Part shown: positions 1 to 64,000 of the stretch, in pieces
How the letters are laid out: each line of letters opens with the position of its first letter
How positions within the stretch are numbered: position 1 is the stretch's first letter
IMG/VR virus record: IMGVR_UViG_2778261571_000004
Reading direction: 5' to 3' (one strand)
Source: a virus
Taxonomy: Duplodnaviria; Heunggongvirae; Uroviricota; Caudoviricetes
DNA length: 64,000 nt
Position numbers and translations under genes: made by a program
The notes under the pieces: generated by a model
Seen by the model: the letters and a program-made list of their open reading frames with translations, nothing else
Told to the model about the DNA's origin: nothing
Databases searched by the model: none

Positions 1-185
1 ATTATTTATTTAGGGAACACCTTCGACGATCTCGCTTTTATTTCTAGGACTTTCATCCCTGCAGAAAATTTAAAAAAAACACTTGCAATCTTTTTTCACG
101 TATTGATAATTGAACTCGTCGAAAGCGAGCTGGCTAACGACAGTAAAAAATAAATTCATTTTAATTTTTCGTAAGGATGTCCATC

Positions 186-836
186 ATGGCTAACATTATC
201 ATTTCTAAAAAATCCATCATTGAAGCTGCTGCCATTGTATCCGACGAGCTGCGCGAAAAAGCAGATCTGGCAACTCAAACATATAACGAACATTATAAAA
301 ATGGTACGCACACCAAAGCAGACAAAGCAAATATGCAAGCTGCGACCACTAAACTTGCTTACTTCATCAACAACGTCGTAAACGCAGTAGAAGACGAAAA
401 ATTATGCTCTGTTTTCTACTATGCGATTAAAGCAAGCAAACAAGCGCCAGAAGTATTTTTCCGTGATGCAATGACTAATAGTTATTCTCTGGAAAAACTG
501 GTCTATCTGGTCAAATCAATTAAAGCTGGTAAATGCGTTTATTCCATCGCTGATATGTCAGGATCTCGTGTATTCGCTTTAATCGATATGATTAACGACG
601 AGATCGACACGTTCACCAATGGCGCTGTTTTCGATTTAATGAATGAAGCGAAAAAAGCGTGTGAAATTAAATTGGACGCTGGCTATACTCAAGCCAACCA
701 GTTGATCAATCTTTGCGAACGTCTTGGACTTGTTGAAAAAGTCAAAGGAGCTGGGAGCGCGAAAGCTGGTACTCAGCAATATCGCTTTATTAAAAATGAT
801 TTCTATAACTATCTGGCTGATGCTTTCAAAGCGTAA
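186..836 (+). CDS. hypothetical protein (track ORF 177..836; second ATG has better SD spacing)
   Basis: Long ORF; AAGGA about 7 nt upstream of ATG at 186; followed by hairpin terminator. No recognisable family. Confidence 0.5.
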   Translation: MANIIISKKSIIEAAAIVSDELREKADLATQTYNEHYKNGTHTKADKANMQAATTKLAYFINNVVNAVEDEKLCSVFYYAIKASKQAPEVFFRDAMTNSYSLEKLVYLVKSIKAGKCVYSIADMSGSRVFALIDMINDEIDTFTNGAVFDLMNEAKKACEIKLDAGYTQANQLINLCERLGLVEKVKGAGSAKAGTQQYRFIKNDFYNYLADAFKA

Positions 837-845
837 TTAATGGAA

Positions 846-868
846 TCTTGCGCCCACTATGGGCGCTT
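846..868 (+). terminator. rho-independent terminator hairpin (gcgcccactatgggcgc + T-run), approximate
   Basis: GC stem-loop followed by T-run directly after stop of 186..836; same hairpin sequence recurs at about 1121..1146. Confidence 0.5.
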
Positions 869-883
869 TTAAGGAGCTTAATC

Positions 884-1114
884 ATGTTTATTCTTATCGC
901 TGGCGTTAACGTGCGCAATGAATATTTTGTTAATCGCATCGCTGGGATCGCTGGTTACGCTGGGCGCGCAGTCGAGTTCATAAATGAAACAACGCGAAAA
1001 ATTGACTTATTGAACGACCAGGAGCGAAAAAAAGCAGACGTGAATGACGCTGATATATTTTTAATGTTAAAAGCGTTTGTAGAAATGGGATTTAAAATCA
1101 GTTTACACAAATAA
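884..1114 (+). CDS. small hypothetical protein (76 aa from internal ATG of track ORF 848..1114)
   Basis: AAGGAG SD 6-7 nt upstream of ATG at 884 (Met13 of track ORF); terminator copy downstream. Confidence 0.4.
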   Translation: MFILIAGVNVRNEYFVNRIAGIAGYAGRAVEFINETTRKIDLLNDQERKKADVNDADIFLMLKAFVEMGFKISLHK

Positions 1115-1118
1115 AATC

Positions 1119-1146
1119 GAGCGCCCACTATGGGCGCTTTTTTCGT
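1119..1146 (+). terminator. rho-independent terminator, second copy of the same hairpin, approximate
   Basis: gcgcccactatgggcgc followed by tttttt. Confidence 0.5.
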
Positions 1147-1456
1147 TTCCAATACTCCCACCATAACGCGCCAATGATGGCGCTTTTTTATTGTCTTTGA
1201 CTCACTCCAACAACATAAAAATAAGCGCCAAAATAACGCCATAGACGCGCTTTTATATCCTTGTCAGTACATACCCATTACTTAACACATTAACGCGCTT
1301 AAAACGCGTTATATTGCGCTATAGAGTATGGTTAATCATTGGCTTTTAGTCTTGCTATGTGATCCGCGTTTATTTGTCGGCGCGGATCGGCTCTTTGTGT
1401 TGTTTTGTATCCGCTCGCGTATTATGTGCGCGTGATTTTTCACATAATCACACCAC

Positions 1457-1472
1457 TTAATCACATATGTGA
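1457..1472. promoter_or_regulatory. perfect 16-bp palindrome AATCACATATGTGATT in intergenic region (candidate operator), approximate
   Basis: Read directly; lies in a 585-bp ORF-free region with further inverted repeats (gatccgcg...cgcggatc). Confidence 0.35.
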
Positions 1473-1564
1473 TTACGCTACGAAAGAAATCTGGATGTCT
1501 CAGGCGACGAAAGTCATCATAATTTTCCCCGCTCACCTGTCCGACAACCGCTGGTTGGATTCCA

Positions 1565-1640
1565 CCAGCTTCCCGATGTTTTTTCTACATAAAGGCGAAT
1601 GCAGCCGTTTCCCGAAAAAATCCTGGCCGTTCCCCCGTCG
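1565..1640. repeat. direct repeats of motif AGCCGTTTCCCGAAAA-like (about 3 copies), approximate
   Basis: Same unit as the 6-copy array at about 5569..5700. Confidence 0.4.
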
Positions 1641-1730
1641 GCTCATGAATACGTTCCTCGCCGCTTCTGAAAATTTCCCTGCGGCAGCTGGTGGCTATAG
1701 AGAAAGGGCCGTTTCTGGCCCTCTTCTCAG

Positions 1731-2213
1731 TTACACGCCATCAAGGATGTGGATGCGGTTGCTTGCGTATACATTCAGCATAAAGTTAGCGCAAAACAGT
1801 TTCCATGTATCAACGCCAGCGGTATACGTAATGTTTTTGCATTTAATCGCATTGTTGGCGATCCGCATCCCCTGCGATACTGCTTCATCGTCGGAAAATT
1901 TGAACGACGATTGAGTTTTAATCCAGACAGAAATCTGCGTAGCGAACTCAATCAGCTTGGACTGGCAGAATCGCCCGGAGCGCACCGGAAAGACGAACGT
2001 TCCGAATCCAGAATTTACCACATACGCTTTCTCAAATACCCGCGAGTAACGACGATTGCAAATGATGTCGCGTGCAATAATGCATTTTTCTTGTGCTGAC
2101 AGTTCTACCGTCTCATTGTCGCGCCATGCACCAAGTACTCGTTTTTCAATGTCAGAGAACGTTACAGCGATATTGCCATGTGCGGGTGCGTTTACAGTAG
2201 CGATAAAATTCAT
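1731..2213 (-). CDS. hypothetical protein
   Basis: 160-aa ORF with AAGGA SD; motif-1 palindrome just upstream. Confidence 0.5.
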   Translation of the reverse strand: MNFIATVNAPAHGNIAVTFSDIEKRVLGAWRDNETVELSAQEKCIIARDIICNRRYSRVFEKAYVVNSGFGTFVFPVRSGRFCQSKLIEFATQISVWIKTQSSFKFSDDEAVSQGMRIANNAIKCKNITYTAGVDTWKLFCANFMLNVYASNRIHILDGV

Positions 2214-2232
2214 GATTAATTCCTTATCGTAA

Positions 2233-2249
2233 ATAACAAATTGTTTTCT
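2233..2249 (-). promoter_or_regulatory. motif-1 palindrome (AACAAATTGTTTT) upstream of 1731..2213, approximate
   Basis: Member of recurrent AAACAA-N-TTGTTT family; TTGACG-17-TAATTA sigma70-like elements lie just upstream in transcript sense. Confidence 0.45.
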
Positions 2250-2299
2250 TGTTGGTGTTAATTATCGTTGTACGAATAAGGCGTCAAAGTAGAAAGTTA

Positions 2300-2360
2300 C
2301 GGTAGCCGGACGGGAACAGGTGGGTTTGTCGGTTGCCTGGAGGTAAGAGGTTGGTGTTTT
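2300..2360. repeat. about 62-bp element shared with 6308..6370 (cggtagcc...aagaggttggtgtttt), approximate
   Basis: Two loci align over about 60 nt with an internal tandem half-repeat. Confidence 0.4.
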
Positions 2361-2418
2361 TAGCCTGCGGTAAACAGGATGGTCATTTAAGGCCACCAGC
2401 GTAAACTGGTGGCGTTTG

Positions 2419-3117
2419 TCATGCTGGAATCATATCTAATTGAAAAGATTCCATTATATATGTTGGTTCATCGATGTAGTCCTTCAGCCTATTGTCAAAT
2501 GACTCAAGCGGATTGTGTGGCGGATGATACCAGTCCGAGTATTCATTTAAAAAATGACCCATTATCAGTTCGATACCCACCTTTACTCCTGCAACTCCGA
2601 ACCATGCATTGTGCGTTAGTTGCTGGGCGTCTGTATCCAGTACGCGAATGCCATCAACAAGCTTTATTAGATTCCTGTGGTTTTCGTGTACTGTAACCTC
2701 TCCGCTGGTTAAGTCTATTTCAGCGAGAAAATATGGTCTTTTGCTTCCGTCGGACTTTTTGAAATGACAGTCATAAGCGACAGCAAACCACGCTTTACTA
2801 AAGTCTTTGTTGGCGTAAGTGGTACACATGCAACTAGGATAATCATCAATGTTAAACCAATCAGGAAGCGGATCATCTTTAGACGAGCCAGCAAAATCAT
2901 CAGCTAGTTTGTAGTTAATGTCTGGGTTGTACTTGCTGACAAAATCATCCACATCCTCTACATCCTCAACACCTTTCCAAACTTTACATTTCTCCGACCA
3001 AAAGAATCTCGCAATATCCGAAATGACTGGGAAACGTTTTTCAATTGAATTTATCAACTCTGCATGTTCTTTAAGAGATTTACGCTTGTTGATAAGCTTC
3101 TGAAGATGCGTACTCAT
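2419..3117 (-). CDS. hypothetical protein
   Basis: 232-aa ORF, GAGGA SD upstream of ATG. Confidence 0.55.
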   Translation of the reverse strand: MSTHLQKLINKRKSLKEHAELINSIEKRFPVISDIARFFWSEKCKVWKGVEDVEDVDDFVSKYNPDINYKLADDFAGSSKDDPLPDWFNIDDYPSCMCTTYANKDFSKAWFAVAYDCHFKKSDGSKRPYFLAEIDLTSGEVTVHENHRNLIKLVDGIRVLDTDAQQLTHNAWFGVAGVKVGIELIMGHFLNEYSDWYHPPHNPLESFDNRLKDYIDEPTYIMESFQLDMIPA

Positions 3118-3400
3118 TTTTAATTCCTCGTTTGTTTTCGATGTGATAATTATCGCTGAATGAAATAGGCTAAAAAGAAGATTTATAAGGCTACTATCTG
3201 GAAGTAAGGCAAAGTGTTGTCATTTAAGGCCACCAATGCTGATGGCCTTAATAATTATCGCCCGATTACGCTAAGGATCTTTTCCTCAACTGATTTGTTG
3301 TTGCGACTAAACTGCCTTGCGTATCTGATGACAGAAGAGGCGTTTCGCTTTCTGACCATCTCGGCTCTTTCCTTCAGGCGTTTCTTGAAATCGCCCATAT

Positions 3401-3775
3401 TTACCACCAGGCGCAAAACGTCAGTCTGTTATTGTGAAAGTCGTGGTTCTTAATCAGGTCTTCCACAAGCTCTTTCAACTCCCCCACATCATGCCAGTAA
3501 CCTTCATCGTACTCCTGACTGCCGAAGAAAAAACCTTCCCGGGTAGGCAAGTACTCTTCGCAATTACTTTCGTTTATGTGCATCAAATGAGCCTTCAGAA
3601 AACAAATGTCATTCATCGTTAATTCTAAAAGCTCACAATTTTCGACTTCACCTACGTTGCGCTCCATCCACCCAACGAGCGCATTGAACTTACGGAAGTA
3701 AGCAACCCGCTTTCTGGATGCCTCATTATTCAGATCGTTTTTTGGCTGCGTCTCGATGTAGATATCAAGTCCCAT
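3401..3775 (-). CDS. hypothetical protein (start moved to Met15 of track ORF 3401..3817)
   Basis: AAGGAAA SD precedes Met15; the track start is a GTG without SD. Confidence 0.45.
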   Translation of the reverse strand: MGLDIYIETQPKNDLNNEASRKRVAYFRKFNALVGWMERNVGEVENCELLELTMNDICFLKAHLMHINESNCEEYLPTREGFFFGSQEYDEGYWHDVGELKELVEDLIKNHDFHNNRLTFCAWW

Positions 3776-3858
3776 GATGGTTTCCTTATTAAGTTGCTTC
3801 AGTGAAATCATTTTCACAAATCAGATAAGGCAGAAAACAAATTGTTATCGGGCATAAT

Positions 3859-3883
3859 AAAATGGCGCGGTTTGCGCGCCATT
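3859..3883 (-). terminator. hairpin terminator (aaatggcgcg..cgcgccattt) after gene 3893..4288, approximate
   Basis: 10-bp GC-rich stem followed by T-rich run in minus sense. Confidence 0.5.
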
Positions 3884-3892
3884 TAAAGAGGA

Positions 3893-4288
3893 TTAAGCGA
3901 ATACGCTTTCAGGGATTAAGGTGTCGGCAGGAATGCCAGAGGTAATGCGCAGACCGTACTGGCCAATCCAGGTGGTGCTGGTGTTCAGGCTGGAGGCGAA
4001 TACGGTGTTAACCATATTCATCATGGTTTCAAACACCTCTTCATCAACCTGGCGGAAGTAGTTCTCGATTTTCAGCAGCAGCGGGTCAGTTGCATCGAGA
4101 ATGGACTGGTATTGAGTCGCGTACTCGCCGTCGGAGTCATCACCTTTACGCACGATCGTACTGGCCTGTACTTCGGCGCCAGTTTCGGTGTTGTACGTAA
4201 CAACGGTGATTTTTGCCACATTCTTACCTTCGGCGGTTTCAGAGGCATAGTAAACATCAACTGTCAGTTTTTCGCGTTTAATGGTCAT
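3893..4288 (-). CDS. hypothetical protein (start at Met23 of track ORF 3893..4354)
   Basis: GGAGAG SD before Met23; motif-2 palindrome and an upstream-gene terminator precede it. Confidence 0.5.
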   Translation of the reverse strand: MTIKREKLTVDVYYASETAEGKNVAKITVVTYNTETGAEVQASTIVRKGDDSDGEYATQYQSILDATDPLLLKIENYFRQVDEEVFETMMNMVNTVFASSLNTSTTWIGQYGLRITSGIPADTLIPESVFA

Positions 4289-4325
4289 TTCACTCTCCGT
4301 AGTGTATTGGTTATTTTTATATTCT

Positions 4326-4344
4326 ATGATCGTAAGTATGTACT
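4326..4344 (-). promoter_or_regulatory. motif-2 palindrome (GTAAGTA-tg-TACTTAC), approximate
   Basis: Inverted repeat between a terminator and the SD of gene 3893..4288. Confidence 0.4.
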
Positions 4345-4414
4345 TACAATACAAAAAAGCCCCGTAAGGATGGCGGGGCTGTCGTACGGTCGACTAATTA
4401 CCACTTGCACATTA

Positions 4415-4726
4415 TCAGGCTATTGCCATCACTGATGCTCTCTGAATCTCTTGCTGGGCCACGCGGTTAACTTCCATCAAAGCCAGTTCGAGCTGATGTT
4501 CCGGCCACATTCTTTGAAATGCCACCCAGCCTTTTCCACGCTGGCGACGAACATTCATTACATAACGAGTAAAGGTGTTTTTATCGAAAGACACCGCTGT
4601 TTCACGGAACAGACGAATAGAGGTTCCATTGGCAACGATGTCCAGCAAAGTTAATTGAGCAACCAGCGCAGGCTTCTCTTTTCTCTTCTGGTCTTTGTCC
4701 AGACCAAGAACCAATGATTTTTTCAT
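4415..4726 (-). CDS. hypothetical protein (start at Met17 of track ORF)
   Basis: GGAG SD before Met17; motif-1 palindrome about 12 nt upstream. Confidence 0.45.
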   Translation of the reverse strand: MKKSLVLGLDKDQKRKEKPALVAQLTLLDIVANGTSIRLFRETAVSFDKNTFTRYVMNVRRQRGKGWVAFQRMWPEHQLELALMEVNRVAQQEIQRASVMAIA

Positions 4727-4736
4727 CACAACTCCG

Positions 4737-4753
4737 TAAACAACTTGTTTTCT
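4737..4753 (-). promoter_or_regulatory. motif-1 palindrome (AAACAACTTGTTTTC), approximate
   Basis: Recurrent motif immediately 5' of SD. Confidence 0.45.
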
Positions 4754-4879
4754 CAATGGCGTAAATAATACCAATAAGAAAACGGCTACAAAGCATAATG
4801 ATCAGGTGCATGAGCGATATGCAGGTTCCTCCCTGCGGCTATAGAGAAATTAAGCCAGCAATGCTGGCTTTGGTTGGGA

Positions 4880-5209
4880 TTACGCGAATACCTCAAGAAA
4901 CTCCTGAACGTCCCAATGCTGGACGAGGTGAAGATAGACCTTAGAAATCACGTCATTTTCGCTATCGCATGTGAAGTAGTACTTCTGGCTGCGGTTGTAT
5001 GTGTCCACACAAAATTCGCTCATATCCATAAAGTCAGCATCTTCACCCATGTCGCAAATCATCAAAGCAGGTGCGTCATCACGAGTCATCAGCTCAAGCA
5101 CCCACCGCGAATTAATCAGAGTGGAAGACCAACCTTCTAACTCATAAAACTGATCAAACTCTTTTTGAGTTAATTTCTTAATTTGGTTGATGTCGATATT
5201 TGCAAACAT
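4880..5209 (-). CDS. hypothetical protein (start at Met8 of track ORF)
   Basis: AAGGAT SD before Met8; motif-1 about 13 nt upstream. Confidence 0.45.
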   Translation of the reverse strand: MFANIDINQIKKLTQKEFDQFYELEGWSSTLINSRWVLELMTRDDAPALMICDMGEDADFMDMSEFCVDTYNRSQKYYFTCDSENDVISKVYLHLVQHWDVQEFLEVFA

Positions 5210-5220
5210 AAAGCAATCCT

Positions 5221-5237
5221 TAAACAACATGTTTTCT
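5221..5237 (-). promoter_or_regulatory. motif-1 palindrome (AAACAACATGTTTTC), approximate
   Basis: Recurrent motif 5' of SD. Confidence 0.45.
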
Positions 5238-5568
5238 TGATGGTGTTATTATCGCAATAACGCAAAGGCGAAAAAGGATTTTATTCCGGTGAATGTGGTT
5301 TTGGCAGTGAGTTTTCAGGTTCAGTACCGAGTACACTTTTTACATTATTCTGATTTAGTGGCCGAAGGTGGCTGGTGGGCAGAATAATCATCTCCCCGAA
5401 AACCTACTGAAATCGATTGTGACCCGTTGGCTGTCTGGCACAATTACGCTGTAACTGGGCATTCAGAGGGAGTCCAACGGTAAGTTAGTCCGCCTACGTG
5501 AGCGCCTCTCTTCTTCCCGCACATTACAGGTGGATAGCCGCAACTCTCCCTCTCGCTATACCGGTACG

Positions 5569-5700
5569 CCGCCGTTCCTGAACCGGCATCGAGCCTTTTC
5601 CCGAAATCCACACAGGCAACTCGACCGTTTCCCTGAAAACCTCCAGCCGTTCCCCGAAGGCAACCCAGCCGTTTCTGTAGCGGGATGCAGCCTTTTCCCT
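5569..5700. repeat. array of 6 direct repeats (consensus about AGCCGTTTCCCGAAA) at 21-23 bp periodicity, approximate
   Basis: Units at about 5569, 5592, 5623, 5645, 5667, 5688; iteron-like helical phasing. Confidence 0.5.
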
Positions 5701-5849
5701 TATGGACCGGAGGCTGACCGTAGGGGTGTTACGGGGGATAAAATCAGGAGTTGAATAAATACGAAAAAGGAGGCGACACCCCTCCTTCCCTCCCCACTTA
5801 TACATACCTGTCTTGTTCGCTATACATGTTGTGTTTTCTTCGTGTTTTA

Positions 5850-6660
5850 TCTGTCTCAACCTCTCTATAGGCGTTAATGCTCACTCCTTCCAGAACGTTC
5901 TATACGGCGACTAATTCTGTTGGTGAATTGGGTGTGTTGTTCTCTCTGTCGGTGTAAATGGTTTCGTTCGTTTTGCGGTGGTTCTTCTATGGGGTGTTCT
6001 CGTCGTTTTGGTGATTGTTCTTCTCCGTCTATGGAGTAATGGCAGGTGGGCGATTGCTTTCGTTATTGTGTTTGAGTTGTTTGTCTGGAGTGTGTGAAAG
6101 GCTTTTGTAGTTATTCGTGTATTGGGTAATGGCGTTTCCCGTGATTGTTATGTTTCGTGTCTTTTGGGGTTGAGAGAAACCTTGCGGTAACAGGCTTCGT
6201 TGGGGTTTCAGTGATTCTGGTGTTTCTTCGCTGTTTGGGGAATGGCGTGTCGTGGGTATCGCGCGTATGAATGTTTTCGGATTGCCTGTGAAAGTTAGGT
6301 TGGTTGTCCGGTAGCCTGGGAAGAAGAGGTGGGTCTTTTCGGTAGCCTGCCATAAAGAGGTTGGTTGTTTTGGGGAATGGCATATGTGTTATTTAGTTGT
6401 TTTGTTATGCCTGAAAATAAGTTGTTTATATGGTTGTGTAACGCAATGGGAGTGATTTTGAGCGTGTGTTTTTGTTGGTAGTGTGTTGGTCGTCTGTGGT
6501 GAAAATTGGACGCTGTGGCGCTGTCTGCTGCGTAGAATTACGGGTATAAGCAGTGATGTGTGAAAACGTCAATTTTTTAGACCAAATCGGGTGAAAGCGT
6601 TGATGTTTCGTTGATCTGTTATTCAGTTGTTTCCTTGATTGTATAAACAACTATAACTTA
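5850..6660. other. G+T-rich, strand-asymmetric non-coding region with short repeats
   Basis: No credible ORF on either strand; plus strand is strongly G/T-biased; contains the 62-bp element at about 6308..6370. Confidence 0.45.
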
Positions 6661-6781
6661 TTGATATTTAAGGGTGTGATTGCAGGTATGGAAGGAGAGT
6701 AGTGGCGATCAACGGATTCTTATAGAAAAGAATCAAATTGTGACCGCCATTATCAACTGATTGATTTGTTTACTTGTGTAG

Positions 6782-7180
6782 TCAGTTCTCGAAATGAATA
6801 GGGTCAACGTAATGCCGCTCACCGCTTTTACCATTACACAGCACTGTAACTTTCGCCTTTTCACTCCAGGCTGAGTATAGAAAGTTCCCATCAGGTTGAA
6901 CATGGTAACGAGAGAAGTAAACATCGCCGACTGAGGCGTCGAACATGTTCCTATCTTTTTCACTTTGGGCAAGCGAGATGGATATCACCGAATTCCCATT
7001 TGGGGAAACGATTTTAAATTTATTCCCTATATCCATAACAATATTGTAACCAGGTAATTGCTTGTGTGTTTCCGGATCTATTTTCATGCATCGTGGGTAC
7101 ACGATAGTGTTAGGCTCTTCAACTGGCGTGGCATTAGCAGAAAGCACAAAAAATATTAGTGCCAATGGTGCATATTTCAT
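6782..7180 (-). CDS. predicted secreted/periplasmic protein (N-terminal signal peptide)
   Basis: N-terminus MKYAPLALIFFVLSANA is signal-peptide-like; GAGGGA SD. Confidence 0.5.
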   Translation of the reverse strand: MKYAPLALIFFVLSANATPVEEPNTIVYPRCMKIDPETHKQLPGYNIVMDIGNKFKIVSPNGNSVISISLAQSEKDRNMFDASVGDVYFSRYHVQPDGNFLYSAWSEKAKVTVLCNGKSGERHYVDPIHFEN

Positions 7181-7474
7181 TTATCCCTCACAATTTCCAA
7201 TTTTCCAGACCATCGTCTATTTCAGCGTCAGGGTGGAATTGTACCGCATCAAATCCTACATCGAGCACCTTTCGAATGTTCTTGATGGTTTGCTATGTGA
7301 CACCGTAATCACGCAGCTTTTCTTCCCTCCCCTGACTCCCCCATACTCCGTTTCTGTACCCAATTGAGTCCGAGATCGTATGGTGCTCGAAACAGATATT
7401 TGGTAGACACTCAGAGTCATGCTGTGTAACGAGGGTAGGGCTACTAACTGTCGTCTTATACAATTTGGTGAGTT

Positions 7475-7723
7475 TCAGCATTTTACCACCCCGTTCGGAA
7501 ACAACTCATTCGCCGTAGTTGATATAACCTCCCAATTAACGCCGACATCAGCGTTATGGCATTGTCTGATTTTTTGCATCACCTGTACGCATTGTTCATC
7601 AGTGAGATCTGTCCTTACTTCAGCAATATCTTCTTTGTGCCACATAACCATGAGTAAGGGTTCGTCTTCTGGATAGTTTTTCAGTTTCTCGATGATTTCT
7701 TTTGCTGTTCCAAACATCTTCAT
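7475..7723 (-). CDS. hypothetical protein
   Basis: 82-aa ORF, GGAG SD, two motif-1 palindromes upstream. Confidence 0.5.
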   Translation of the reverse strand: MKMFGTAKEIIEKLKNYPEDEPLLMVMWHKEDIAEVRTDLTDEQCVQVMQKIRQCHNADVGVNWEVISTTANELFPNGVVKC

Positions 7724-7727
7724 CTCC

Positions 7728-7744
7728 TAAACAATTTGTTTTCT
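7728..7744 (-). promoter_or_regulatory. motif-1 palindrome (AAACAATTTGTTTTC) abutting the SD, approximate
   Basis: Second copy about 50 nt further upstream (7777..7795), flanking a TTGTTG-17-TATAAG sigma70-like promoter. Confidence 0.45.
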
Positions 7745-7776
7745 TATATGGCTTATTATCTCAATCAACAAAAGGT

Positions 7777-7795
7777 AGAAAACAAATTGTTTTAG
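7777..7795 (-). promoter_or_regulatory. motif-1 palindrome, upstream copy, approximate
   Basis: gaaaacaaattgtttt. Confidence 0.45.
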
Positions 7796-7831
7796 GGCTT
7801 GTGTAAATCAGGAGGGATTGTGTCTATATGA

Positions 7832-7858
7832 AAATGCCCAGCGTATTGCTGGGCATTG
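7832..7858 (-). terminator. metG rho-independent terminator hairpin (gcccagc..gctgggc), approximate
   Basis: Stem-loop followed by T-rich tract immediately after the metG stop. Confidence 0.55.
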
Positions 7859-7876
7859 TGAAGAATGGTTGCTTAA

Positions 7877-9910
7877 TTACTTAACCTGGTGGCCAGGTTT
7901 AGCACCGACATCCGGGCTTAACAGGAAGATATCTTTCCCGCCAGGGCCAGCAGCCATCACCATGCCTTCGGAGATACCGAAGCGCATTTTACGCGGAGCC
8001 AGGTTAGCCACCATAATGGTGTGACGACCAATCAGTGCCTGTGGGTCTGGATAAGCAGAACGGATGCCTGAGAAGACATTGCGTTTTTCACCGCCGAGAT
8101 CCAGTGTCAGACGCAGCAGCTTGTCAGAACCTTCAACAAACTCTGCGTTTTCGATCAGCGCCACGCGCAGGTCAACTTTGGCGAAGTCGTCAAAGGTGAT
8201 GGTTTCCTGAATCGGGTCGTCAGCCAGTGGGCCAGTTACCGGTGCGGCTGTGGCTTTCACTTCTTCTTTGGATGCTTCCACCAGTGCTTCCACCTGTTTC
8301 ATATCGATACGGTTATACAGTGCCTTGAACGGATTCACTTTATGGCCCAGCAGCGGTTGCTGGATACCATCCCAGGTCAGTTCTGTATTCAGGAATGCTT
8401 CTGCACGTTCAGTCAGTTTCGGCAGTACCGGCTTCAGGTACGTCATCAGCACGCGGAACAGGTTAATGCCCATAGAGCAAATCGCCTGCAGATCGGCATC
8501 GCGTCCTTCCTGCTTCGCCACCACCCACGGAGCCTGTTCATCGACATAGCGGTTAGCCAGGTCAGCCAATGCCATGATTTCACGGATAGCTTTACCAAAT
8601 TCGCGGCTTTCCCATGCTTCGCCAATCACTTCAGCGGCATCAGTAAAGGTTTTGTACAGTTGCGGGTCAGCCAGTTCGTTTGCCAGCACGCCGTCAAAAC
8701 GCTTGTTGATAAAGCCTGCATTACGGGAGGCCAGGTTAACCACTTTGTTCACGATATCGGCATTCACGCGCTGAACGAAATCCTCCAGGTTGAGATCGAT
8801 ATCATCAATGCGCGAAGAGAGTTTCGCAGTGTAGTAGTAACGCAGGCTGTCAGCGTCAAAATGATTCAGCCAGGTGCTGGCTTTAATAAAGGTGCCGCGA
8901 GACTTGGACATCTTCGCGCCGTTCACCGTCACATAGCCATGAACAAACAGGTTGGTCGGCTTGCGGAAGTTGCTGCCTTCCAGCATGGCAGGCCAGAACA
9001 GGCTGTGGAAGTAAACGATATCTTTACCGATGAAGTGGTACAGCTCGGCGGTGGAGTCTTTCTTCCAGTATTCATCGAAGCTGGTGGTATCGCCGCGCTT
9101 GTCGCACAGATTCTTGAAGGAACCCATGTAGCCAATCGGCGCGTCCAGCCAGACGTAGAAATATTTGCCCGGCGCGTCCGGAATTTCAAAACCGAAGTAA
9201 GGCGCATCGCGGGAGATATCCCACTGTTGCAGGCCAGATTCAAACCACTCCTGCATTTTGTTTGCCACCTGCTCCTGCAACGCGCCGCTGCGGGTCCATG
9301 CCTGCAACATTTCGCTGAAAGAAGGCAGATCAAAGAAGAAGTGTTCGGAATCACGCATTACCGGGGTAGCGCCAGAAACCACCGATTTCGGCTCGATCAA
9401 TTCAGTCGGGCTATATGTTGCGCCGCAGACTTCACAGTTATCGCCGTATTGATCTGGCGCTTTACATTTCGGGCAGGTGCCTTTTACAAAACGATCCGGC
9501 AGGAACATGCCTTTTTCCGGGTCGTACAACTGAGAGATAGTGCGGTTTTTAATAAAACCGTTCTCTTTCAGGCGAGTATAGATAAGCTCAGACAACTGAC
9601 GGTTCTCTTCGCTGTGCGTCGAGTGATAGTTGTCATAGCTGATGTTAAAGCCTGCGAAATCAGTCTGGTGTTCCTGACTCATTTCGCCAATCATCTGTTC
9701 CGGTGTGATACCAAGCTGCTGTGCTTTCAGCATGATCGGCGTACCGTGGGCATCGTCGGCACAGATGAAATTAACCTCGTGGCCGCGCATTCGCTGGTAA
9801 CGAACCCAGACATCAGCCTGGATGTGCTCCAGCATATGGCCGAGGTGGATTGAGCCGTTAGCGTACGGCAGCGCGCACGTCACCAGAATTTTCTTCGCGA
9901 CTTGGGTCAT
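7877..9910 (-). CDS. metG: methionine--tRNA ligase
   Basis: 677-aa product from Met44 of the track ORF; near-identical over its length to enterobacterial MetG as I recall it (HLGH and KMSKS class-I motifs, CPKC..CEVCG zinc knuckles). Confidence 0.95.
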
Positions 9911-10067
9911 AGTAGGCATTACTTCTTTGTAGTGAAAAGGGGCTTGATAGTAACAAAATGGCCTTATGTCTGCCATGTGATAACAGCATTTCTCATAAAT
10001 GATTAAATGTCGTAGCTGGAGTACACTACAAGGCGACAATTGCGCAAATTAAAATAAAGGAGACGGG

Positions 10068-11168
10068 ATGAGCGAGTCCAAATCGCCGGATGCCCTGAGA
10101 GCAATGGTAGCCGGTACGCTGGCTAATTTTCAGCACCCAACCCTGAAACACAACCTGACTACGCTTAAAGCGTTACACCATGTTGCGTTGATGGATGACA
10201 CACTGCATGTCGAACTAATCATGCCTTTCGTGTGGAATAAGCCTTTTGAAGACCTGAAAGAGCAATGTAGTGGTGATCTGCTCCGTATCACTGGCGCAAA
10301 GGCTATCGACTGGAAGCTGTCGTACAACATTGCCACGCTTAAGCGCGTCAAAAACCAACCAGGCATTAATGGCGTTAAGAACATTATCGCCGTCAGCTCA
10401 GGCAAGGGCGGTGTAGGCAAATCGTCCACAGCAGTAAACTTGGCACTGGCGTTGGCTGCTGAAGGTGCGAAAGTTGGTATTTTGGATGCCGATATCTACG
10501 GTCCATCAATTCCAACCATGCTGGGTGCGGAAAACCAACGTCCAACCTCACCGGACGGCACTCACATGGCACCTATCATGTCTCATGGCCTGGCAACCAA
10601 CTCAATTGGTTATCTGGTCACTGACGACAACGCGATGGTGTGGCGTGGCCCGATGGCGAGCAAGGCGTTGATGCAAATGTTGCAAGAAACCTTATGGCCG
10701 GATCTGGATTATCTGGTGCTCGACATGCCGCCAGGCACCGGTGACATTCAATTGACACTGGCGCAAAACATTCCTGTAACTGGTGCGGTTGTGGTAACTA
10801 CGCCGCAAGACATCGCGCTGATCGATGCGAAGAAAGGCATTGTGATGTTCGAAAAAGTCGAAGTGCCGGTACTAGGTATCGTCGAAAACATGAGTGTGCA
10901 TATTTGCAGTAACTGCGGTCATCACGAGCCAATTTTTGGCACCGGTGGCGCACAGAAACTGGCCGAGAAATACAACACGCAGTTGTTAGGCCAAATGCCA
11001 CTTCATATCTCTCTTCGTGAAGATCTGGATAACGGAACACCAACCGTTATTAGTCGTCCAGATAGCGAATTTACGGCTATTTATCGTGACCTCGCAGATC
11101 GCGTTGCTGCCCAAATGTATTGGCAAGGTGAAGTAATACCTGGCGAAATCGCATTCCGCGCAGTGTGA
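10068..11168 (+). CDS. apbC: Fe-S cluster carrier ATPase ApbC/Mrp
   Basis: P-loop SSGKGGVGKS, ParA/Mrp family, CxxC near C-terminal half; divergent from metG as in enterobacterial chromosomes. Confidence 0.9.
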   Translation: MSESKSPDALRAMVAGTLANFQHPTLKHNLTTLKALHHVALMDDTLHVELIMPFVWNKPFEDLKEQCSGDLLRITGAKAIDWKLSYNIATLKRVKNQPGINGVKNIIAVSSGKGGVGKSSTAVNLALALAAEGAKVGILDADIYGPSIPTMLGAENQRPTSPDGTHMAPIMSHGLATNSIGYLVTDDNAMVWRGPMASKALMQMLQETLWPDLDYLVLDMPPGTGDIQLTLAQNIPVTGAVVVTTPQDIALIDAKKGIVMFEKVEVPVLGIVENMSVHICSNCGHHEPIFGTGGAQKLAEKYNTQLLGQMPLHISLREDLDNGTPTVISRPDSEFTAIYRDLADRVAAQMYWQGEVIPGEIAFRAV

Positions 11169-11205
11169 TAAAAAGGCGGTGCAATGCACCGCCTAATCAG
11201 CTCTC

Positions 11206-11595
11206 CTACATCACGGGACAATCATCAAACTCGCCACTTCTTGCGTCGTTGATAATGTGAGTGATCACACCAAACACGGCATTGCTGCCCGTGCATCCAT
11301 CGTCATCCTTTGGCAATGCTTCCTTCTTACCGGTTCTTAAATCCTCCAGATGCTGACGTGGGTACTTCCGGTATCTTTTTACGCGATATTCCCCATCCAG
11401 AGCGCATACAAGCAGAGAACCATCAACCGGGGTAAGTGAGGAATCGACCACCAGCAATGCACCCTGTAATATTCCCTCACGATGATGACTATCAGCTGCC
11501 CTCATGAAGTAGGTCGCTGAAGGATGTCTAATTATCTGCTGATCAAGAGAAATACGGCTCTCAGCATAATCCGCCGCAGGAGAAGGGAAGCCCAT
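11206..11595 (-). CDS. UmuD'-like S24 peptidase-family protein that begins at the UmuD autocleavage site (no N-terminal arm)
   Basis: Starts M-GFPSPAADY, matching UmuD from Gly25 onward; Ser (ADSHH) and Lys (VKRYRK) of the S24 dyad are present; an in-frame stop lies 4 codons upstream of the ATG. Confidence 0.7.
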   Translation of the reverse strand: MGFPSPAADYAESRISLDQQIIRHPSATYFMRAADSHHREGILQGALLVVDSSLTPVDGSLLVCALDGEYRVKRYRKYPRQHLEDLRTGKKEALPKDDDGCTGSNAVFGVITHIINDARSGEFDDCPVM

Positions 11596-11613
11596 AGCGT
11601 TTTCACCTCAGAA

Positions 11614-11633
11614 TACTGTTTATCCATACAGTA
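11614..11633 (-). promoter_or_regulatory. LexA (SOS) box TACTGTATGGATAAACAGTA upstream of the UmuD'-like gene, approximate
   Basis: Perfect CTGT-N8-ACAG about 20 nt 5' of the GAGGTGA SD. Confidence 0.65.
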
Positions 11634-11759
11634 TACATTAAAGATGCTTGAAGTGTGCAATAGCGCGATGCTTTGCGCTCGCCTGGTGGTGCGTTATTTT
11701 TTGGCTATATCTTCTTTCTGATATACCGGATCGTTTCCTTTTGGCAGCAGGAGGCTTAA

Positions 11760-11957
11760 CTACCGGTAGTGCCGTAGCCGTTCCATGAAATAGGTGCGCA
11801 GGTTCTCAGGTTGCTCACGGGCTACCTGTTCCGCTATGACGGGTATGTTCAATCGCTCTTTGTAGGCAACCCCCCTGGCAGCCAGGTCAACGTTAACTTT
11901 ATTCCTTTCTTCCTGGCTTTTAGCTGCTATGTTCCATTCGTTCATATTAAATCCCAT
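11760..11957 (-). CDS. small hypothetical protein (65 aa)
   Basis: ORF only; no family recognised. Confidence 0.3.
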
Positions 11958-12413
11958 CCAGAATAATTGAATAACGGCTATTATTTAGTCGCCGCAATAT
12001 CTTCAAAGTTTTTTTTCTCACCCCATTGCTTTTTGCGCACAGCTTATCTGGCTTGCGGTGCGCGAAATGTAAATTCGCCTTCAGAGTTATCCACAAAGTT
12101 ATGCACTTGCAACGGGGCCATTTTCCTCATACCGTGTTTGCACACACAGGAAATGGATATTTTATTAATTGAATTTTATTAAATAATAATGATAAGGAGA
12201 AAATTTGAGATGTAATCATGACATTAATAGATAGGGCCTGCATTACAGGCCCCAACTACATCAAGGAATTCACAGTTCCCTGATTTTTATACCGAAAACA
12301 TGTGCCGTAAGTTCACGTTAACGACTTTCTTTCACCGAATCCAACTATATAGAGGTTGGGTTTCTACGTCAACGTGAGAGCACGCAGCTTTACATTAGAC
12401 GAGGATTACCCTG

Positions 12414-12551
12414 ATGATTGTATTTTTTCAGTTTCTAAGTGCATTTTTAAATGCGCCTGTTCTTAGCCAAGTGCTGGCGATTGTCTTCATCGTGGTTCTG
12501 ATATGGTTTTTCAAGTCAGTGATAAACAGAGGCGTGCGCTGGCTTATTTAA
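12414..12551 (+). CDS. candidate small hydrophobic membrane peptide (about 45 aa), approximate
   Basis: ATG with GAGGA SD about 8 nt upstream; product MIVFFQFLSAFLNAPVLSQVLAIVFIVVLIWFFKSVINRGVRWLI; not in ORF track (<60 aa). Confidence 0.3.
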   Translation: MIVFFQFLSAFLNAPVLSQVLAIVFIVVLIWFFKSVINRGVRWLI

Positions 12552-13083
12552 TGTCGCGATGAGATATTAATTCCCTTGCTGTTTAACCATTTTTTGTGTG
12601 TGCTGGTGAGCGTGTGAAGGCTCAATTTGTTGCCCACCAGTATTTACTATTTCTAAGCTCCACAGTGTCACTTCCGCACAAACAACTTAGCGCGGAATCA
12701 GTATTCGGCCCAAGATGTAAAAAGCCAACCTGCGTTATGGTTCGCATTTCCAAATAGTGTTCTGAACGCCCTTGCCGGGCGCGAGATGTAGATTAGCGTT
12801 CACGCTATGCTGATATACGGCTTTAGACTTTCCATATTGCTGACAGGCTTTATCTGCGGTTTTTTGCAGGCTATCCAGCCCATACCAGCCATCAGACTGG
12901 ATGCTTACCTTTTCACCGTCATTGTATTGCACCATCGCGCACCCAAACATGGCTATCATCGCACCGACAATACCACTTTTCCAAAAAGCTCTAATTAGGT
13001 CATTCGTTACCTAATGTCCGAACTGCTAAAGCATCCAAGTTGCTGTAGAATCACCGCCAATTACATAAGCCTGAAATAAGTGG

Positions 13084-14642
13084 ATGAAAATGACAAGTAT
13101 TCAACAACGTGCAGAGCTTCATCGTCAAATCTGGCAAATTGCTAACGATGTCAGGGGTTCGGTCGATGGATGGGATTTTAAGCAATACGTTCTGGGCGCA
13201 CTTTTCTACCGTTTTATCAGCGAAAATTTTTCCAGTTATATTGAAGCCGGTGATGACAGTATCTGTTATGCGAAACTGGATGACAGCGTAATTACTGATG
13301 ACATTAAAGACGATGCCATCAAAACTAAAGGCTACTTCATCTACCCCAGTCAGCTTTTCTGCAACGTAGCTGCGAAAGCAAATACTAATGACAGACTGAA
13401 TGCAGATTTAAACAGCATCTTCGTTGCTATCGAAAGTTCTGCTTACGGTTATCCTTCAGAAGCAGACATCAAAGGTTTGTTTGCTGATTTCGATACCACC
13501 AGTAACCGCCTGGGTAACACCGTTAAAGATAAAAATGCCCGCCTGGCTGCGGTTCTGAAAGGGGTTGAAGGGTTAAAACTTGGTGACTTCAACGAACATC
13601 AGATTGACCTGTTCGGTGATGCCTATGAGTTCCTGATTTCTAACTATGCGGCAAATGCCGGTAAGTCAGGCGGTGAGTTCTTTACACCGCAGCACGTCTC
13701 CAGGCTGATTGCACAACTGGCAATGCATGGCCAGACCCACGTTAACAAAATCTACGACCCGGCAGCGGGTTCCGGCTCACTGTTGTTGCAGGCGAAAAAA
13801 CAGTTTGATAACCACATCATCGAAGAAGGCTTTTTCGGTCAGGAAATCAACCATACGACCTATAACCTGGCGCGTATGAACATGTTTTTGCACAATATCA
13901 ACTACGACAAGTTTGATATCAAGCTGGGTAATACACTGACTGAGCCGCACTTCAGAGATGAAAAACCGTTTGACGCCATCGTATCTAACCCACCGTATTC
14001 GGTGAAATGGATTGGCAGCGATGACCCGACGCTGATTAACGATGAGCGTTTTGCCCCGGCTGGCGTTCTGGCCCCCAAATCCAAAGCTGACTTTGCGTTT
14101 GTATTACATGCACTGAACTATCTTTCTGCCAAAGGTCGTGCTGCGATTGTCTGCTTCCCGGGTATTTTTTACCGTGGCGGCGCGGAGCAGAAAATCCGTC
14201 AGTATCTGGTCGATAATAACTATGTCGAAACCGTGATTTCACTGGCACCGAACCTGTTCTTTGGCACCACCATTGCAGTAAACATTCTGGTGCTGTCTAA
14301 ACATAAAACGGATACCAACGTTCAGTTTATTGACGCCAGCGAACTGTTCAAAAAAGAGACTAACAACAATATCCTGACCGATGCCCATATCGAACAGATT
14401 ATGCAGGTATTTGCCAGCAAGGAAGATGTTGCTCATCTGGCGAAATCTGTCACGTTTGAGACCGTTGTCGCGAATGACTATAACCTGTCGGTAAGCAGCT
14501 ATGTGGAAGCGAAAGATACTCGCGAAATTATCGATATCGCTGAGTTGAATGCAGAACTGAAAACCACGGTCAGCAAAATCGACCAGTTGCGTAAAGATAT
14601 TGATGCGATTGTGGCTGAAATTGAAGGCTGCGAGGTGCAGAA

Positions 14643-14646
<4 letters not shown>
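13084..14646 (+). CDS. hsdM: Type I restriction-modification methyltransferase subunit HsdM (Type IC, EcoR124-family)
   Basis: 520 aa; NPPY catalytic motif (NPPYSVKW), AdoMet motif [10 protein letters not shown]; matches my recollection of EcoR124 HsdM. Confidence 0.9.
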
Positions 14647-15890
<1,244 letters not shown>

Positions 15891-16011
15891 TTGACCATTG
15901 CTACCGACCGGGCCACCTTAACACCCGGTCTGTATATAGACTATTTTTTACGCGCCGGAAGTCACTCTTAACGCCCTTCCGGCCCTTGCCAGGCGGCACA
16001 AAGGATGCGCT

Positions 16012-19000
16012 ATGACTCATCAAACACACACCATTGCTGAATCCAATAACTTTATCGTCCTTGATAAGTACATCAAAGCTGAGCAAACAAGCGACAGCTA
16101 CCAGAGCGAATCGGACCTGGAACGTGAACTGATTCAGGACCTGCGGAATCAGGGTTATGAATTTATTTCCGTAAAATCACAGTCGGCAATGCTGTCCAAT
16201 GTTCGGGAACAGCTTCAGAGCCTCAATGGTGTGATGTTTAATGACAGCGAGTGGCGGCGCTTCACGGAGCAGTATCTGGACAATCCCAGCGATGGTATTC
16301 TGGATAAGACCCGTAAAATCCATATCGACTATATCTGCGACTTTATTTTTGACGACGGGCGTCTTGAGAACATCTATCTGATCGATAAAAAGAATCTCAT
16401 GCGCAACAAAGTGCAGATTATCCAGCAGTTTGAACAGGCAGGTTCTCATGCTAACCGTTATGACGTCACGATCCTGGTTAATGGCTTGCCTCTGGTGCAA
16501 ATCGAACTGAAAAAGCGCGGCGTGGCGATTCGTGAGGCTTTCAACCAGATACATCGTTACAGTAAAGAGAGTTTTAACAGCGAAAACTCCCTGTTTAAGT
16601 ATCTGCAACTGTTTGTCATTTCTAACGGCACCGATACCCGTTATTTTGCCAACACAACAAAGCGCGATAAAAACAGTTTTGATTTCACCATGAACTGGGC
16701 GAAATCAGACAACACGCTGATTAAAGACCTCAAAGACTTTACCGCTACCTTTTTCCAGAAACATACTCTGCTGAATGTTCTGGTGAACTACAGCGTGTTT
16801 GACAGTAGTCAGACGCTACTGGTGATGCGACCGTACCAGATTGCCGCCACCGAGCGCATTCTGTGGAAAATTAAGAGCTCCTTTACAGCGAAGAACTGGT
16901 CAAAACCGGAAAGCGGTGGGTATATCTGGCACACTACCGGTTCTGGTAAAACCCTTACCAGCTTTAAAGCCGCGCGTCTGGCAACAGAGCTGGACTTTAT
17001 TGATAAAGTCTTCTTTGTGGTCGACAGAAAAGACCTCGATTACCAGACCATGAAGGAATATCAGCGTTTTTCGCCAGACAGCGTCAACGGCTCGGAAAAT
17101 ACCGCAGGCCTTAAACGAAATCTGGATAAGGACGATAACAAAATTATCGTCACTACTATTCAGAAACTCAATAACCTGATGAAAGCAGAAAGCGACCTGC
17201 CTGTATATAATCAGCAAGTGGTGTTCATATTTGATGAATGCCACCGCAGCCAGTTTGGAGAAGCGCAGAAAAACCTGAAGAAGAAATTCAAACGCTATTA
17301 TCAGTTTGGTTTTACCGGCACCCCTATTTTCCCGGAAAACGCCTTAGGCTCAGAAACAACCGCCAGCGTATTTGGTCGTGAATTGCATTCGTATGTAATT
17401 ACCGATGCGATTCGTGACGAAAAAGTGCTCAAATTCAAGGTGGACTACAACGATGTGCGGCCACAGTTTAAGTCTTTAGAGACAGAAACTGACGAGAAAA
17501 AACTAAGTGCGGCTGAAAATCAGCAGGCGTTTCTTCATCCCATGCGTATTCAGGAAATCACGCAATATATTCTGAATAATTTCCGCCAGAAAACTCACCG
17601 TACCTTCCCTGGCTCAAAAGGTTTTAATGCTATGTTGGCAGTGAGCAGCGTGGATGCCGCGAAAGCCTATTATGCGACGTTTAAACGGTTACAAGAAGAA
17701 GCCGCTAATAAATCGGCTACCTATAAACCGCTGCGTATTGCGACAATCTTCTCCTTTGCCGCTAATGAAGAACAAAATGCCATTGGTGAAATTTCCGATG
17801 AAACTTTTGATACCAGCGCAATGGACAGCAGTGCTAAAGAGTTTCTGGACGCTGCAATTCGTGAATATAACAGCCATTTTAAAACTAACTTTAGCACCGA
17901 CAGTAACGGTTTTCAGAACTACTATCGTGATTTAGCCCAGCGGGTTAAAAATCAGGATATCGATCTGTTAATTGTCGTTGGGATGTTTTTAACCGGCTTC
18001 GACGCTCCAACATTGAACACGCTATTCGTCGATAAAAACTTGCGTTTTCACGGCCTGATGCAGGCATTTTCCCGCACCAACCGTATTTATGATGCAACTA
18101 AAACCTTCGGTAATATCGTCACTTTCCGGGATCTGGAACGCTCAACCATCGATGCCATAACGCTGTTTGGTGACAAAAACACCAAAAATGTAGTGTTAGA
18201 AAAGAGTTATGCAGAGTATATGGAAGGCTTTACTGATGCTGCTACAGGTGAAGCTAAACGCGGCTTTATGGCAGTAGTTTCAGAACTGGAACAACGGTTC
18301 CCTGACCCTGCCAGTATTGAAAGTGAAAAAGAGAAGAAAGACTTCGTTAAACTGTTTGGCGAATACCTGCGTGCCGAGAACATCCTGCAAAACTATGATG
18401 AATTTGCCACGCTGAAAGCCCTGCAACAAATCGATCTTAGCGATCCTGTTGCGGTAGAAAAATTCAAAGAAGAACATTATGTGGATGATGAAAAGTTCGC
18501 TGAATTGCAAACGATTCGTCTCCCTGCTGAACGCAAGATTCAGGATTATCGTTCTGCCTATAACGATATTCGTGACTGGCAGCGCCGCGAGAAAGAAGCT
18601 GATAAAAAAGAAAAATCAACCACTGACTGGGATGACGTGGTTTTTGAGGTCGATTTGCTGAAGTCTCAGGAAATAAACCTGGATTATATCCTTGGACTGA
18701 TTTTCGAACACAACAGACAAAATAAAGGCAAGGGCGAAATGATCGAAGAGGTCAAACGCTTAATTCGTTCAAGCCTGGGGAACCGGGCGAAAGAGGGCCT
18801 GGTGGTCGATTTTATTCAGCAAACGAACCTGGATGATTTACCAGACAAAGCCAGCATCATTGACGCGTTCTTTACCTTTGCTCAACACGAACAGCTACGT
18901 GAAGCAGAAGCGTTGATTAAAGAAGAAAATCTCAATGAAGAGGCGGCGAAACGCTATATTCGCACGTCTTTAAAACGCGAATACGCCACCGAAAATGGCA

Positions 19001-19128
19001 CAGAATTAAACGAGACATTACCAAAACTTAGTCCGTTAAACCCGCAATATAAAACGAAAAAACAGACGGTTTTCCAGAAAATCGTCACGTTTATTGAAAA
19101 GTTCAAAGGAGTAGGTGGGCAGATATAG
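16012..19128 (+). CDS. hsdR: Type I restriction endonuclease subunit HsdR (Type IC)
   Basis: 1038 aa; SF2 helicase motifs (TGSGKT, DECH) and N-terminal nuclease domain; length matches EcoR124 HsdR as I recall it. Confidence 0.9.
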
Positions 19129-19186
19129 TGTATTAATCTGAACCAGATCTGGCAGATATCTGTGCAAATTGCAGATAGCTGTCAGA

Positions 19187-19663
19187 TCAAGCCATCGTAG
19201 GGATGTCTGTATCCACTTTGAACTCCGGTACACCAACGAACTCTTTAACCTTCATCTGATAGCCGGTTCTGTCAGTTTTGATGACTTCCTGCTTGCCCTC
19301 GATAAATTGCTCACGCCACTCGTCGCGACGGGAAGCTGGCATGATCAGCAAAACGTTAGTCATATCCGTGACCTTCCTCCAGTACTCGGCCCAAATATTC
19401 TGTTTCACCCATTCCAGATCGACTTTATCCAGCCAAGCTCGATTCAAACGTGAGCGTTCTTCATCTGGTCGATGGTTCAGTTGCAGCAGGCGATTAATCA
19501 TGTTGTGGCGTTCGTCGCCATAAACGAAGTCGTGAACCTGATACATGAAGGCGATCTCTTTCTCGCACTCGGCTACGATTTCGTGGATGACGTTCATTTC
19601 CTGACGATAATCGATAGCAGTGTTTGAGTTGGTATCGTCGATGATGGAAAGAGCTGTATTCAT
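19187..19663 (-). CDS. hypothetical protein (158 aa), convergent with hsdR
   Basis: ORF only; weak SD; no motif-1 or motif-2 upstream. Confidence 0.45.
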   Translation of the reverse strand: MNTALSIIDDTNSNTAIDYRQEMNVIHEIVAECEKEIAFMYQVHDFVYGDERHNMINRLLQLNHRPDEERSRLNRAWLDKVDLEWVKQNIWAEYWRKVTDMTNVLLIMPASRRDEWREQFIEGKQEVIKTDRTGYQMKVKEFVGVPEFKVDTDIPTMA

Positions 19664-19766
19664 AATTGCACCATTAAGAAAAGATTTGTTTAATAGTGCA
19701 ATTATTTCAAAAATGAAAAGGTGCTAAATAGAAATTAACAGGCAATCCTTTAAATAAAGGTATTTG

Positions 19767-20381
19767 CTAATCATACTTTGAGGTATTTATAACCAGGATT
19801 TTGTTTGTATAAATCTTCTTAATATCCCATGTGACATTACCGGAATACCATTGACCGTTATATACTTGGTTTCCAGTTGCACCGGTCATAGTTACATAGA
19901 CAGGTCTGTCGTAATCGGTTCGTCTATAGTTATAAACCCCAACCATAGCAGGCATTACTGCGCACGGATACCCCATATCTATTGTAAATTGTGGGTCAGT
20001 AATAGTGATAAGTTTTGCATCAAGGGGCATCATCTCACCGTGATACACCATTGCGCCTGCGCTGTTATACATGGCAATGCCATAGCCAGAATGTGGTAAC
20101 ACCATATCAGAAAAAGCATAAACTGTTATTGTTCCGGGGCTACCATTTACCTGATGCAATCTGAGAGCATTGTATCCGTTACTATGTTCATGAATAAACA
20201 TCATGTTCGCCTTATTGCTGCTTTTTATGAAGAAAAAGCATGATTTGTTTGATGGGATTGATGTTTGAAAAACAGAACCTTTAGATGTAGACATTGTCCC
20301 TTTATTAATCAGATTTTGCGGAGTAAATTCAGGACTCATCCACAAACTTCCATCTGATTGAGTAATTGACATCCCGAACAT
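19767..20381 (-). CDS. hypothetical N/T/Y/G-rich protein (start at Met20 of track ORF 19767..20438)
   Basis: ATG lies 2 nt after the stop of 20384..20665; AT-rich region distinct in composition from neighbours. Confidence 0.4.
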   Translation of the reverse strand: MFGMSITQSDGSLWMSPEFTPQNLINKGTMSTSKGSVFQTSIPSNKSCFFFIKSSNKANMMFIHEHSNGYNALRLHQVNGSPGTITVYAFSDMVLPHSGYGIAMYNSAGAMVYHGEMMPLDAKLITITDPQFTIDMGYPCAVMPAMVGVYNYRRTDYDRPVYVTMTGATGNQVYNGQWYSGNVTWDIKKIYTNKILVINTSKYD

Positions 20382-20383
20382 AA

Positions 20384-20665
20384 TTATCCCCAGTATGTGT
20401 ATATGTAAGAACCAAGCCCCGTATATAAATTTGACCAACTAACCGTATTTCCATTAATAGTAACATTTGGAACAGGTAAATTGATGTAGTTGTCGTTGTT
20501 AAGAGGCATTAATGACCACACGGCATGTAGTGATTTACCCGGTGGCGGATTAGAGTACGTCTTAGAGCCTGATGACGCCGTAAATCGATCAAGAAAAAAA
20601 ATAGGTGTAAGGAAGCCAGTAACGTTAATTCCTTTATTGTTGTAAATCCCTGTACCGTATGCCAT
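20384..20665 (-). CDS. hypothetical N/T/Y/G-rich protein (93 aa)
   Basis: ORF tightly coupled to downstream ORF; AT-rich. Confidence 0.4.
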   Translation of the reverse strand: MAYGTGIYNNKGINVTGFLTPIFFLDRFTASSGSKTYSNPPPGKSLHAVWSLMPLNNDNYINLPVPNVTINGNTVSWSNLYTGLGSYIYTYWG

Positions 20666-20719
20666 TTTTCACCCTTGTTTTTATCAACACAATATGGCCG
20701 ATCATGCGGCCATATCAGA

Positions 20720-21289
20720 TCAATTAGAGCTTTGAAAGACTTTGTGTGGTTGTGTTGCGAGGTTATGTCGATGGCTTAACTCACGCATCATGTCTTCAAG
20801 GCGACTCTTTGTGTCGTCGAGTTGGTCGGCCATTGCTCCCAAAAGCTGACGAACGGCCATCGGATCATCGCTGTTTAGTGATGGCATTTTATAACCCGCC
20901 TGAGAAGACATAAGATTGAACGCAGACATCAACATCGTTAGAGAGGATTTAAGCCCAGCAATTTCACGATCTTTGCTGGCAATAATCGTCTCACTCTTGT
21001 TAGTGTCATCAGTTCGTTGAGTCTCGCTCACCATATCCAAAGTCGCCTGCAACTTATCAGCGCGCTCTTTTTCAGCAAGATAATGAACACCGAAATGATG
21101 TGCTAAAGCTACAACCTGAGTTGGCTCTTCAAAGGTGGACTCAAAATTAAGTGCTGTAACCACTCTCTCAAATATGGAAACGTCTTCTATTCCTCGAAGA
21201 ATGGCTAACATTTTGACCAGTTCATTAGCATCCATTTCTTCGAATAAGGCGTTTTGTTCATCAGCTATCGCTTTGCATTTCTTACACAT
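20720..21289 (-). CDS. hypothetical protein (189 aa)
   Basis: AGGAAAAACAC-ATG initiation context shared by backbone genes; motif-1 upstream. Confidence 0.5.
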   Translation of the reverse strand: MCKKCKAIADEQNALFEEMDANELVKMLAILRGIEDVSIFERVVTALNFESTFEEPTQVVALAHHFGVHYLAEKERADKLQATLDMVSETQRTDDTNKSETIIASKDREIAGLKSSLTMLMSAFNLMSSQAGYKMPSLNSDDPMAVRQLLGAMADQLDDTKSRLEDMMRELSHRHNLATQPHKVFQSSN

Positions 21290-21304
21290 GTGTTTTTCCT
21301 AATT

Positions 21305-21325
21305 CTTAAACAAGTTGTTTTCTTA
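21305..21325 (-). promoter_or_regulatory. motif-1 palindrome (TTAAACAAGTTGTTTTCTTA), approximate
   Basis: Recurrent motif 5' of SD. Confidence 0.45.
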
Positions 21326-21586
21326 TTGGCTTTATTGTGATGTGGCATAAAAGGGGAGCAAGCTAAACGTAAAGGTGCAAACTCTCTATTTCGGTCAACG
21401 AAACACAAGGGCCATTTGGCCCTTGTCATTAACACGTTGCTTTACGGACTAGCGGATAAGCGAAGTAGATCGCCAGACCAATGAGGACGCCATCAGAAAT
21501 GACAGACATCATCTTTCCCGTAAAATCCACCAACACCGCCATCACCAGAAGAGCAATGACGGTCACAAGCCGGAATCTCTCAAGCA

Positions 21587-22012
21587 TTAGAGATAAGCAT
21601 CCAGTGACAACTGAAGCGCCTGGGCGATCTTTTTCAGTGCCTGCTCTTCTTGTTCACCAATGCCGTCCTGGTCGGCAATATCAAGGCACAGACACAGAAC
21701 ATCGACCGCCTCTGGAGTGCCCGCAATATCAGCCAGCTCACGCATAGCCTGCGCATTCGCAGAACGAGGGGACGCTTCGTAACGAGCACGGATATTGGCG
21801 CTCATTTGGGCAATTTCACCAGCAAACGGAGAAAACGCAGGCAGAGCTGCAATTGTCTTCTCAAGAATGGCAATTTCTTTTGCGTCACATGTGCCGTCGG
21901 CATAGGAGATCATGTACGCGCCCCACACGGTGGCCTCAACCGCATCACGGTTCTCCATTTTTTTGACTTCGATAACAGCTTTACGAGTTTTCTTTTTGAA
22001 GAAACCTAACAT
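21587..22012 (-). CDS. TerB-like domain protein (tentative)
   Basis: Segment YADGTCDAKEIAILEKTIAAL resembles TerB-type acidic motif; weak, from memory. Confidence 0.35.
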   Translation of the reverse strand: MLGFFKKKTRKAVIEVKKMENRDAVEATVWGAYMISYADGTCDAKEIAILEKTIAALPAFSPFAGEIAQMSANIRARYEASPRSANAQAMRELADIAGTPEAVDVLCLCLDIADQDGIGEQEEQALKKIAQALQLSLDAYL

Positions 22013-22033
22013 GTGTTTTCCTTTTGTTATTTG

Positions 22034-22052
22034 TCAAAACAAGTTGTTTTAT
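22034..22052 (-). promoter_or_regulatory. motif-1 palindrome (AAAACAAGTTGTTTT), approximate
   Basis: Recurrent motif. Confidence 0.45.
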
Positions 22053-22105
22053 AGTTTCATAAATTGCTTACGCAAAGATGGTCAATGCATATGCACTAAC
22101 AGCCG

Positions 22106-22294
22106 TCAGAAATAACCAAGTACCGAACCGACTGGAAAAACAAAAATCCCTACTACACGAGCCAGAGTCATGCCAGCCTGAAACTTGAGATCACCTGAGC
22201 AAACGAGTTTTATAATGTTGGATACCCAACCGGCGGCCATGAGAGCCAGAATTGCCAGCCAAATTTTCCCAAAGTGATTTGAAAGCCAGTTCAT
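22106..22294 (-). CDS. small membrane protein (62 aa)
   Basis: Hydrophobic segments; AAGGTGG SD; ATGA overlap with stop of 22291..22542. Confidence 0.45.
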   Translation of the reverse strand: MNWLSNHFGKIWLAILALMAAGWVSNIIKLVCSGDLKFQAGMTLARVVGIFVFPVGSVLGYF

Positions 22295-22542
22295 ACAACC
22301 ACCTTAGTCACAACATGATCCTGAGTAACTGGATGAACTTGAGGTATCGCATCCACCGTCATCCCATCCAGAGTGACAGGACGCTCTACTGTAGTGGTGG
22401 TAATTGTCGTCGACGGAGGTGTGGTGATGGATGAACCCGGCATCAAAAGGCTCTGGCCGGCTGGAACGGCTACCGTCGCCAGTGAAACTATAATGAGAAC
22501 GTAGGCCATTGGTTTCAGCCTCTTTCTTTGAAAATTTTCCAT
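22291..22542 (-). CDS. small secreted/membrane-anchored T/P-rich protein (83 aa; possible start at internal Met)
   Basis: Basic N-terminus + hydrophobic core + AVPA-GQS signal-peptidase-like site; AAGGA SD; embedded out of frame in 22304..22798. Confidence 0.35.
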   Translation of the reverse strand: MENFQRKRLKPMAYVLIIVSLATVAVPAGQSLLMPGSSITTPPSTTITTTTVERPVTLDGMTVDAIPQVHPVTQDHVVTKVVV

Positions 22543-22798
22543 TCGAACTGTCCTTGTTGTTTTTCTCCTTCACTAAAGGCCGTGTACTTTTCGCTTCGCG
22601 TGAAGAACCAGAGGCAACAATCGCCCCCACGTTCGCAACAACTGACGCTTGATTATCTAAACGTTCATTCAGCAACCGAACGGTAGTCTCTAGTTCATCA
22701 AGACGTGACATAACACGACCGCTAAACAATTCGGCCAAAATTTGACGTAAAGAACGAGGACGTTTAGTTGCAGAAGTGAAATAGGTTTGACGTGCCAT
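22304..22798 (-). CDS. hypothetical protein; N-terminal about 80 aa coiled-coil-like, C-terminal half low-complexity and overlapping 22291..22542
   Basis: Two long overlapping frames; only one may be real over 22304..22542. Confidence 0.35.
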   Translation of the reverse strand: MARQTYFTSATKRPRSLRQILAELFSGRVMSRLDELETTVRLLNERLDNQASVVANVGAIVASGSSREAKSTRPLVKEKNNKDSSNGKFSKKEAETNGLRSHYSFTGDGSRSSRPEPFDAGFIHHHTSVDDNYHHYSRASCHSGWDDGGCDTSSSSSYSGSCCD

Positions 22799-22943
22799 GT
22801 GGACTCCATCCAGTGTCAGAAAGAGTTGCGGCTGGCGATTGCCAGCCGCCTTTCTCGTTCCATCCTGGAACTGTGTCTTACCGACACATTGTCATCCTGA
22901 CGCTGATAAGATACATGATTTAAAATGATAGGTAAACACTTAC

Positions 22944-23537
22944 TTACCACTTGTTATAAACAAAACCAATATCTTTCTTGTGAGGCATATCTGCTGCTGA
23001 AAAAGCTGCGATCTTCGCGAGTCGATCACATATTTCATTTTCACGATGCCCGGCGTGACCTTTAACCCACTTCCAGCGAACATTATGTCGACTTGCGGCC
23101 TCATCCAGACGCTTCCACAGATCAACATTCTTTACCGGTTTTTTGTCAGAAGTCATCCATCCATTGCGTTTCCACCATTTCATCCACTGTGTCATGCCGT
23201 TTTTCAGATACTGGCTATCAGAGTGCAAAATAACGTTGCATGGATATTTCAAACGCTCCAGCCCGATAAGTGCGCCCATCATCTCCATGCGGTTATTGGT
23301 GGTGCTATGAAAACCATCTGAGAACTCGCGTTCCTCACCACGATACTGGAGAACGATACCGTAACCGCCCGGGCCACCCGGATTTTTAAGGCAAGAGCCA
23401 TCACTAAAGATTTTCACGGTTTTGAGCTGGGGATTGAACTCTACGACAGGCGTTGTGGGATTGGTGCGGGGAGAATTTTTGTTTTTGGCTTTTTTGCGAG
23501 TTTTTGCTTGCGATCGGGCTGGTGTCTTCGTCGTCAT
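22944..23537 (-). CDS. rnhA: ribonuclease HI with lysine-rich N-terminal extension
   Basis: DGSC..GPGGYG..TNNRMEL..HSDSQY..VKGHAGH..NE.CD motifs as in bacterial RNase HI; AGGAG SD before Met18 of the track ORF. Confidence 0.8.
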
Positions 23538-24119
23538 ATAAACTCCTGAATCAAGCGCCGCGCCGATTTTTTCCTCGCGCGTGCGCACACGCGTGCGTGT
23601 TAATAATTATTAAAATAAACAAATTACTTCCCAGAACAGGTTTTTATAAACCTGAACTGAACGAACGAAGTGAGTGAAGTTCACCTCGAACGAAGTGAGA
23701 GGTTGTCTTTTCAGGTAATACTCTCCCAGGGAGGTGAGTATAAAATTCCTCACCAACCTGGTCGTTTCATAACCTGAAAAGCTATGGTCTAAGTCTACTG
23801 CCAGCTTAGACTTGGGAAGTTATGGATGACAGCACCCCAGAACCGAGATCTTCCCACACTTTATGAAGGGGAGTACTGGATTCAACCTCTCGAAACACCC
23901 CAGACTCGACAATCATAAAGTGACCCTTGTCTCTGCTCACTTTGGTTCCCCCTTCCCCGACACCTATACGGCACCGGTTCTACGCTGGTAGTGAGCTTTT
24001 TTAAACCTGACGCCAGTGACGCTTACCCCCACCCATCAGGTCGAGCCTCCAGTCTACGACTGGAAACTATCATATCTTAGCACTTACAATTCACTTTATG
24101 AATAGTTTGTACTTATCTA

Positions 24120-24350
24120 TCATTGTGATTGATTATTTTCTCGACCATGTAGTTGAACATTCAAGGCAAACACCTCATTGATCAACTCACCTAAAAGCTG
24201 TTCAACAAGTTCGCGATGCTCGCCAAGATGCAAGCACTTAATTGCCCACTCGTACAAGTTGAAAGCCTGCTCACGATCTTTCATCATTTCACGAGCCTGG
24301 GCCAGAAAATCGCTCTCTACGAGCGCAACGACATTAGTCGGGTATGACAT
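24120..24350 (-). CDS. small hypothetical protein (start at Met9 of track ORF)
   Basis: AAGGAAA SD before Met9. Confidence 0.4.
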   Translation of the reverse strand: MSYPTNVVALVESDFLAQAREMMKDREQAFNLYEWAIKCLHLGEHRELVEQLLGELINEVFALNVQLHGRENNQSQ

Positions 24351-24535
24351 GTTGGTTTCCTTAAAGTGGTTCATAAAATCGATTTTAAAGCGTCTGGGAA
24401 GGGGTTCTAGTGGATTCTGTAGTGATGTTCAGGTCTGGAGTCTCTGATACAAAACAGCCTGCTTCCGTATATTAATAATTAATATGTAGTTATTTATATA
24501 TACAGAAGCAGGCTAATTACAGACGCCAGAACAAA

Positions 24536-25129
24536 CTAAGCAGCCTTCTTTGATGGTCTTTTTTTCCTGATCACATTCGCAGGATCATACCCTCCCAGAC
24601 TTTTCATGACGTCCAAAGGGATCTTGCTTATAGAGTGCCCAGCGTCCTGACAGAATCCTCGAAAAACAACGAGCATACTGCCACCGGGGTTGATGTTTAC
24701 TTCTACCTGACCCAAATTGACGTCAGGCTCGACAAACGCTACGCGGCCACCAGACAGAATAATCGTCTCATTCGCACACTCTGTTGCACGCTCATACCAC
24801 TTTGTATCGAGGGATTGAGGAATTAGCATCACTGTTGTAACTCCGCGAGCCTGCTCACGTATAGCCGCATCAATCCAGGGGGAGATTTTGGAGTAGGGTG
24901 GATTGAGGAAGGCAATTGTACCTGGCTGTCCCCATTCAGATTTCAAAGCATCACGCTCAACGCCTATGAAATTAGGCAGCTTCGCATTGTCCTTGTTGCA
25001 GGCAACGTCAACATCAAATGTCACTCCAAGATAACGTTGAATGGCAGAAAACAGCCAGTCAGGTGTTCTCCAGAGGTCACGAAGAGAGTTGTCGCGCTTT
25101 CGCTGTTTGATTTTTTCGGCTGCAATCAT
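24536..25129 (-). CDS. DNA N6-adenine methyltransferase, phage Dam family (orphan)
   Basis: WRTPDWLF...FDVDVAC...FLNPPYS signature of small phage Dam-type MTases; no cognate nuclease adjacent. Confidence 0.7.
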   Translation of the reverse strand: MIAAEKIKQRKRDNSLRDLWRTPDWLFSAIQRYLGVTFDVDVACNKDNAKLPNFIGVERDALKSEWGQPGTIAFLNPPYSKISPWIDAAIREQARGVTTVMLIPQSLDTKWYERATECANETIILSGGRVAFVEPDVNLGQVEVNINPGGSMLVVFRGFCQDAGHSISKIPLDVMKSLGGYDPANVIRKKRPSKKAA

Positions 25130-25140
25130 CTTCTTTCTCG

Positions 25141-25160
25141 ATAGGTAAGTGATTACCTAT
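25141..25160 (-). promoter_or_regulatory. motif-2 palindrome (ATAGGTAAG-tg-aTTACCTAT) upstream of Dam-family gene, approximate
   Basis: Inverted repeat about 12 nt 5' of the start. Confidence 0.4.
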
Positions 25161-25312
25161 TTTTGCATTTGATTTTATGTCTGGCAATCAAATAAAACGC
25201 GCCAGAAATGCAAACGAGAAGCTCTCTGGCGCGTTTTTGTGGTGCTGGATATGTGATTGGCTTACCCAGCACTATAAAGCTCTCTATGGGCTTTATTTTC
25301 AGTAGGGGGACG

Positions 25313-26122
25313 TCATCCAATAGTGTACTCCGCTACAAACTTCTTAACGATCGGTGATTCTTCGTTCAATGTTAGATTTCCACCGTCTCTAACGGCAATT
25401 CCTGTCGCTGGAAATACAGCCATCATTTGCCCAGCCTGAGTTGACGCAGTGTTAAGCGGATACGGTTTTTCTGGATTGCTCATTAAAGCAATCTTAATAC
25501 TATTACTTGTAGCCTTCTTTTCTGTGAGAAGGTGTCTCATGGAAATTACCGTGTAAACACTAATATCTGGACCTCCGCTAAACCAATTAAGAAGGTTTAA
25601 TATCTTATCCTTTGCTTTGACAGGCGCGTTATCGTAAGCGTCTAAGAAAATATCTGTTTCTAAGCCTGCTTTATTGAAAAACGAATCATCTTTATCACTT
25701 AAAGTAAAACGAGGACCTCTTGCAGTACGCGCTTTTTTATTTGTGTTGCTATCATTTGACTGTTGAACTTTTAATTCATCATTAACATCAACACACTCTT
25801 CAACCTCAATCAATCCCAATTGTTCTGGCTCATTTTCGGCAACTTCACCACTTTCAGTGTTAATTACGTTTATAGGCTCATGAGCTAACTCCAACTCATT
25901 TAAAGCGGAGCTGAAATCACCTGCTTTTTCTTCATTGAACAGTTCTTTGGCAACATCATCAGAACTCATGGCTACGCCAGCATCGAGGCCGAGAAGCAGA
26001 TCGTCAATATCATCAGTATTTTCAACCTGTGCAGCTTTTTTTACTGGTTCATCAAGTGATTGCAACATGGCTGTCAGCTCATCCAGATCATCATTTGTCA
26101 TTACATTTTCAACCGAACTCAT
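25313..26122 (-). CDS. hypothetical protein with strongly acidic N-terminal half
   Basis: AGGAGA SD; first about 120 aa D/E-rich. Confidence 0.5.
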   Translation of the reverse strand: MSSVENVMTNDDLDELTAMLQSLDEPVKKAAQVENTDDIDDLLLGLDAGVAMSSDDVAKELFNEEKAGDFSSALNELELAHEPINVINTESGEVAENEPEQLGLIEVEECVDVNDELKVQQSNDSNTNKKARTARGPRFTLSDKDDSFFNKAGLETDIFLDAYDNAPVKAKDKILNLLNWFSGGPDISVYTVISMRHLLTEKKATSNSIKIALMSNPEKPYPLNTASTQAGQMMAVFPATGIAVRDGGNLTLNEESPIVKKFVAEYTIG

Positions 26123-26282
26123 GTAAGTCTCCTTCTGTTTAGTTGCATTTGCGTTTCGATGGCTACATTTTGACTAAACCTATCAGGCGGAAAAGTATTA
26201 AATACAGGCAGGAAATGATTGAAAGGCGACTGTTCTTTAAAAGAAAGCCTGCTTCAAACTCTCTTTAAAGCAGGCTTTTGTT

Positions 26283-26840
26283 TTACACAATTTCAGAGGG
26301 TAATTTAAAAAATCCGTATTTATTACGTGCCTTAAAGAAGCATTGCATCATTAAGTTTGTGTCATATAAGGCACTATGTGCTTTGGCATGATCGTATATA
26401 AAGCCAAGAGAGAAGGCCAATTCTTCAAGGCGAGGACGTTTACCGTCTTCTGTGGCCCACAATCCCGATAACATAGTATCTATAACGGGAACGTCTGGCA
26501 GTCTTACTCCATACCCTGAAAACTCGTGTCTAATAAATGGTATATCAAACGCTTCGCCGTTATGAGCAACCCACGCACTACATGCCTCCATATAAGCGCC
26601 AATTTCGCTGGCATGATTTGACAACAAAGGTTCAGCTGCCAGCTGTTCTAATGAAATGCCATGAACGGCTTGAGCTTTCGGATCTATGTTTCTGCGAGGG
26701 TTAAAACGCATCTCCAGACTATCAATATGTCTCTGTGTCTCCAGTTCATAGCGGGTAATTGCGATTTCAATAATTTTATGACCAGCAAGGAAATCCAGTC
26801 CCGTAGACTCGATATCGATGCCTGCAACAATCGTTGTCAT
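26283..26840 (-). CDS. DEDDh-family 3'-5' exonuclease (DnaQ/ExoX-like)
   Basis: IDIESTG (Exo I), HNGEAFD (Exo II), HSALYD (Exo III) motifs. Confidence 0.7.
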   Translation of the reverse strand: MTTIVAGIDIESTGLDFLAGHKIIEIAITRYELETQRHIDSLEMRFNPRRNIDPKAQAVHGISLEQLAAEPLLSNHASEIGAYMEACSAWVAHNGEAFDIPFIRHEFSGYGVRLPDVPVIDTMLSGLWATEDGKRPRLEELAFSLGFIYDHAKAHSALYDTNLMMQCFFKARNKYGFFKLPSEIV

Positions 26841-26849
26841 CAGAACTCC

Positions 26850-27269
26850 TTACAACTTCTTAGCGCCCTTAAGTAGTGCGCTACGTACAAATTGAGCCGC
26901 TTTTTTCAAAGTTTCTTCACTGGTTTCACAGACAATCGGATCTTTCCACTTACCTGACGCAGTGTTGAGAATATTGATTTGGTTGCTATCCAGACAAACA
27001 GAGATATAAAGCACCGTGCCACCAGCCAGCATCAAATGCATAGGAAACAGAGGCTTTTTACTGCCTTCACTGAACTGAGACATGGCGATGTTAATGGCTT
27101 CACCCACTTGTGTACCAACAAGCCCCTGCGCAGTTTCGAATATGGCACGAATAGCCAGACGAGCCTCTCGATCGCTCATAAGCGACCGGGAATGTTCGTC
27201 CGCTACACGAATCAAAGCCTCTGTTGTTTTCCGATCCAGTTCATCTTCAAGCAACATTTCACTAAACAT
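26850..27269 (-). CDS. hypothetical protein
   Basis: ORF with AAGGAT SD. Confidence 0.5.
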   Translation of the reverse strand: MFSEMLLEDELDRKTTEALIRVADEHSRSLMSDREARLAIRAIFETAQGLVGTQVGEAINIAMSQFSEGSKKPLFPMHLMLAGGTVLYISVCLDSNQINILNTASGKWKDPIVCETSEETLKKAAQFVRSALLKGAKKL

Positions 27270-27330
27270 TTTTTATCCTTAACCCATTTTGAGAGTTTTA
27301 TTGTCGCAATGTCGAAGAGGCGAACAATTT

Positions 27331-27975
27331 CTAATGAACGGTTACTCGGCCACAGAACCGGTTTTCTATCTTTTCTACAGCGTTATCTAGCATTCTCATC
27401 ACTGATCTGGCTCTTGCTTCAACCGTGCGATATCGGTTGGAAACGACGAAGGTTTGCAGATCCCCCCTTTGCGGATGCAGGTGAATTTTTGTCAGTTCCC
27501 CGCACATCAACGCATCAATACGAGCGACATACAGACGGTCTAATGATGCTCGTTGTGATCGCAAGTAATCTCGCTCTGAGAGAGCGACTCCCGGGCGTAA
27601 GCCAGCAATGGCGTTAAAGTTTGAAATAGCAGTTTTGTGGCAAAACTTTTCGATATCGAGGGCTAACTCAATACATCGATCTTCATTGGTATGGCCGACC
27701 AAATCCAACGTGTAGGCCATAACATCAGCAGGTGTGCGATCGATAACAAAGCCTTCAACACCACGCGTAAGTAGCTCTATATGCTTTGCTATTTCCATTT
27801 GAATCTGAAGCCGCTCATATAGAGGCATAGACTCACCTACTCGAACACCGAGTCGGCTCATCAAACTTCCGACACCAGCATCCACGTAAGGGATTCCGTA
27901 ATGTTTGTCGATATATTTAGCCAGGGTTGTTTTCCCACTGCCCTGAGCACCAGTGATCCCAATCCGGTAATCCAT
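27331..27975 (-). CDS. P-loop NTPase, probable nucleotide kinase
   Basis: Walker A GAQGSGKTT near N-terminus; TAATG coupling with upstream DHFR gene. Confidence 0.55.
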   Translation of the reverse strand: MDYRIGITGAQGSGKTTLAKYIDKHYGIPYVDAGVGSLMSRLGVRVGESMPLYERLQIQMEIAKHIELLTRGVEGFVIDRTPADVMAYTLDLVGHTNEDRCIELALDIEKFCHKTAISNFNAIAGLRPGVALSERDYLRSQRASLDRLYVARIDALMCGELTKIHLHPQRGDLQTFVVSNRYRTVEARARSVMRMLDNAVEKIENRFCGRVTVH

Positions 27976-28451
27976 TACGACCTTCTGTATACGATCTGCG
28001 AAAAGCCAGGCTCTTCCTCGCTGGCTCGTTGGGTATAAGCTGTTTCAACAGGCACAAAGCCTAAGTTACGCATCATGCTTGCCGGGAAGAATGCATCGGC
28101 GTTTGGTACATCAACGCCGATGTGGGAGAGCCAAATCTCTTCAACATGCGGCATGAATAGCGAGTAAATTTGTTCCCCGCCAATCACCCACACAGGCTCT
28201 GGTAATCGCAACACATCATCCACACCAGCAGGGTAGAATCCATTTGGTACAAAGCCATGAGAGCGCGTCAAAACGAGGTTATGACGCTCTGGAAGAGGGC
28301 GTTTGAGACTTTCCATCGTTTTACGCCCCATAACGACAGTGGCGTTTTTGGTGAGTCTCTTAAATAGCTTCAGATCGGTAGAACAACGCCAGGGCAGTTC
28401 GTTCGCTATGCCGATCTCATAGTTACGGCCAACAGCAGCGATCATCTTCAT
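27975..28451 (-). CDS. dihydrofolate reductase
   Basis: N-terminal IAAVGRNYEIG..LPW, VVMGRKT, PLPERHNLVL, VIGGEQIY motifs typical of DHFR. Confidence 0.85.
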   Translation of the reverse strand: MKMIAAVGRNYEIGIANELPWRCSTDLKLFKRLTKNATVVMGRKTMESLKRPLPERHNLVLTRSHGFVPNGFYPAGVDDVLRLPEPVWVIGGEQIYSLFMPHVEEIWLSHIGVDVPNADAFFPASMMRNLGFVPVETAYTQRASEEEPGFSQIVYRRS

Positions 28452-28861
28452 TTGCTCACCTCATAGATGACCGGTCGATGGTGAGAGTCGGCTAAAGCGG
28501 CACGGAGTCGAGGATCGTGCACCAGCGCAGCGATAAGCAGATCGCCTTTATGCTCCGCTAATGTGCGCTTAATATGCTTCTCATAACTGGTGCCATTCGG
28601 TACGAGATGAAGCCAGTCATAATCAACGCCAAAATCTTTCAGCCATCGTTTAGTTGGCGCTTCAAGAGTTTCAGAGCGGCTACTGATAAGCACCACTTCA
28701 GCCCCTGAGCGAGCAAAACCACGCAACATACGGCTGGTGGGGAAAATGAGTTCATCACCGGCAATGAGCTGGCCTGCATCCGCGTCAGATACTGATTTAC
28801 GATGGCTGGCATTTGCCAGCACACCTTCAATTTCGCATAAGACATACATACCTCTTGCCAT
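28448..28861 (-). CDS. hypothetical protein, possibly HAD-like (start at Met17 of track ORF)
   Basis: ATGA overlap with DHFR start; N-terminal VLCEIEGVL is an atypical DxDG-like motif with Glu in place of Asp. Confidence 0.4.
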   Translation of the reverse strand: MARGMYVLCEIEGVLANASHRKSVSDADAGQLIAGDELIFPTSRMLRGFARSGAEVVLISSRSETLEAPTKRWLKDFGVDYDWLHLVPNGTSYEKHIKRTLAEHKGDLLIAALVHDPRLRAALADSHHRPVIYEVSK

Positions 28862-28862
28862 A

Positions 28863-29966
28863 TCACACCGCCACTGGAACCTTGATCCACGGTAGAGGGT
28901 CATAGCCAAGAATTAAAACCTCGTCCCATTTGAAATCATCCAACTCTGACCATTCATGAGGGAAAATAACGACCGGATCTGAATGCTCTGGAGCCTGTCG
29001 TTTCATTAGCTCACACACACCTTCCATGTGGTTGTTGTACAAATGCACGTCAAAGCCAAAATGCACAAATGCACCGGCCATGTGACCCGTAATCTTCGCG
29101 AGAAAATGAGTGAGAATGCCATAGCCAGCAATATTGAATGGCATACCAACAAAAGTGTCTACGCTACGCTGTACGAGGCAGGAGTTGAGGATGCGTTTGG
29201 GGATTCCAAGTTCATCCAGTTCAGCTTCAGTAACACTGCCGTCCATATCCAGATCGTATAGCATCTTGGTGTAGATAGACTCGTAACCGAGGCGACTGTG
29301 TTGAAGACCAATGTCAGTTGCCATCGTTAAACGGGTTTCAAAATCCAGCTCACGACTCCACAAAGAGAAGACAAAGTGGCAAGGTGGCAGTTTCATATCC
29401 TCAAGCTCGCCTACGTTCCATGCGTTAAGCATGATGCGACGATCGGTAGGGTTCGTGCGCAGTGTATCGACAATACGCTGTAGCTGATCGATTTCACGGG
29501 ACAGCACTACGCGATCTTCACTGATACCCAGGTATCCCTCGACTTTGTACCCGCGTTCACGGAAAGTAGCGATCTTGCTCAGATATTCACTATGGCTCAC
29601 GATGCGGGTATCTTCCCATCGACGCCACTGCTTACCGTAAACCGGCCCCAAATCGCCATTCTCATCGGCCCATGCATCCCAAATCTTAACGCCGTTATCC
29701 TTGAGAAATTGGATGTTGCCCGTGCCTTTCAGATACCACTCAAGTTCGACAAGTAGTGGCTTAAGATTTACCGCCTTTCCAGAAATAAGCGGCACAGTCC
29801 CACCAGTAAGCATGTAGTAAGAGGGAACGTAGCAGGTGCTTAAAGTACCAGTGCCTGTGCGATCATCAGCCTGCACGCCGCTTTTAAGCACCGTCTCAAT
29901 AACTTTTGCATACGATGCGTTTGTTACCTGACCGTTCGTATGCTCTCGATTCAAAAGGAGTGACAC
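28863..29966 (-). CDS. thymidylate synthase (ThyA family) with about 45-aa internal insertion
   Basis: DRTGTGT, catalytic PPCH, QRSVD, PFNIA (Asn = dUMP-type) motifs; insert between PCH and QRS blocks. Confidence 0.8.
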   Translation of the reverse strand: MSLLLNREHTNGQVTNASYAKVIETVLKSGVQADDRTGTGTLSTCYVPSYYMLTGGTVPLISGKAVNLKPLLVELEWYLKGTGNIQFLKDNGVKIWDAWADENGDLGPVYGKQWRRWEDTRIVSHSEYLSKIATFRERGYKVEGYLGISEDRVVLSREIDQLQRIVDTLRTNPTDRRIMLNAWNVGELEDMKLPPCHFVFSLWSRELDFETRLTMATDIGLQHSRLGYESIYTKMLYDLDMDGSVTEAELDELGIPKRILNSCLVQRSVDTFVGMPFNIAGYGILTHFLAKITGHMAGAFVHFGFDVHLYNNHMEGVCELMKRQAPEHSDPVVIFPHEWSELDDFKWDEVLILGYDPLPWIKVPVAV

Positions 29967-29979
29967 AAAAACCTCACAA

Positions 29980-29998
29980 AGATAAGTAATTACTTATT
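29980..29998 (-). promoter_or_regulatory. motif-2 palindrome (GATAAGTA-at-TACTTAT), approximate
   Basis: About 15 nt 5' of the ThyA-like start. Confidence 0.4.
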
Positions 29999-30136
29999 CA
30001 TCGTGTGAGTTTACATTCATTGAGAGAACAAGACCAGACAGATAAAAAAATGGTGGCCATAGGCCACCAAAACGAATAGTCATTCCAGAGTTTTATTACG
30101 CATGTTAAATATACACAGATAGATAACTACCTACAA

Positions 30137-31006
30137 TTATTTTTTGATCATTCCGTACATTGCTGAGGCTTTAGCTTGCTCAACAAAGGAGGATAAATCG
30201 ACATCACTATAGGTTGGAGACTTCAGAATCTTTCCATCGGAAATTCGAAAACCGATCATCTTATCGGTGCCATCAGCATGGCGGAATCCCAGATCTGAAG
30301 AGTCGTATTTGCAGTTGGCCACAGCCTGGCGACGTTCCTCAACATCAGCAGGCCATAATTTTGTCATGTTAGACCGATGAATTTCGCCAACCAGCTCGAC
30401 GACATTGATACCGAGGAAATCAGCCAGTCGATAAGTCATCATGCACGCCACATAGATTTTGTTCATGACACGGCGCAGTTCCTGAATCAGCTCAGAATCC
30501 TTAACAGTCTTGTTCTCAAGTTTATCTGCCAGCTCTTCGAGCATACATGACGCCTCACGAGCTTCCTGAAATGGCATTGCCATATCATCGAAAACAGTGT
30601 TACCGGGCACAAAAATTGTCTGCATAAAGCGATCAATGCTCTGTTCCTGCGTGTAATAGGTCATGCCGGTAGAAATACCACCTTTGATGGCGACCATCGT
30701 ACCAACACCAACGTATAAAAAGTCGGCCATTGCATCCAGCAGTTGCTCAATATCCCCATTCATTGCGGCTGGAATACCTTCCACTACAGCTTCTTCATGA
30801 ATCAGGCTTGCACGGAGACGAAGCAGCTCTGGTGTCGGCATAACGCGTCTCGGATGCTGGAAGAGTTCATGAAACTGATCGACCATCTTGTAAATACTTT
30901 CAGTAGCTACACCATGACCTTCATGCAACTCATATGGTTCTGGCTTAAATCCAATGAGACGATCGGTGGCAAGTTTCAGGTGGTCAGTCAGTTTGGTAAA
31001 GTTCAT
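30137..31006 (-). CDS. hypothetical protein, possibly MazG-like NTP pyrophosphohydrolase (tentative)
   Basis: Two helical repeats with EE..E/D patterns; weak. Confidence 0.3.
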   Translation of the reverse strand: MNFTKLTDHLKLATDRLIGFKPEPYELHEGHGVATESIYKMVDQFHELFQHPRRVMPTPELLRLRASLIHEEAVVEGIPAAMNGDIEQLLDAMADFLYVGVGTMVAIKGGISTGMTYYTQEQSIDRFMQTIFVPGNTVFDDMAMPFQEAREASCMLEELADKLENKTVKDSELIQELRRVMNKIYVACMMTYRLADFLGINVVELVGEIHRSNMTKLWPADVEERRQAVANCKYDSSDLGFRHADGTDKMIGFRISDGKILKSPTYSDVDLSSFVEQAKASAMYGMIKK

Positions 31007-31083
31007 GCTAGTTTTGTTCCTTCTTAATTCTTGTGATCCATTGTGGCCCAGCGTTGCCAGGCCACATAATGCTTTGTATCGGT

Positions 31084-32226
31084 TTACAGGTCTGCAAACT
31101 GGCTTAGAGAAGCCTTATCCACGGTAGAATCGATCTGACCTACCAGATATGTGCTTTGCTCTGCCTCTTGTGGTGCAATTTGCAGTGTGTCGGTTAACAA
31201 CCACTTGTTCATCCAGACCAGCGGATCTGTGGTAACTTCTGGAAATAAAGCCTTCAGGCCAAGACGATTCATAGCCAGATTGGTGCGGTATTTTACATAG
31301 GTCTTCAGAATATCCGCGTTTAAACCAATCATCGAACCGTCTTTGAAGAGATAGTCTGCCCAGTTCATTTCTTGTTCGGCGACTGATTTCATGGTGTCGT
31401 AAATGACGTTTTCTTCATCAGCAGCAATCTCTTTCCACAATAAACCTTCGCGACCGGTACGCATGAAGCGGATCATGCGTTCAGTTCCTTCGCAATGCAG
31501 AGCTTCATCACGGGCAATAAAGCGCATAATTTTGGTGTTACCCTCAAGCAACTTCCGTTCGCCAAAGGCAAACGTACATGCAAAACTTACATAGAAACGG
31601 ATCGCCTCAAGCGCATTAATGGACACCAACGTGCGGAAAAGCTGACGGTGCAAAGGGTATGGCTCCCAGCCATATTCATTTACGTACAGACGTTCAAACT
31701 CTTTCTCACCTAACGACTGGCGCTCGCAGGTCATCCTATAAAGCCTGTCATATTCAGCAGAGATACTGATCGCTCGGTTGATGATTTCTTCATCCGTAAC
31801 AATACCGTCAAAAACAATACTCGGATCGTCCACCATGCCACGAATAATGTGGGTGTAGCTGCGGCTATGGATAGTCTCAGAGAAAGACCATGTTTCAACC
31901 CACGTTTCCAGTTCAGGAATAGAGATAAGCGGCAGCAGCGTTGCATTTGGGCTACGTCCCTGAACTGAATCGAGTAACGTTTGATAACGGAGATTGCTCA
32001 GAAAAATGTGACGTTCGTGGTCCCGCAGCTTCGTGTTGAAGTCGATACGATCGCTCGAAATATCAACTTCTTCCGGCCGCCAGAAGAAAGACAATTGACG
32101 TTCAATCAACTTTTCAAAATCACGGTATTTTTGCTGATCGTAACGTGCCACGTTGACAGATTGTCCGAGGAACATAGGCTCTTTGGTTGCATCATTAGCA
32201 CCCAAACGGAACGTTGAATATGACAT
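31084..32226 (-). CDS. nrdB: ribonucleotide reductase class Ia small subunit
   Basis: Di-iron/tyrosyl-radical family features; adjacent to nrdA. Confidence 0.9.
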
Positions 32227-32254
32227 GTGTTTTTCCTTTTTCTTTTTTGGTGCG

Positions 32255-32277
32255 TTTAAACAAGTTGTTATCTTATG
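32255..32277 (-). promoter_or_regulatory. motif-1 palindrome (TTTAAACAAGTTGTTATCTTA) upstream of nrdB, approximate
   Basis: Recurrent motif; preceded in transcript sense by nrdA terminator hairpin. Confidence 0.45.
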
Positions 32278-32308
32278 TGTTTAAACAAGGCTTACAAATC
32301 AAAGAGAA

Positions 32309-32327
32309 GGTGGGGATATCCCCCACC
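32309..32327 (-). terminator. hairpin terminator after nrdA (ggtgggg..ccccacc + T-rich), approximate
   Basis: Stem-loop then ttctctttgattt in minus sense. Confidence 0.5.
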
Positions 32328-32332
32328 ATATG

Positions 32333-34648
32333 TCAGATTTTGCAGGCTCCGTCGCACTCATCTTCTGGCTCGACGGCTACAGCTTGCGTCAGTGGATTCT
32401 GCGGTTCGTCGTCATCACGCTTTCCTGCCCCATCTCTGGTGTTGTGGTAGTAAAGCGTTTTAACTCCCATCTTGTAGGCGAGAAGCAAATCTGACAGTAG
32501 CGTCATCATTGGGACTTTATCGCCTTCAAAGCGAGAAGGGTCATAGTTGGTATTGGCTGAAATAGCCTGGTCAAAGAACTTCTGGATGATCGCCACCTTT
32601 GTCAGATAGCCGCGGTTGTCCGGCATATCCCACAGGTATTCATACTGTTCCTTCAGTTTTTCAAACTCAGGCACGACCATCTTAACGATGCCGTCCTTAG
32701 AAGATTTCACCGACACCGGGCCACGAGGCGGTTCGATGCCGTTGGTGGAATTAGTGATCTGGCTGGAAGTCTCGCATGGCATTTGTGCCGTCAGTGTGGA
32801 GTTGCGAAGGCCGTATTTTGCAATACGTTCACGCAGTTCTTCCCACGGCATCTTTAACTCAAAGTTGGTTTCGCCACTTTCGTCTAATGAAGAACGGTAA
32901 TGGTCGATCGGCAACTGACCAATTGCGTACTTGGTCTGCTCAAACCAGTCACACTCACCTTTTGCTTCAGCAAGTCGGCAGCTGGCATCAAGAAGGTAAT
33001 ACTGGATAGCTTCGAACGTTTCATGCACCAGTTTATTGCCAGCGGTATCAGAATAACGAACGCCATTCTTTGCCAGGTAATAAGCAAAGTTGGTTACACC
33101 AATTCCCAAGCTACGACGAGCTTTGGCAGGCACTTCGGCTGCCTCCATCGGATAGTCTTGATAATCCAGTAACGAATCCAGTGCAGCAACGGCATAGAAC
33201 GCCACCTCTTTAAGAGACTCCAGTGAACGGATGGCTCCGAGGTTAAAAGCGGATAAAGTGCATAGCGCGATCTCACCGTTCGGGTCGTCGGTAAATGCCA
33301 GTGGACGAGTGGGTAGAGTGATCTCCATGCACAGGTTTGACTGGCGGACAGGTGCAAGAGCAGGAATGAAAGCGCCATGCTCATTAATATGATCGACGTT
33401 CGCAATATAAATTCGGCCCGTGGACGCTCGTTCCTGCATCAGAGATGAGAACAGCTCAATGGCAGGTACTGACTTCTTGCGAATTGAATCATCGGCTTCG
33501 TATTTATGGTACAGCTTTTCAAACAGATCCTGGTCTGTGAAGAAGGCTTCGTACATATCAGGCACATCATGCGGGCTGAACAGAGTGATGTTCTCGCTTC
33601 TGACGAGTCGACGGTACATTAGACGGTTACTCATGACGCCGTAATCAAGATGGCGAACGCGGTTTTCATCAATACCACGGTTATTTTTCACCACCAGCAG
33701 ACTTTCAACTTCAAGATGCCAGATCGGGTAAAACGCTGTTGCTGCGCCACCACGAACACCACCTTGCGAGCAAGATTTAACAGCAGTCTGGAAATGCTTC
33801 AGGAATGGAATAACTCCGGTATGGGTGGCTTCACCATTGCGGATCTCACTGCCCAGCGCACGGATACGGCCAAAACCAATACCAATTCCAGCACGACGTG
33901 AAACGTAGTCGATAATTGCGGCTGAAGCTGCACTAATCCCTTTCAGACTATCGCCAGACTCAATCAGCACACAACTGGAGAACTGACGGGTTGGAGTACG
34001 GACGCCAGCCATGATTGGTGTGGGCAGAGACAGTTTGAACGTACTTGTAACGTCATAGAAACCTTTGACCATCTCCATACGTGTTTTGCCCGCGCAGTCG
34101 TCTTCCCAATTCTGGAACAGACACATGCCCACCAGCATATAGATATGTTGCGGGCCTTCGTGAATCTCACCAGTAACACGGTTTTGAACGAGGTATTTGC
34201 TTTGCAACTGCACCGTAGCTGCATAGCCAAAAAGATCGTCACGTTTCGGCTTAATGTAATTGCCGAGTTCTTCGATCTCTTCAAACGAATAATGTGTCAG
34301 CAAATCCTTGTCATAAACGCCCTTGTTAACGTTCTTGACAATGTGTTGGTAGAAGTTCGGATAGTCGTAACGACCGAAGGCATCTTTGCGGATTTTAAAA
34401 ATGTTCAGGCGGGCAGCCACCTGTGAGTAATTTGGTGCTTCTGGTGAGATCAAATCAGCGGCAGATTTAACCAAAGCCTCATGCAACTGGCTGGTGGTAA
34501 TCCCATCAAAAATGCTGGCCGCAGCTCCCATTGCTACAGCGGATGCGCTTACACCACGAATGCCTTCTACGCCATACATTACGACGCGGTTGTATTTTTC
34601 TTCGGATAACGGCTCTGTTTGGCCGTTACGTTTTACGATGCTTATCAT
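32333..34648 (-). CDS. nrdA: ribonucleotide reductase class Ia large subunit
   Basis: 771 aa; N-terminal ATP-cone-like segment, catalytic Cys/Glu blocks (NLCMEI), C-terminal redox Cys pair. Confidence 0.9.
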   Translation of the reverse strand: MISIVKRNGQTEPLSEEKYNRVVMYGVEGIRGVSASAVAMGAAASIFDGITTSQLHEALVKSAADLISPEAPNYSQVAARLNIFKIRKDAFGRYDYPNFYQHIVKNVNKGVYDKDLLTHYSFEEIEELGNYIKPKRDDLFGYAATVQLQSKYLVQNRVTGEIHEGPQHIYMLVGMCLFQNWEDDCAGKTRMEMVKGFYDVTSTFKLSLPTPIMAGVRTPTRQFSSCVLIESGDSLKGISAASAAIIDYVSRRAGIGIGFGRIRALGSEIRNGEATHTGVIPFLKHFQTAVKSCSQGGVRGGAATAFYPIWHLEVESLLVVKNNRGIDENRVRHLDYGVMSNRLMYRRLVRSENITLFSPHDVPDMYEAFFTDQDLFEKLYHKYEADDSIRKKSVPAIELFSSLMQERASTGRIYIANVDHINEHGAFIPALAPVRQSNLCMEITLPTRPLAFTDDPNGEIALCTLSAFNLGAIRSLESLKEVAFYAVAALDSLLDYQDYPMEAAEVPAKARRSLGIGVTNFAYYLAKNGVRYSDTAGNKLVHETFEAIQYYLLDASCRLAEAKGECDWFEQTKYAIGQLPIDHYRSSLDESGETNFELKMPWEELRERIAKYGLRNSTLTAQMPCETSSQITNSTNGIEPPRGPVSVKSSKDGIVKMVVPEFEKLKEQYEYLWDMPDNRGYLTKVAIIQKFFDQAISANTNYDPSRFEGDKVPMMTLLSDLLLAYKMGVKTLYYHNTRDGAGKRDDDEPQNPLTQAVAVEPEDECDGACKI

Positions 34649-34695
34649 GTATCACCAAATAAAGAGGGCCACTAAATATAGTGGCCCATGTTAAT

Positions 34696-34715
34696 AGATA
34701 AGTACTTACCTATCA
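34696..34715 (-). promoter_or_regulatory. motif-2 palindrome (GATAGGTAAGTACTTATC) upstream of nrdA, approximate
   Basis: Followed in transcript sense by hairpin gggccact..agtggccc. Confidence 0.4.
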
Positions 34716-34721
34716 ATGAAA

Positions 34722-35291
34722 TCAAATGAGAGACTTAAGAACATCGCGCACCTGGCGGAACTGATCTGTTTGCATACCGGTATGGATGGCAGCCACCGCA
34801 TCAGCCAAATGTTCGTTTTTGTTCACGAGAACATCCTGTCCAGATTGCTTACGACGCAGCCACGGTGCTTTAGGGTGTTTTTTCGTAGCCCACTGGATAA
34901 TCTCTTCTTTCGATGTAGTAAGTTTATTGCCGACAAAATGCTTGATTTCGTTTGGAGTAACCTGGATCAATGGCTTATCCACACACGCAAGTACACCGAT
35001 ACAAATACCGTAAGACGTCTGCGAACGAGAGTTTTGGCTCCCAACCGGTAGCTCACAAAAAACCATATTTGCCTTATCAATGATTGGCTTCGCAACACGC
35101 CATATTTCACTGGCGCGGCGCAGATCGTCACTGTTCACACGAACGGTCTTTTTGTTACTCCCCGCTTTAGTCTCAACAAGAGTAAGGCCGTGAATCTCAA
35201 GTTCGTCCGTTTCAAGGTCTAAAGTGCCCACAGCAAGCCCAAAGTTGCTCATAGAGGGATCAACACCAACTACGCTGATTTTTTTACTCAT
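34722..35291 (-). CDS. RuvC-like Holliday-junction resolvase (tentative)
   Basis: N-terminal VVGVDPS and later acidic residues in RuvC-like spacing; AAGGAGA SD. Confidence 0.5.
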   Translation of the reverse strand: MSKKISVVGVDPSMSNFGLAVGTLDLETDELEIHGLTLVETKAGSNKKTVRVNSDDLRRASEIWRVAKPIIDKANMVFCELPVGSQNSRSQTSYGICIGVLACVDKPLIQVTPNEIKHFVGNKLTTSKEEIIQWATKKHPKAPWLRRKQSGQDVLVNKNEHLADAVAAIHTGMQTDQFRQVRDVLKSLI

Positions 35292-35300
35292 ATAGTCTCC

Positions 35301-36044
35301 TTACCATGTTCCCCATATAGGGTTTTCCAATAATCTCGCCTCCAACGAATTGGCTACTATTGCCGTTTGCAACGTTGGTTGGGGATAGTTTGCAAAGTCT
35401 GAATACTCATTTTCCTGCGTGACACGTTTATCTGCGGCATGTTTAACACCACTTGCTATGAAATGACGCATGATGCCCAACAGCCTCCGACTGTCTGCAC
35501 TATCGTTTGCTAAAACATGAGGGAGCTGAAGTTCGATTTCTACCATTTCTCCATACTTACCAACAAACTGTAGTTTGTCCGCACTGTACTTTTTATCCCT
35601 CCTTTGGATAAGGAAACCAGTAAAAGCATCACCTGGCGATGCCAAACTATCCACCCGCTTATTGGCAAGTCGAATAAGGTTCGTGAAAGCCATACAGAGA
35701 TGCGCATCCATTGCCCCAAAGAACCCTTCGCTATCAATGTTAAGATCTTCAGTTTCATGGGTTGCGATAAACCCAGGCCCGACGTTGGGGAGATATCCCC
35801 CCTCAACAAAAGGATTAATCAGGATCGGCGCAATACATCCAGGTGGTAGTGATTTCAAACTTTGCATCAATGGTGTCTCGGATATTAGACCAAGCAACGC
35901 GGCGAATTGTACTCCGTCAATATTGTTGCTGCCCCACAGAATACGTGGAGCCGCACCATTGGAAGTATGCCCATTGATCAGTTTTATCGACTGCATCACT
36001 GCAAATACCTGCAAAAACTGCGAGCGGCTTAATTTAAACGACAT
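35301..36044 (-). CDS. hypothetical protein
   Basis: 247-aa ORF overlapping stop of sbcC-like gene. Confidence 0.5.
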   Translation of the reverse strand: MSFKLSRSQFLQVFAVMQSIKLINGHTSNGAAPRILWGSNNIDGVQFAALLGLISETPLMQSLKSLPPGCIAPILINPFVEGGYLPNVGPGFIATHETEDLNIDSEGFFGAMDAHLCMAFTNLIRLANKRVDSLASPGDAFTGFLIQRRDKKYSADKLQFVGKYGEMVEIELQLPHVLANDSADSRRLLGIMRHFIASGVKHAADKRVTQENEYSDFANYPQPTLQTAIVANSLEARLLENPIWGTW

Positions 36045-37950
36045 AGCTGCGCCCCTCTTTAACTTCCAGCGTAATAGTTTCCCGGAACCATGACTTCATC
36101 TCTTTATGGGAGATAATCAGCACAGTACCTCGCTCGCGAGCTTTGGACTCCAGAATACCCATGAGGCGTTCAAGACCGGCTGTATCGAGTGCATCGTCAA
36201 TTTCGTCGCCGATAAACAAATCGATGTTTTTACTCGCCCGGTTACTAACCAGATCCTGCAATGCCAAAGAACACGCAATGCGAACCTTCCGCTTCTCACC
36301 ACCAGAGAGGGTTTGGAACGACTTACTTGAACCTTTCTTCTGCACACTAATGTTGAATTTGTCGCGATACTCACCTTTTTTAGTGGTATCCATCGTCGAC
36401 CACTCAGCAGTAATATTCCCGTCAGACAACGTATTGAGATACTCGGCAGTGCGTGTATTCAGGAAAGGCGTAACAGACGTCAAAATATGAGAACGCACCC
36501 CGGCAGGAGAGTAGACCTGACGAGCTTTTTCCAATAGCAACGTTTGTTCCTGAATAGCCTTCAACTCATCTTTTAAGGACTTGAAGGTAGACTTACTGGA
36601 TACCAAGTTATCTTCGTGTCTGGCGATAAGAGCAATAAACGGATTAATCTCTTTTGATATACGATCGACCTCAGTACGAGCACGAGTCACAAGAGACTCA
36701 ATAGCAACAACCTCCTTCTCACGATGACGCAAAGATGAGAGTTGTTTCGTAAGCTCTTCAATCCGGGCAATGATAGCCGTTACATCAGGTGTCGTTTTAA
36801 CAAGGGCAGACTCAATGCTTAACGCTTTCTCAAGATTCGTTTTGTGTTTAGCCATTGCCTCTGCAAGTGTCTTCGCCTGACCAATTTCCTGACGTGCTTG
36901 TTCAATGAAATTCTCCTTCACCGTTGATAGATCTTCTTCGCAGTAGGCTTTGCCACAAGTAGGGCATGGTGATCCCACTTTAGTACCAACCTCTTCTGCT
37001 TTGGTCTTAAAATTACGCGCGCGGTTCATTGCATCAGCCTGACTATTTTCTGTAGCTTTGATGCTTGCCCGAATATCAGTTATCGCACCACGAACTTTGA
37101 GCAACTTGGCGTCATGTTCTTCTTTTGAGGCTAACTTTTTGCGCTCACTTTCGATTGCCTTCTCGGTATCACGTATCTGTTCGGGAAGAGTGCGGATCTC
37201 AAGTTCAACTTCCGTTAACTCAACTTCGGCACTGGCCAGCCCAGCCAGGGCATCGTCATAACGTTTAGAACGCTCTTGCTCCCATGATTCAGAGGAGGCT
37301 TTCGCTGACTCAATTTCTGACTGTGTTGCCTCAATGGTCGAGATTGTCGACTCCAATTTGGTTTTAACCACATCCATACGTGCGGCAGCTGCATTAGCTC
37401 GCTCACGAGCAATAGCGTAGGCGCGTGTCAGTCTGTCAACGCCAGCGGCTTCTTCTACGATGGTTTTGAGGTTTTTGTCGGACATTCCAGGTAAATCTGG
37501 CATAGCTTCTTGGCTCGCATAGATGGAAGCCATGAAAACCTCTTTAGATGCACCGATCAGACGCTCGACGAACTCCTGCGTCAGCGCATCTTTGCCTTTC
37601 GTCATATCGCCATCTTCACCACGAACGATAAGACGATTTTTGAACTCTTTGTGTTTACGGTGACGAATGATTGCGTATCTCTTGCCTTCATCCTCGATGG
37701 TTACTGCAACACGACAGTTCTTTTCATGGTCGGTAGACAACACATCGTCACCCTTCACACCATGAGCTGTTTCGCCATAAAGACACCACATCAGGCTATT
37801 CATTAGAGTTGACTTTCCAGAGCCATTACTTGATGCGGAACTATCATCACTATTAACACCCTGAATGAGCACTAAACCACGCTGATCTAACTCGACCTCC
37901 GCGCTGGCGATAGCCATAAAATTCTCAACCTGGAGCTTTAAAAACTTCAT
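36034..37950 (-). CDS. SbcC/Rad50-like ATPase (phage gp46-like)
   Basis: Walker A GSGKST, long coiled coil, central CPTCG zinc hook, signature/D-loop at C-terminus. Confidence 0.8.
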   Translation of the reverse strand: MKFLKLQVENFMAIASAEVELDQRGLVLIQGVNSDDSSASSNGSGKSTLMNSLMWCLYGETAHGVKGDDVLSTDHEKNCRVAVTIEDEGKRYAIIRHRKHKEFKNRLIVRGEDGDMTKGKDALTQEFVERLIGASKEVFMASIYASQEAMPDLPGMSDKNLKTIVEEAAGVDRLTRAYAIARERANAAAARMDVVKTKLESTISTIEATQSEIESAKASSESWEQERSKRYDDALAGLASAEVELTEVELEIRTLPEQIRDTEKAIESERKKLASKEEHDAKLLKVRGAITDIRASIKATENSQADAMNRARNFKTKAEEVGTKVGSPCPTCGKAYCEEDLSTVKENFIEQARQEIGQAKTLAEAMAKHKTNLEKALSIESALVKTTPDVTAIIARIEELTKQLSSLRHREKEVVAIESLVTRARTEVDRISKEINPFIALIARHEDNLVSSKSTFKSLKDELKAIQEQTLLLEKARQVYSPAGVRSHILTSVTPFLNTRTAEYLNTLSDGNITAEWSTMDTTKKGEYRDKFNISVQKKGSSKSFQTLSGGEKRKVRIACSLALQDLVSNRASKNIDLFIGDEIDDALDTAGLERLMGILESKARERGTVLIISHKEMKSWFRETITLEVKEGRSYVV

Positions 37951-38225
37951 ATAACACCTCTGATACCGTGTGTTAGCTTTTGGCCTTCTTTCAATCTGAA
38001 CTCCGTATGCGCCGGGAAGGATCTGCGCCTCAATACGCCTTTTCTTGTTAACCTTCCAAGATAAAACGCTACGGGATTTCCTTGTGGCGGGTAGGGCTTG
38101 TGAAACATCACCGTCTGGCCTCGTTCAAGTCTTTTCATCGTGATGGCAAAGTCTCGAAAGCTCCCATAACGACTTTGCTTCACACTGCCTCCGAACTCTC
38201 CGCTTCGGTGAGGATTTCCTGACAC
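37947..38225 (-). CDS. small basic hypothetical protein (true start probably internal)
   Basis: Stop overlaps sbcC-like ATG (ATGA); 5' part overlaps sbcD-like gene. Confidence 0.3.
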   Translation of the reverse strand: MSGNPHRSGEFGGSVKQSRYGSFRDFAITMKRLERGQTVMFHKPYPPQGNPVAFYLGRLTRKGVLRRRSFPAHTEFRLKEGQKLTHGIRGVI

Positions 38226-39265
38226 AAAATATCCAATTTGCTCAGATCAAATCCGCCGTCAGTATCGTGGACAATCTTGCAATAAGCAGATACCGACTCT
38301 CCCAGGCTATCGATTTTGCTGGTTTCAGTTGTGCTGGCTGTCCCTTCCATCATTGATGACTTACGGATGAAGTTGCACACGACACCTTTTGCACCCATTG
38401 TTTTGAGGATGTTCTGGTACTTAATGCCTTCTTCATCGTTCTCAATTACGGCGCGGAAACGCACGTAGTTGCCGCGAATTTGGTCATCAGCAACATCATC
38501 TTCCAGGTTAATGAATTTAGGCGCACTGGTTTCGTAGTGACTGAAACTGCCGTCCGGGTTTACGATCATGTAGCCAGCCAGAGATCCAACATCTCCCCAA
38601 TTTTGATGAGTCAGTGCACCGACACTGATAACTCCAGGAATGACCTCTTTGTGGTTGTGGTAATGCCCACTAAGCACGAGACGAAAGCCGATATCCTTTA
38701 ACTCCTGCGCATCGATACCGACGTCAGGCATTGTTGGAATGGCTTTGTTAATGGATGTATGGATAACAACGTCATGATTATCACCTTCTACGCTCTTACG
38801 TAATGCTTTCAGATCGCTGATAAGCTCCGCATGATTGTTACGCCAGCTAATCAGGTGGACAGTCACATCACCAATTTTTATTGAGTGTGGGCGCTTGCCA
38901 CATACGATTACCACGCCGATAGAACTCAGCGATGCTGCTGCGTTGGCGCTATATACTGAATCGTTGGTTTCAAGATCGTGATTACCGGCCAGCATTACTA
39001 CTGTCAGATCAAGCTCGTTGATAATCCACTTGTACGTTTCAGTTACGTAATGCAAAACAGAAGGGGACACAGTTCCTCGGACGTGAAATGTATCACCGGC
39101 AACCAACATGTACTTACAACCGGCCTTCTTCATGGCGATGGCTGCTTCTTTCGTTGCTTCCAACTGTATTTCAAGTCTGGAGTTAAGCCCCTCAGCGTTC
39201 GTCGTGGAGAACGCATCCCATTTGTGGTAGTGGCAGTCAGAAATGACGCCGTATGGCAAAGTCAT
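38180..39265 (-). CDS. SbcD/Mre11-like nuclease (phage gp47-like)
   Basis: Calcineurin-like phosphoesterase motifs (DCHY, GDTFH, GNHD, GHYH). Confidence 0.8.
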   Translation of the reverse strand: MTLPYGVISDCHYHKWDAFSTTNAEGLNSRLEIQLEATKEAAIAMKKAGCKYMLVAGDTFHVRGTVSPSVLHYVTETYKWIINELDLTVVMLAGNHDLETNDSVYSANAAASLSSIGVVIVCGKRPHSIKIGDVTVHLISWRNNHAELISDLKALRKSVEGDNHDVVIHTSINKAIPTMPDVGIDAQELKDIGFRLVLSGHYHNHKEVIPGVISVGALTHQNWGDVGSLAGYMIVNPDGSFSHYETSAPKFINLEDDVADDQIRGNYVRFRAVIENDEEGIKYQNILKTMGAKGVVCNFIRKSSMMEGTASTTETSKIDSLGESVSAYCKIVHDTDGGFDLSKLDILCQEILTEAESSEAV

Positions 39266-39519
39266 GTGTTTTTCCTTTGTGGTTATTTTGATACAAATTC
39301 TAAGAGCAATGAGGAGGTAAACAACTATGCATAACGGTATGTTAGGAATGAAACGAGCGCCTTAATATACAAAATTTATAAGTAAGTATATACCTATTTA
39401 TCGTGGCGTAACTTTGCTTGTCTGTATGACTAAAAATAAGACAGGATCACTGTAGAACGCTATGAGAGCTATTTTGAGGGGGCGTAGATTCTATCTACGC
39501 CAATATACGATCTGGAGGG

Positions 39520-40164
39520 TTACAGCGCGTCAGTGGGCTTTTTACGCGCTGCGTTTATGCTTATGACGCCAGCTTTTGGACGTGGGTCAACAAGGTTAAG
39601 CTCTTCTTCGCTGTGGTATTCGAGGTCGAACTCACGTTTTACGTGTCTGATGTAGATTGCGGTGAGCAGGCTATCTTTGGTCAGAAAGTGTCCGTAGGAT
39701 TTGCGGATCACTTCTTCTACCTTCTCGATTTTCTCACCACCCATACAGAGATGATTAAACCGGCTGTGTTTCCGCAACATTTCGTCTACTGGGCCTGAGT
39801 AAACCTTGTCTACTTTCCCAAAACGGATGATTTTCCCTGTGTCTGCGGATACGAGGCAAATCAGCTTGTCTGGTGATAAACGATCTCGCCACGTCATACC
39901 TGAACGGAGTGTGTTGAAGTAGGGAGCATCCAATCCGATGATCGGTTTACGAAATGCGAGTAATGGAACGTACCTGATGCAACTGTTTAAATGAAAATTC
40001 ACACCAGCCTTATCAAGTTTAATTCTGGTTTCGTAGATCGGGCACTTCGCCGCTATACCGCAGATGTCACAAAGCAACTTCTGCTTATTCAGGTTGGAAT
40101 TTGATTCGATAGTGTAGGAGCCGTCTTCAAGACGACGAACCCAGCGCGTGCGTTTTAGATCCAT
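39520..40164 (-). CDS. hypothetical protein, divergent from rep
   Basis: 214-aa ORF. Confidence 0.5.
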   Translation of the reverse strand: MDLKRTRWVRRLEDGSYTIESNSNLNKQKLLCDICGIAAKCPIYETRIKLDKAGVNFHLNSCIRYVPLLAFRKPIIGLDAPYFNTLRSGMTWRDRLSPDKLICLVSADTGKIIRFGKVDKVYSGPVDEMLRKHSRFNHLCMGGEKIEKVEEVIRKSYGHFLTKDSLLTAIYIRHVKREFDLEYHSEEELNLVDPRPKAGVISINAARKKPTDAL

Positions 40165-40363
40165 ATGTCATTTTTCTGTGATTGTTAGCCGAGGCAACGA
40201 TAACCCACCAGGTGCGCCGAAGGTAGTAAATGCCTGTTTTAATTATTCACATATCCACAGGATAGATCCTAATAAAGAGATCCATAGATAGATCCTTGTA
40301 TAGATCAAATAAGATCCCCGATCGCTGTAAGCCGCGCCACGACTGGTCTGAAGCCATGTTCAT

Positions 40364-40467
40364 GTATGCTGCCAGCGGTAATTGATAGTCTGTCAACGGT
40401 TCGCCGTATGCTGCCAACTGTTTTTGGTATGCTGCCAGCGGCAAATCAAGTATGCTGTCAGCGGTTG
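40364..40467. repeat. iterons upstream of rep (about 5 copies of GTATGCTGYCAGCGGT-like 16-mer), approximate
   Basis: Direct repeats read in sequence. Confidence 0.7.
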
Positions 40468-40485
40468 AATGACAAAGGTGTCCAC

Positions 40486-41580
40486 ATGTCCACAAAAAAT
40501 AAAAAAGGTAAAAATAACAAAGAAGTAGAAGATAATCTCGACAACTTTGAAGAAGGCTCCCTTGAATTGTACACAGGGGAACTTGTCCCTAATAGCAACA
40601 ATACAGTCCAACCAATTGCGTTGATGCGGCTGGGGTTGTTCGTGCCCACGCTCAAGGGTACAAAATACAGCAAGCGTAACAAGCCAAATGAGATTGATGC
40701 TTCAAAGGAGCTTGTTCAGCTCGAAGTAGCCCGTTCTGAAGGCTATTCCGATATCAAGATAACCGGTCCTCGTCTCGACATGGATCATGATTTCAAAACG
40801 TGGGTGGGCGTTGTGCGTTCGCTGGCAGAATACGGCGAACCTAACGGTCGTGTCGAGTTAAGCATCACGAAATTTGCGAAGTTTTGTGGCTATCCATCGT
40901 CACAGATCCGCAAAACACTCCGCGACCGGCTTACAAACAGTCTTTTGAAGATCATGCGTACAACTCTGTCTTTCCAGAGAACGTATGAAGAAAAGAACGT
41001 CGACGGCTCTAACAAGATCTCGCTTCTGATGGTGCACCTCATCAATAGCGTGGACTACAACGAGCAGAAAGATACGGTGGTGTTCTATGCAGAACCGAAG
41101 CTGGCCGAACTATATCGCTTTGACCATAAGGTTCTTTTGCAGTTAAAGGTTATCAATAAGCTACCACGCAAAGAAACAGCACAGGCTCTGTACACCTTCA
41201 TCGAAAGTCTTCCAACCAAGCCTGCGCCGGTATCGCTTGCTCGATTGCGTGCGCGACTCAATTTGAGTAGCAGGAATGTCAGCTCGCAGAATCAGACTAT
41301 ACGCAACGGCTTAAAAGCTCTCCAAGATTTGGGTTATCTCGAATACAGCGAGATTAAGCGTGGGCGGTCGATCTATATCCAGATTCACAGCCGCAATCCA
41401 AAACTCAAAGTCGCACCGCCAAAACCTGAAGACATCGAACCCAAAAAACCAGATGAGAAAGCCGGGGAAATTGATGCCAAACAGAACATTATCAATAAGA
41501 TAACCGAACTTTCGCAGAATTTGACGCCTGAAAATATCAAGATGATTGAGATCCTTTCCAATAGTCTCAAACTGCTTTGA
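40486..41580 (+). CDS. replication initiator protein (iteron-binding Rep)
   Basis: Gene flanked on both sides by iteron arrays; AAGGTG SD before Met41 of the track ORF; basic protein. Confidence 0.65.
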   Translation: MSTKNKKGKNNKEVEDNLDNFEEGSLELYTGELVPNSNNTVQPIALMRLGLFVPTLKGTKYSKRNKPNEIDASKELVQLEVARSEGYSDIKITGPRLDMDHDFKTWVGVVRSLAEYGEPNGRVELSITKFAKFCGYPSSQIRKTLRDRLTNSLLKIMRTTLSFQRTYEEKNVDGSNKISLLMVHLINSVDYNEQKDTVVFYAEPKLAELYRFDHKVLLQLKVINKLPRKETAQALYTFIESLPTKPAPVSLARLRARLNLSSRNVSSQNQTIRNGLKALQDLGYLEYSEIKRGRSIYIQIHSRNPKLKVAPPKPEDIEPKKPDEKAGEIDAKQNIINKITELSQNLTPENIKMIEILSNSLKLL

Positions 41581-42112
41581 TATGCTGTCAGCGGTGAAAT
41601 GTATGCTATCAGCGGCTATTTTTCTGAAAAGTATGCTGTGAACGGTTAAAGATATGCTACCAGCGGTATAGTGAGATAAACGTATGCTGTGAGCGGTAAA
41701 TCATCTATCACCACTCAATGCTCTTTTATACCTCCCCAGTGGTTACTAACCTCGAAGAGTGCATTCCATATAGGTTTGCGCTCACTAACATTCTATTCCC
41801 ATTGCGCTGATTACTTGTAGTGAAAGGTATTTATTGCCTGCTGCTCCCTGATAGAACGTATGCTGTCAGCGGTGTTTTATTGAGGAATTTTTGTTTGGAT
41901 ATGCTATCAGCGGTAATTAATGGCATATGTCAGACCTTCGTATGCTGCCAGCGGTAATTTTGTTCTGGTTATACCCATACCGGTACACATTATTCATGCA
42001 ATGTCTTAAGTATGCTGTCAGCGGTAAAAAATCGAGTAAAGTATGCTGTGAGCGGTGAGATAGACTCTCGATATGCTATCAGCGGCAGTTGATTGTGTAT
42101 GCTGTCAGCGGT
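41581..42112. repeat. iterons downstream of rep (about 13 copies in two clusters separated by an AT-rich segment), approximate
   Basis: tatgctgtcagcggt and variants at about 41581, 41601, 41631, 41652, 41682, 41858, 41899, 41940, 42010, 42040, 42071, 42097. Confidence 0.7.
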
Positions 42113-42159
42113 GACGACTATGAAATATGACTGCGGAACGTGCCGCAGTCAGTTTGCAT

Positions 42160-42372
42160 TTAGTGTATTTTCTTCAACAGACCCCAAAGTGTTCCGGCTT
42201 TTGTAGTCAGTTTTCCTGTTTCTGGATCGTACATACGCCATTCACGCCGCTGGTGGACGATATACCCATCTTCACGTTCCAGACGCTCAAGAATGCCAGG
42301 CTGCTTGAAACCCTTAGCACGCCAGTATCCGCTTGTTTTCTCGATTTCCAGACCTGCCAGTGTTAATGCCAT
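42160..42372 (-). CDS. small hypothetical protein (70 aa)
   Basis: Start overlaps stop of upstream gene (TAATG). Confidence 0.4.
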   Translation of the reverse strand: MALTLAGLEIEKTSGYWRAKGFKQPGILERLEREDGYIVHQRREWRMYDPETGKLTTKAGTLWGLLKKIH

Positions 42373-42707
42373 TATCCAACCTCCTTGCAGTCATCGAAAA
42401 GGTAGCTTTGCTGAGAAGCGTGAACGCCATAGAAGCCCTTGTATTTGTTGTATACGAAGTGGTCTTCTCCGACGCCGGTTAATTTGCCATTACGATTTGT
42501 GAGATATGGGGATGACAATACTCGATCGTCACGCACAACATAGAACTGGTCGCCGCTGTCTACGACCATCGCTCCATATGGTGCTTTTATGACGTCGGTA
42601 AGAGCGCCATTCTTAACGTCGGCTACAGACATTTCACACTGATAAACAGTGGTGTCGGCCACAACGATCGAGGAAAGGAACAACAGAGCGAATGGGATGG
42701 CCTTCAT
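42372..42707 (-). CDS. predicted secreted protein (signal peptide)
   Basis: N-terminus MKAIPFALLFLSSIVVA. Confidence 0.5.
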   Translation of the reverse strand: MKAIPFALLFLSSIVVADTTVYQCEMSVADVKNGALTDVIKAPYGAMVVDSGDQFYVVRDDRVLSSPYLTNRNGKLTGVGEDHFVYNKYKGFYGVHASQQSYLFDDCKEVG

Positions 42708-42883
42708 GCTGCCACCTCTTTGATTACATCAAATGCTGAATTAAATACGAGCACGATAGCCAAAGCGTTTATGACTACGTCGTTCACCGGGGAAAAGACT
42801 TTACGAATGACACCAGTGAAAATGCAGTCGATGACAAAAGCTATTGAAACGATGAGTAACAAGTATTCAATAAAAATCTTCAT
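42704..42883 (-). CDS. small membrane protein (about 59 aa), approximate
   Basis: Hydrophobic product; stop overlaps ATG of 42372..42707 (ATGA); not in ORF track. Confidence 0.35.
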   Translation of the reverse strand: MKIFIEYLLLIVSIAFVIDCIFTGVIRKVFSPVNDVVINALAIVLVFNSAFDVIKEVAA

Positions 42884-42922
42884 GATAGGTAGATACTAAC
42901 TTATATAAATTTTACTGTAAAC

Positions 42923-43198
42923 TCACTCAAAAGTGCTGATGCTTAAAATACGCTCAAGATGTTCGGCATCTTCATCACTGATTTGTTGAGTCTCTTCTAC
43001 GTACCAACAGTTGCCGTTATGCCAACAAACACCATCATCATCAACCATCACTGAATCAGCGTCATGACCTGTATATTCAACGAGAATACGCTGGATCAGC
43101 GCGTCAGTTTCTTCGTCGTTAAGGCCATCGGCTTTGACCATAAAAAGCGGAAACACGTCATAGACAGTGCTGGTAACGATTCGAACTAAAACTCTCAT
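42923..43198 (-). CDS. acidic hypothetical protein (91 aa)
   Basis: ORF with conserved AGGAAAAACAC-ATG context. Confidence 0.4.
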   Translation of the reverse strand: MRVLVRIVTSTVYDVFPLFMVKADGLNDEETDALIQRILVEYTGHDADSVMVDDDGVCWHNGNCWYVEETQQISDEDAEHLERILSISTFE

Positions 43199-43253
43199 GT
43201 GTTTTTCCTTTTGTGGTTAGTGTTTACTTATTTTGTTAGTTATGAATAGGCGA

Positions 43254-43679
43254 TCAATCTTCTTGTTTAGGGAAAAACTGTTCAATAACTCTGTCAACGG
43301 CTGTGTCTATATGGAGTAGATGCCACACAACCATATCTTTGCTTCCCATGCCTTGTGTGAATATCACGTCATACTTACGCCATGCGCAGTGGAACCAATA
43401 TGCTGAGTCATCAATTGGTAAATCCTCTCCCGCCTCTTTGAAGTATTTCAGCAGCATTGCCTGCTCTGCCGTTGGCGTTGGACCTATTTCCTGAGCGTAC
43501 ATACGGATGAATCGCTGCCAGTCTGTCTCGTCGGGGGTTGGATCTGGTGGGGTCATTTCTGCGATAGCGTTTCGTAGCTGATGCGCCCAATCAGGTTCAG
43601 GAAAGCCTTTTGCTACTTCATCATCAATAACATCCAGAGCCACGTTTGCGGCATCGTAGAGTTTCTTAATAGCTGCCAT
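43254..43679 (-). CDS. hypothetical protein (141 aa)
   Basis: Motif-1 palindrome upstream. Confidence 0.5.
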   Translation of the reverse strand: MAAIKKLYDAANVALDVIDDEVAKGFPEPDWAHQLRNAIAEMTPPDPTPDETDWQRFIRMYAQEIGPTPTAEQAMLLKYFKEAGEDLPIDDSAYWFHCAWRKYDVIFTQGMGSKDMVVWHLLHIDTAVDRVIEQFFPKQED

Positions 43680-43690
43680 GTTTTCTTATC

Positions 43691-43718
43691 CTTTTAAACA
43701 AATTGTTTTCTTAATAAG
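43691..43718 (-). promoter_or_regulatory. motif-1 palindrome (TTTTAAACAAATTGTTTTCTTAA), approximate
   Basis: Recurrent motif. Confidence 0.45.
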
Positions 43719-43758
43719 ATAATTGCGATAAAAAAGGCGTCCTGTGGACGCCTTGTGT

Positions 43759-46098
43759 TTACTCTTCTACTGACTCGGTGGGGGTATCTTTTGCTCTCCG
43801 GTCATCGATTGCCTGCAAAGCCGCAATGATTTCAGCCAGTGGCTTCTCCCGATACATCTCGACGATCTGCGATTTGGTGTATTTCTTGTCACCAATTTCA
43901 ACTCGCCCGCTGGCGTTCTTTGGCAGGTATCCTTCTTCCAGCATGTACTCGACGAGCGATTCGATAACGTCGAGGCCACGAGTAGGATCGAAGTAGAATT
44001 TCCAGGTGCATTTGCCATACGGTGGTGCAACTTTGTTTTTGATGCATTCTGCGCCTACGTCCTGGCCGATCTTCTCTTTACCATCCTTCATCACCGATGC
44101 ACCAAGACGGATACGTACAGAAGCGTAGAACTTCGGTGAATCTCCACCTGGCGACGTAGTAGGGTCGCCAAACATTACACCGATTTTTGTGCGAACCTGA
44201 TTCAAGAAGATGATGCAGGCGTTGTATTTGCGTGCCCACAAAGCCAGAGTAGGGAAGTTCGCACTCGTCGCACGAGCCAGTGCCGTATTGTCGTTCATGT
44301 TTAGCTGATCTTTGTCTTTGGCTGTGCCTTCAGCCATCTTTTCGAACTTCTCGGCTTTGGAGTTCGGAACCATAGACGCAAGAGAGTCAGCCACGATACA
44401 GATAGGTGCTGATTCGGGGATAAGCTCTTCATCACGAACCAATTTAAGTATTGTGCCGATCAACTCTACAGAGTCTTCGAAGGTATCTGGCTGCTTGTAT
44501 ACCCACTGACCGTCATCCTCATCTGCGTTCAGGCCATTGGCTACAGCCAGGCCAACGTCAAAACTGTTTTCATGATCGAGGAATACCGCCAGACCATCTT
44601 GTTTTTGAGCGGAGATCATCGCTGCTGTTGCAAGGAATGTGTTGTGGCTGATAATCCCGTTAGACCAGAAAGAGTGTGTTTCCGGCATCGCTACGTCGAA
44701 CGTTGGTGCTTCACCTTCCTCAATAGCCACGACTTCGTCGTAGAACAAGTTAGAGCCAATTACCGCTGCCAGTTGTGCAAACAGATGCTCGTTAAAACGA
44801 TTCTTTCTGCCAATGAAGGAGACATAGATTTCTCGCAGTTTGTCTATTCCGACACGATCGCCGCGGCCAATAACGTGGTCTACCAGAGCGTAGTCTTCAC
44901 GGGTGGTCTTGGTGAGCGACTCGTAGAGTGATTTCACTAAGCCGCTGATGTGCGGAACATAGCCTGAGTAAGTGCGGTCAAAACCAATGTCCCGTTTGGT
45001 TGCCACTGATAAACGTGCCGGAGATTCGAAACCAATCGTTGACAGAAAAAGGTCGTAATTAGAGCCACTGAATGACAGCCGGTAATATGTATTTTCATAA
45101 CCCGCGACGTGTTTTTCAGAGATAGTTGACGTAATCCCCAGATTCAGGAGCATGAGGCGAATTTGCTGTAGCAGCAGCCCACTCGCGCTCACAACCTCAA
45201 TGCAGCGACCATCATTGACGTGGCATTCCAGCTCAAAGTAGCCGCGAAGGAATGCAATTTGAGCCTCGCTATTGGCGCGACGCACACTCAACGGAACCTG
45301 CTTGCCAGCAGCTTTCTCATACTCCAGACCATATTCTTTAAAAAGCAGCGAACGCACCTCTTTGCTAAACAGCACATGGTCTTCCGAGCCGTTATGTTTT
45401 CTCGTAACTGGCATCTTGTCTGATACCAGCGAAATGAGGCGGTAGTACTCATCCTTGATGAAAGGATCTGTGTTAGAAAAATTCACTGAATTTTCAGAGG
45501 CCACGTATCCGTCAGCAATTAAATAGCCCATCAGTTTTGCGATATTGGCATCCAGGTGCTGATCGCCGAATTGATGTGTGCCAACCATTGAAGGAATCGT
45601 GTCGCCTACACTGATTTTTTCAGCATGTCGCCAGACGACATTACCTAAGTCGTCAACCACACGGATTGGGTGACGGAACGTAGCCTCGATATAACCGCCT
45701 GATGCCAGCTTAATACGCTTGAATTTGCGACGGTTGTTCCATGTCAGGTGTGAGGTCTTCTCTATCACGCCATTTTCATTGATGAGTCCAACGTTATGCT
45801 CTACATCGCGAGTAGTGCATGTCGCTTTGTACCCTTCAATCTCAAACAACTCTTTCACTGTTACCATTCCACGCTCCGTCAGCAGCATGGTGTCTGCGGT
45901 AACACATTTCCCCGCGCTTGGTGGCCCGAATACTTCTACGATACGACCACATGGGAAACCGCCATCGTAACGACCGGAAATAGCTTTGTTTAACGGAGGA
46001 AAGCCTGTGTCAATCCAATGAGTTACTTTCTGAATTTCGTCGTTGCTACCGATTTTCTTTTTCAGAGCAAGTGCCAGTGCGGATTTTCCTTTTGCCAT
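43759..46098 (-). CDS. RecA-family recombinase interrupted by an in-frame intein
   Basis: N-extein ...GRIVEVFGPPSAGK (Walker A) then Cys; C-extein resumes TFLATAAM...; exteins total 357 aa, RecA-sized. Confidence 0.8.
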   Translation of the reverse strand: MAKGKSALALALKKKIGSNDEIQKVTHWIDTGFPPLNKAISGRYDGGFPCGRIVEVFGPPSAGKCVTADTMLLTERGMVTVKELFEIEGYKATCTTRDVEHNVGLINENGVIEKTSHLTWNNRRKFKRIKLASGGYIEATFRHPIRVVDDLGNVVWRHAEKISVGDTIPSMVGTHQFGDQHLDANIAKLMGYLIADGYVASENSVNFSNTDPFIKDEYYRLISLVSDKMPVTRKHNGSEDHVLFSKEVRSLLFKEYGLEYEKAAGKQVPLSVRRANSEAQIAFLRGYFELECHVNDGRCIEVVSASGLLLQQIRLMLLNLGITSTISEKHVAGYENTYYRLSFSGSNYDLFLSTIGFESPARLSVATKRDIGFDRTYSGYVPHISGLVKSLYESLTKTTREDYALVDHVIGRGDRVGIDKLREIYVSFIGRKNRFNEHLFAQLAAVIGSNLFYDEVVAIEEGEAPTFDVAMPETHSFWSNGIISHNTFLATAAMISAQKQDGLAVFLDHENSFDVGLAVANGLNADEDDGQWVYKQPDTFEDSVELIGTILKLVRDEELIPESAPICIVADSLASMVPNSKAEKFEKMAEGTAKDKDQLNMNDNTALARATSANFPTLALWARKYNACIIFLNQVRTKIGVMFGDPTTSPGGDSPKFYASVRIRLGASVMKDGKEKIGQDVGAECIKNKVAPPYGKCTWKFYFDPTRGLDVIESLVEYMLEEGYLPKNASGRVEIGDKKYTKSQIVEMYREKPLAEIIAALQAIDDRRAKDTPTESVEE
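44641..45906 (-). mobile_element. intein (about 422 aa) with LAGLIDADG homing-endonuclease domain inside the recA-like P-loop
   Basis: Starts CVTADTMLL, ends ...ISHN followed by Thr+1; LMGYLIADGYV and FLRGYFELECHV LAGLIDADG-type motifs; coordinates from residue counting. Confidence 0.7.
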
Positions 46099-46100
46099 GA

Positions 46101-46367
46101 TCAGGCTCCTTTTGTTTCGTTGATTCGTTTTAAAGCGGCGGATTCGTCGAATACAATCGCATCGTGATTAAGGAGTCTGGATACACGAGCGAGGATTTTT
46201 ACGACCTGCTCGCTGACTAATCCAAACTCGCGATCTGTCGCTTTCATTCCGGCAGCGCCTAGAATTGACGGCAGTGCGATGACAGCGTACTCACCGTGAT
46301 AAAAGACAATCTCTTTTGCCAGTTGGGTGGGGGTGGTTGTAGCGCCATTAATAATCGATTTAAGCAT
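46101..46367 (-). CDS. small hypothetical protein (start at Met3 of track ORF)
   Basis: TAATG coupling with upstream FEN gene. Confidence 0.4.
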   Translation of the reverse strand: MLKSIINGATTTPTQLAKEIVFYHGEYAVIALPSILGAAGMKATDREFGLVSEQVVKILARVSRLLNHDAIVFDESAALKRINETKGA

Positions 46368-47311
46368 TAGCAATACCTTTCGAATGGAAGAACAAACACT
46401 TCAAGGTCTTCAAGGAACGAACGGAAATTCAGCTCGTAGCACAGTTGCTCGAATGCTTTCACGTCACGATTGCCTTTGATTGTTTCGATTTCGGTAGGCG
46501 GAAACTTCGTCTCAATCAGGTTCATTAGCGTGATGTTTCTCTTGAACGCTTCGAGCATTCGACAGCCTGTTTTCTCGTTGAAGGCATTCTTCGCTAGTTT
46601 GTTGAAGGCGGTCTTATGGCGTCCTTTGTCAACCACGATTGAGCCGTCGTTGATGCCGCGTACCATCGTTGCGACACTTCCCCATTCATGCAGCAGCTCT
46701 TTCGCACCGCCAGCACCAATGCCACCAACACCGCTAATGTTGTCCGATTTATCGCCTTGTAATGCTTTTGCTTCCAAAAATGCGCGAGGAGTAGCGAATC
46801 CTGTCAGCTCCGCAAATTGCTCAAAATTAACCTGCTTGTTTTTGGCGTCTTCACGCAGGCTGACCCAGCTTACGTTTTCACGAACTAACTGAAGCCAGTC
46901 GCTATCGCCTGTTAACAGATAGATGTGTTCAACGGTTGGCTGCGGTGCCATGCGGGATACCAGCAGCCCGGCCAGATCATCCGCTTCTGCATCTTTTGCA
47001 ATGAGTTGGGTAACTCCAAGCGCGGTCATCATTTTGAGGATGTATGGCTTCTGGATAGCAAAGCCTTCCTTCATCTTTTTCATATCAGGATCGTCGTCGC
47101 GATTTGCTTTGTAGTCCGGGTAAAAGTCGCGACGCTTGTCACTAAATCCATCCCAAAGAATCATAGGTCGGGCATGGAGGATGGAGGCATAACGACGGAC
47201 GTTCTTAACAAAGCCGAAAGCAGCCTGTACTTCCATTTCGCCGTTGTGCAATTTGTCAGATTGTTGGTGGTAATAACCCAGGCTATTGCCATCTACGAAG
47301 AGATAATTCAC
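46367..47311 (-). CDS. 5'-3' exonuclease / flap endonuclease (T4 RNase H / Pol I 5'-exo family)
   Basis: YLFVDGNSLGYY, LTGDSD, GDKSDNI, GVGGIG motifs; GTG start with GGAAGGA SD assumed after an upstream terminator. Confidence 0.7.
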   Translation of the reverse strand: MNYLFVDGNSLGYYHQQSDKLHNGEMEVQAAFGFVKNVRRYASILHARPMILWDGFSDKRRDFYPDYKANRDDDPDMKKMKEGFAIQKPYILKMMTALGVTQLIAKDAEADDLAGLLVSRMAPQPTVEHIYLLTGDSDWLQLVRENVSWVSLREDAKNKQVNFEQFAELTGFATPRAFLEAKALQGDKSDNISGVGGIGAGGAKELLHEWGSVATMVRGINDGSIVVDKGRHKTAFNKLAKNAFNEKTGCRMLEAFKRNITLMNLIETKFPPTEIETIKGNRDVKAFEQLCYELNFRSFLEDLEVFVLPFERYC

Positions 47312-47371
47312 CGGTACATTCCTTCCAAAAAGTAAGGCGTCCGTAGACGCCTTACTGGTCACGTAATGGGA

Positions 47372-48400
47372 TTACAGAGAGTCCAGCTCTCTCAGTAGGT
47401 CATCCAGACCTTCATCTTCCGTCGCAGATGCGGTTGCTACAGATGTCGCTGCGACTGCTTCAGACTCTTTGACTGATACGGCAACGGCAGCGGAACTTGC
47501 CTCTGGTTTAAATTCAGTTTCAACGGCACGGAGGATTTCTTCATCAACCAGACTGGTTGGTTCAGAAGCCGGTGTGTGCGCGGTTGCTACAGCCGTCGCT
47601 CCTTCTGTATGACCAGTGACAGAGCCAAATCCAGGTAGTGCCGCAGCCGATGTTTTCGCGGTTGAGGAAATTGCTGGTGCAGATGCTGCGGCAGTTGGTG
47701 CAGCGATGCCAATCAGACGACCCATAGTGCGAACTGTCGACAGAAGACGAGTTTCATCAGCCTGATTTGCGTATGCGATCAGATCATGCTGGGTGTTCCA
47801 GAATTTATCTTCGATATCGCCTTTGTAGACTTTACGCTTAGGCGAGACGTCATATTTGGTATCGCGACCAGAGCCAGTACGTTTAATCAGGAATGCGTAG
47901 CCTTCCTCTTTGCTCAGTGGATTGCCGATATCATCAGCGATGTCTTCGGTGATTGCTTTGCAGATATCATCGAATACAGTAGACGGCAGCTCGATTAACT
48001 GGCATTTCTCAGCATCTGCGAAATCCTCACGAGCAGAAAGAATGCCGTTGACCAGGTAGCGAGGAGTGGCACGCATTTGACCGATGCGTTCTTCCATTGC
48101 TTTGTTACCCTTGTGACGAGCGCGACCTTCCATAACCATTTCGCATAGCTGACAAGCGCGACCGTGAGTATGTTGCTCACAAATATAAGCGTTGGTTGCT
48201 TCTTTACCTTCCTCGTTCTGATACTTAACGTAGTGCATACCGAAAGTCTGGAAGAACTTACCGTTTGGGTCGTCCTTATTCGGGAAGATACGGATATAGT
48301 TGACGCCATCTTTTAAGCGAGTCAGATCAACGTTGTTACCACGTTTGGCGGCAATGTCTTCACGAGTTTTGTTAAGCAAATCAAGTAATGTCTTAGACAT
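47372..48400 (-). CDS. single-stranded DNA-binding protein, T4 gp32-like (tentative)
   Basis: Zn-site-like C..H..C..C (ICEQHTHGRACQLCE), Ala/Ser-rich linker, acidic C-terminal tail EDEGLDDLLRELDSL. Confidence 0.55.
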   Translation of the reverse strand: MSKTLLDLLNKTREDIAAKRGNNVDLTRLKDGVNYIRIFPNKDDPNGKFFQTFGMHYVKYQNEEGKEATNAYICEQHTHGRACQLCEMVMEGRARHKGNKAMEERIGQMRATPRYLVNGILSAREDFADAEKCQLIELPSTVFDDICKAITEDIADDIGNPLSKEEGYAFLIKRTGSGRDTKYDVSPKRKVYKGDIEDKFWNTQHDLIAYANQADETRLLSTVRTMGRLIGIAAPTAAASAPAISSTAKTSAAALPGFGSVTGHTEGATAVATAHTPASEPTSLVDEEILRAVETEFKPEASSAAVAVSVKESEAVAATSVATASATEDEGLDDLLRELDSL

Positions 48401-48517
48401 GTGTTTCTCCTTATTGTGATTTGGCCGATGGCGCTATGCGCGTTGGGCTTTCGTTCATTCGTGGCTCTTTCGAGCTGTTAAATGATAGATCAGTACTTAC
48501 TTATTATCTATCAAAAA

Positions 48518-48949
48518 TCAACGGGGAGTAATAAAGCGTTCAGAGCCTAATCGCTCTAATTCAACGATAGCCATCTTCGACGCCTGAACGATCATGTCTC
48601 GGCGATGCGAAAAGGCGGCGACAGCATGTTTGTATATGTCTGCGATGTGCCGTGCTTCATCCAACTTCTGCCGTTTAGACAGATACTGTGGGTTTGTTTT
48701 AACCTTAGCGTCCAGTACAGACTCATTGAACTTAATGCCGTTCATACTCAAGTTCTTACGCTCTGTGTCGTATAGCTTTGCTTCAACAGCTTCAAGGTTA
48801 AGTTTTGCTTCTGCGACATCTCGATCTGCCTGCGCTAGTTTTGACCCATACTCCATTAAAAGCCGTGGCTGTTTACGCCATACTTCCTCAAGGTTGTCGC
48901 GGTCGAACTCCAGATCGGCCATGATTTTAGAAAAAATATCAGTGTTCAC
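48518..48949 (-). CDS. hypothetical protein, possibly UvsY-like recombination mediator (weak)
   Basis: Size and helical character only. Confidence 0.3.
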   Translation of the reverse strand: MNTDIFSKIMADLEFDRDNLEEVWRKQPRLLMEYGSKLAQADRDVAEAKLNLEAVEAKLYDTERKNLSMNGIKFNESVLDAKVKTNPQYLSKRQKLDEARHIADIYKHAVAAFSHRRDMIVQASKMAIVELERLGSERFITPR

Positions 48950-49157
48950 TCTAATAGGTTCCTACTTATAAAATCTGTATCAATTATATCAAACAGAGAA
49001 CGGGTTTATGGCGTCATGTCAACTTTGTTCAGGGGAAGATATTGAGATCACCGAAGATAATTAGTTGTCTTATTTTGGTAAGCTGTGCTGACCATCTTTA
49101 GGTCACATACATGAGATGGATGGGGGTGTGGCATGAACGGATGAAATTCAGTCGCCG

Positions 49158-49186
49158 TTGACAGATGTCAACACTGTGAATAGAAT
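49158..49186 (+). promoter_or_regulatory. sigma70-type promoter TTGACA-17-TAGAAT, approximate
   Basis: Consensus -35 and near-consensus -10 with 17-bp spacer about 20 nt upstream of the 49204 ATG. Confidence 0.55.
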
Positions 49187-49203
49187 ACTATTATCGGAGG
49201 CGA

Positions 49204-49428
49204 ATGAAGCAACATCCGAATAAGCATATTCAAGCAGCCATTGACTATGCATTAAGTAAAGGCTGGATCTGGGTAGCAGCTGGTGGTGCTGCACATTGTT
49301 TTTGCAGACTGCGATGCGGTAATCCAGAAGGTGAACACAAAACTCACCAAATGAGCGTATGGTCGACTCCGGGTAATCCCGAAAACCATGCCAAACAGAT
49401 CAAACGAATGGTTGATCGTTGTAAATGA
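49204..49428 (+). CDS. small protein, HicA-like toxin candidate (tentative)
   Basis: 74 aa; GW.WV..GG.AH pattern resembling YcfA/HicA; plus-strand in a minus-strand block. Confidence 0.35.
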   Translation: MKQHPNKHIQAAIDYALSKGWIWVAAGGAAHCFCRLRCGNPEGEHKTHQMSVWSTPGNPENHAKQIKRMVDRCK

Positions 49429-49488
49429 TTTCAAGGCGGCATTAGCCGCCTTTTGCAGAAACTGTCCAACTATCTTCAAAGGAAAACT

Positions 49489-50052
49489 ATGGCGCTTTAT
49501 AACTTCACTCTGACGCTCTCAGGCGTATCGTATGAGACGGAAGGACTGGAAGACGCGCTGTACCAAAACGGCTGTGACGATGCGCTAATTTGCGCATATG
49601 GAAACTCCGTCTATGTAGAATTTGACCGCGAAGCACAATCACTTGATGCAGCTATCGCATCTGCGGTCGACAATATTGAATCAGCCGGTATCGGTGCAAT
49701 TGTTGAATCCGTCGACTCGGCTCTTGTGGGCTTAAGCGATATCGCGGAACTGACAGACCTGTCTCGCCAGGCAGTGGCGTTGCTCAAAGACGGTAAGCGC
49801 GGAAGCGGCGACTTCCCTTGCCCTGTACAACGCATAAAAGGCCAGTCTCCTCTCTGGGATTGGGCTGATGTGGCTGAATGGCTCATGAATAACGGACGAC
49901 TTAAAGAGGGCGATCAAATTGTCCAAAATGCCCGAACTTTGAGTAAATGGAATCTGGCGCTTCGAAACAGCGTCTCGAAAGATTTCAACGAAATAGAGCA
50001 AATTGCGGAGAAACTGATTAAACGCCGCAAAGATATTGCGAAATGCGCATAA
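49489..50052 (+). CDS. HTH-containing protein, candidate antitoxin/regulator partner (start at Met13 of track ORF)
   Basis: AAGGAAA SD; C-terminal LSDIAELTDLSRQAVALL helix-turn-helix-like segment. Confidence 0.4.
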   Translation: MALYNFTLTLSGVSYETEGLEDALYQNGCDDALICAYGNSVYVEFDREAQSLDAAIASAVDNIESAGIGAIVESVDSALVGLSDIAELTDLSRQAVALLKDGKRGSGDFPCPVQRIKGQSPLWDWADVAEWLMNNGRLKEGDQIVQNARTLSKWNLALRNSVSKDFNEIEQIAEKLIKRRKDIAKCA

Positions 50053-50381
50053 TGATGCCCGCCAATTGGCGGGCATCTGTTCTCTGTAAAGGTGTCTGGC
50101 ATCGTCTGGTTCGTTAACGTTTACTAAACCAATGGTGACAAAAATTAGTTATCTTTGAAAAATAAAGGTTGCATGAAAAGAAGGGGTATGCGTTAATAGC
50201 ATCGTTGGTTTGCAAGACAGACCTTATGTAAGCAGTTTTAGTAAAGCAGTCTCAGTTCAGTGTTATCTTCTGATTTCCCTTCTTCGTGAGTCTCCTCCTT
50301 AAGTGCCTAAGTAAGTCCCAATCTATACAGATCAAATTCTCGCCGCACTATGTGGCTCACAAAATTAAGAAGGTAATATCT

Positions 50382-50597
50382 ATGTCTAATAAAATGACTG
50401 GTTTAGTAAAATGGTTTAACTCTGATAAAGGCTTTGGCTTTATTTCTCCTGCTGATGGCAGTAAAGATGTTTTTGTACATTTTTCGGCAATTCAGAGTAA
50501 TAATTTCCGCACTTTGGAAGAAGGCCAGCAGGTCGAATTCTCTATCGAGAATGGTGCTAAAGGCCCAGCAGCAGCAAATGTCGTTGCTCTAAGCTGA
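50382..50597 (+). CDS. cold-shock protein, CspA family
   Basis: [20 protein letters not shown]...[11 protein letters not shown]1/RNP2 motifs; long 5' leader. Confidence 0.85.
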
Positions 50598-50873
50598 TTC
50601 AACGCTGATGATCCTCATTTCTACAATAACGAAGACGGTGTAAGCCTGAGTGGATAGATTTGTAGGATTGTACAAGTTGAATAAATTAGCATGGTAAGGC
50701 CATGCTAATTAAATCGACACAACGGCCAGTTTATTCCATAAAAGTGAATTGCCCATTGTGGCGAAATGCGGGGTTGCCGCATGAATAGTCAAAGGCAGAA
50801 GCTAACTGCCGGCATGGCAAAACAAAGTGCGTAAGAGGAGTGACTTCCTCAACAAGCGCCATAATTCTTTATA

Positions 50874-50896
50874 AACCCGCCAACAGGCGGGTTTTC
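50874..50896. terminator. bidirectional rho-independent terminator (cccgcc..ggcggg + T-run), approximate
   Basis: Between convergent csp and dnaE-like genes. Confidence 0.6.
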
Positions 50897-50900
50897 TTTA

Positions 50901-53900
50901 TTACTTATTTATTGTCTCCGCGATATCAGCCAGAATGGCCTCCAGTCGCTCTCCTTCTTCCGGTCGGAAGTACAGGATATTCGGGTTAAATCCGTAGAAG
51001 ACGGTTGCATCAAGCTCTGGGAAGTACTCCTTACGACCAATCAGATCTGATGGTTTACTCTTATTGTTAAATAGTGCGGTTGAACGACTACCACACGTCA
51101 AAATGTAGGTCGGACGCACCAGATTGATCTCTTCACGTATAAAGTCGGTGAACTGGCCGATCTCGTCTTTGGTATAGTCTTTCTCTTTGTCCTTAACCTT
51201 CTTACAAACACCCGTGACATAAAGATCGCCCATGCGCAGATCTCCAACTGTCAGTAGTTTTGCCTTAAAGTCGTCGTATCCGTTCTCCATGAAGTAGCCG
51301 GTACGAGCGTCATTGCCGTTCGCATTGTCCAGAATGATCATGATTTTGGGTTTAATACCAATAGTCGGGCGTATCAACTCCTCACCCAAGCCCATTTCAG
51401 CCGCCATACGTGTCATGAGTACGTTGATTTCGGCAGAACGCTTAGGATTCATTTCGAACGGACGTGATGCTTTAACAGCGTCAATGATGAGATTGCCCAT
51501 CAGCTCAGCCTGGTCGCGCAGTCGTTCAGGATCAGTTGCTGGCAGACTGCCTGGCTCAATTGACGCAAAAGCCCCTACTTTATGAAGCGACTCGCGTACA
51601 CGACTGTTACATGCACGCTTCTCGACCGCTTCATCGAATTGTGCCACTGACTCGAATTTGCCACCAACTTTCTCACGCGCACGCATAATTGCCTGACAAC
51701 CATTTTCAGAACAGCCTTTCACAGCAGAGAATGGCGCATACAGTGCCTGACTGCCGTCTTCGAGTGTGCGGATCTCAATTCGGTTAGATGACACATTAAC
51801 GTCTGGTGGCAATACGCGAATGCCATAGGTCAGCGCATCCTTCACCAGCCCCTGATGCTTATCCTCGCCCAGAATGGTGAGCGCAGCTGCGAAGAACTCA
51901 GCAGGGTAGTGCGTCTTTAGCCACATAGACTGATAACTGATTAAAGAATAAGCAACGGAGTGTGATTTATTGAAGGCATATCCACCGAACTTCTCAAAGG
52001 CGTCCCATATTTCTTGGGCTTTTTCCTTACTGAGACCTTCTTGTTCAGAGACGATCTCCACGTAGTCTATGCCGTCACTAATAGCCTCGCTGTAGCTTCT
52101 ACGCTTACCGTCTGAGCAATCCAGTTTTGCGTGTTTGTGAACCTCTACAGTACCTCCATTTTTGAGTGACAGTGTCACCCAGCCTGCTTGTGCTCGTTCT
52201 ACAAAATCGCTGCCGATCGCTTTCATCTTATCCATGTTCTTTTTACCGATAGCGGAACGCAGAGCGTCTGCTTCGGCCATAGAGAACCCGGCAAGTACTC
52301 GGGAACTTTGCATGATTTGTTCCTGATAGAGCAAAACACCATTAGTCTCCCGGGTGACTTCCTCAAGACGCGGATGAATTGAATGTGGAGCCATGAAGCC
52401 TTTGGCCACGGAGACATAGTCGTCCAACATGCCGGATTGGATCGGGCCAGGTCGGAAGAGTGCGGTCGTGGCGACAACGGTTTTAAAGCTCATTGGCTCA
52501 ATGCCACCGCCTAGATCTTTAAGCAGCTTGCGCATGGGGCCGGACTCCAGCTGGAATACGCCCTGTGTATACCCTGCAGCAAAACCATCCAGCACCTTGC
52601 GATCTTCAAGAGAAATGGCATCAAGATTGATATCTTCACCTGTGTTCTCTTTTATGTAGCGTTTTGCACTATCGAGCAAATCGAGAGTTGCCAGGCCAAG
52701 CACGTCCAGCTTAATTAGGCCCATAGCCTCGCAGTAACGCTTATCAAATGCGATACAACGCGCGTCACCACGGCGCTCAACCGGTGTACGTTCTGTCAGA
52801 GGAACACCTGCTACAATCATCCCTGCCGCATGTCTACCAAAGCCACGCATAAGGCTTTGTAACTTGCAGGCTGCATTGAATGCATCAGGATATTTTGTTG
52901 CGTATTTGTCGAGACTTGCCAGTTGTTCGCGCAGCTCTTCCAATGGAAGGCTATCATCCTCGACGTTCTTCAGTTCTTTTGATACCGCCATATCTGCGGA
53001 CTCCACACCATAAATACGAGCGGTGTCACGTAGTGCAGAGGCTGCGCCCAGGTAGGTGAAGTTCGGAATGCCTGCAACGTAATCTTCGCCGTAGCGTTCA
53101 TTCAGATACTCGATCACCTCATGGCGACGTGCCTGGCTGAAGTCCAAGTCCGCATCCGGCAAGTCGAGACGCTCAGGGTTGATGAAACGCTCAAACAGAA
53201 GACCGTGACGGATTGGGTCGACGTTGGTTATGCCTATGCACCACGCCACCAGAGAACCGGCAGAGGAACCACGACCAGGCCCGACAGGAATGCCAGTTTC
53301 ACGGCTGTGATTCATCAGATCGCGTACCATCAGGAAGTAACCACAAAATCCCAGGCGAGTCAGCGTGTTCATTTCGTACTTTAGCCGCTCAACATAAACC
53401 CTGTTCTCAGAAGCAGGTGGTGTGTATCCAAACTCTTTTGTGGTAAGACGTTTACGCAGCCCTGCAACAGCCAGTTTCATCAGCGTTGCAGGTTCGTCGT
53501 CTGCCATCTTGGGCAGTGCTGGTGGCAATTCATGCCAGCGCCATGTGCAGGCATCGATAATGGAGTCCTGCGTTGTTGAGGCCATTGCAGCTGTTACCGG
53601 CACATCCATGCGAACGGAGAAGGCTTTAAGCGCCTCAAGGAGATGGCGACGACCATTGATGGCGTTATCTCGCTGGTGGGGGATACGCAGACGATGCGGC
53701 TGGTCGATTTTTATGTTGTTCGTAACCATGTGCGCAATGTCTTTAATGTCTGCATCGTCGATCGATTCGTAATAAGCGGGATAGAACGCTACTGGCTCTA
53801 TTTTCAGTGCGCTGGCGACTTTCATCGCCCGGACGTTAATCTGGTCGTAGAATGGGGTAGGGTGCGGATAGACCACACTATAGAAGTTGTCTTTTCCACC

Positions 53901-54407
53901 CGCTGTAATCAGTGTGCTTATGATTTTTGCAAAATCGTTGCGTTGGAACACGCTACCGATGTCGGAAGTAAGCAGGATGATGTTGCCTTTGGCATATGTA
54001 GAAACCAACTGTTCGAGCGAGAGACGCGGTACAAAGTAGAACTGTTCTCGTGTGTTGGCCACCGTCATTAGTTCGCAGATGTCGCGATATCCTTGCTCAT
54101 TTTTAATTAGAGCGGTAAATGAGTAGTTACGTCCCCGCTCTAATGATTCCATACATCTCATAGATTCTTTAGCAAGTTTAGCCCGGTGCTCGTATGTGGG
54201 ATCATCAACAATGTTTAGTTTCACACCACAAATAACCGCCATGTCGTCACCAGCGGCACGTTGTAGTGGAATAACGCTCGCAATATTCATGCTATCTGCT
54301 GAAATTACAGCGGTGTAGCCAGCTTCTCTGGCAATCTTCACCGCGTTTTCTGCTTTTAGAGCCGACTCCCCAAGTGAGAAGTCAGTTCGAACCATCAGTG
54401 CCTTCAT
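50901..54407 (-). CDS. dnaE: DNA polymerase III alpha subunit homolog (DnaE-type, PHP domain)
   Basis: 1168 aa; Pol III alpha signature GRGSSAGSLVAWCIGIT and PHP N-terminus. Confidence 0.9.
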   Translation of the reverse strand: MKALMVRTDFSLGESALKAENAVKIAREAGYTAVISADSMNIASVIPLQRAAGDDMAVICGVKLNIVDDPTYEHRAKLAKESMRCMESLERGRNYSFTALIKNEQGYRDICELMTVANTREQFYFVPRLSLEQLVSTYAKGNIILLTSDIGSVFQRNDFAKIISTLITAGGKDNFYSVVYPHPTPFYDQINVRAMKVASALKIEPVAFYPAYYESIDDADIKDIAHMVTNNIKIDQPHRLRIPHQRDNAINGRRHLLEALKAFSVRMDVPVTAAMASTTQDSIIDACTWRWHELPPALPKMADDEPATLMKLAVAGLRKRLTTKEFGYTPPASENRVYVERLKYEMNTLTRLGFCGYFLMVRDLMNHSRETGIPVGPGRGSSAGSLVAWCIGITNVDPIRHGLLFERFINPERLDLPDADLDFSQARRHEVIEYLNERYGEDYVAGIPNFTYLGAASALRDTARIYGVESADMAVSKELKNVEDDSLPLEELREQLASLDKYATKYPDAFNAACKLQSLMRGFGRHAAGMIVAGVPLTERTPVERRGDARCIAFDKRYCEAMGLIKLDVLGLATLDLLDSAKRYIKENTGEDINLDAISLEDRKVLDGFAAGYTQGVFQLESGPMRKLLKDLGGGIEPMSFKTVVATTALFRPGPIQSGMLDDYVSVAKGFMAPHSIHPRLEEVTRETNGVLLYQEQIMQSSRVLAGFSMAEADALRSAIGKKNMDKMKAIGSDFVERAQAGWVTLSLKNGGTVEVHKHAKLDCSDGKRRSYSEAISDGIDYVEIVSEQEGLSKEKAQEIWDAFEKFGGYAFNKSHSVAYSLISYQSMWLKTHYPAEFFAAALTILGEDKHQGLVKDALTYGIRVLPPDVNVSSNRIEIRTLEDGSQALYAPFSAVKGCSENGCQAIMRAREKVGGKFESVAQFDEAVEKRACNSRVRESLHKVGAFASIEPGSLPATDPERLRDQAELMGNLIIDAVKASRPFEMNPKRSAEINVLMTRMAAEMGLGEELIRPTIGIKPKIMIILDNANGNDARTGYFMENGYDDFKAKLLTVGDLRMGDLYVTGVCKKVKDKEKDYTKDEIGQFTDFIREEINLVRPTYILTCGSRSTALFNNKSKPSDLIGRKEYFPELDATVFYGFNPNILYFRPEEGERLEAILADIAETINK

Positions 54408-54586
54408 GTGTTTTTACCTTTCTGGTTTTTTTTGATTTTGTCATTGGGGAAGCCTACGAACTTCCCATGCATCGAAATCGCAACTTCTTTTGCTGATTGG
54501 TGACAATCGGGCTTGTCTGGACACACCAGACAAGCCTTACCAGTTTCAGAAGCAGCGATAAGAGAGCCGAAACATCCTTTACGCAC
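54404..54586 (-). CDS. possible small zinc-ribbon protein (60 aa), doubtful
   Basis: C-x13-C-x2-C-x5-C; GTG start without SD; Cys codons lie in a perfect 11-bp inverted repeat. Confidence 0.2.
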   Translation of the reverse strand: MRKGCFGSLIAASETGKACLVCPDKPDCHQSAKEVAISMHGKFVGFPNDKIKKNQKGKNT

Positions 54587-54588
54587 GA

Positions 54589-55824
54589 TTAACCAAATAT
54601 TTTTTGAACAACTTCACGAGCCGCTTGTGCAGAAGCTGAAGGGAGTTTGTTAATGAAAGAACGCTCAATACCTGTCACAAAGTCGCCTCGCATCATTCCA
54701 ATCTTGGCCGACAACAAAAGTTCACGAGGGCCAATTGGCTGACTAATAAGGTGTTCTTCGTATCCATCGCGAACGATACCGGCAAACTTAACCATCTTTT
54801 CAGCGTATTCATCCACGATGCCTGCATTTGTCAACATGTTGATCTCTGCGTCTTTGCTCATGTATTTCACATTCGAAACGATGCCAAAACGCGAAAAGTT
54901 CGCGGCGTTCTGGATGTTTGTACCCTGGTACAAGCCGGTTTCATCACCAGATCCGTTCGTGTTGCCAGTGCCAATGAAAGCAAACCGTTCATGCGGAGTA
55001 ATGCGACGCCATTCTGGAGTTGCCTCTTTGATGACCAACGCTTCACCTTCCAGCACTGGCTGATACACGCCAAGAATCTGTGGAAACGCAAAGTCGTATT
55101 CATCCGCGAGGTAAACCCAGCCATGCTTCATTGCGAGCGCAAGCAAGCCAGGCTCGAAATACGTAGAGCCATCACGCGCCAGAATTTGCCCCGTAACATG
55201 TGCCTCTTCCATTGATGCTGTATGTTGGGCACGGATCAACGGACGATTGAGCAAAGCACATAGTTGTGTAGGCAATGACGATTTGCCTGTTCCTGCATGA
55301 CCCCACAAATAGCCAGGTATGCCAAGTTCAAGCATCATGAAAATGTCTTTGATCAGTTCGAAGTCGCCATATACGTAGCCCTTCTTCACTTCTGGAACGA
55401 ACTCTGGAAACGGCGTATTGACGTTGACGCTAACCATGAGCGGCGTCCCACGTTTTGTTCCGAGTTCTTTCACCGTTACATTTAGCAGTTCGTGAGCTGC
55501 GACCAGATCTGTCTTGTACTCAACTGTGCCTGTGTAGCCTGGGCTACTGGTCACGCCAGATGATTTGGCCATTTCGCTTTTTTGCTCGGCACGTTTAGCT
55601 TGAATTGCATCAAGTGCCTTTTTCGATAGCGTTGGCTCATCTGGAAACTGTGTTGTGTACATTTTCAGTACGGTGTCAGGATCGGCATCTTTTACTGACT
55701 CAGGAATGCCCTCGCAATTACCATTGGCTACATGGGACTTAAAATAGTGAAATGATTTTCCGCACCACTTGCAAACAAGGTAATCAGAAGGATTTTTTTC
55801 ATTTTGCAGTGCAGTAGTCGTCAT
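54589..55824 (-). CDS. AAA+ ATPase, CobS/MoxR-like
   Basis: Walker A GHAGTGKS, Walker B VYLADE; paired with downstream vWA protein. Confidence 0.65.
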   Translation of the reverse strand: MTTTALQNEKNPSDYLVCKWCGKSFHYFKSHVANGNCEGIPESVKDADPDTVLKMYTTQFPDEPTLSKKALDAIQAKRAEQKSEMAKSSGVTSSPGYTGTVEYKTDLVAAHELLNVTVKELGTKRGTPLMVSVNVNTPFPEFVPEVKKGYVYGDFELIKDIFMMLELGIPGYLWGHAGTGKSSLPTQLCALLNRPLIRAQHTASMEEAHVTGQILARDGSTYFEPGLLALAMKHGWVYLADEYDFAFPQILGVYQPVLEGEALVIKEATPEWRRITPHERFAFIGTGNTNGSGDETGLYQGTNIQNAANFSRFGIVSNVKYMSKDAEINMLTNAGIVDEYAEKMVKFAGIVRDGYEEHLISQPIGPRELLLSAKIGMMRGDFVTGIERSFINKLPSASAQAAREVVQKIFG

Positions 55825-55882
55825 GCGTTTTTCCTTTGTTCTCTAATGAGCGTTCAACTTCTTATATAAATATATCATCATC

Positions 55883-55903
55883 TATCGTAAGTGGTTACTT
55901 ATC
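55883..55903 (-). promoter_or_regulatory. motif-2 palindrome (GTAAGT-ggt-TACTTATC) upstream of CobS-like gene, approximate
   Basis: Inverted repeat in intergenic region. Confidence 0.35.
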
Positions 55904-55919
55904 ATTAAGGCTGTTTTGT

Positions 55920-58028
55920 TCACTTTAAAATGATACGAGATAGTTCAGTAACTACAGATGAACCAAGACTATCAACGCTCGTTACCAGGGCATGATTTGA
56001 GTAAAATCTCTCCGGTGCGTCAGTCATGATGCCAATTGCCATCAAATCAATATCAGTCTGCGTTTCAATTTGCTTCGCAACTGAACGCAAATGAGCGTCA
56101 AAACCTCTCCCAACAGCCCACGGCGCGCCATCACTCAGAACAAGCATGATCTTCCTGTCCTCCATGCGACCGGAAAATAACGATGCAAGGCTGGCTATGC
56201 TTTCACCATCCACGTTATTAAGAAGTGGGAATGTGTACCCTACGCACCCCATACGTGAGCGAACTTCGCGAGAATTTACCTTTTCATTCCAATTTTTGAT
56301 GATAGGTAGCATTAAAGATTCAAAGCGAGAGAACTCATACTTGACAGCCTTAAGTTCTCCTGCCGCCATATGACTACCAAATGTAGTGAAGCCGGTGATA
56401 ATGTTGGGAACATTTATTCGATCAAGGGCATCGGCGATGGTATATGCACTTGCAAGAGCCAGTTTAATCGTTATACCACTCATTGAACCTGATAAATCAA
56501 TCACTTGTTGAACACAGGCGTTAACGGCTTTAGATTCTTCTTTTTTACGAAACACGCGAGCATCATTCATTGCTAATCTGTAGATACTAGAACCATGAAT
56601 GCGCCCCCGACGCTGGCCCGGTATAAACTGAACTCTGTTTCTGCTTGCTATTGCTCGCTCCAGGTCTTTTGCCAGCGTCGACGAAACACCTGACGAAAGA
56701 TGCTTTTCAATATATTTGTCGAAGAGCTGGTTGCCTTCAGAAACGATGCGATAGCGGCTGATTGGACATCCTCCTAAATCAATATCGGAGAATGTTTTAA
56801 TAAGCCGTTTGATATGGGCTTCTGCCTGATCAATCGAGCCGATGAAGTCGTATGAGCGATTGTATGGCCTGTATTCGCTTTTCGAGCTTTCTGTTAACTC
56901 GCTTTTAATCGTTTCGGATAGAGCATCTTCTGTCATGCCTCCGACTTCATCTTCTATGCTATCCAGCTCCTCTAAAGCCTCTTCCAGACTCATTTTTGAC
57001 GGAGTTGGAATATCTGAAGAGCCGTCTTCTGTCGTTTTTCTTTTTTCGTGGTCAGCGGTTAATGATTCTGACGCCGCGTTATCAGAAGCATCAGAATCTG
57101 ATACCTCTTTATCATTTTCTGTATCATCGAATATTGTTTCTGATGATTCAGAATTATCTGAATCATCGCTGTCGTTATTATCATGTTTGTGCTTACTGTG
57201 TGATTCTGATTTGATAGATTTGTGATTATCTAACGCTGAGGGTGTCTCATGATCTTCGTTGTCTTCATTGTTTTCTCCAGAGGCATCCGTCTGGTCAGCG
57301 TCTGAAGGATCGGAAGTTTTTCCCGGAGCTGACTCCTTACCTTTGCTTTCACTTTCAGTGTCTTTGAGGATCTTAGCTATGGTCGCAGCCACCTTTACAC
57401 AATCCTCGGTGCAAGACATGTTACGCACGGCCACATCGATACCATGTTCTTTTAATAATGAAATTGGTTTCTCAATGACAGGCCAATATTCATCCATGAA
57501 ATCTACGAACGGTGCTTGGCCATCCCAGGCTCTTACAACCGGACAGAGAAAGAAGTTTAGAAAAAGCGCGCGCTGATCTTTGCCACAATAAGCAATAGCC
57601 TCTGAAGCCTTTGGTTTAAAGACTTTTTCGATTATAAGGCGCTGAGTTGCCATCAGATTACGTCTTGTTCCGTTAAAGATCTGACCCATTTTTCGCTCGA
57701 TGAACACGTCTTCTAAGGCATTCCATAGCGACCAGGAAGGAACGCGTCCTTTTTCTCTCATTTTGTTGGACACACGAATATCGGTAAACAAAATGTGAGC
57801 AACCTCATGATCGAGAAATCCGCGCACAGCATTCATCAATGCCGGTGTTGCGTTATCCGGGATTGATGGGATGTTTACGAGAATTGGCTCTCCATCATCG
57901 TTATAGCGTACATAAGCGTCGTCCCCTCGTTCTGCAACAGGGATGTTTTTACCTGAAAGGAGAGCGACTACTCGTTTTACACTGTCACGGAAGTCCTGAA
58001 CCTCTTTGATGGAACGTTTTTTAGACAT
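55920..58028 (-). CDS. von Willebrand factor A domain protein, CobT-like, with acidic low-complexity central region
   Basis: MIDAS-like DLSGSMSG near C-terminal third; D/E/S-rich stretch. Confidence 0.6.
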   Translation of the reverse strand: MSKKRSIKEVQDFRDSVKRVVALLSGKNIPVAERGDDAYVRYNDDGEPILVNIPSIPDNATPALMNAVRGFLDHEVAHILFTDIRVSNKMREKGRVPSWSLWNALEDVFIERKMGQIFNGTRRNLMATQRLIIEKVFKPKASEAIAYCGKDQRALFLNFFLCPVVRAWDGQAPFVDFMDEYWPVIEKPISLLKEHGIDVAVRNMSCTEDCVKVAATIAKILKDTESESKGKESAPGKTSDPSDADQTDASGENNEDNEDHETPSALDNHKSIKSESHSKHKHDNNDSDDSDNSESSETIFDDTENDKEVSDSDASDNAASESLTADHEKRKTTEDGSSDIPTPSKMSLEEALEELDSIEDEVGGMTEDALSETIKSELTESSKSEYRPYNRSYDFIGSIDQAEAHIKRLIKTFSDIDLGGCPISRYRIVSEGNQLFDKYIEKHLSSGVSSTLAKDLERAIASRNRVQFIPGQRRGRIHGSSIYRLAMNDARVFRKKEESKAVNACVQQVIDLSGSMSGITIKLALASAYTIADALDRINVPNIITGFTTFGSHMAAGELKAVKYEFSRFESLMLPIIKNWNEKVNSREVRSRMGCVGYTFPLLNNVDGESIASLASLFSGRMEDRKIMLVLSDGAPWAVGRGFDAHLRSVAKQIETQTDIDLMAIGIMTDAPERFYSNHALVTSVDSLGSSVVTELSRIILK

Positions 58029-58039
58029 GGCTAATCCTT

Positions 58040-58056
58040 TGTTATGAAAACAAATT
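58040..58056 (-). promoter_or_regulatory. degenerate motif-1 (AAAACAAATTATTT), approximate
   Basis: 5' of CobT-like start. Confidence 0.3.
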
Positions 58057-58126
58057 ATTTACTAGTGTGTTTAATGTAGCACTGCGCGAACAGGGAACTA
58101 AGCCATTCGCGCAGGGAGAAGAGGGG

Positions 58127-58339
58127 TTAACAGATTCTGACGGCTAAAGACCCGGAGCCGGTATTGAGAAGCGTGAAGCGTTTGTTGTTAAGTTCGAATA
58201 TAAATCCAGTTGTGTCATTCACACCAACCTGAATCTGCTCATTCGGTAGATCGGTGAGGATGTCAGCTACACACTCATCAGCTAATTTCTGTACGTGTCC
58301 GATCTCAAGAGCGATTAGGCTGGAAATAGTGGTGTTCAT
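58127..58339 (-). CDS. small hypothetical protein (70 aa)
   Basis: Divergent from HTH regulator; weak SD. Confidence 0.3.
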   Translation of the reverse strand: MNTTISSLIALEIGHVQKLADECVADILTDLPNEQIQVGVNDTTGFIFELNNKRFTLLNTGSGSLAVRIC

Positions 58340-58545
58340 TCAATCAATCCATTCTAACTTATACTATGGTAAGGAATACTACTAAAATTTGTATCAATAC
58401 TGAATACATTCATATCATATGCAAGTTGATTTTCTTACCTGTTTTGGGCTAATTTTTCTCCGTGCAATGGCCTTTAACCGGTCTTTTAAGTGCCTATCGA
58501 AAAAAATGATAATAGCTTTACAACCCTAACCTTTGATGTAATATC

Positions 58546-58561
58546 GGTAAGCACTTACCAG
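58546..58561 (+). promoter_or_regulatory. motif-2 palindrome (GGTAAG-ca-CTTACC) about 30 nt upstream of the HTH regulator gene, approximate
   Basis: Perfect 6-bp arms. Confidence 0.45.
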
Positions 58562-58590
58562 AGAGAATTGAACGCGCAAAGGTTGTAACC

Positions 58591-58977
58591 ATGTCTGATA
58601 ACAAGATTGAATTTATAGAAAGTCGCTACGCTGCTTTTATCGCAGGGTTGATTGAATCCTCACCTATGAGCCAGGCCCAGATAGCCAAAACAATTGGGTA
58701 TAAAAACGCCAACAACCTTTCTTTAATTAAAAGCGGCAAAATTCCTTTGCCTATCGATAAGGTTCGTCCGCTGGCGCTGGCACTGGGTATTGAGCCAAGT
58801 CGTCTTATGATGATGGTGCTGGAAGAACGCCAACCTGAACTCGCAGCATTTTTATACAAAGAAGGCACCGCTCCTCTTAACGAGGACGAAAAACAGGTTC
58901 TTGCTGCATATAACGAGCGATTCGGTAAAGAGAAAGGCGCATCACAAAAGGTTGTTGAGGCCATAAAGTCTCTATGA
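58591..58977 (+). CDS. HTH (XRE-family) transcriptional regulator, repressor-like
   Basis: SQAQIAKTIGYKNANNLSLIKSGK helix-turn-helix; plus-strand, convergent with integrase. Confidence 0.6.
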   Translation: MSDNKIEFIESRYAAFIAGLIESSPMSQAQIAKTIGYKNANNLSLIKSGKIPLPIDKVRPLALALGIEPSRLMMMVLEERQPELAAFLYKEGTAPLNEDEKQVLAAYNERFGKEKGASQKVVEAIKSL

Positions 58978-60075
58978 AAAATTTACACGAATAAGCTCTG
59001 TTGATAGACGATCTCCCTTAAATTTGTGGTCAATTTCGTCTAAATCCGGTTGCTCTACGATTGATGCGATGTACGTCGAGAAACTTTCTAAGGCGTCTCG
59101 CATCTCGTCCATATAATCGTGCCGGTCGTAGACCCGATCTATCCCCTCAAGACTGTGGTTCATGATTTTACGTGATACCTCCTGGCTTATGCCTAATGCT
59201 GGGAAGTAACTACGCGCAGTACGGCGCAAATCTCGGGGTGTAAATGGCTCAAGCTCCATCAGTTCTGGTCGTTCCAGAATACGACGTAATGCCTGGGCTA
59301 TTGCCACTTTAGACATAGGAAGGTCTTTCCCGATTTTTTTATTCGAAGGCACGAGCCACTGGCTGTCTTTACCATATTCGAACAACTCTTCAATACAAGT
59401 GCGCATTAATGAGCTTAAAGGCAGAGAATGCTCACGGGCAGATTTGTTCCTCTTGCCTTGATTCCAAACCCCACGCTTAAGATTGAACTCACTTTTTTTA
59501 GCCCGCAGTACTTCGTCAGGTCGTCTTGCGGATACAAGACATAGCCTGGCAGCCCATTTTGTACCAGCACACACATTGAAGTAGTCCCATATATTCCAGA
59601 ACACCCATACCTCTGCGTCGGTCAGCTTCCGCTCGCGAGGTGTGGGCTTTGCGCCACCGGCAACTTTGTTAAGTGACATATCGTTTAACGGTGACACGTC
59701 TATCATCCCCTGGAAGGCGCACCAGCTAAGGAACTGCTTCATCAGAGAGAAAACGCGGCGGCCCATAACAATTTTGCCATCCAGTATTAGTGGGTTGACC
59801 AGTTGGTTCACCATGAACCTATTAATGTCACTTACTTTTACATCGGCAATGTGCGGCAAAACATGTATCAAAATACAATGAACAGCGATCTCTGGCCGAC
59901 GTCTGGTTATCAGCAGAGATAAGCGAGTGAATAACATGAATGCGTCCGAGAATCTCATGTCATTGCTAACCTGCGAGATCATAACGGCCTGCATTTGAGA
60001 TGCTCTTTCGAGATACTCTATCGCCTCTTTTGAGGTGTTCTCCGCAGCGCGTGCTCTGTCAAAGCTATTTTTCAT
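58972..60075 (-). CDS. tyrosine recombinase / integrase
   Basis: C-terminal catalytic blocks (ARRPDE, RDLRRTA, NHS, VYDRHDY). Confidence 0.65.
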   Translation of the reverse strand: MKNSFDRARAAENTSKEAIEYLERASQMQAVMISQVSNDMRFSDAFMLFTRLSLLITRRRPEIAVHCILIHVLPHIADVKVSDINRFMVNQLVNPLILDGKIVMGRRVFSLMKQFLSWCAFQGMIDVSPLNDMSLNKVAGGAKPTPRERKLTDAEVWVFWNIWDYFNVCAGTKWAARLCLVSARRPDEVLRAKKSEFNLKRGVWNQGKRNKSAREHSLPLSSLMRTCIEELFEYGKDSQWLVPSNKKIGKDLPMSKVAIAQALRRILERPELMELEPFTPRDLRRTARSYFPALGISQEVSRKIMNHSLEGIDRVYDRHDYMDEMRDALESFSTYIASIVEQPDLDEIDHKFKGDRLSTELIRVNFS

Positions 60076-60171
60076 ATGACAATCACCGAGTTACGCCGAT
60101 GCACTGTATAAGTAAACAGTATATTAGGCATAGATTCTTATAGGATCAAGAGTAAAAGTAACTCATTTTCA

Positions 60172-60206
60172 GCAATGATTCCATACATAGTAGGTATGGA
60201 ATCATT
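60172..60206. promoter_or_regulatory. perfect 12-bp-arm palindrome ATGATTCCATAC-N7-GTATGGAATCAT upstream of integrase, approximate
   Basis: Half-site ATGTATGGAATCATTT recurs at about 61987..62007 and 62997..63017. Confidence 0.4.
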
Positions 60207-60285
60207 TTGACGTTGTTTTTTGAATTTTAAGGGAAACGGGAGTGAGTTTGGTGGGAATAAAAACGGCTCCTGTGAGCCGTTAAAA

Positions 60286-60531
60286 TCAGAGGGTGCTGAC
60301 GTATGCAGCCAGTTCTGTGTATCCGCCAATCGGCTGGCCATCGATCAGCACTTGGGGGATAGTCTCTACCGGTTTACCAACAATTTCACTTAGTTTTTCC
60401 TTGTCGATACCGGCAGTGGTGATGTCGATGTACTCATAATCACCGTAGCCATGTCCCTTTAGTTGCTTCGCCAGCTCGACCGCACGTTTGCAGTATGAGC
60501 AGTTATCTCGTCCGTAGATAGTGATCGTCAT
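60286..60531 (-). CDS. glutaredoxin (phage NrdC-like)
   Basis: CSYC active site, PQVLIDGQPIGGY glutathione-binding-type motif; ATGA coupling with upstream gene. Confidence 0.75.
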   Translation of the reverse strand: MTITIYGRDNCSYCKRAVELAKQLKGHGYGDYEYIDITTAGIDKEKLSEIVGKPVETIPQVLIDGQPIGGYTELAAYVSTL

Positions 60532-60878
60532 TGCTTTGCCTCATGCCACTTTTGCTTCAGGAGATAGCCTTCCAGGGGCCAGATTTGATCGATAGCATCT
60601 TTTCGAGCGTACTCGCGACCAACATCAAAGTTGAAGATTTCTGGTCTTACGCACGCAGATTTTCCCGTTACGGTATATCCATTTTTGAGAACCATAACGC
60701 AGAACGTTAAGAGTTTTAACGACTCATGACATTTGTCGATATCTGTTTTTGAATTGTAAACGGAGATGAAGTTATCCCCGTGGCTGGCATCATATGCAGT
60801 GAAATAATGTTCACTTTGAATGAGTTGTTCAATGTGTTCAGGGGTGACTTTTAGTGGTGTGTTATCTTTGCTGGTCAT
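60528..60878 (-). CDS. hypothetical protein (116 aa)
   Basis: AGGAAG SD. Confidence 0.5.
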   Translation of the reverse strand: MTSKDNTPLKVTPEHIEQLIQSEHYFTAYDASHGDNFISVYNSKTDIDKCHESLKLLTFCVMVLKNGYTVTGKSACVRPEIFNFDVGREYARKDAIDQIWPLEGYLLKQKWHEAKQ

Positions 60879-60921
60879 TATTTCTTCCTACAAAGTTCGT
60901 AGACTTGACTCTTTCAGTTGC

Positions 60922-60950
60922 AAAAAAGGGGCCGAAGCCCCTTTGAATTT
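60922..60950. terminator. hairpin terminator (ggggcc gaa gcccc flanked by A-run and T-run), approximate
   Basis: Direct reading. Confidence 0.5.
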
Positions 60951-61100
60951 TGCGCTGAAAAAAAGTGTTGCTAGGATGTTAGCAAGCTATGGTTAAGAAC
61001 GTCTGCCGTAATTGTCTATCACAGCGTTGAGCGGTCTGGTTTATGTTAGCGGAGTCTTAATCTGGGTGATTAAAAGGCCAAACCGCTCAACGCTGTGTCT

Positions 61101-61186
61101 GGCGGAGAGTAATGGAATCGAACCATCATCGCTTGCGCAATGGGACGGTTTTCAAGACCGCTTGAGCACCATGCTCCCTACTCTCC
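61101..61186 (-). tRNA. tRNA-Ser (anticodon UGA), type II with long variable arm, approximate
   Basis: GGTTCGATTCC T-loop, CUUGAAA anticodon loop, 7-bp acceptor pairing, encoded CCA; hand-folded. Confidence 0.55.
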
Positions 61187-61550
61187 GGCCGTTGTGGTGG
61201 CCGGTACTGAATCTCCGGCATACGGTGCAGCCAATTAGGACTACGGACGATCACCGCTCGCGAAAGGGAAGATTTGCGGCCGCATTTCCCTAACATCCAA
61301 GAAAGCTATCGCATCAGTCTGCGAATCCACCACAACGGTAAGATCACTACCTTTCGACCAGTCATTGTGCACATGAACGACGATTAACCGTAATGATCTT
61401 ATCGTTGTGTTGTGAAGCCAGATGCTTATCTTCTGGTTGCTTCAAAGAGCTGCACTTCCTCACAACGGTAAGAGCACTGGTCTGACTCTATCGATTTACG
61501 GGCTTGTGGGTCAGTATCGCCGATTCGCCCAATGCTCTTACCTGTTGTGT

Positions 61551-61626
61551 TGGTGCCGGTTAACGGGATCGAACCGCTGACATCCTGCTTACAAGGCAGA
61601 CGCTCTACCAACTGAGCTAAACCGGC
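61551..61626 (-). tRNA. tRNA-Thr (anticodon UGU), approximate
   Basis: GCCGGTT acceptor, D-arm GCTCAGTTGGTAGAGC, anticodon loop CUUGUAA, GGTTCGATCC, CCA. Confidence 0.65.
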
Positions 61627-61630
61627 AATT

Positions 61631-61717
61631 TGGTGGGGAGTGATGGAGTCGAACCACCCGAGTCGCAATGACAGTAGATTTACAGTCTACCCCGCTGCCC
61701 CTACGGACTAACTCCCC
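61631..61717 (-). tRNA. tRNA-Tyr (anticodon GUA), type II, approximate
   Basis: Anticodon loop CUGUAAA, long variable arm, GGTTCGACTCC, CCA. Confidence 0.6.
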
Positions 61718-61722
61718 TAAAT

Positions 61723-61797
61723 TGGCGATGGTGGGTGGATTCGAACCACCGACCAGTTGGTTAACAGCCAACTGCTCTACCGCTGAGCTACACCATC
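61723..61797 (-). tRNA. tRNA-Asn (anticodon GUU), approximate
   Basis: GATGGTG acceptor, GCTCAGCGGTAGAGC D-arm, anticodon loop CUGUUAA, GGTTCGAATCC, CCA; sequence differs from E. coli tRNA-Asn as I recall it. Confidence 0.7.
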
Positions 61798-62546
61798 AAT
61801 TCAGCACTGCCAGTATTTATTACTCAACAGTGCCAATCGCGACGGTTTAGTTTCTGCCAGGAAACGCACCGCTACTTGCACTTTTCGTTAGTGCCAGACG
61901 CTTTCGACTTCGCTCAATAGTAGAAGGCAAAATCTTTAAGTAGATGATGTTTCTGAGGACAGCACCTACTTTGTAATTTATACAATGTGATGTATGGAAT
62001 CATTTGTTGTGAAAACAGGCACCAATGGCAACAGTGGTTAAACCTACACAACAATCCTGTCTTCACAACGTTGAGGCCACTACTCCGATTGAATGTTTGC
62101 CCAACATGTTACATATCAACGCTCGCCGGTATCTCTGTGAATAGAACCTTAGAATTGATAAAAATGTAATGGCCTCAACGTTGTGTGCTGGCTAACCATA
62201 CCAGCCGGGCTACGTCGCCGCTTTTTAACCCAGTATAAACGACATAATTGAACAAAATGACGTAACAGGATGGGCGGTCAGTGGCTAAGAATCCGGGAGT
62301 CATATGGAGTTGAAAATATACCAACCGCCCATTCTGTTACTTCATCGGAGGGAACATGAATGTTCCCTCCTGCGTTCTGCAATCACACTCGCTCAGTGTG
62401 TCCCATTTCGGTAACGAGGCTGGAAACTGACCTCGCTGGTGTTTGGCTTATTAGGCTACTGCCAGATAGACTTCTTCGTTTGCACTTGTATTTAAGTTCA
62501 AACAGTCGCGTCTCAACGAAAACAAAGTCATCTTATATATAAAAGA

Positions 62547-62570
62547 TAAGTAAGTAAATACTTATCACCA
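62547..62570 (-). promoter_or_regulatory. motif-2 palindrome (GATAAGTA-agtaaa-TACTTATC), approximate
   Basis: Perfect 8-bp arms. Confidence 0.4.
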
Positions 62571-62575
62571 TGTTT

Positions 62576-62866
62576 TTATTCGGTTGTGACTTTTTTGATC
62601 AAGGCCACTCTACGACTAGGTGTTCTTGTGATGGTGGCAGTGAATCGTTTCGCTTGGATAGTAATGGTTTCGTTCTCCTTAAGTTGCCCGTAGCGAGTTT
62701 CCACCAGGGTGCCAAGACGCCACAGACCATCATCGATACGTTTATGACTGGCAAATTTAATCAGCAGCAGTTTTACAACTAACTGACCTACGTAAAAGGC
62801 GAATGCGACTCCGGCCGCTAAGAAATAGGTGGCCAACCACCAGTCCCAAGAAGTTAAATTGCTCAT
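62576..62866 (-). CDS. membrane protein (N-terminal TM helix), hypothetical
   Basis: 96-aa ORF with hydrophobic N-terminus. Confidence 0.45.
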   Translation of the reverse strand: MSNLTSWDWWLATYFLAAGVAFAFYVGQLVVKLLLIKFASHKRIDDGLWRLGTLVETRYGQLKENETITIQAKRFTATITRTPSRRVALIKKVTTE

Positions 62867-63011
62867 TTTCTAACCTTTGTTTCATGAACTACCCGATACA
62901 CACGCTTTCCGATGCACAGTGTTTTGGTTTTAAGTTCCTGCTTAATTAAATCACGACAGATGCCGAAGCCGATAAGGAAGCCACCCATAAAAGCTAATGA
63001 GATGTATGGAA

Positions 63012-63227
63012 TCATTTTAACGCTCCTGATTCTACTAATTGCTGTAGCAATACTTTCCCTTTATCAGTTAACTGGTAGTTGGCCGAACACCACGTTTCAG
63101 AAACGTTTGCAACCAACCCTAACCGCTCTAACTTAGCTCGCGTTTTAGGCTTCCAGTACTCAGGGAACTCCGGCCACTTACTTATTTCATGAAGCGTTTC
63201 TTTCTCCCGTTTACTTAATACGATCAT
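63012..63227 (-). CDS. small hypothetical protein (71 aa)
   Basis: ATGA coupling with ligase stop. Confidence 0.45.
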   Translation of the reverse strand: MIVLSKREKETLHEISKWPEFPEYWKPKTRAKLERLGLVANVSETWCSANYQLTDKGKVLLQQLVESGALK

Positions 63228-64000
63228 TCTTTATCTCCGATTCGATCTTCGGTATCGCGTAAGCAACGCGGCCATTTCAGTCGTGGGTGGCGTAAGCTGC
63301 CATCCGGCGTTTTCTCGTGACAATGAACCTCGACAATACGACCACGGTACTTCTCTTTGTTGTTCCAGATCTCGTCCAGATATTTATGCTTAATGCCGCT
63401 CGCACGAACAATCACACCGTTTTCAAGGCGAATAACAATTTTTCCAAGCGTGTTGGCAAAACCAGAGTCCGGGTCGCCAGGCTCAAAGTCGATAATTTCA
63501 CCATCTTCTGAATCTTCGTCTTTTAACTTCCACCAGCTGCGGGTACGTTTAAACTCGTAAACAGAGTTCGGATCTTTGCCCATCTCCCCTTCTTCGTTAT
63601 CGTCCAGGCGTTTCATGAAGCGTTCGATGAAGTCTTCGTGGCTATGGATGATATAGAACGGATGCAGGTGAATGTCTTGTGCGTAGCCTTCACTGCGATC
63701 GTTTTTAAACAACGCCACCAGCATAGCCAGGCGCTCTTTCAGCTTCATACCTGTCTTTGCATACTCTTTGGATTTAGCCTGTGCCCGCCATTCCGGTAGG
63801 AAGAAGTCGAAAACATGATAAATAGCGCCAATTGCCTGCACGTTCTTTTTGCGCAATGCAGATACGGACTGGTTAAATGAACCGGCTGTTCCTTCACCAT
63901 CGAAGAAGATGTGTTTGTGGCCTGAAAGTTTGCCTAATTCGAGCATTGCTGGCTTTAGGTGATCGAGAGACGTGATTGGATTACCAGTACGAGAAAGGAA
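63224..64000 (-). CDS. ATP-dependent DNA ligase, C-terminal part (5' end lies beyond window)
   Basis: OB-fold/C-terminal ligase motifs (EGEIID, VEVHCHEKTPDGSLRHPR); reading frame continues past position 64000. Confidence 0.6.
   Translation of the reverse strand, partial: FLSRTGNPITSLDHLKPAMLELGKLSGHKHIFFDGEGTAGSFNQSVSALRKKNVQAIGAIYHVFDFFLPEWRAQAKSKEYAKTGMKLKERLAMLVALFKNDRSEGYAQDIHLHPFYIIHSHEDFIERFMKRLDDNEEGEMGKDPNSVYEFKRTRSWWKLKDEDSEDGEIIDFEPGDPDSGFANTLGKIVIRLENGVIVRASGIKHKYLDEIWNNKEKYRGRIVEVHCHEKTPDGSLRHPRLKWPRCLRDTEDRIGDKE

Follow-up and report, generated by a model that had tools for sequence, protein, structure and literature searches.

The window, by which we mean the whole stretch of 64,000 nucleotides analysed here, very probably belongs to an SSU5-supergroup phage-plasmid of the Escherichia/Shigella pLF82-Cyrano-pWPMR2 type, of which it covers the early/replication half, with 7.8-19.2 kb as an accessory slot that received three independently acquired modules. 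The cargo of this slot is genuine, ordinary for the SSU5/pLF82-type family and already known. It comprises three modules with separate histories, namely metG-apbC, humD plus hot, and a Type IC hsdMSR system, instead of the single island claimed in an earlier note made from the sequence alone.

The backbone and the limits of the accessory slot

That note had also proposed a phage-plasmid-like backbone carrying accessory cargo, a proposal borne out by the colinearity with Cyrano and SSU5. The backbone is colinear with phage Cyrano (pLF82, of E. coli LF82) and with plasmid pHXH-2 at 96-98% nucleotide identity. The stretches of the window that are colinear with Cyrano at this level are 1-2416, 3219-6756, 7724-11643 and 19183-24000, the last one at 97.6%. 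At the position matching that in the window, Cyrano carries a metG-apbC-humD block, but where the window continues with hot and hsdMSR, it has an intact DUF4942 methyltransferase along with Ea22-type genes. The Salmonella prototypes of the supergroup, SSU5 and pHCM2, are homologous to both flanks of the slot (69-80% nucleotide identity) and keep the same gene order (RNase H, DUF4942 methyltransferase, small early genes); however, they lack metG, apbC, humD and the Type I system, and their slot contains instead Eaa, an HD phosphohydrolase, and LprI-like and YdfZ-like genes. The metG-apbC cassette is likewise absent from the Klebsiella relatives.

A domain search found Rep3_N in the RepA ORF at 40366-41580, which is flanked by iterons (17 copies of a repeat of about 20 nt, TATGCTGyCAGCGGT, in families D1 and D2). 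Other backbone genes encode Pol III alpha, ribonucleotide reductase, SbcCD-like proteins and a recombinase. No virion genes were found within the 64-kb window, which covers the early, replication and accessory half only; the closed circular relatives are records of 105-120 kb. Cyrano has been reported to form siphovirus virions, to be present at 5.5 copies per chromosome and to be induced by ciprofloxacin (PMC9928086). In a recent classification, pWPMR2 belongs to clade K, and clade J carries R-M systems (bioRxiv 10.1101/2025.09.12.675607). The pWPMR2-like clade K was reported without defence systems, so that the E. coli/Shigella clade J, with R-M or other systems, is a better fit to the window.

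The limits of the cargo could be placed with the help of backbone signatures. Cyrano colinearity resumes at 7724, and two copies of the palindrome AAACAAnTTGTTT (7729-7741 and 7780-7792), upstream of a backbone ORF on the minus strand (7475-7723), mark the left edge. This palindrome has 12 sites in the window (0.47 expected) and none in 7793-21307, and a ATAAGTAnTTACTTAT-like motif occurs at about 13 loci (1.7 matches expected) and nowhere in 4348-22927, in agreement with the reported absence of palindromic motifs across the segment. The palindrome gap spans 21% of the window, and by our own estimate the chance of both motifs missing it is about 0.003. The start context AGGAAAAACACATG, which had been attributed to both flanks, occurs 8 times (0.77 expected), always at position 21287 or beyond and never in the left flank. 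On the right side, the first backbone signature lies on the minus strand at 21287-21320, with a AGGAAAAACACATG start context (21287-21300) and a palindrome (21308-21320). In the GC profile, values of 0.50-0.52 are reached over metG-apbC only, and the flanks range from 0.39 to 0.47.

For the island proposed at 7797-20700, the left edge stood, supported by Cyrano colinearity and the palindromes, but the right limit did not: the cargo ends at about 19182 and the last 1.5 kb is backbone. The right junction is marked by a 5' remnant of a DUF4942/DNA-methyltransferase gene (19187-19663, minus strand; 158 codons). Over residues 1-157 of CYRAN_90, a protein of 561 aa, the remnant shows 97% identity, and it covers positions 1-150 of the 548-position DNA methyltransferase profile phrog_6263; SSU5_095 is a full-length version of the gene. 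The backbone gene was truncated where the hsd cassette arrived. Beyond it, and outside the island, two "moron"-type membrane-protein genes (phrog_425 and phrog_557; 19767-20665, minus strand) belong to the Cyrano-colinear backbone and share 66-76% identity with genes in JenP and Stx phages.

The metG-apbC module

Two alternatives put forward for the presence of chromosome-type genes were a chimeric or mis-joined assembly and an integrated element whose two arms flank the chromosomal metG locus. The rise in GC over metG-apbC and the lack of backbone palindromes in the segment would agree with such explanations, but we regard them as extremely improbable and both were rejected. The joints of the window recur identically in 36 circular plasmids that were closed independently, as well as in 4 phage records, which refutes a chimera. 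An element straddling the chromosomal locus is refuted by the limits of homology, the missing neighbours and the distinct allele: chromosome homology of metG-apbC ends precisely with the two stop codons, the neighbours of the chromosomal locus (a DUF4132 gene and yehE) are absent beside the window's pair, and every chromosomal metG of E. coli lies 5.6-6.6% away from that of the window.

The product of the auxiliary metG (7877-9910, minus strand) is a full-length MetRS of 677 aa, made up of a catalytic domain, a zinc knuckle, an anticodon-binding domain and, at the C-terminus, a tRNA-binding domain. The protein aligns to the NCBIfam equivalog NF001100 over positions 3-676 of 676 (1019.9 bits; cut-off 587) and keeps the motifs HLGH, KMSKS, CPKC and CEVC intact, as expected of the near-canonical enterobacterial gene that had been described. 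Divergent from it, as on the chromosome and as previously noticed, lies apbC (mrp; 10068-11168, plus strand), which encodes an Fe-S cluster carrier ATPase of 366 aa and matches NF008669 with 759 bits (cut-off 348). The pair, as its chromosome-type appearance had indicated, derives from the chromosome.

The earlier note had asked whether the host chromosome also carries a copy. Among 5,426 complete E. coli genomes, plasmid metG was observed in about 217-220 (4%), with 220 plasmid copies and 5,424 chromosomal matches, so that this is a true second copy. The window allele shares 95.6-99.2% nucleotide identity with the 220 plasmid copies and 93.4-94.4% with all E. coli chromosomal copies, and a clean gap separates both groups. 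At the protein level, the MetRS is 99.7% identical to that of Cyrano, 99.6% to that of the S. sonnei plasmid NZ_CP099775.1, and 98.4-98.8% to the host enzyme; most differences from the latter correspond to states of other enterobacteria, which leaves S151A and A554T as the only ones that look specific to the lineage. To find a second synthetase on a mobile element had been called unusual, which holds in general, but phage-plasmid-borne metG has already been described. The plasmid-borne, drug-resistance IleRS genes mupA and mupB are likewise second synthetase genes on mobile elements. Those enzymes are divergent and inhibitor-insensitive. In contrast, the MetRS presented here is close to the host enzyme and reaches only about 33 bits with the mupA/mupB models.

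Both genes are under strong purifying selection, with dN/dS of about 0.02-0.03. Compared with E. coli K-12, metG has a dN/dS of 0.028 at a dS of 0.28, and apbC has a dN/dS of 0.024 with respect to E. coli at a dS of 1.35-1.46. Between the window and Cyrano we counted 25 synonymous and 2 non-synonymous changes in metG, and 45 and 0 in apbC. In 189 plasmids, the ApbC protein reaches an identity of at least 99%. The polymorphism of the plasmid copies may have been imported in part by gene conversion from chromosomes, in which case selection on the plasmid would look stronger than it really is. The apbC gene has a GC3 of 0.526 (vs 0.62), with 42 GC>AT and 13 AT>GC changes on the plasmid branch, and judged by these values it is an old copy ameliorated towards the lower GC of the element. 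The much greater divergence of apbC compared with metG (dS 1.4 vs 0.28) and its drift to lower GC suggest an old capture of the pair in which metG was later replaced or refreshed.

The borders of the module carry signals of their own. Downstream of metG, a terminator-like hairpin can be read from the sequence (7830-7856, minus strand; ATGCCCAGC-loop-GCTGGGCAT and then a run of T). It shares no homology with the terminator of chromosomal metG: when E. coli, Escherichia sp. E1V33 and Citrobacter are aligned with the window, homology ends at the stop codon. Between the convergent apbC and humD there is a GC-rich hairpin (11174-11194), absent from the chromosome, which is likely a bidirectional terminator. 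The divergent control region between metG and apbC (9911-10067) is unlike the E. coli version, and its insert resembles that of Citrobacter werkmanii (sliding identity of 0.43-0.62 to E. coli and 0.62-0.80 to C. werkmanii).

Another explanation would be that the pair is a neutral passenger brought in by illegitimate recombination and not selected for any function on the element. It represents a native chromosomal neighbourhood, and SSU5 and the Klebsiella members do without it, as a passenger would allow. Nevertheless, we consider this explanation quite unlikely: the dN/dS of 0.02-0.03 was maintained on a branch long enough for apbC GC3 to fall from 0.62 to 0.53, both ORFs are intact in about 190-220 plasmids of five Escherichia/Shigella species (E. 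coli, Shigella sonnei, E. albertii, E. fergusonii and E. marmotae), and the flanks were cut exactly at the stop codons, with new terminators.

The SOS and restriction-modification modules

The second module is of P1 type. The gene humD (11206-11595, minus strand), a homologue of pre-cleaved UmuD', matches the NCBIfam HumD equivalog NF051876 over positions 1-129 of 129 (219.8 bits; cut-off 120). A perfect, canonical LexA (SOS) box, TACTGTTTATCCATACAGTA (TACTGT-N8-ACAGTA; 11614-11633), lies 19 bp upstream and overlaps a -10-like hexamer of humD, as anticipated for a LexA-regulated UmuD'-like gene. Cyrano colinearity breaks at 11643, where the left part of a swappable cassette begins (11644-12998), with hot, P1 upf-like DNA to about 12608, and small ORFs. 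The hot gene (11760-11957, minus strand) encodes a Pol III theta homologue (Pfam DNA_pol3_theta, 100.7 bits). Homology to P1 extends over 11216-12608, split into two pieces. HumD, the LexA box directly upstream of its gene, where a binding site is annotated in P1, and hot are common to the humD-lxr-hot region of that phage, and humD itself has about 83% nucleotide identity to its P1 counterpart. However, no lxr ORF was found between humD and hot, whose spacing is only 164 bp, and the P1 neighbours phd-doc and pmg are absent.

The third module is a complete Type IC system of the EcoR124 family, as had been recognised, with three uninterrupted ORFs on the plus strand: hsdM (13084-14646; 520 aa, methyltransferase subunit, TIGR00497 at 649 bits), hsdS (14643-15890; 415 aa, specificity subunit) and hsdR (16012-19128; 1038 aa, restriction subunit). 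HsdR aligns full length (1-1038) to EcoR124 HsdR (PDB 2w00) with 2268 bits and carries PF12008 EcoR124_C (E = 1e-71); the N-terminal, central and C-terminal regions of HsdS align to the EcoR124II HsdS chain (7bst). The order hsdM-hsdS-hsdR, the full-length HsdR kinship and the conserved HsdS regions with the TAEL repeat are shared with EcoR124I/II and EcoDXXI, but the HsdS in the window has three TAEL repeats (repeat family D10) vs two in the solved EcoR124 chain. Both target-recognition domains differ from those of EcoR124 and of the sister plasmid pHXH-2, and the sole large break with respect to pHXH-2 is at 14697-15750; a specificity of its own may be inferred for the system.

EcoR124 and EcoDXXI reside on conjugative plasmids or P1-type elements, whereas the present cassette is in an SSU5-type element. 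It adjoins P1-like DNA, and its hsdM is 96% identical in nucleotides to that of the cassette in the P1-like phages phi456 and vB_EcoM-673R5. That Type IC hsd loci are associated with P1-like DNA is known already: the annotation of the P1 genome notes P1 segments with 96-98% identity to the sequences on either side of hsd in EcoDXXI and R124/3. The cassette very probably arrived by recombination with such DNA, and it destroyed the backbone methyltransferase gene.

Possible roles of the cargo

The extra phage-plasmid metG and its link with antibiotic survival are not new. A phage-plasmid-borne metG has been described in Shigella sonnei (pWPMR2), where its expression is reported to create a sub-population that survives antimicrobials, as summarised in PMC12452169 citing Tam et al. 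2024. This phenotype comes from a secondary citation on a relative element and not from the element in the window. By analogy with the S. sonnei relative, we infer that the metG presented here would be expressed and would have the same role in antimicrobial survival or tolerance. Known hyper-persistence mutations of metG are S264F, G263S, a deletion of 569-572 and a frameshift at 626 (PMC11004401), and none of these is present in the window's metG. All known metG persistence alleles reduce function, which speaks against a gain in tolerance from a wild-type-like extra copy.

An alternative is that the extra metG-apbC serves the phage-plasmid itself and not host antibiotic survival, either by keeping up Met-tRNA charging, translation initiation and the maturation of Fe-S enzymes while the element replicates or grows lytically, or by providing a spare or a decoy if the methionine branch of translation is attacked by host defences or toxins. 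Such a role would suit an element that, in addition to Pol III alpha, theta and ribonucleotide reductase, has further host-type genes (four tRNAs, a cspA homologue with its thermoregulator, ThyX and DHFR), and the strong purifying selection on both genes over a long residence. Moreover, apbC, which has no known role in tolerance, shows the same tight conservation as metG, and the lysogen expresses it: its Cyrano homologue CYRAN_99 reaches 9-fold over the local background (PMC9928086). However, the element has no tRNA-Met, SSU5 itself and the Klebsiella relatives lack the cassette, and antimicrobial survival is the sole phenotype published for such a metG in the source mentioned above. We therefore hold this alternative to be unlikely, although less so than a neutral passenger.

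For the three modules, the most probable course of events is as follows. The metG-apbC pair was taken up from an Escherichia-related chromosome, cut back to both coding sequences and the control region between them, and then provided with terminators of its own. From the element, presumably at about 5 copies per chromosome as measured for Cyrano in LF82, the cassette would add a wild-type-like MetRS and ApbC to those of the host. In the adjoining SOS module, where hot lies next to humD, the latter would be repressed through LexA and, because the LexA box overlaps its promoter, expressed upon the DNA damage by which the phage, too, is induced. Finally, the hsdMSR cassette, with its own specificity, would restrict incoming DNA and favour the retention of the element.

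Phage-plasmid backbone and its relatives

The earlier note had guessed a phage-plasmid backbone, and this identity is upheld by the relatives of the window, by the genes it carries and by the published description of Cyrano (pLF82 of Escherichia coli LF82). Megablast searches with 7000-21500 matched Cyrano, two CMS-2020a records and PhiR41_1 among phages, as well as 2,084 plasmid records, 36 of which align with 80% or more of the query at 96-98% identity. Among the matches listed, these high-coverage plasmids are non-mobilizable and measure about 108-120 kb, except one of 198 kb. According to the record annotation, the gene order of the window is that of Cyrano and of plasmid pHXH-2. According to PMC9928086, Cyrano is an SSU5-like phage-plasmid whose particles are those of a siphovirus; it is kept at 5.5 copies per chromosome, and ciprofloxacin induces it 39-fold. 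The backbone is thus not ordinary chromosome. In a large survey, elements similar to pWPMR2, a Shigella sonnei phage-plasmid with an auxiliary metG, were placed in SSU5 clade K, and E. coli/Shigella elements with R-M, PrrC or other systems in clade J (bioRxiv 10.1101/2025.09.12.675607).

The backbone encodes a Rep3-type initiator (40366-41580) with iterons on both sides; 17 copies of a repeat of about 20 nt, with the core TATGCTGyCAGCGGT, lie within 40364-42116, and this array is the plasmid origin. Other backbone genes encode Pol III alpha, ribonucleotide reductase, SbcCD-like proteins, a tyrosine recombinase and a RecA-like ATPase of 779 aa (43759-46098, minus strand), which is split by an intein that has Intein_splicing and LAGLIDADG_3 domains. 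The palindrome AAACAAnTTGTTT has 12 sites in the window against 0.47 expected, none of them within 7793-21307, and the ATAAGTAnTTACTTAT-like motif occupies about 13 loci, none within 4348-22927; both are therefore absent across the cargo segment, as had been noticed. The start context AGGAAAAACACATG, which had been attributed to both flanks, occurs only in the right one: its 8 sites in the window (0.77 expected) all lie at or beyond 21287. Several minus-strand genes have AAACAAnTTGTTT just ahead of their starts, in many cases with 10-20 bp between it and AGGAAAAACACATG (ranges 2234-7792 and 21308-58060); the palindrome resembles an operator or promoter element that serves early operons.

Some additional features were observed outside the cargo. 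A cluster of four tRNA genes (61100-61797, minus strand) comprises Ser-TGA, Thr-TGT, Tyr-GTA and Asn-GTT and lacks tRNA-Met despite the extra methionyl-tRNA synthetase (MetRS); tRNA and Rfam scans gave no match within 7797-20700. A full-length Rfam cspA thermoregulator (50204-50622, plus strand; 187.6 bits, gathering score 78) accompanies a cspA-like ORF, a further chromosome-type translation/cold-shock gene on the element. The plus strand of 5900-6650 is G+T-rich, contains only low-complexity ORFs and is 97.6% conserved with Cyrano; GC skew is +0.32 and AT skew -0.25 over 6001-7000. This region could be a non-coding RNA or structural DNA region. In the left flank, 2417-3218 and 6757-7723 are not colinear with Cyrano and form further variable slots of small size; no family match was obtained for the ORF at 6782-7180.

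A modular cargo slot

All the cargo genes named by the earlier note were found intact. The metG gene (7877-9910, minus strand) matches its equivalog family over the full length and retains HLGH, KMSKS and the two zinc-knuckle motifs, and apbC (10068-11168, plus strand) diverges from it in a chromosome-like arrangement. The UmuD'-like gene is humD (11206-11595, minus strand), with a perfect SOS box upstream (11614-11633) that overlaps a -10-like hexamer. In the hsd cassette (12998-19128), hsdM, hsdS and hsdR are all complete: HsdR aligns end to end with EcoR124 HsdR (PDB 2w00); in HsdS, the conserved regions are those of Type IC and the TAEL repeat occurs three times, but both target-recognition domains are its own. 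A promoter/terminator scan of 7.6-13.2 kb gave counts not above those of shuffled sequence and was used solely to annotate individual sites.

The window is colinear with Cyrano over 7724-11643 (metG, apbC, humD and the LexA box) and again over 19183-24000. Between them, over 11644-19182, Cyrano carries Ea22/Eae/Eaa-type genes and an intact gene for a DUF4942 methyltransferase of 561 aa, whereas the window carries hot (a Pol III theta homologue), P1 upf-like DNA and hsdMSR. Of the methyltransferase gene the window retains the first 157 codons, as the ORF at 19187-19663, which is 97% identical to the Cyrano gene; together with the different content of Cyrano, this remnant indicates that the cassette replaced earlier content and truncated a backbone gene. 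The right edge of the cargo, formerly set at 20700, is consequently at 19.18 kb, the DNA from 19183 onward being backbone common to Cyrano. Cargo within a phage-plasmid backbone was thus correct in outline; it is, however, a composite of three modules and not a single island. In Salmonella phage SSU5 the flanks are homologous to those of the window, but the slot lacks metG, apbC and humD. This MetRS occurs in 4 of 50,697 phage records, all of them SSU5-type E. coli phages.

The only large difference between the window and pHXH-2 is a specificity-domain swap inside hsdS (14697-15750). The target-recognition domains encoded there differ both from those of EcoR124 and from those of pHXH-2, which is otherwise 97-98% identical; judging from these alignments, the family has evidently reshuffled its hsdS specificity. 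Furthermore, the hsd cassette is 96% identical to cassettes of the P1-like phages phi456 and vB_EcoM-673R5, and the humD-hot region is 83% identical to P1. The slot is modular, and its defence cassettes are exchanged with P1-like elements. In the annotation of the P1 record, P1 DNA is said to be 96-98% identical to sequences flanking the EcoDXXI and R124/3 hsd loci; therefore, the association of Type IC systems with P1-like DNA was already on record.

An additional metG-apbC allele and its probable history

The earlier note had allowed, as alternatives, a chimeric assembly or two arms flanking the chromosomal metG locus. Searching metG alone against 5,426 complete E. coli genomes gave 5,424 chromosomal places, all 93.4-94.4% identical, and 220 plasmid places, all 95.6-99.2% identical, with no match between the two groups; a second metG besides the chromosomal one is thus real. 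The 4-kb metG-apbC-humD block is present in 217 of these genomes. Homology to the chromosome ends at the stop codons of metG and apbC, the chromosomal neighbours (the DUF4132 gene and yehE) are missing beside the plasmid pair, and downstream of each plasmid gene lies a hairpin missing from the chromosome. For these reasons the plasmid metG-apbC is a distinct, additional allele lineage, and neither alternative holds.

Two database records deserve mention. In CP170191.1, labelled Enterobacter hormaechei strain B56, metG and apbC (2764-6034) are those of a K-12-like E. coli (K2P distance 0.0), and this is probably a mislabelled E. coli genome. An Escherichia marmotae plasmid of 166 kb (NZ_CP146383.1) has two MetRS-matching places on one record, which recalls the multiple and variable metG copies reported in S. 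sonnei.

Both genes are under strong purifying selection on the element. Between plasmid and E. coli K-12, dN, dS and dN/dS are 0.008, 0.28 and 0.028 for metG and 0.035, 1.46 and 0.024 for apbC, and between the window and Cyrano there are 25 synonymous and 2 non-synonymous changes in metG and 45 and 0 in apbC, with the caveat that chromosome-imported tracts bring variation already filtered by selection there. This selection argues against a neutral passenger.

The ages of the two genes are discordant. In metG, the plasmid-E. coli divergence about equals that between E. coli K-12 and Escherichia sp. E1V33 (dS 0.28; 0.58 for apbC), whereas in apbC it is as large as that between the plasmid and Citrobacter werkmanii (dS 1.41; 0.78 for metG); K-12 and C. 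werkmanii differ by 0.74 in metG and 1.18 in apbC. Neighbour-joining trees place the plasmid metG within Escherichia and put the plasmid apbC beside this genus on a long branch. GC3 of apbC is 0.526 on the plasmid versus 0.62 on the chromosome, with 42 GC>AT and 13 AT>GC polarised changes on the plasmid branch; for metG the values are 0.615 versus 0.625. The metG/apbC spacer is unlike that of E. coli and nearer the Citrobacter form. As to a closer chromosomal donor, in a protein collection clustered at 90% identity the plasmid ApbC merged with E. coli and Salmonella clusters, and the genome scan yielded, among the matches listed, two Escherichia-type loci, with chromosomes of E. albertii, E. 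fergusonii and E. marmotae absent from this list.

We infer from these discordant ages that metG-apbC would be an old capture, ameliorated towards the 45%-GC backbone, in which metG was later replaced or refreshed through recombination with Escherichia chromosomes, some gene conversion probably continuing; this reading draws on Escherichia chromosomes other than those of E. albertii, E. fergusonii and E. marmotae. Tracts of chromosome-like apbC (0.92-0.94 identity to E. coli) were seen at about 10355-10504 in Cyrano and 10655-10754 in the window, where the other plasmid has 0.78-0.86; this patchiness suggests gene conversion between chromosomal and plasmid copies. In central metG, 8785-9084 is 97-99% identical to E. 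coli versus 89-93% elsewhere. The evidence for conversion inside metG is only suggestive, because this stretch does not differ among the three plasmids compared and, between species too, no part is better conserved.

Possible role and significance

The plasmid MetRS differs from that of E. coli K-12 at 11 of 677 residues, and at most of these other enterics share its residue; S151A and A554T seem specific to its lineage, and none of the known hyper-persistence changes is present in it. A resistance-type, target-bypassing synthetase was considered and rejected, given these few differences and the unchanged catalytic motifs and known persistence-mutation sites. ApbC differs mostly within its first 90 residues and in its C-terminal tail, with no change in the ATPase core (residues 90-298). 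In LF82 grown in LB, the set of Cyrano genes with transcription more than 5-fold above background includes the apbC homologue and lacks metG (PMC9928086).

Chromosomal metG is an established tolerance/persistence locus. As summarised in a passage of PMC12452169 citing Tam et al. 2024, a phage-plasmid-borne metG was reported in S. sonnei, its expression giving a sub-population predisposed to acquire resistance to third-generation cephalosporins. Our literature searches on SSU5 with metG and on phage-plasmid methionyl-tRNA synthetase found nothing relevant. In view of the S. sonnei work and the persistence locus, the most likely role, by analogy, would be an added dosage of MetRS (and ApbC) affecting growth heterogeneity and antimicrobial survival.

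The main rival is that metG-apbC directly benefits the element. Under a further reading, the pair would be an ancient, jointly selected unit with a chromosome-refreshed metG, and not a metG that merely brought its neighbour along, the phage-plasmid being the prime beneficiary and tolerance a side effect, a combination that we regard as rather unlikely. If it were true, apbC would owe its genus-level synonymous divergence and its drift towards the lower GC of the element to a long residence on Escherichia phage-plasmids, host chromosomes would have supplied, through gene conversion, a replacement for metG or its repeated renewal, and the benefit would lie in translation initiation and Fe-S supply, or in evading host systems that act on Met-tRNA/MetRS.

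Mobile elements rarely carry extra copies of essential translation genes. About 4% of complete E. coli genomes have plasmid metG, which is likewise known from E. albertii, E. fergusonii and E. marmotae. Both striking components had precedents: SSU5-type phage-plasmids were already known to carry an auxiliary metG, and P1-like DNA to have Type IC systems as neighbours. The window is one more member of its family and nothing categorically new; novelty may lie only in the age difference between metG and apbC and in the purifying selection that acts on apbC. The analysis adds useful details on the modular slot, the selection on both genes and their discordant ages, in a family whose clinical relevance, as far as the cited summary goes, comes from the link between phage-plasmid metG and antimicrobial survival in epidemic S. 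sonnei.

Follow-up and report, generated by a model that had tools for sequence, protein, structure and literature searches.

A LexA-boxed humD gene encoding a pre-processed UmuD' homologue without a umuC partner on an SSU5-related phage-plasmid of Escherichia coli

The locus lies in a 64-kb stretch of viral DNA, and the whole of this stretch is called the window below. The humD gene is located on the minus strand between apbC and hot. The features of the region were as follows.

11174..11194, no strand assigned: GC-rich hairpin between humD and apbC (terminator scan; 9-bp stem then a T run)
11206..11595, minus strand: humD coding sequence, 129 aa (open reading frame; NF051876; PF00717; match to 1UMU; likeness to P1 HumD)
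11604..11609, minus strand: Shine-Dalgarno sequence GAGGTG, 8 nt from the ATG and the same in P1 (sequence inspection)
11608..11610, minus strand: in-frame TGA, codon 5 upstream of the humD ATG (sequence inspection)
11614..11633, minus strand: LexA box TACTGTATGGATAAACAGTA, sole perfect match in the window, aligning with the annotated LexA site of P1
11630..11659, minus strand: putative sigma-70-like promoter TGCACA-18-TATACT (consensus scan, 9/12 matches)
11760..11957, minus strand: hot, encoding a Pol III theta-subunit homologue and adjacent to humD on its upstream side (Pfam PF06440, 100.7 bits)
11216..12608, minus strand: DNA homologous to P1, upfM/N/O-hot-humD without lxr (blastn against the P1 locus, 81-86% identity)
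13084..19128: type I restriction-modification operon (hsdM 13084..14646, hsdS 14643..15890, hsdR 16012..19128)

The humD open reading frame extends on the minus strand from an ATG at 11595 to a stop codon at 11206, and its product begins with MGFPSPAADY. The minus-strand leader reads TACTGTATGGATAAACAGTA-TTC-TGA-GGT-GAA-AAC-GCT-ATG. The initial annotation had placed an in-frame stop 4 codons upstream of the start; the TGA is present, although it is the fifth codon, with four sense codons (GGT GAA AAC GCT) between it and the ATG. No upstream in-frame start for humD could be read from the sequence, where the TGA at 11610..11608 closes the frame, and thus no N-terminal arm can be encoded, as had been claimed. 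The perfect LexA box reported earlier was likewise found, at 11633..11614; however, it ends 4 nt before the Shine-Dalgarno sequence and 18 nt before the ATG, and not about 20 nt 5' of the Shine-Dalgarno sequence. The gene apbC had been reported directly downstream on the opposite strand, and it occupies 10068..11168 (+), convergent with humD. The hairpin between these two convergent genes is probably a two-way terminator.

A scan of the 64-kb window for TACTGT-N8-ACAGTA revealed one perfect site, TACTGTATGGATAAACAGTA. Sites with at most one mismatch numbered two against 0.06 expected, a count reached by none of 100 shuffles. The −10 hexamer of the putative humD promoter overlaps the LexA box, and its TTGCA-type −35 is kept in P1 and in a Salmonella P1-like plasmid (L012); one promoter-like site of this kind in 1 kb is by itself not above chance. 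LexA boxes upstream of humD could also be observed in Salmonella, Klebsiella, and Citrobacter relatives (four other lineages). From the box, LexA control of humD in this element may be inferred.

Comparison of the humD product with protein family models revealed a match to the NCBIfam equivalog NF051876, "HumD family translesion DNA polymerase", with 219.8 bits (cutoff 120) over positions 1-129 of 129, and to Pfam PF00717 (Peptidase_S24) with 37.9 bits (cutoff 23.3). The UmuD' catalytic domain was recovered as a homologue among solved structures, with PDB 1UMU at E = 6.7e-23 and with 1I4V and Pol V UmuD (8GMT) also among the best matches; homology to the solved UmuD' structures is evident at the sequence level. 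An AlphaFold2 model of HumD was discarded (mean pLDDT 44.5, pTM 0.35), the underlying alignment of 101 sequences, all at least 67% identical, being too shallow. The protein was 91.5% identical to HumD of P1, 90.7-93% identical to HumD of P7, D6, SJ46, and RCS47, 68% identical to N15 gp26, and 71% identical to phiKO2 gp23; with one protein of Escherichia phage Cyrano, the identity was 100%. A total of 642 PLSDB plasmid records encode proteins with at least 90% identity, and in E. coli plasmids the RefSeq label for this locus is either "HumD family translesion DNA polymerase" or "S24 family peptidase". Judged from these comparisons, the gene belongs to the HumD family as an ordinary member that has a name already, and it is not new.

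Two other identities were rejected. The product could not be regarded as UmuD proper, since the UmuD model NF007621 scored 87 bits, below its cutoff of 110, and neither a cleavable arm nor a umuC operon is present. A LexA/CI-type repressor was also rejected, since the protein consists of the S24 domain alone, without an N-terminal DNA-binding domain, and the lexA model scored 27.2 bits against a cutoff of 110.95. The database name "LexA family transcriptional regulator", given to some HumD relatives, is not justified.

A three-way alignment placed M1-G2 of the humD product on C24-G25 of E. coli UmuD, Ser36 on Ser60, and Lys73 on Lys97. The start M-GFPSPAADY thus falls on the Cys24/Gly25 cleavage point of UmuD, as the initial annotation had proposed. 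Identity to UmuD was 44% over the whole UmuD' body, beginning at Gly25, with the Ser and Lys columns kept. The E. coli UmuD sequence of this alignment agrees with the PDB alignments.

The family was further surveyed by a protein search covering 5.8 billion sequences, which returned 555 HumD relatives at E <= 1e-10; all family counts given here refer to the best 120 cluster representatives of these 555. Their hosts were Escherichia, Salmonella, Citrobacter, Klebsiella, Enterobacter, Kluyvera, and Trabulsiella. A length of 126-130 aa was observed in 100 of these best 120 representatives, and the initiator Met alone preceded GFPSP in 109 of them. The few longer entries carry unrelated upstream read-through up to a ...M-GFPSP, suggesting that their starts were mis-called. 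A short N-terminus characterizes the HumD family.

This survey also bears on whether the short form could be an artefact or a decaying remnant, namely a 5'-truncated umuD pseudogene or a product of sequencing error, for which the short length alone would speak. A hidden upstream start or sequencing error was looked for, and the in-frame TGA, the M-GFPSP start of 109 of the 120 relatives (best of 555), and the identical sequence of independent assemblies were found instead. The same start is also used in P1, P7, D6, N15, and phiKO2, and the Shine-Dalgarno sequence, LexA box, and in-frame stop are all correctly placed. Comparison with P1 humD gave a dN/dS of 0.05 (dN 0.042, dS 0.80); humD is under strong purifying selection. 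An artefact or pseudogene was excluded on the grounds of the family-wide start, the placed signals, the dN/dS value, and the identical assemblies, and its probability is practically nil.

The Ser-Lys dyad, which had been described as retained, is literally present as Ser36 and Lys73, although its catalytic need is doubtful. In the best 120 of 555 representatives, the column of Ser60 contained Ser in 75, Thr in 43, and Ala in 2, while Lys was found at the column of Lys97 in 117. The GDSM motif around the catalytic Ser reads ADSH in the window protein and is not kept across the family, where the pattern is x-[S/T]-H-[F/Y/H]. Since the Ser column varies in this way, the HumD nucleophile does not seem to be under the strict selection expected of an enzyme. 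Such a relaxed Ser is consistent with a protein that never needs self-cleavage, and the dyad is probably not a catalytic requirement in HumD.

It could still be proposed that HumD is an active S24 protease in trans, with Ser36 and Lys73 cleaving host UmuD or another LexA-like protein after damage. UmuD cleavage can be intermolecular, and the alignment of the two residues with Ser60 and Lys97 of UmuD, together with the Lys kept in 117 of 120 representatives (best of 555), would suit such an activity. The Thr and Ala found in place of Ser and the replacement of GDSM argue against it; because of this variation and the lost motif, selection on HumD catalysis appears relaxed, and a protease acting in trans is considered very improbable.

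Immediately upstream of humD, the hot product matched PDB 1SE7 (HOT) at E = 2.7e-33, covering HOT residues 1-61. A CAG-to-TAG change relative to P1 shortens it to 65 aa instead of 87, and the shortened protein may still be functional. The lxr gene is absent: about 680 nt are missing compared to P1, and at most a 26-nt remnant may persist (window 11596..11759). In P1, lxr is a "LexA regulated function" gene between hot and humD, divergent and sharing the LexA site. The Salmonella P1-like plasmid L012 also has no lxr. A P1-type hot-humD module has evidently been exchanged between unrelated phage-plasmids. Such an exchange agrees with PMC9603915, where this part of P1-like elements is described as a recombination hot spot of high variability.

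The gene order around humD was compared among relatives. The Salmonella P1-like plasmid has the order hot-humD-phd-doc. In Citrobacter chromosomal prophages a divergent dinI is followed by an 80-codon ORF and then by humD, and in Klebsiella N15/phiKO2-like linear phage-plasmids (TelK and SopAB nearby) humD and dinI are divergent around one LexA box. These Citrobacter and Klebsiella dinI-humD pairs, each arranged around a single LexA box, lie at about 3440..4390 in each of the loci L006-L011. An adjacent umuC was found in none of the inspected Citrobacter, Klebsiella, and Salmonella humD loci, and a LexA box lay upstream in every one. On this comparison, the orphan LexA-boxed humD is a recurrent accessory module of temperate enterobacterial phages, paired with a theta homologue or with DinI. 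DinI inhibits RecA-mediated UmuD cleavage, and a phage making both DinI and the pre-cut HumD could swap its own protein for host UmuD'.

Alignment with UmuD further revealed a 10-residue C-terminal extension past the UmuD end, ..INDAR-x-x-EFDDCPV[M/I] (HumD residues 120..129, window 11206..11238). This tail is absent from UmuD and UmuD', and within it EFDDCPV shows at least 90% conservation at every position among the best 120 of 555 HumD representatives.

The neighbours and the tail raise the question of whether the main role of HumD is that of a damage-induced modulator acting on replication or RecA and not that of a polymerase subunit. The protein would bind Pol III subunits or RecA filaments, slowing or redirecting replication or damping recombination, possibly together with Hot and the DnaE of the element. 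Consistent with this, hot adjoins humD here, in P1, and in Salmonella P1-like plasmids; the element has its own dnaE and 3'-5' exonuclease; other phages pair humD divergently with dinI, which encodes a RecA-filament modulator, around one shared LexA box; and the conserved tail suggests an extra partner. Binding of umuD gene products to Pol III subunits is reported in the title of Silva 2012. The published data on P1 HumD, in contrast, show UmuD'-type complementation, and the two roles are not mutually exclusive; a mainly modulatory role is considered rather unlikely.

A further, speculative proposal concerns the tail itself, ..R-x-x-EFDDCPV[M/I], which might be a docking peptide for a non-UmuC partner (binders of the SSB tip, or the replicase DnaE, exonuclease, or Hot of the element), so that HumD would serve phages as a specific adaptor in replication stress and not simply stand in for UmuD'. 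The HumD tail bears a loose resemblance to DFDDDIPF, the acidic tip of SSB in E. coli. In the 1999 study of P1 HumD, good complementation was reportedly seen only from a high-copy plasmid, and native expression is said to have been poor. A docking peptide would be compatible with the degenerate Ser motif, with the constant pairing with hot or dinI, and with this reportedly weak low-copy complementation, none of which demonstrates it; the proposal is regarded as unlikely. As P1 HumD is reportedly weak natively, the natural role of HumD may not be bulk mutagenesis.

The carrier of the gene was identified by genome comparison. The 64-kb window proved collinear with pAPSLC-111K, a circular E. coli plasmid of 111.6 kb, the identity being 96-99%. 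Among the genes of this plasmid are those for a siphovirus head and tail, terminase, and portal along with repA and partition genes; it further encodes dnaE, primase, helicase, ligase, nrdAB, thymidylate synthase, dfrA51, and four tRNAs. Within the window, a stretch of 22 kb was 98.7% identical to phage Cyrano and 76.5% identical to Salmonella phage SSU5 over 70% of its length. The element is recognizable from these matches as an SSU5-related phage-plasmid of E. coli, and it probably belongs to the E. coli "pSLy3" group of the phage-plasmid classification summarised in PMC11652158. SSU5 itself was not among the 60 best phage records encoding a HumD relative. A chromosomal island beside apbC was rejected, since the whole window is collinear with the circular 111.6-kb phage-plasmid. 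A P1-like element, suggested by the 91.5% HumD identity, was also rejected, since P1 homology is confined to 11216..12608.

The initial annotation had stated that no umuC partner accompanies the gene. This was borne out, as the neighbours are hot and apbC and no Y-family polymerase was found in the window or in the collinear plasmid. When the window was searched by tblastn, UmuC and DinB of E. coli as queries gave a best E of 0.45, and no Y-family polymerase occurs among the 120 annotated features of pAPSLC-111K. The segment 40325..42162 is the sole part of the window that lacks a counterpart in pAPSLC-111K yet is long enough for a polymerase gene, and it holds repA.

Several other features of the element could be noted. 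The genes metG (7877..9910, minus strand) and apbC (10068..11168, plus strand) form a divergent pair at 7877..11168 with about 90% DNA identity to the E. coli chromosomal pair; the plasmid pair is a second copy of metG-apbC. In 5426 complete E. coli genomes, 223 plasmid locations were found to carry the metG-apbC pair, and a literature search on SSU5-type elements and metG found no paper linking the two. That the humD gene was already named, that its locus is of the SSU5 phage-plasmid type, and that apbC and metG are plasmid-borne goes beyond the initial annotation.

A second LexA-type box, TACTGTTTACTTATACAGTG (60102..60121, minus strand), overlaps a TAATAT −10-like hexamer and lies 26 nt upstream of a tyrosine recombinase ORF of 367 aa (58972..60075, minus strand), which suggests that the recombinase is also SOS-controlled. 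In the restriction-modification operon, hsdS contains a perfect 12-bp tandem repeat of 3.5 copies (15207..15248) encoding TAEL three times. In EcoR124-type enzymes, the copy number of such hsdS repeats changes specificity. Within hsdS, the segment 14738..15114 lacks a counterpart in the plasmid, which is collinear elsewhere, and the hsdS specificity domain has therefore probably been swapped. Genes for a Pol III alpha subunit (dnaE, 1168 aa; 50901..54407), a 3'-5' exonuclease (26283..26840), and the theta homologue (11760..11957) are also present on the element, and their products could form a Pol III-like core of its own. A nucleotide-metabolism block on the minus strand (27975..28451, 28863..29966, and 31084..34648) comprises dihydrofolate reductase, thymidylate synthase, nrdB, and nrdA; its dihydrofolate reductase is trimethoprim-resistant and annotated dfrA51 in the collinear plasmid. 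An ORF of 779 aa (43759..46098, minus strand) is annotated as a LAGLIDADG family homing endonuclease in the collinear plasmid, and its size suggests an intein-containing or fused protein.

Comparison with P1 revealed close likeness: 129 aa, the M-GFPSP start, hot upstream, no umuC, the tail EFDDCPV[M/I], and a LexA box 18-19 nt before the ATG. The 11 substitutions relative to P1 HumD are all conservative or fall within the variable 85-105 stretch, and the LexA box differs from that of P1 at three central positions while both CTGT/ACAG arms are kept. Unlike P1, the carrier is an SSU5-related siphovirus phage-plasmid, lxr is absent, and hot has a premature stop; the homology stops at the humD stop codon, with apbC-metG downstream in place of phd-doc.

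According to its note in the P1 GenBank record, HumD "functionally complements E. coli UmuD'"; the record also marks a site for LexA binding 20 nt ahead of the gene. McLenigan et al. 1999 (PMID 10559166), as cited in PMC7092418, described P1 HumD as a pre-activated UmuD' homologue that has no umuC partner and complements UmuD'. Published work on the P1 protein further includes the formation of dimers and binding both to UmuC and to RecA filaments (PMC7092418; P1 GenBank record). In PMC4713147, humD appears as an RT-qPCR gene not under C1 control, in a text that gives no value for damage induction.

Compared to E. coli UmuD' (1UMU, 1I4V), the window protein is 44% identical from the residue after the cleavage site, with the Ser and Lys columns kept, and E. 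coli umuD is a LexA-controlled gene, as, judging from its box, the humD of the window appears to be. Unlike UmuD', the window protein is made directly and not by cleavage, has no umuC operon, and carries a degenerate GDSM motif, a 4-residue insertion, and the 10-residue C-terminal extension. N15 gp26, phiKO2 gp23, and the UmuD-like proteins of lambdoid/P22-like phages (HK140, HK639, BTP1) belong to the same family with 60-71% identity; their genes are also orphans with a LexA box on temperate phages, but their partner is a divergent dinI and not hot. MucA, ImpA, and RumA of conjugative plasmids and ICEs are likewise UmuD homologues of mobile elements under SOS control, at most about 48% identical. 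According to PMC7092418, these are full length, with a cleavable arm, and each is followed by a polymerase gene of its own (mucB, impB, or rumB).

Taken with this background, humD is likely a temperate-phage accessory gene, here carried by an SSU5-related phage-plasmid, that gives ready UmuD' to host Pol V. In the undamaged cell, host LexA would occupy the box overlapping the humD −10 and keep the gene off. DNA damage would lead to LexA cleavage and humD transcription. The armless product would have from the outset the form into which host UmuD is converted only slowly, by RecA-stimulated self-cleavage, and the HumD dimer would associate with UmuC of the host and with RecA filaments, serving as accessory subunit in a Pol V-like translesion polymerase. 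The post-translational checkpoint would thereby be skipped, and damaged DNA of the element and of the host would be copied at the cost of mutations. Complementation of UmuD', dimerization, and the binding of UmuC and of RecA filaments are carried over by analogy from the 91.5%-identical P1 protein, and a P1-like activity of HumD in this element may be expected by the same analogy. The initial proposal of an SOS-controlled, pre-processed UmuD' acting on host Pol V matches the published description of P1 HumD, to whose family the window protein belongs over its full length. A surrogate for UmuD' nevertheless leaves the near-invariant 10-residue tail unexplained.

The humD gene, its LexA control, and the UmuD'-like activity of its product were already published in 1999, and the exact protein is already named in RefSeq. 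The logic of HumD was recovered here by a reader without tools from the sequence alone, which adds little beyond what was known. The gains are modest: the hot-humD module in an unrelated SSU5-type phage-plasmid, the Ser column that is not strictly kept, and the conserved tail. These offer small leads for research on translesion synthesis and on phage-plasmids.

Follow-up and report, generated by a model that had tools for sequence, protein, structure and literature searches.

A probable small membrane protein gene and a candidate antisense RNA in a type I toxin-antitoxin-like arrangement upstream of hot in P1-family and SSU5-like phage-plasmids

The closest functional analogues among the described systems are the tisB/istR-1, zorO/orzO and ldr/rdl pairs, in which an RNA antitoxin pairs with the leader of the toxin mRNA. 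The locus presented here resembles them in having a single-transmembrane (TM) peptide of less than 60 aa with a basic tail, a long predicted leader (about 270 nt), a candidate regulatory RNA whose complement in the leader lies well before the Shine-Dalgarno (SD) sequence, and a location on a mobile element beside maintenance genes. It differs from them in that neither the peptide nor the RNA shows sequence similarity to theirs, the RNA is predicted to be a true cis-antisense RNA with perfect complementarity over about 115 nt, and the candidate promoter of the peptide carries DnaA boxes and no SOS box. The other family to be compared is hok/sok, including R1 parB, pnd, srn and flm. It shares with our locus a plasmid-borne small membrane peptide and an antisense promoter in the 5' region of the mRNA, and a 17-bp helix predicted between the 5' and 3' ends of the mRNA in one of our alleles recalls the tac/fbi fold-back. 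Unlike hok/sok, however, the present locus has no Hok/Gef domain, no mok equivalent and no Sok match in Rfam, and its 5'-3' helix is without covariation support.

The locus is found between positions 11958 and 13083 of the window, that is, of the whole stretch of 64,000 nucleotides analysed here. Judged by nucleotide identity, the window is a phage-plasmid with an SSU5-like backbone: positions 19200-44000 share 97-98.5% identity with SSU5-like phage-plasmids (phages Cyrano, CMS-2020a and PhiR41_1) and 77% with Salmonella phage SSU5, and the idea that the whole window is P1-like was rejected because its backbone matches SSU5-like phage-plasmids. Around the locus, ten E. coli plasmids of 108-114 kb match positions 11600-13200 with 98.4-99.9% identity, and they have metG, apbC, the S24 peptidase, theta and hsdM/S/R in the same order. 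The first-pass annotation described the region as a spacer poor in open reading frames (ORFs) between an SOS gene and hsdM. It is right that no long ORF is present, the longest being of 74, 71 and 63 aa. The left neighbour, however, is hot, and the actual SOS gene, the umuD homologue humD (11206-11595), to which a LexA box (CTGTTTATCCATACAG, 11616-11631) belongs, lies one gene further left. Nor can the region be called a spacer, since its left 650 bp are a conserved P1 module; on the right side, hsdM starts at 13084. Overall, the region consists of two unrelated parts, a peptide module at 12087-12624 and a lipoprotein gene at 12735-13010 on the minus strand, and hot is the left boundary gene outside the peptide module. 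The features of hot and of the peptide module are as follows.

11760-11957, minus strand: hot, homologue of the DNA polymerase III theta subunit (PF06440, E=3.7e-29; annotated as theta subunit in the identical plasmids)
12087-12095 and 12099-12107, plus strand: two DnaA boxes, TTATCCACA and TTATGCACT, invariant in all five alleles
12107-12135, plus strand: candidate promoter of the peptide mRNA (-35 TTGCAA at 12107-12112, 17-nt spacer, -10 TACCGT at 12130-12135)
12140-12159 and 12584-12603, plus strand: 20-nt repeat, its 3' arm 85% complementary to the 5' end of the predicted mRNA
12194-12215, plus strand: strong SD AAGGAG, then 10 nt, then a start-stop mini-ORF ATG-TAA; kept in four alleles
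12222-12336, minus strand: predicted cis-antisense RNA of about 115 nt with three hairpins, its ends inferred
about 12292-12324, 12260-12284 and 12233-12251 (plus-strand coordinates), minus strand: the antisense hairpins SL1, SL2 and SL3 of the predicted fold
12344-12372, minus strand: antisense promoter, the same as the predicted PupfN of P1 (-35 TTGACG at 12372-12367, 17 nt, -10 TATAGT at 12349-12344)
12401-12405 and 12414-12551, plus strand: SD GAGGA and ORF of the 45-aa single-TM peptide (ATG at 12414, TAA at 12549-12551)
12607-12624, plus strand: weak terminator-like hairpin from the terminator scan

The left part of the region has its counterpart in phage P1. Positions 11958-12608 are the P1 "upstream-of-hot" block, located between hot and pmgV, with an identity of 78%, and the P1 homology ends at about 12608. 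The P1 records (NC_005856, M95666) annotate this segment with the late promoter LPhot, with the three ORFs upfO, upfN and upfM on the strand of hot, with predicted promoters, and with a 56-bp segment that copies the nrdA promoter region of E. coli, DnaA boxes included. Among P1-like phage-plasmids, the region to which the block belongs is reported to vary strongly (PMC9603915). On the whole, 229 plasmids of Escherichia, Salmonella and Shigella carry the locus. Among complete E. coli genomes it is present in 216 of 5426 (about 4%), with 218 of the 219 places on plasmids. The module between hot and its neighbour is either present or missing as a unit, and is missing in L020, L022 and pK91. In P1 and P7 the peptide locus abuts pmgV or upf90.8; in the window a second copy of the module was looked for and only the one was found. 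The module 12087-12624 is a self-contained unit, common to P1-family and some SSU5-like phage-plasmids. The proximity to SOS and restriction-modification (R-M) genes, which had been offered as a reason to suspect a toxin, loses its weight here, since the peptide locus accompanies hot in P1-family elements that have no hsd at that place. In our window the R-M cassette joins 440 bp to the right of the peptide locus, and the link of this locus to SOS or R-M is incidental.

Concerning the peptide itself, the 45-aa product (MIVFFQFLSAFLNAPVLSQVLAIVFIVVLIWFFKSVINRGVRWLI) has a GRAVY of 1.72, a net charge of +3 and a hydrophobic core of 19 residues (15-33), and the GAGGA SD lies 8 nt before its ATG. 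It has the small size (<60 aa), the hydrophobicity and the membrane targeting that are looked for in type I toxin-antitoxin ORFs. Because about 20 ORFs of 25-74 aa share this AT-rich kilobase, an ORF of 45 codons is not beyond chance alone, and its significance rests on conservation, not on length. Five allele groups were compared, namely those of the window and pHS30-1, of P1, of P7, of L012-L015 and of L016-L019. The ATG is kept in all five groups, with the SD at the right spacing. Four of the five have the same stop and not a single indel over 135 nt, despite 20-34 nt differences, while the flanks of the ORF show 1-nt and larger indels between alleles. The L016 allele has lost 20 nt near the 3' end, so that its last 9-12 residues differ, and it encodes a peptide of 42 aa with unchanged N-terminus and TM segment. 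The amino acid identity between alleles goes down to 58-60%, the substitutions being mostly swaps among I, V, L and F, with the TM core 15-33 and the basic tail retained. The dN/dS is 0.28-0.45 with an excess of synonymous changes (Fisher p 0.003, 0.016 and 0.053). The peptide ORF is intact at every readable locus among the approximately 70 with the conserved block, and at the readable loci the block is never found without the ORF; this count is based on 73 genuine loci, with two loci (L036 and L057) cut by contig ends and one further hit (L076) being a chance match, and at one locus IS1 is clipped into the last codons. PGAP calls the ORF in P1-type plasmids as a hypothetical protein (WP_000123562.1), and leaves it uncalled in window-type plasmids. 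The ORF with its GAGGA SD, to which the first-pass annotation had drawn attention, is present as described and conserved as a coding sequence, and we hold it very likely to be a genuine gene whose product is a small membrane protein with a single pass.

We then present an overall view of the searches for relatives of the peptide. The Pfam search gives no family at E<=1, the NCBIfam search at E<=10 gives only spurious transporter or GUMAP matches far below the cut-offs, and the PHROGs search gives no match. Among the known type I toxin families (Hok/Gef, Ldr, TisB, Ibs, ShoB and Fst, Pfam/NCBIfam models), none matches the peptide. A word-index search of 5.8 billion proteins returns only P1-type variants of the peptide and no distant relatives, and the full profile search of 1.84 billion representatives likewise P1-type variants only. 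Pattern scans for new alleles give 8 chance matches in unrelated taxa in the genome collection, 55 stretches in IMG/VR with known alleles only (one of them, L076, by chance), and 19 loci in metagenomes with no allele beyond those collected. Overall, no relatives of the peptide outside these elements appear in the family, protein, metagenome or viral searches.

Upstream of the peptide ORF, the homologous P1 segment was annotated by its depositors as an nrdA-like promoter with a dnaA box, pointing at the ORF. The 3-nt spacer between the two DnaA boxes varies in L012. The -35 hexamer TTGCAA is invariant, and the -10 hexamer has the form TAnnGT in all alleles (TATTGT, TACTGT, TAGTGT, TACCGT), the window allele having the poor version TACCGT. 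From this promoter the peptide mRNA would start at about 12142, with a leader of 272 nt. In the leader, the strong SD with its start-stop mini-ORF, which reads GGGGGGAGG...GTG-TAA in L012, might speculatively be taken as a ribosome standby or loading site. Two possible leader-peptide ORFs, one of 21 aa (from 12217) and one of 25 aa (12300-12377), were rejected as their start or frame is lost in L012, and no overlapping leader ORF that could play the part of mok in hok/sok-type systems is conserved across the alleles. Sequestration of the peptide SD in the full-length mRNA was also rejected, for it has no consistent partner, and the accessibility is average and inconsistent between alleles. In the window allele, the predicted minimum free energy (MFE) structure of the mRNA is closed by a 17-bp helix of 12140-12156 with 12587-12603, two of the pairs being G-U, and a second nested repeat would also close it. 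This helix is only partly kept in the other alleles, where 75% of the cells pair, which is not above column shuffles.

On the opposite strand, inside the 5' leader of the peptide, lies the antisense promoter. It has 10 of 12 consensus matches, with both hexamers invariant in all five allele groups, and in the P1 record PupfN is annotated as a predicted sigma-70 promoter. The RNA that it would produce folds into the three hairpins with an MFE of -38.3 kcal/mol (z=-3.68). Over the five alleles, 92% of the cells pair in this fold, compared with 31-47% when the partners are slid. Compensatory changes are seen at three pairs, and only 1 of 500 shuffles reaches the covariation score. In the hairpin GGGCCTG/CAGGCCC, the fourth pair is C-G in the window and L012 alleles and U-A in P1 and P7. 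The fold favours the minus strand: 31 G-U pairs of the antisense fold turn into C-A mismatches on the plus strand (165 vs 137 of 179 cells paired), and in each of the five alleles the MFE of the minus strand is 8-13 kcal/mol lower than that of the plus strand. The covariation is supportive and not conclusive, with two of the five alleles nearly identical and the structure derived from the same sequences. Besides, conservation in the region is highest at 12215-12385, where the sequence hardly varies and still has indels of 1 nt, showing that this part is constrained at the DNA or RNA level and not as coding sequence. An Rfam search on both strands of 10500-14000 at E<=1 gives no match, including Sok, Rdl, IstR, Sib and OhsC. 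The antisense 3' hairpin-plus-U tail is a weak terminator, not flagged by the scan, and therefore the RNA may run on into hot. As predicted, the antisense RNA is fully complementary to the leader at about 12222-12336, and the duplex would end 78 nt upstream of the AUG.

These results bear on the reference annotation of P1. Stops or frameshifts interrupt upfM, upfN and upfO alike in the alleles of the window and of L012, and none of the three is kept as a protein-coding frame across the alleles. What P1 records as PupfN corresponds to the antisense promoter here, and the conserved gene is on the strand opposite to upfM/N/O and is missing from the annotations of P1, P7 and the window-type plasmids. 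As for LPhot, the Lpa -22 box is altered in the window allele, as read from the alignment.

Our tentative reading of the module, held with somewhat less than even confidence, is a type I toxin-antitoxin-like one, made of the peptide and the leader antisense RNA. By this reading, an mRNA of about 460 nt would start near 12142 from the nrdA-type promoter behind the two DnaA boxes, and its long leader would be followed by the single-pass membrane peptide. The opposite promoter in the leader would fire the three-hairpin RNA, which would restrain the synthesis of the peptide, either by blocking ribosome loading in the leader, where the conserved SD with AUG-UAA lies just 5' of the duplex, or by cleavage of the duplex. 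Once de-repressed, the peptide may harm the membrane, and the module would thus act as a stabilisation or stress module beside humD (and beside phd-doc in P1-like relatives). The suggestion of a type I toxin, made originally from size and hydrophobicity, has gained an invariant opposite-strand promoter in the leader and a structured RNA with compensatory changes, while the match to a known toxin or antitoxin-RNA family is missing. Also counting against this reading are the loss of both leader ORFs in L012, the unremarkable SD accessibility, the distance of 78 nt between the predicted duplex and the AUG, the weak antisense terminator, the poor -10 hexamer of the peptide promoter in the window allele, the L016 deletion and the small number of alleles behind the covariation.

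The alternative that survives best, and which we consider quite possible though still a minority view, is that the peptide is a genuine but non-toxic small membrane protein, for example one that modulates a membrane protein of the host or the phage, or an accessory in exclusion or lysis timing, and that the minus-strand promoter and the folded RNA mainly serve hot, as its promoter in the lysogen and as its leader. Their overlap with the leader of the peptide would then be incidental, or mildly regulatory via transcriptional interference. Small membrane proteins are mostly not toxins, which counts for this alternative, and hot lies directly downstream on the minus strand, behind an antisense hairpin which is only a weak terminator. 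The hot gene of P1 is reported to be expressed in both lysogenic and lytic growth (Chikova & Schaaper 2007, as cited in PMC7556043), and the expression in lysogens requires a non-late promoter upstream. The SD accessibility, moreover, shows no sign of a locked mRNA. P1 plaque formation is also unaffected by CRISPRi knock-down of upfN/upfO and by deletions of the region (PMC10695390), a result that accords with a non-toxic peptide and does not discriminate between the two readings. On the other hand, many phage-plasmids have hot without the block, with hot only 2-5 nt after the lipoprotein gene, which shows that the block is not a required leader of hot. It also tells against this alternative that the block strictly co-occurs with the peptide ORF, and that the fold is conserved as three discrete hairpins, which is typical of antisense regulators.

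A further reading goes beyond the toxin-antitoxin-like one by giving a role to the DnaA boxes: the promoter would tie a membrane-active peptide to the DnaA or replication state of the host, and the antisense RNA, possibly shared with the expression of hot, would silence it. We regard this as improbable. If true, the locus would be a type I-like module confined to phage-plasmids, not recognised before, that senses replication status; it would give P1-/SSU5-type plasmid prophages a second, RNA-based addiction or abortive switch beside phd-doc, and would make the upfM, upfN and upfO annotations wrong-strand artefacts. Least probable of all is that no peptide is made, the block serving purely as regulatory DNA or RNA in the control of hot and of replication, and the frame being open by chance in T-rich sequence: the non-coding nature of the most conserved part, the divergence of the peptide between alleles, the frame-shifting deletion of L016 and the missing PGAP calls in window-type plasmids would suit it, but the synonymous excess, the complete lack of stops in about 70 loci, the indel-free ORF of four allele groups between indel-riddled flanks, the SD kept at its spacing, the preserved hydrophobicity and TM core, the breakage of all competing frames including the annotated upfM, and the PGAP calls in P1-type plasmids speak against it.

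The right part of the region is occupied by a small lipoprotein gene without a canonical start and by the flank of the hsd cassette, as listed below.

12735-13010, minus strand: small lipoprotein gene without canonical start (ORF from its first ATG at 12735-12959; homologous frame to about 12998)
12994-13083, plus strand: flank of the type IC hsd cassette, from the junction at about 12993 up to the start of hsdM

On the minus strand, a 74-aa ORF with a frame staying open upstream without a start had been noted earlier and likened to a gene remnant. The ORF at 12735-12959 is confirmed: its frame is open for 17 more codons upstream (VTNDLIRAFWKSGIVGA), none of them ATG, GTG or TTG. The likening to a remnant is also well founded, since this is a gene without canonical start whose full-length homologues have an ATG. 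The ORF matches phrog_7757 with E=1.7e-51 over profile positions 1-74 of 74, and has 57-84% identity to 10 members of the family. The family consists of lipoproteins of 82-90 aa in Enterobacterales, with signal peptide, lipobox and invariant Cys, and is carried by 301 plasmids; a tblastn search of the frame against phage records gives no match. In the relatives the lipoprotein gene directly precedes hot. A full-length homologue starts with ATG TTG CAT AGA GTT..., encoding MLHRVLWKSVIVGAMLAMSGC, while the window at the start of the homologue reads GAC CTA ATT AGA GCT..., with unrelated sequence upstream. The lipobox AMFGC and the hydrophobic region are present in the window, and a product started at the first ATG would have just 6 residues ahead of the Cys. 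The window frame does not have the initiation codon that is expected before the signal peptide in the phrog_7757 family.

Near-identity to the P1-like pHS30-1 stops at 12993, and L020 and L022 have the same hsd flank, with the start-less lipoprotein frame adjoining hsdM. Because the start-less frame adjoins hsdM elsewhere too and the pHS30-1 identity ends at 12993, we conclude that the hsd junction removed the start codon and the promoter of the lipoprotein gene. Either the gene is dead or it relies on a non-canonical start codon. That it is still functional, a non-canonical codon such as the ATT at 12993-12995 giving a normal lipoprotein precursor, appears rather unlikely to us. This ATT lies just after a 2-codon mini-ORF, ATG-ACC-TAA, and the open signal-peptide frame, the lipobox and the Cys are intact in two diverged hsd-linked alleles, that of the window (...KSGIVGAMIAMFGC) and that of L020 (...KSGIVGAILAMSGC), with synonymous changes among the differences. 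Against a working gene stand the lack of ATG, GTG and TTG with only a weak SD, the replacement of the native promoter by the hsd flank, and the PGAP annotation, which leaves the gene uncalled or calls a 71-aa version started from the ATG (a CDS of 216 bp).

Type IC hsd loci in P1-derived DNA are already known (Tyndall et al. 1997, as cited in PMC12707154), and are noted in the P1 record. The HsdS here has three TAEL repeats. Our cassette is like the P1-flanked type IC loci in having hsdM, hsdS and hsdR, the three TAEL repeats and a place beside humD/hot-type P1 sequences. It is unlike them in that the carrier is an SSU5-like phage-plasmid, and in that the junction removes the start of the lipoprotein gene. 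The decapitated lipoprotein gene marks the exact junction of the type IC restriction cassette.

Few phages are as well studied as P1, and in E. coli and Salmonella resistance genes are commonly carried by phage-plasmids of the P1 and SSU5 types. If shown, a conserved small membrane protein with an antisense RNA upstream of hot would correct the upfM/N/O reference annotation, and would give P1- and SSU5-type elements a further candidate for a maintenance or stress module. It would also provide a new, sequence-unrelated pair of peptide and RNA for studying leader-targeted antisense control. Even a non-toxic peptide would add a new, conserved small protein to those of a model phage.

Left of the peptide locus, homology to P1 is found in humD, a umuD homologue of the S24 peptidase family, and in hot, a homologue of the DNA polymerase III theta subunit. 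The features on this side are as follows:

7877-11168 (span shared with apbC/mrp), - strand: metG, a complete methionyl-tRNA synthetase gene
7877-11168 (span shared with metG), + strand: apbC/mrp, the metG-apbC pair adjoining humD
11616-11631: LexA box CTGTTTATCCATACAG, upstream of humD

The metG and apbC/mrp genes are a chromosomal gene pair, taken up as cargo by the phage-plasmid. The metG/apbC/humD arrangement is annotated likewise in plasmid NZ_AP027904.1, and apbC also adjoins an S24 peptidase in L022, a related plasmid locus without the peptide gene. In P1, humD likewise has an upstream LexA box. P1 places lxr between humD and hot; this gene is missing here, and the two neighbours lie only 164 bp apart. 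Hot (11760-11957) has 65 aa compared with 87 aa in P1, and its frame ends directly after ...RLRHYR, so that the C-terminal tail of P1 Hot is missing. Of the mapped P1 late promoter LPhot (11980-12003 in the window), the alignment shows the -10 to be retained, while the Lpa-binding -22 box is altered (AGTTACTTT in P1, AGATATTGC in the window). These changes fit residence on a non-P1 backbone.

In the leader of the peptide gene, the following element lies directly 5' of the stretch under the predicted antisense RNA:

12194-12215: AAGGAG-N10-ATG-TAA, a start-stop mini-ORF preceded by a strong SD, the element being conserved

The L012 allele has GTG-TAA instead of ATG-TAA. Ribosomes might use the element for loading or standby. 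The antisense-promoter block (12353-12370) has an inverted 18-nt copy (83%) at 12714-12731, shortly past the stop of the lipoprotein ORF, which may be due to chance. The most divergent allele group of the peptide locus is represented by L016 (3827-4231), where an H-NS-family gene follows the locus and genes with VRR-NUC and TsiV domains precede it; the module thus occurs in genomic neighbourhoods of at least three kinds, of which this is the third. To the right of the locus in the window, HsdS (14643-15890) carries three TAEL repeats, the spacer length of the EcoR124II/EcoDXXI type; changes in TAEL repeat number are known to alter the gap of the recognition site.

For 19200-44000, a P1-like backbone is rejected by the identity of 97-98.5% to the SSU5-like phages Cyrano, CMS-2020a and PhiR41_1, and this SSU5-like backbone carries nrdA/nrdB, thyX and sbcCD. 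Since homology to P1 is limited to the humD-hot-peptide block, the element is, as judged from sequence homology, a mosaic of the SSU5-like and P1-like phage-plasmid families.

Follow-up and report, generated by a model that had tools for sequence, protein, structure and literature searches.

In an AT-rich block beside a type I restriction-modification cassette lies a pair of small genes of the kind known as gp32/gp31 in T1 and gp22/gp23 in N15, probably a displaced, horizontally exchanged receptor-binding (host-recognition) module that serves the tail tip. The DNA analyzed, here called the window, is a stretch of 64,000 nucleotides of the virus record IMGVR_UViG_2778261571_000004, and its sequence places it among the SSU5-like phage-plasmids of E. 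coli, with 97-98% identity to phage Cyrano. Because the tail genes lie beyond the window ends, Cyrano and other close relatives, among them other plasmids, are taken as proxies for the tail-module copy in the genome-level argument on the pair. SSU5-like phage-plasmids are frequent in E. coli and Shigella and are known from related literature to bear resistance and toxin-antitoxin genes; knowledge of their host-range genes matters for predicting spread. The original prediction had pointed to three unassigned genes immediately downstream of hsdR, and all three open reading frames are indeed present on the minus strand, directly beyond the hsdR end at 19128; they are however not of one kind, the first belonging to the backbone and the other two to phage families phrog_557 and phrog_425. 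The features of the locus are as follows.

16012..19128, plus strand: hsdR, which ends the type I restriction-modification cassette hsdM-hsdS-hsdR
19183..19215, no strand: right-hand recombination junction between hsd cassette and backbone, a short transition zone partly similar to Cyrano
19187..19663, minus strand: almost certainly a 5' remnant, 158 codons, of an SSU5_095/CYRAN_90-type gene for a 561-aa DUF4942 DNA methyltransferase
19744..20740, no strand: insertion of ~1 kb, compared with SSU5, in which the two-gene cassette lies (BLAST of the window vs the SSU5 locus)
19767..20381, minus strand: downstream gene of the pair, 204-aa all-beta protein, phrog_425 (T1 gp31 / N15 gp23 type)
20384..20665, minus strand: upstream gene of the pair, 93-aa beta-rich protein, phrog_557 (T1 gp32 / N15 gp22 type)
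20720..21289, minus strand: backbone gene upstream of the pair and outside the cassette, 189-aa homolog of SSU5_094 and CYRAN_87 (phrog_5508, E 5.6e-112)

The two genes of the pair are as tightly coupled as had been proposed: the TAA of the small gene (20386..20384) is followed after a 2-nt gap by the ATG of the large gene at 20381, and a purine-rich Shine-Dalgarno-like stretch precedes each start. The mechanical ORF of the larger member is 19767..20438 with a TTG start; the ATG at 20381 is favored since homologs are about 204 aa long and begin at the equivalent Met. The predicted N/T/Y/G-rich composition and beta-rich look both hold, in that N, G, T, S and Y are the top residues of both proteins and their AlphaFold2 models are nearly all beta (pLDDT 91 for the 204-aa protein). 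The whole three-ORF block has 40.6% GC against a window mean of 45.6%, placing it in the 2nd percentile of equal-sized windows, but the AT-richness first ascribed to all three genes belongs to the pair cassette (38.6% GC), and the ORF at 19187..19663, with 47.6% GC, lies above the mean. At the site of the pair the homologous blocks on either side are only about 82 bp apart in SSU5 (19183-19743 of the window corresponds to L003 8001-8561, and 20741-20980 to L003 8643-8882). The suggestion of independent acquisition thus stands for the pair, which is absent from the SSU5 site, AT-rich, and 76% identical in nucleotides to a pair in phage JenP2; it does not stand for the backbone ORF. Comparison with four alleles gives a dN/dS of 0.03-0.12 at a dS of up to 1.6 or more, which points to strong purifying selection on the pair, and 119 PLSDB plasmids from Escherichia and Shigella have both frames unbroken, so that these are more than chance ORFs.

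Both proteins match their families over essentially full length: the 204-aa protein matches phrog_425 with E 2.2e-72 (residues 1-204 on profile positions 3-224 of 224) and the 93-aa protein matches phrog_557 with E 6.1e-29 (residues 1-93 on positions 1-92 of 100). The same two PHROG profiles are matched by T1 ST32/ST31 and by SSU5_023/024, and the 204-aa protein is found by tblastn in 329 phage records. The original prediction could assign no family; the pair proves to be clearly homologous to proteins that phages ordinarily use for structure or host recognition, an outcome of the kind that the prediction itself had named as contrary to it. Pfam and NCBIfam scans gave no significant match for the pair or for the ORF at 19187..19663, and a phmmer search of all PDB sequences with each of the two pair proteins gave nothing at E <= 1.

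In all contexts inspected a homolog of the pair adjoins J or a tail fiber gene. It is convergent to J in JenP2 and Tuinin, follows J in T1, follows the tail fiber in the Stx phages PA2 and Sp5, lies after the fiber and before cor in SSU5, and in a prophage copy follows a 3108-aa GpJ; the order of small then large gene is common to the window, JenP2, PA2, Tuinin, SSU5 and T1. This J-adjacent locus is treated as a "bona fide RBP locus" with alleles that follow the receptor specificity, the "RBP" label for the phrog_425/phrog_557 locus being based on correlation and AlphaFold3 models (PMC8594841; bioRxiv 10.64898/2026.04.02.716166). The window pair departs from this arrangement, its neighbors being the methyltransferase remnant and the SSU5_094 homolog, well away from J and the tail fiber; the Cyrano positions are 81.9-82.8 kb for the pair and 17.7-22.4 kb for J. 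FritzSarasin, which bears a Warwickvirus allele, uses BtuB. Short-tailed Stx phages are reported to use BamA. A literature search for the receptor of JenP1, JenP2 or BRET found none.

The closest relative of the cassette is the gp22/gp21 pair of the Nonagvirus JenP2, whose 76% nucleotide identity covers exactly the two genes (19767-20672) and whose proteins are 76% (small) and 82% (large) identical to those of the window. The two pairs agree in protein size (93 and 204 aa), gene order and tight coupling, and JenP1 and BRET also have the pair. In JenP2, a virulent siphovirus, the pair stands right beside J, whereas in the temperate phage-plasmid lineage of the window it is about 55 kb from J. 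The copy of PA2, a short-tailed Stx phage, has the same sizes at 64% (small) and 61% (large) aa identity, and further homologs are ORF72/ORF73 (ECs1234/ECs1235) of the Stx2 phage Sp5 and those of the 933W type in short-tailed Stx phages. There the pair follows a tail fiber that shares 62.5% identity with the end of Cyrano J over its final 24 residues; unlike the window lineage, the Stx phages have a podovirus virion and lom after the pair. The "extended cor cassettes" of T1 (gp32/gp31), N15 (gp22/gp23), HK022 and phi80 are like the window in combining phrog_557 with phrog_425, yet their identity to the window pair is only about 24-28%. T1/N15-type J proteins have a C-terminal tip domain homologous to that of the J of the window lineage, with Cyrano as proxy.

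On the basis of these comparisons, a host-recognition role would proceed as follows. Both proteins would be made during lytic growth, and the 204-aa protein may be a small RBP attached by non-covalent contacts to the C-terminal tip of J, the central tail fiber, with the co-translated 93-aa protein as its putative adaptor or assembly partner. The RBP would then bind an E. coli outer-membrane protein and so set the terminal receptor; the distant Warwickvirus allele goes with BtuB and that of T1 with FhuA. Unusually, the module in this phage-plasmid lineage occupies a second locus ~55 kb from the tail fiber genes, between the SSU5_094 homolog and the methyltransferase gene. Around the pair extends a long series of minus-strand genes for replication and nucleotide metabolism, and a promoter/terminator scan of 19000-22400 gave fewer promoter-like sites than in shuffles, with none immediately upstream of the pair; late expression is therefore only assumed.

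The tail module of Cyrano contains J, a tail fiber gene and a holin gene, and neither the pair nor cor is found there, while SSU5 and the E. coli plasmid pCUVET20-PYO4.2 have a pair in the tail module. Among PLSDB plasmids the 204-aa protein occurs in 250 plasmids at 261 places, of which 119 are of the window type and 128 fall below 60% identity; sampled rows of the latter band are at the tail-module position, and among the matches listed there is one place per record. Related plasmids thus have this copy or the tail-module copy, and almost never both together. Residues 1388-1575 of Cyrano J match residues 680-870 of JenP2 J at 37.5% identity (E 2e-33), and the same tip domain also matches the J tips of T1 and Tuinin and PA2 gp58, the Stx tail fiber. 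Nevertheless, the Cyrano tip is 81.5% identical to that of SSU5 when the Cyrano and SSU5 pairs are only about 27-30% identical; i.e. the tip did not co-vary with the pair, and arrival of the J tip together with the pair is ruled out. Over the last 40 J residues 16-20/40 are identical for all phages compared, without separation of Oekolampad, which carries the other RBP family, so that the J-tip argument is one of compatibility and not of specificity.

These features bear on the possibility that the pair is a passenger, brought in from a Nonagvirus-like or Stx-like phage by recombination, and that it stays on with no part in the infection cycle of the element because J or a side fiber alone recognizes the host. 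The J tip that is nearly identical to SSU5's despite a very different SSU5 pair would fit such a passenger, as would the AT-rich insertion relative to SSU5, a location apart from the tail operon, in the company of early or middle genes, and the fact that the Sp5 homologs are non-essential. An idle passenger would not, however, be expected to keep both frames intact in 119 plasmids or to show the selection described above, nor to be distributed in a manner complementary to the tail-module copy. In addition, a 50%-identical allele is found at the syntenic non-tail locus of an SSU5-like element that is only about 70% identical in nucleotides, and this divergent allele at the same locus of a distant relative is allelic turnover as expected of a host-range locus. 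We therefore regard the passenger as quite improbable.

A second alternative, also unlikely although a little less so, is that the pair is a non-virion accessory of the cell envelope that excludes superinfecting phages or masks the receptor, jointly with the Cor lipoprotein or in a similar way, and hides the receptor from other phages or from progeny. Such a role was put forward in the KanT1 paper (PMC13164509), and it would accord with the adjacency of the pair to cor in T1, SSU5, N15, HK022 and phi80 and with the database labels "outer membrane protein" (phrog_557) and "membrane associated protein" (phrog_425). It would also accord with deletion results from Sp5, where ORF72 (92 aa) and ORF73 (205 aa) were deleted singly and are outside the nine genes essential for plaques and K-12 lysogenization (PMC5155283); in Sp5, at least, the pair is thus no indispensable receptor binder. 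The properties of the window proteins are in poor agreement with an envelope location, for both lack a signal peptide, a lipobox and a hydrophobic segment (maximum 19-residue Kyte-Doolittle means of 1.1 and 0.94), the 93-aa protein is free of Cys, the only Cys residues of the 204-aa protein are at 48 and 140, and neither matches phrog_1119. Whereas T1/N15-type cassettes contain the gene of the exclusion lipoprotein Cor and are associated with FhuA as receptor, the window pair has no adjoining cor: the 54-nt and 103-nt gaps that flank it hold no small lipoprotein ORF and no Cor-type neighbor, and cor is likewise absent beside the pair in JenP2 and the Stx phages. The 204-aa protein may moreover resemble a binder of the extracellular face of a receptor, and not the periplasmic exclusion lipoprotein Rtp45.

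In a lysogen, moreover, the pair is silent. In the LF82 lysogen of Cyrano normalized counts are 7.6 for CYRAN_88 and 11.4 for CYRAN_89, similar to those of capsid and tail genes, as against 96 for the repressor, and neither gene is among the 13 called morons (PMC9928086). Expression of the pair is thus not above the silent prophage background, which argues against exclusion and against defense cargo alike.

A sequence link exists to the family of a receptor-binding protein whose structure is solved. Residues 40-156 of the 204-aa protein align with positions 158-287 of the 332-position phrog_1265 profile, a partial match with E 3.4e-6. It is not a full-length member of that family, whose proteins, such as the Oekolampad RBP and Rtp44, are about 310-320 aa long. 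The Oekolampad (Bas18) RBP, solved bound to LptDE (PDB 9RPT chain C), is a phrog_1265 protein of 321 aa vs 204 here, and the two are 12% identical, with neither BLASTP nor Foldseek significant. The small protein that accompanies it is secreted, an exclusion lipoprotein with signal peptide and Cys, whereas the 93-aa protein is no lipoprotein. LptD binding cannot be inferred for the window allele. Phrog_425, to which the T1/N15-type proteins belong, has been described as unrelated to phrog_1265, the family that binds LptD, and a 2026 study obtained neither Foldseek nor HHpred matches for the T1 gp31 / N15 gp23 family (PMC13164509). The link to the solved LptD-binding protein, as a partial profile match without a significant Foldseek hit, would be the first fold-level anchor for that family.

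A wider generalization is possible but held more tentatively than the role of the pair itself. It is that in E. coli SSU5-like phage-plasmids the module for terminal receptor binding has a second locus, apart from the tail operon, which acts as a host-range cassette open to exchange, that its alleles are traded with virulent Nonagvirus phages and with Shiga-toxin podoviruses, and that phrog_425 and phrog_1265 form one structural superfamily of small tip-docking binders in siphoviruses and podoviruses. If the pair is a receptor binder, annotation and receptor-prediction tools that check only downstream of J would miss it throughout this lineage, and the same allele family would be a candidate host-range determinant of the short-tailed Shiga-toxin phages.

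A functional analogy to the displaced pair is offered by T5 pb5 (oad). This protein is far larger, about 640 aa, no sequence or fold match was found between T5 pb5/Llp and the window pair, and the analogy is one of function only. It is a separate RBP carried non-covalently on the central fiber tip (PMC8594841), and its gene lies beside the terminase genes, at a distance from the rest of the tail genes (PMC9586334).

The position of the three ORFs at the edge of the restriction-modification cargo, together with their composition, had suggested accessory genes with a possible defense or surface-related role. The surface part of this suggestion is retained, since the pair most likely recognizes a host surface receptor. 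That the three ORFs are defense or accessory cargo acquired with, or functionally tied to, the type I system is already contradicted and has scarcely any probability left, even though they adjoin hsdR and the pair is low in GC. PADLOC gave no match for the pair at E <= 1 and chance-level matches only for the two flanking ORFs (E >= 0.01; E 0.011 for the ORF at 19187..19663), the Pfam and NCBIfam scans were equally empty, and the pair belongs to a tail-associated family and stays silent in the lysogen, in which toxin-antitoxin genes and other morons of this element are expressed. Co-occurrence with hsd loci was checked in PLSDB plasmids and no linkage emerged: the pair is found in 119 plasmids and the junction between hsdR and the methyltransferase gene in only 48, so that at least 71 of 119 are without it, and Cyrano has the pair and an intact methyltransferase gene but no hsd. 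Linkage of the pair to hsd is thereby ruled out.

The hsdMSR cassette (13084..19128; ORFs of 520, 415 and 1038 aa, the last named "HsdR family type I site-specific deoxyribonuclease" in identical plasmids) is borne on a 7.5 kb segment, 11644..19182, that stands in place of 5.85 kb of Cyrano backbone, BLAST homology to Cyrano ending at 11643 and restarting at 19183. The ORF at 19187..19663 corresponds to codons 1 to ~157 of the 561-aa methyltransferase gene: it is collinear with the N-termini of CYRAN_90 and SSU5_095, with nucleotide identities of about 98% to Cyrano and 86% to SSU5, and it matches phrog_6263 "DNA methyltransferase" over profile positions 1-150 of 548 (E 2.4e-68). Relative to SSU5_095 and CYRAN_90 it lacks residues ~158 to 561. 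As DUF4942 occupies residues 140-295 of the intact Cyrano methyltransferase, almost the whole domain and everything C-terminal to it are missing from the remnant, which has no Pfam match. The TGA stop at 19187..19189 lies inside the junction zone, and side by side the window reads ...PEFKVDTDIPTMA* where Cyrano reads ...PEFKAETVIPTMLNLLNDRHK..., the Cyrano frame staying open for ~400 codons further. It is thus very likely that the methyltransferase gene was cut by the hsdMSR segment, with loss of its last ~400 codons and creation of a stop at the junction. The ORF beside the pair is probably a pseudogene fragment separate from it, a gene stump left when the restriction cassette inserted.

Comparison by BLAST to phage and plasmid collections identifies 19100-20750 as part of an SSU5-like E. 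coli phage-plasmid, 96.7% identical to phage Cyrano (pLF82), a close phage-plasmid relative studied as an LF82 lysogen, with identity rising to 99.5% for many non-mobilizable E. coli plasmids of ~110 kb; partial matches to this query occur in 424 plasmids. Cyrano and the window share two collinear backbone blocks, and the 7.5 kb between them holds the hsd genes:

9498-11643: backbone block 1, Cyrano locus 1-2144 (BLAST)
11644-19182: segment between the blocks
13084-14646: hsdM, 520 aa
14643-15890: hsdS
16012-19128: hsdR, 1038 aa
19183-26000: backbone block 2, Cyrano locus 7995-14813, 97.9% identity
19187..19663, minus strand: ORF of 158 aa, 5' stump of a DNA methyltransferase gene
19767..20381, minus strand: 204-aa gene of the pair
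20384..20665, minus strand: 93-aa gene of the pair, its TAA 2 nt ahead of the ATG of the 204-aa gene

The three minus-strand ORFs were originally predicted to form one AT-rich block of unassigned genes, but the first of them belongs to a known backbone gene. The 158-aa ORF matches positions 1-150 of 548 of phrog_6263 ("DNA methyltransferase", E 2.4e-68) as well as phrog_16000, a family of identical 158-aa fragments, and it runs collinear with the start of two 561-aa proteins, CYRAN_90 and, from the more distant relative SSU5, SSU5_095. Read side by side at the break, Cyrano has ...PEFKAETVIPTMLNLLNDRHK... and a reading frame open for ~400 further codons, and the window has ...PEFKVDTDIPTMA then TGA, 58 nt off the end of hsdR. 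Since DUF4942 (residues 140-295) is the sole Pfam domain in the intact methyltransferase, the fragment is without nearly all of this domain and everything downstream. Its GC content of 47.6% exceeds the window mean and thus places it outside the AT-rich stretch. The ORF is a truncated backbone methyltransferase gene and not cargo, an ordinary remnant explained by the hsd insertion.

The hsd segment itself is a replacement and not a simple insertion, with 5.85 kb of Cyrano (locus L001, 2145-7994) displaced, a stretch made up of genes resembling ea22, eae, eaa and ead together with the 3'-terminal 1.2 kb of the methyltransferase. The 3' end of hsdR alone has matches in >700 plasmids, conjugative ones included, so the hsd cassette is in wide circulation. 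HsdS (14643-15890) carries the tetrapeptide TAEL three times in tandem, which, alongside the 520-aa HsdM and 1038-aa HsdR, would mark the system as a probable member of the plasmid-borne type IC EcoR124 family; in that family the recognition site has a spacer whose length differs between two and three TAEL repeats. Small ORFs lie at 11760-12959, by the left junction near 11643.

The tight coupling of the two remaining genes is borne out, and each has a Shine-Dalgarno-like stretch at its start. Around them, genes for replication and nucleotide metabolism form a long series on the minus strand, and a promoter scan found no recognisable promoter of their own. The proposed AT richness holds for this cassette (38.6% GC vs 45.6% for the whole window), as does independent acquisition, neither of which extends to the methyltransferase stump. 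In SSU5 the pair is missing from this position, which has 82 bp vs ~1 kb in the window (BLAST), the homology covering 19183-19743 and starting again from 20741, and the virulent Nonagvirus JenP2 shows 76% nucleotide similarity over 19767-20672, the two genes alone. Compared to alleles of Cyrano, a Shigella sonnei plasmid, JenP2 and Stx phages, dN/dS is 0.03-0.12 with dS to 1.6 or more, and 119 plasmids of PLSDB have both genes intact (113 from Escherichia, 5 from Shigella and 1 uncultured). On this comparative evidence the pair is a discrete, mobile and selected cassette. It had been placed at the edge of restriction-modification cargo; however, the hsdR/methyltransferase junction is found in only 48 plasmids and Cyrano has the pair and an intact methyltransferase with no hsd, and co-occurrence with hsd loci thus gives way to independence from the restriction cassette. 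Upstream of the block, two small minus-strand backbone genes (21429-22012) correspond to Cyrano "P1 TciA-like" and "TciB-like" proteins, their Shigella sonnei plasmid counterparts being labelled "tellurite/colicin resistance protein" and "DUF3927".

Pfam, NCBIfam and PADLOC return nothing for the pair, in keeping with the view that no family could be assigned, but PHROGs places both proteins at full length: the 93-aa protein in phrog_557 ("outer membrane protein", E 6e-29) and the 204-aa protein in phrog_425 ("membrane associated protein", E 2e-72), families that also take in T1 ST32/ST31 and SSU5_023/024. These database names are unsupported by sequence, both proteins being devoid of hydrophobic segments, signal peptides and lipoboxes. 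The 204-aa protein is found by tblastn in 329 phage records, and in all inspected contexts outside the window lineage host-recognition genes adjoin the pair. It is convergent to the central tail fibre gene J in JenP2 and Warwickvirus Tuinin, between tail fibre and lom in Stx phages PA2 and VT2-Sakai (Sp5), past the side fibre and adhesin and ahead of the exclusion lipoprotein gene cor in SSU5, between J and cor in T1, and behind a 3108-aa GpJ in an E. coli prophage. The BASEL study named this the "bona fide RBP locus" (RBP, receptor-binding protein), whose alleles fit the terminal receptor without exception among tested phages (PMC8594841), a correlation confirmed for 101 siphoviruses in a 2026 preprint (bioRxiv 10.64898/2026.04.02.716166). 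The T1 receptor is FhuA; that of FritzSarasin (Bas04), whose Warwickvirus allele shares 40% identity with the window 204-aa protein, is BtuB.

The suggested structure prediction and Foldseek search gave for the 204-aa model a match to the LptDE-bound RBP of Oekolampad (Bas18; PDB 9RPT chain C), with the top probability in the list but a non-significant E of 0.046 and TM 0.33; the 93-aa model (pLDDT 78) had no informative structural match. Taken alone the modelled link would be moderate, and it gains sequence backing from residues 40-156 of the 204-aa protein, which match the profile of phrog_1265 (E 3.4e-6), the family defined by the Oekolampad RBP (E 2e-122). By homology and context, the two genes are a member of a host-recognition gene pair that is common among phages but poorly characterised, and their most probable role, with moderate confidence, is as the tail-tip receptor-binding module of this phage-plasmid. 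Two features make the pair notable: it does not lie in the tail operon, and its alleles are closely tied to those of Nonagvirus and Stx phages.

Defence had been proposed as an alternative. CYRAN_88 and CYRAN_89, the Cyrano counterparts, are not among the 13 Cyrano genes that qualify as morons, accessory genes expressed in the lysogen; their normalised counts there are 7.6 and 11.4, close to those of capsid and tail genes (about 5-24) and well under the 96 of the repressor (PMC9928086). Such levels fit a function in the lytic cycle and speak against lysogenic conversion or defence. The pair is neither a defence system nor restriction-modification-associated cargo. The Sp5 homologues ORF72 and ORF73, deleted singly, were outside the nine deletions that abolished plaques and lysogeny on K-12 (PMC5155283).

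The tail genes lie outside the window, and relatives serve as proxies for the genome-level argument. The Cyrano tail module, with J (17690-22417), tail fibre (22511-26536) and holin (26739), has no pair and no cor, and in SSU5 and E. coli plasmid pCUVET20-PYO4.2 the fibre-holin interval holds an 84-aa plus 188-aa pair. Between tail fibre and holin, the SSU5 adhesin (SSU5_022), pair (SSU5_023/024) and Cor lipoprotein (SSU5_025) are missing from the Cyrano-type E. coli lineage (Cyrano L008 26536-26739 vs SSU5 L011 8777-10464). A tblastn search of PLSDB with the 204-aa protein gives 261 places in 250 plasmids. The window type, at 80% identity or more, accounts for 119, and another 128 have less than 60% identity; those sampled from this lower band occupy the SSU5 tail-module position. 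Among the matches listed there is one place per record, and two copies are conceivable in at most 11 records. An allele with 50% amino-acid identity, P0017 (95 aa + 216 aa; L016 5710-6648, E. coli assembly GCA_021861085.1, contig DAFUVE010000036.1), occurs in a diverged SSU5-like element whose backbone is only ~70% identical to the window in nucleotide sequence; there it occupies the syntenic non-tail locus, directly following a gene of ORF6N anti-repressor-like type. The displaced locus is thus old, with allelic diversity like that of the J-adjacent locus of other phages, and the SSU5-like plasmid family may well have had a second host-range locus for a long time.

The tip domain at the end of Cyrano J is also found in J of JenP2, T1 and Tuinin, and the last 24 residues of Stx podovirus tail fibre gp58 are 62.5% identical to Cyrano J. 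However, the J tips of Cyrano and SSU5 are 81.5% identical with pairs just 27-30% identical, and J-tip identity fails to set Oekolampad apart, so the tip argument is one of compatibility only.

Elsewhere in the window, 6001-7000, where neither tandem repeats nor an Rfam family was found, stands out sharply in composition, with a GC skew of +0.32 and an AT skew of -0.25 (GC skew of the remaining window within about +/-0.13), and carries short ORFs only, plus two short imperfect direct repeats.
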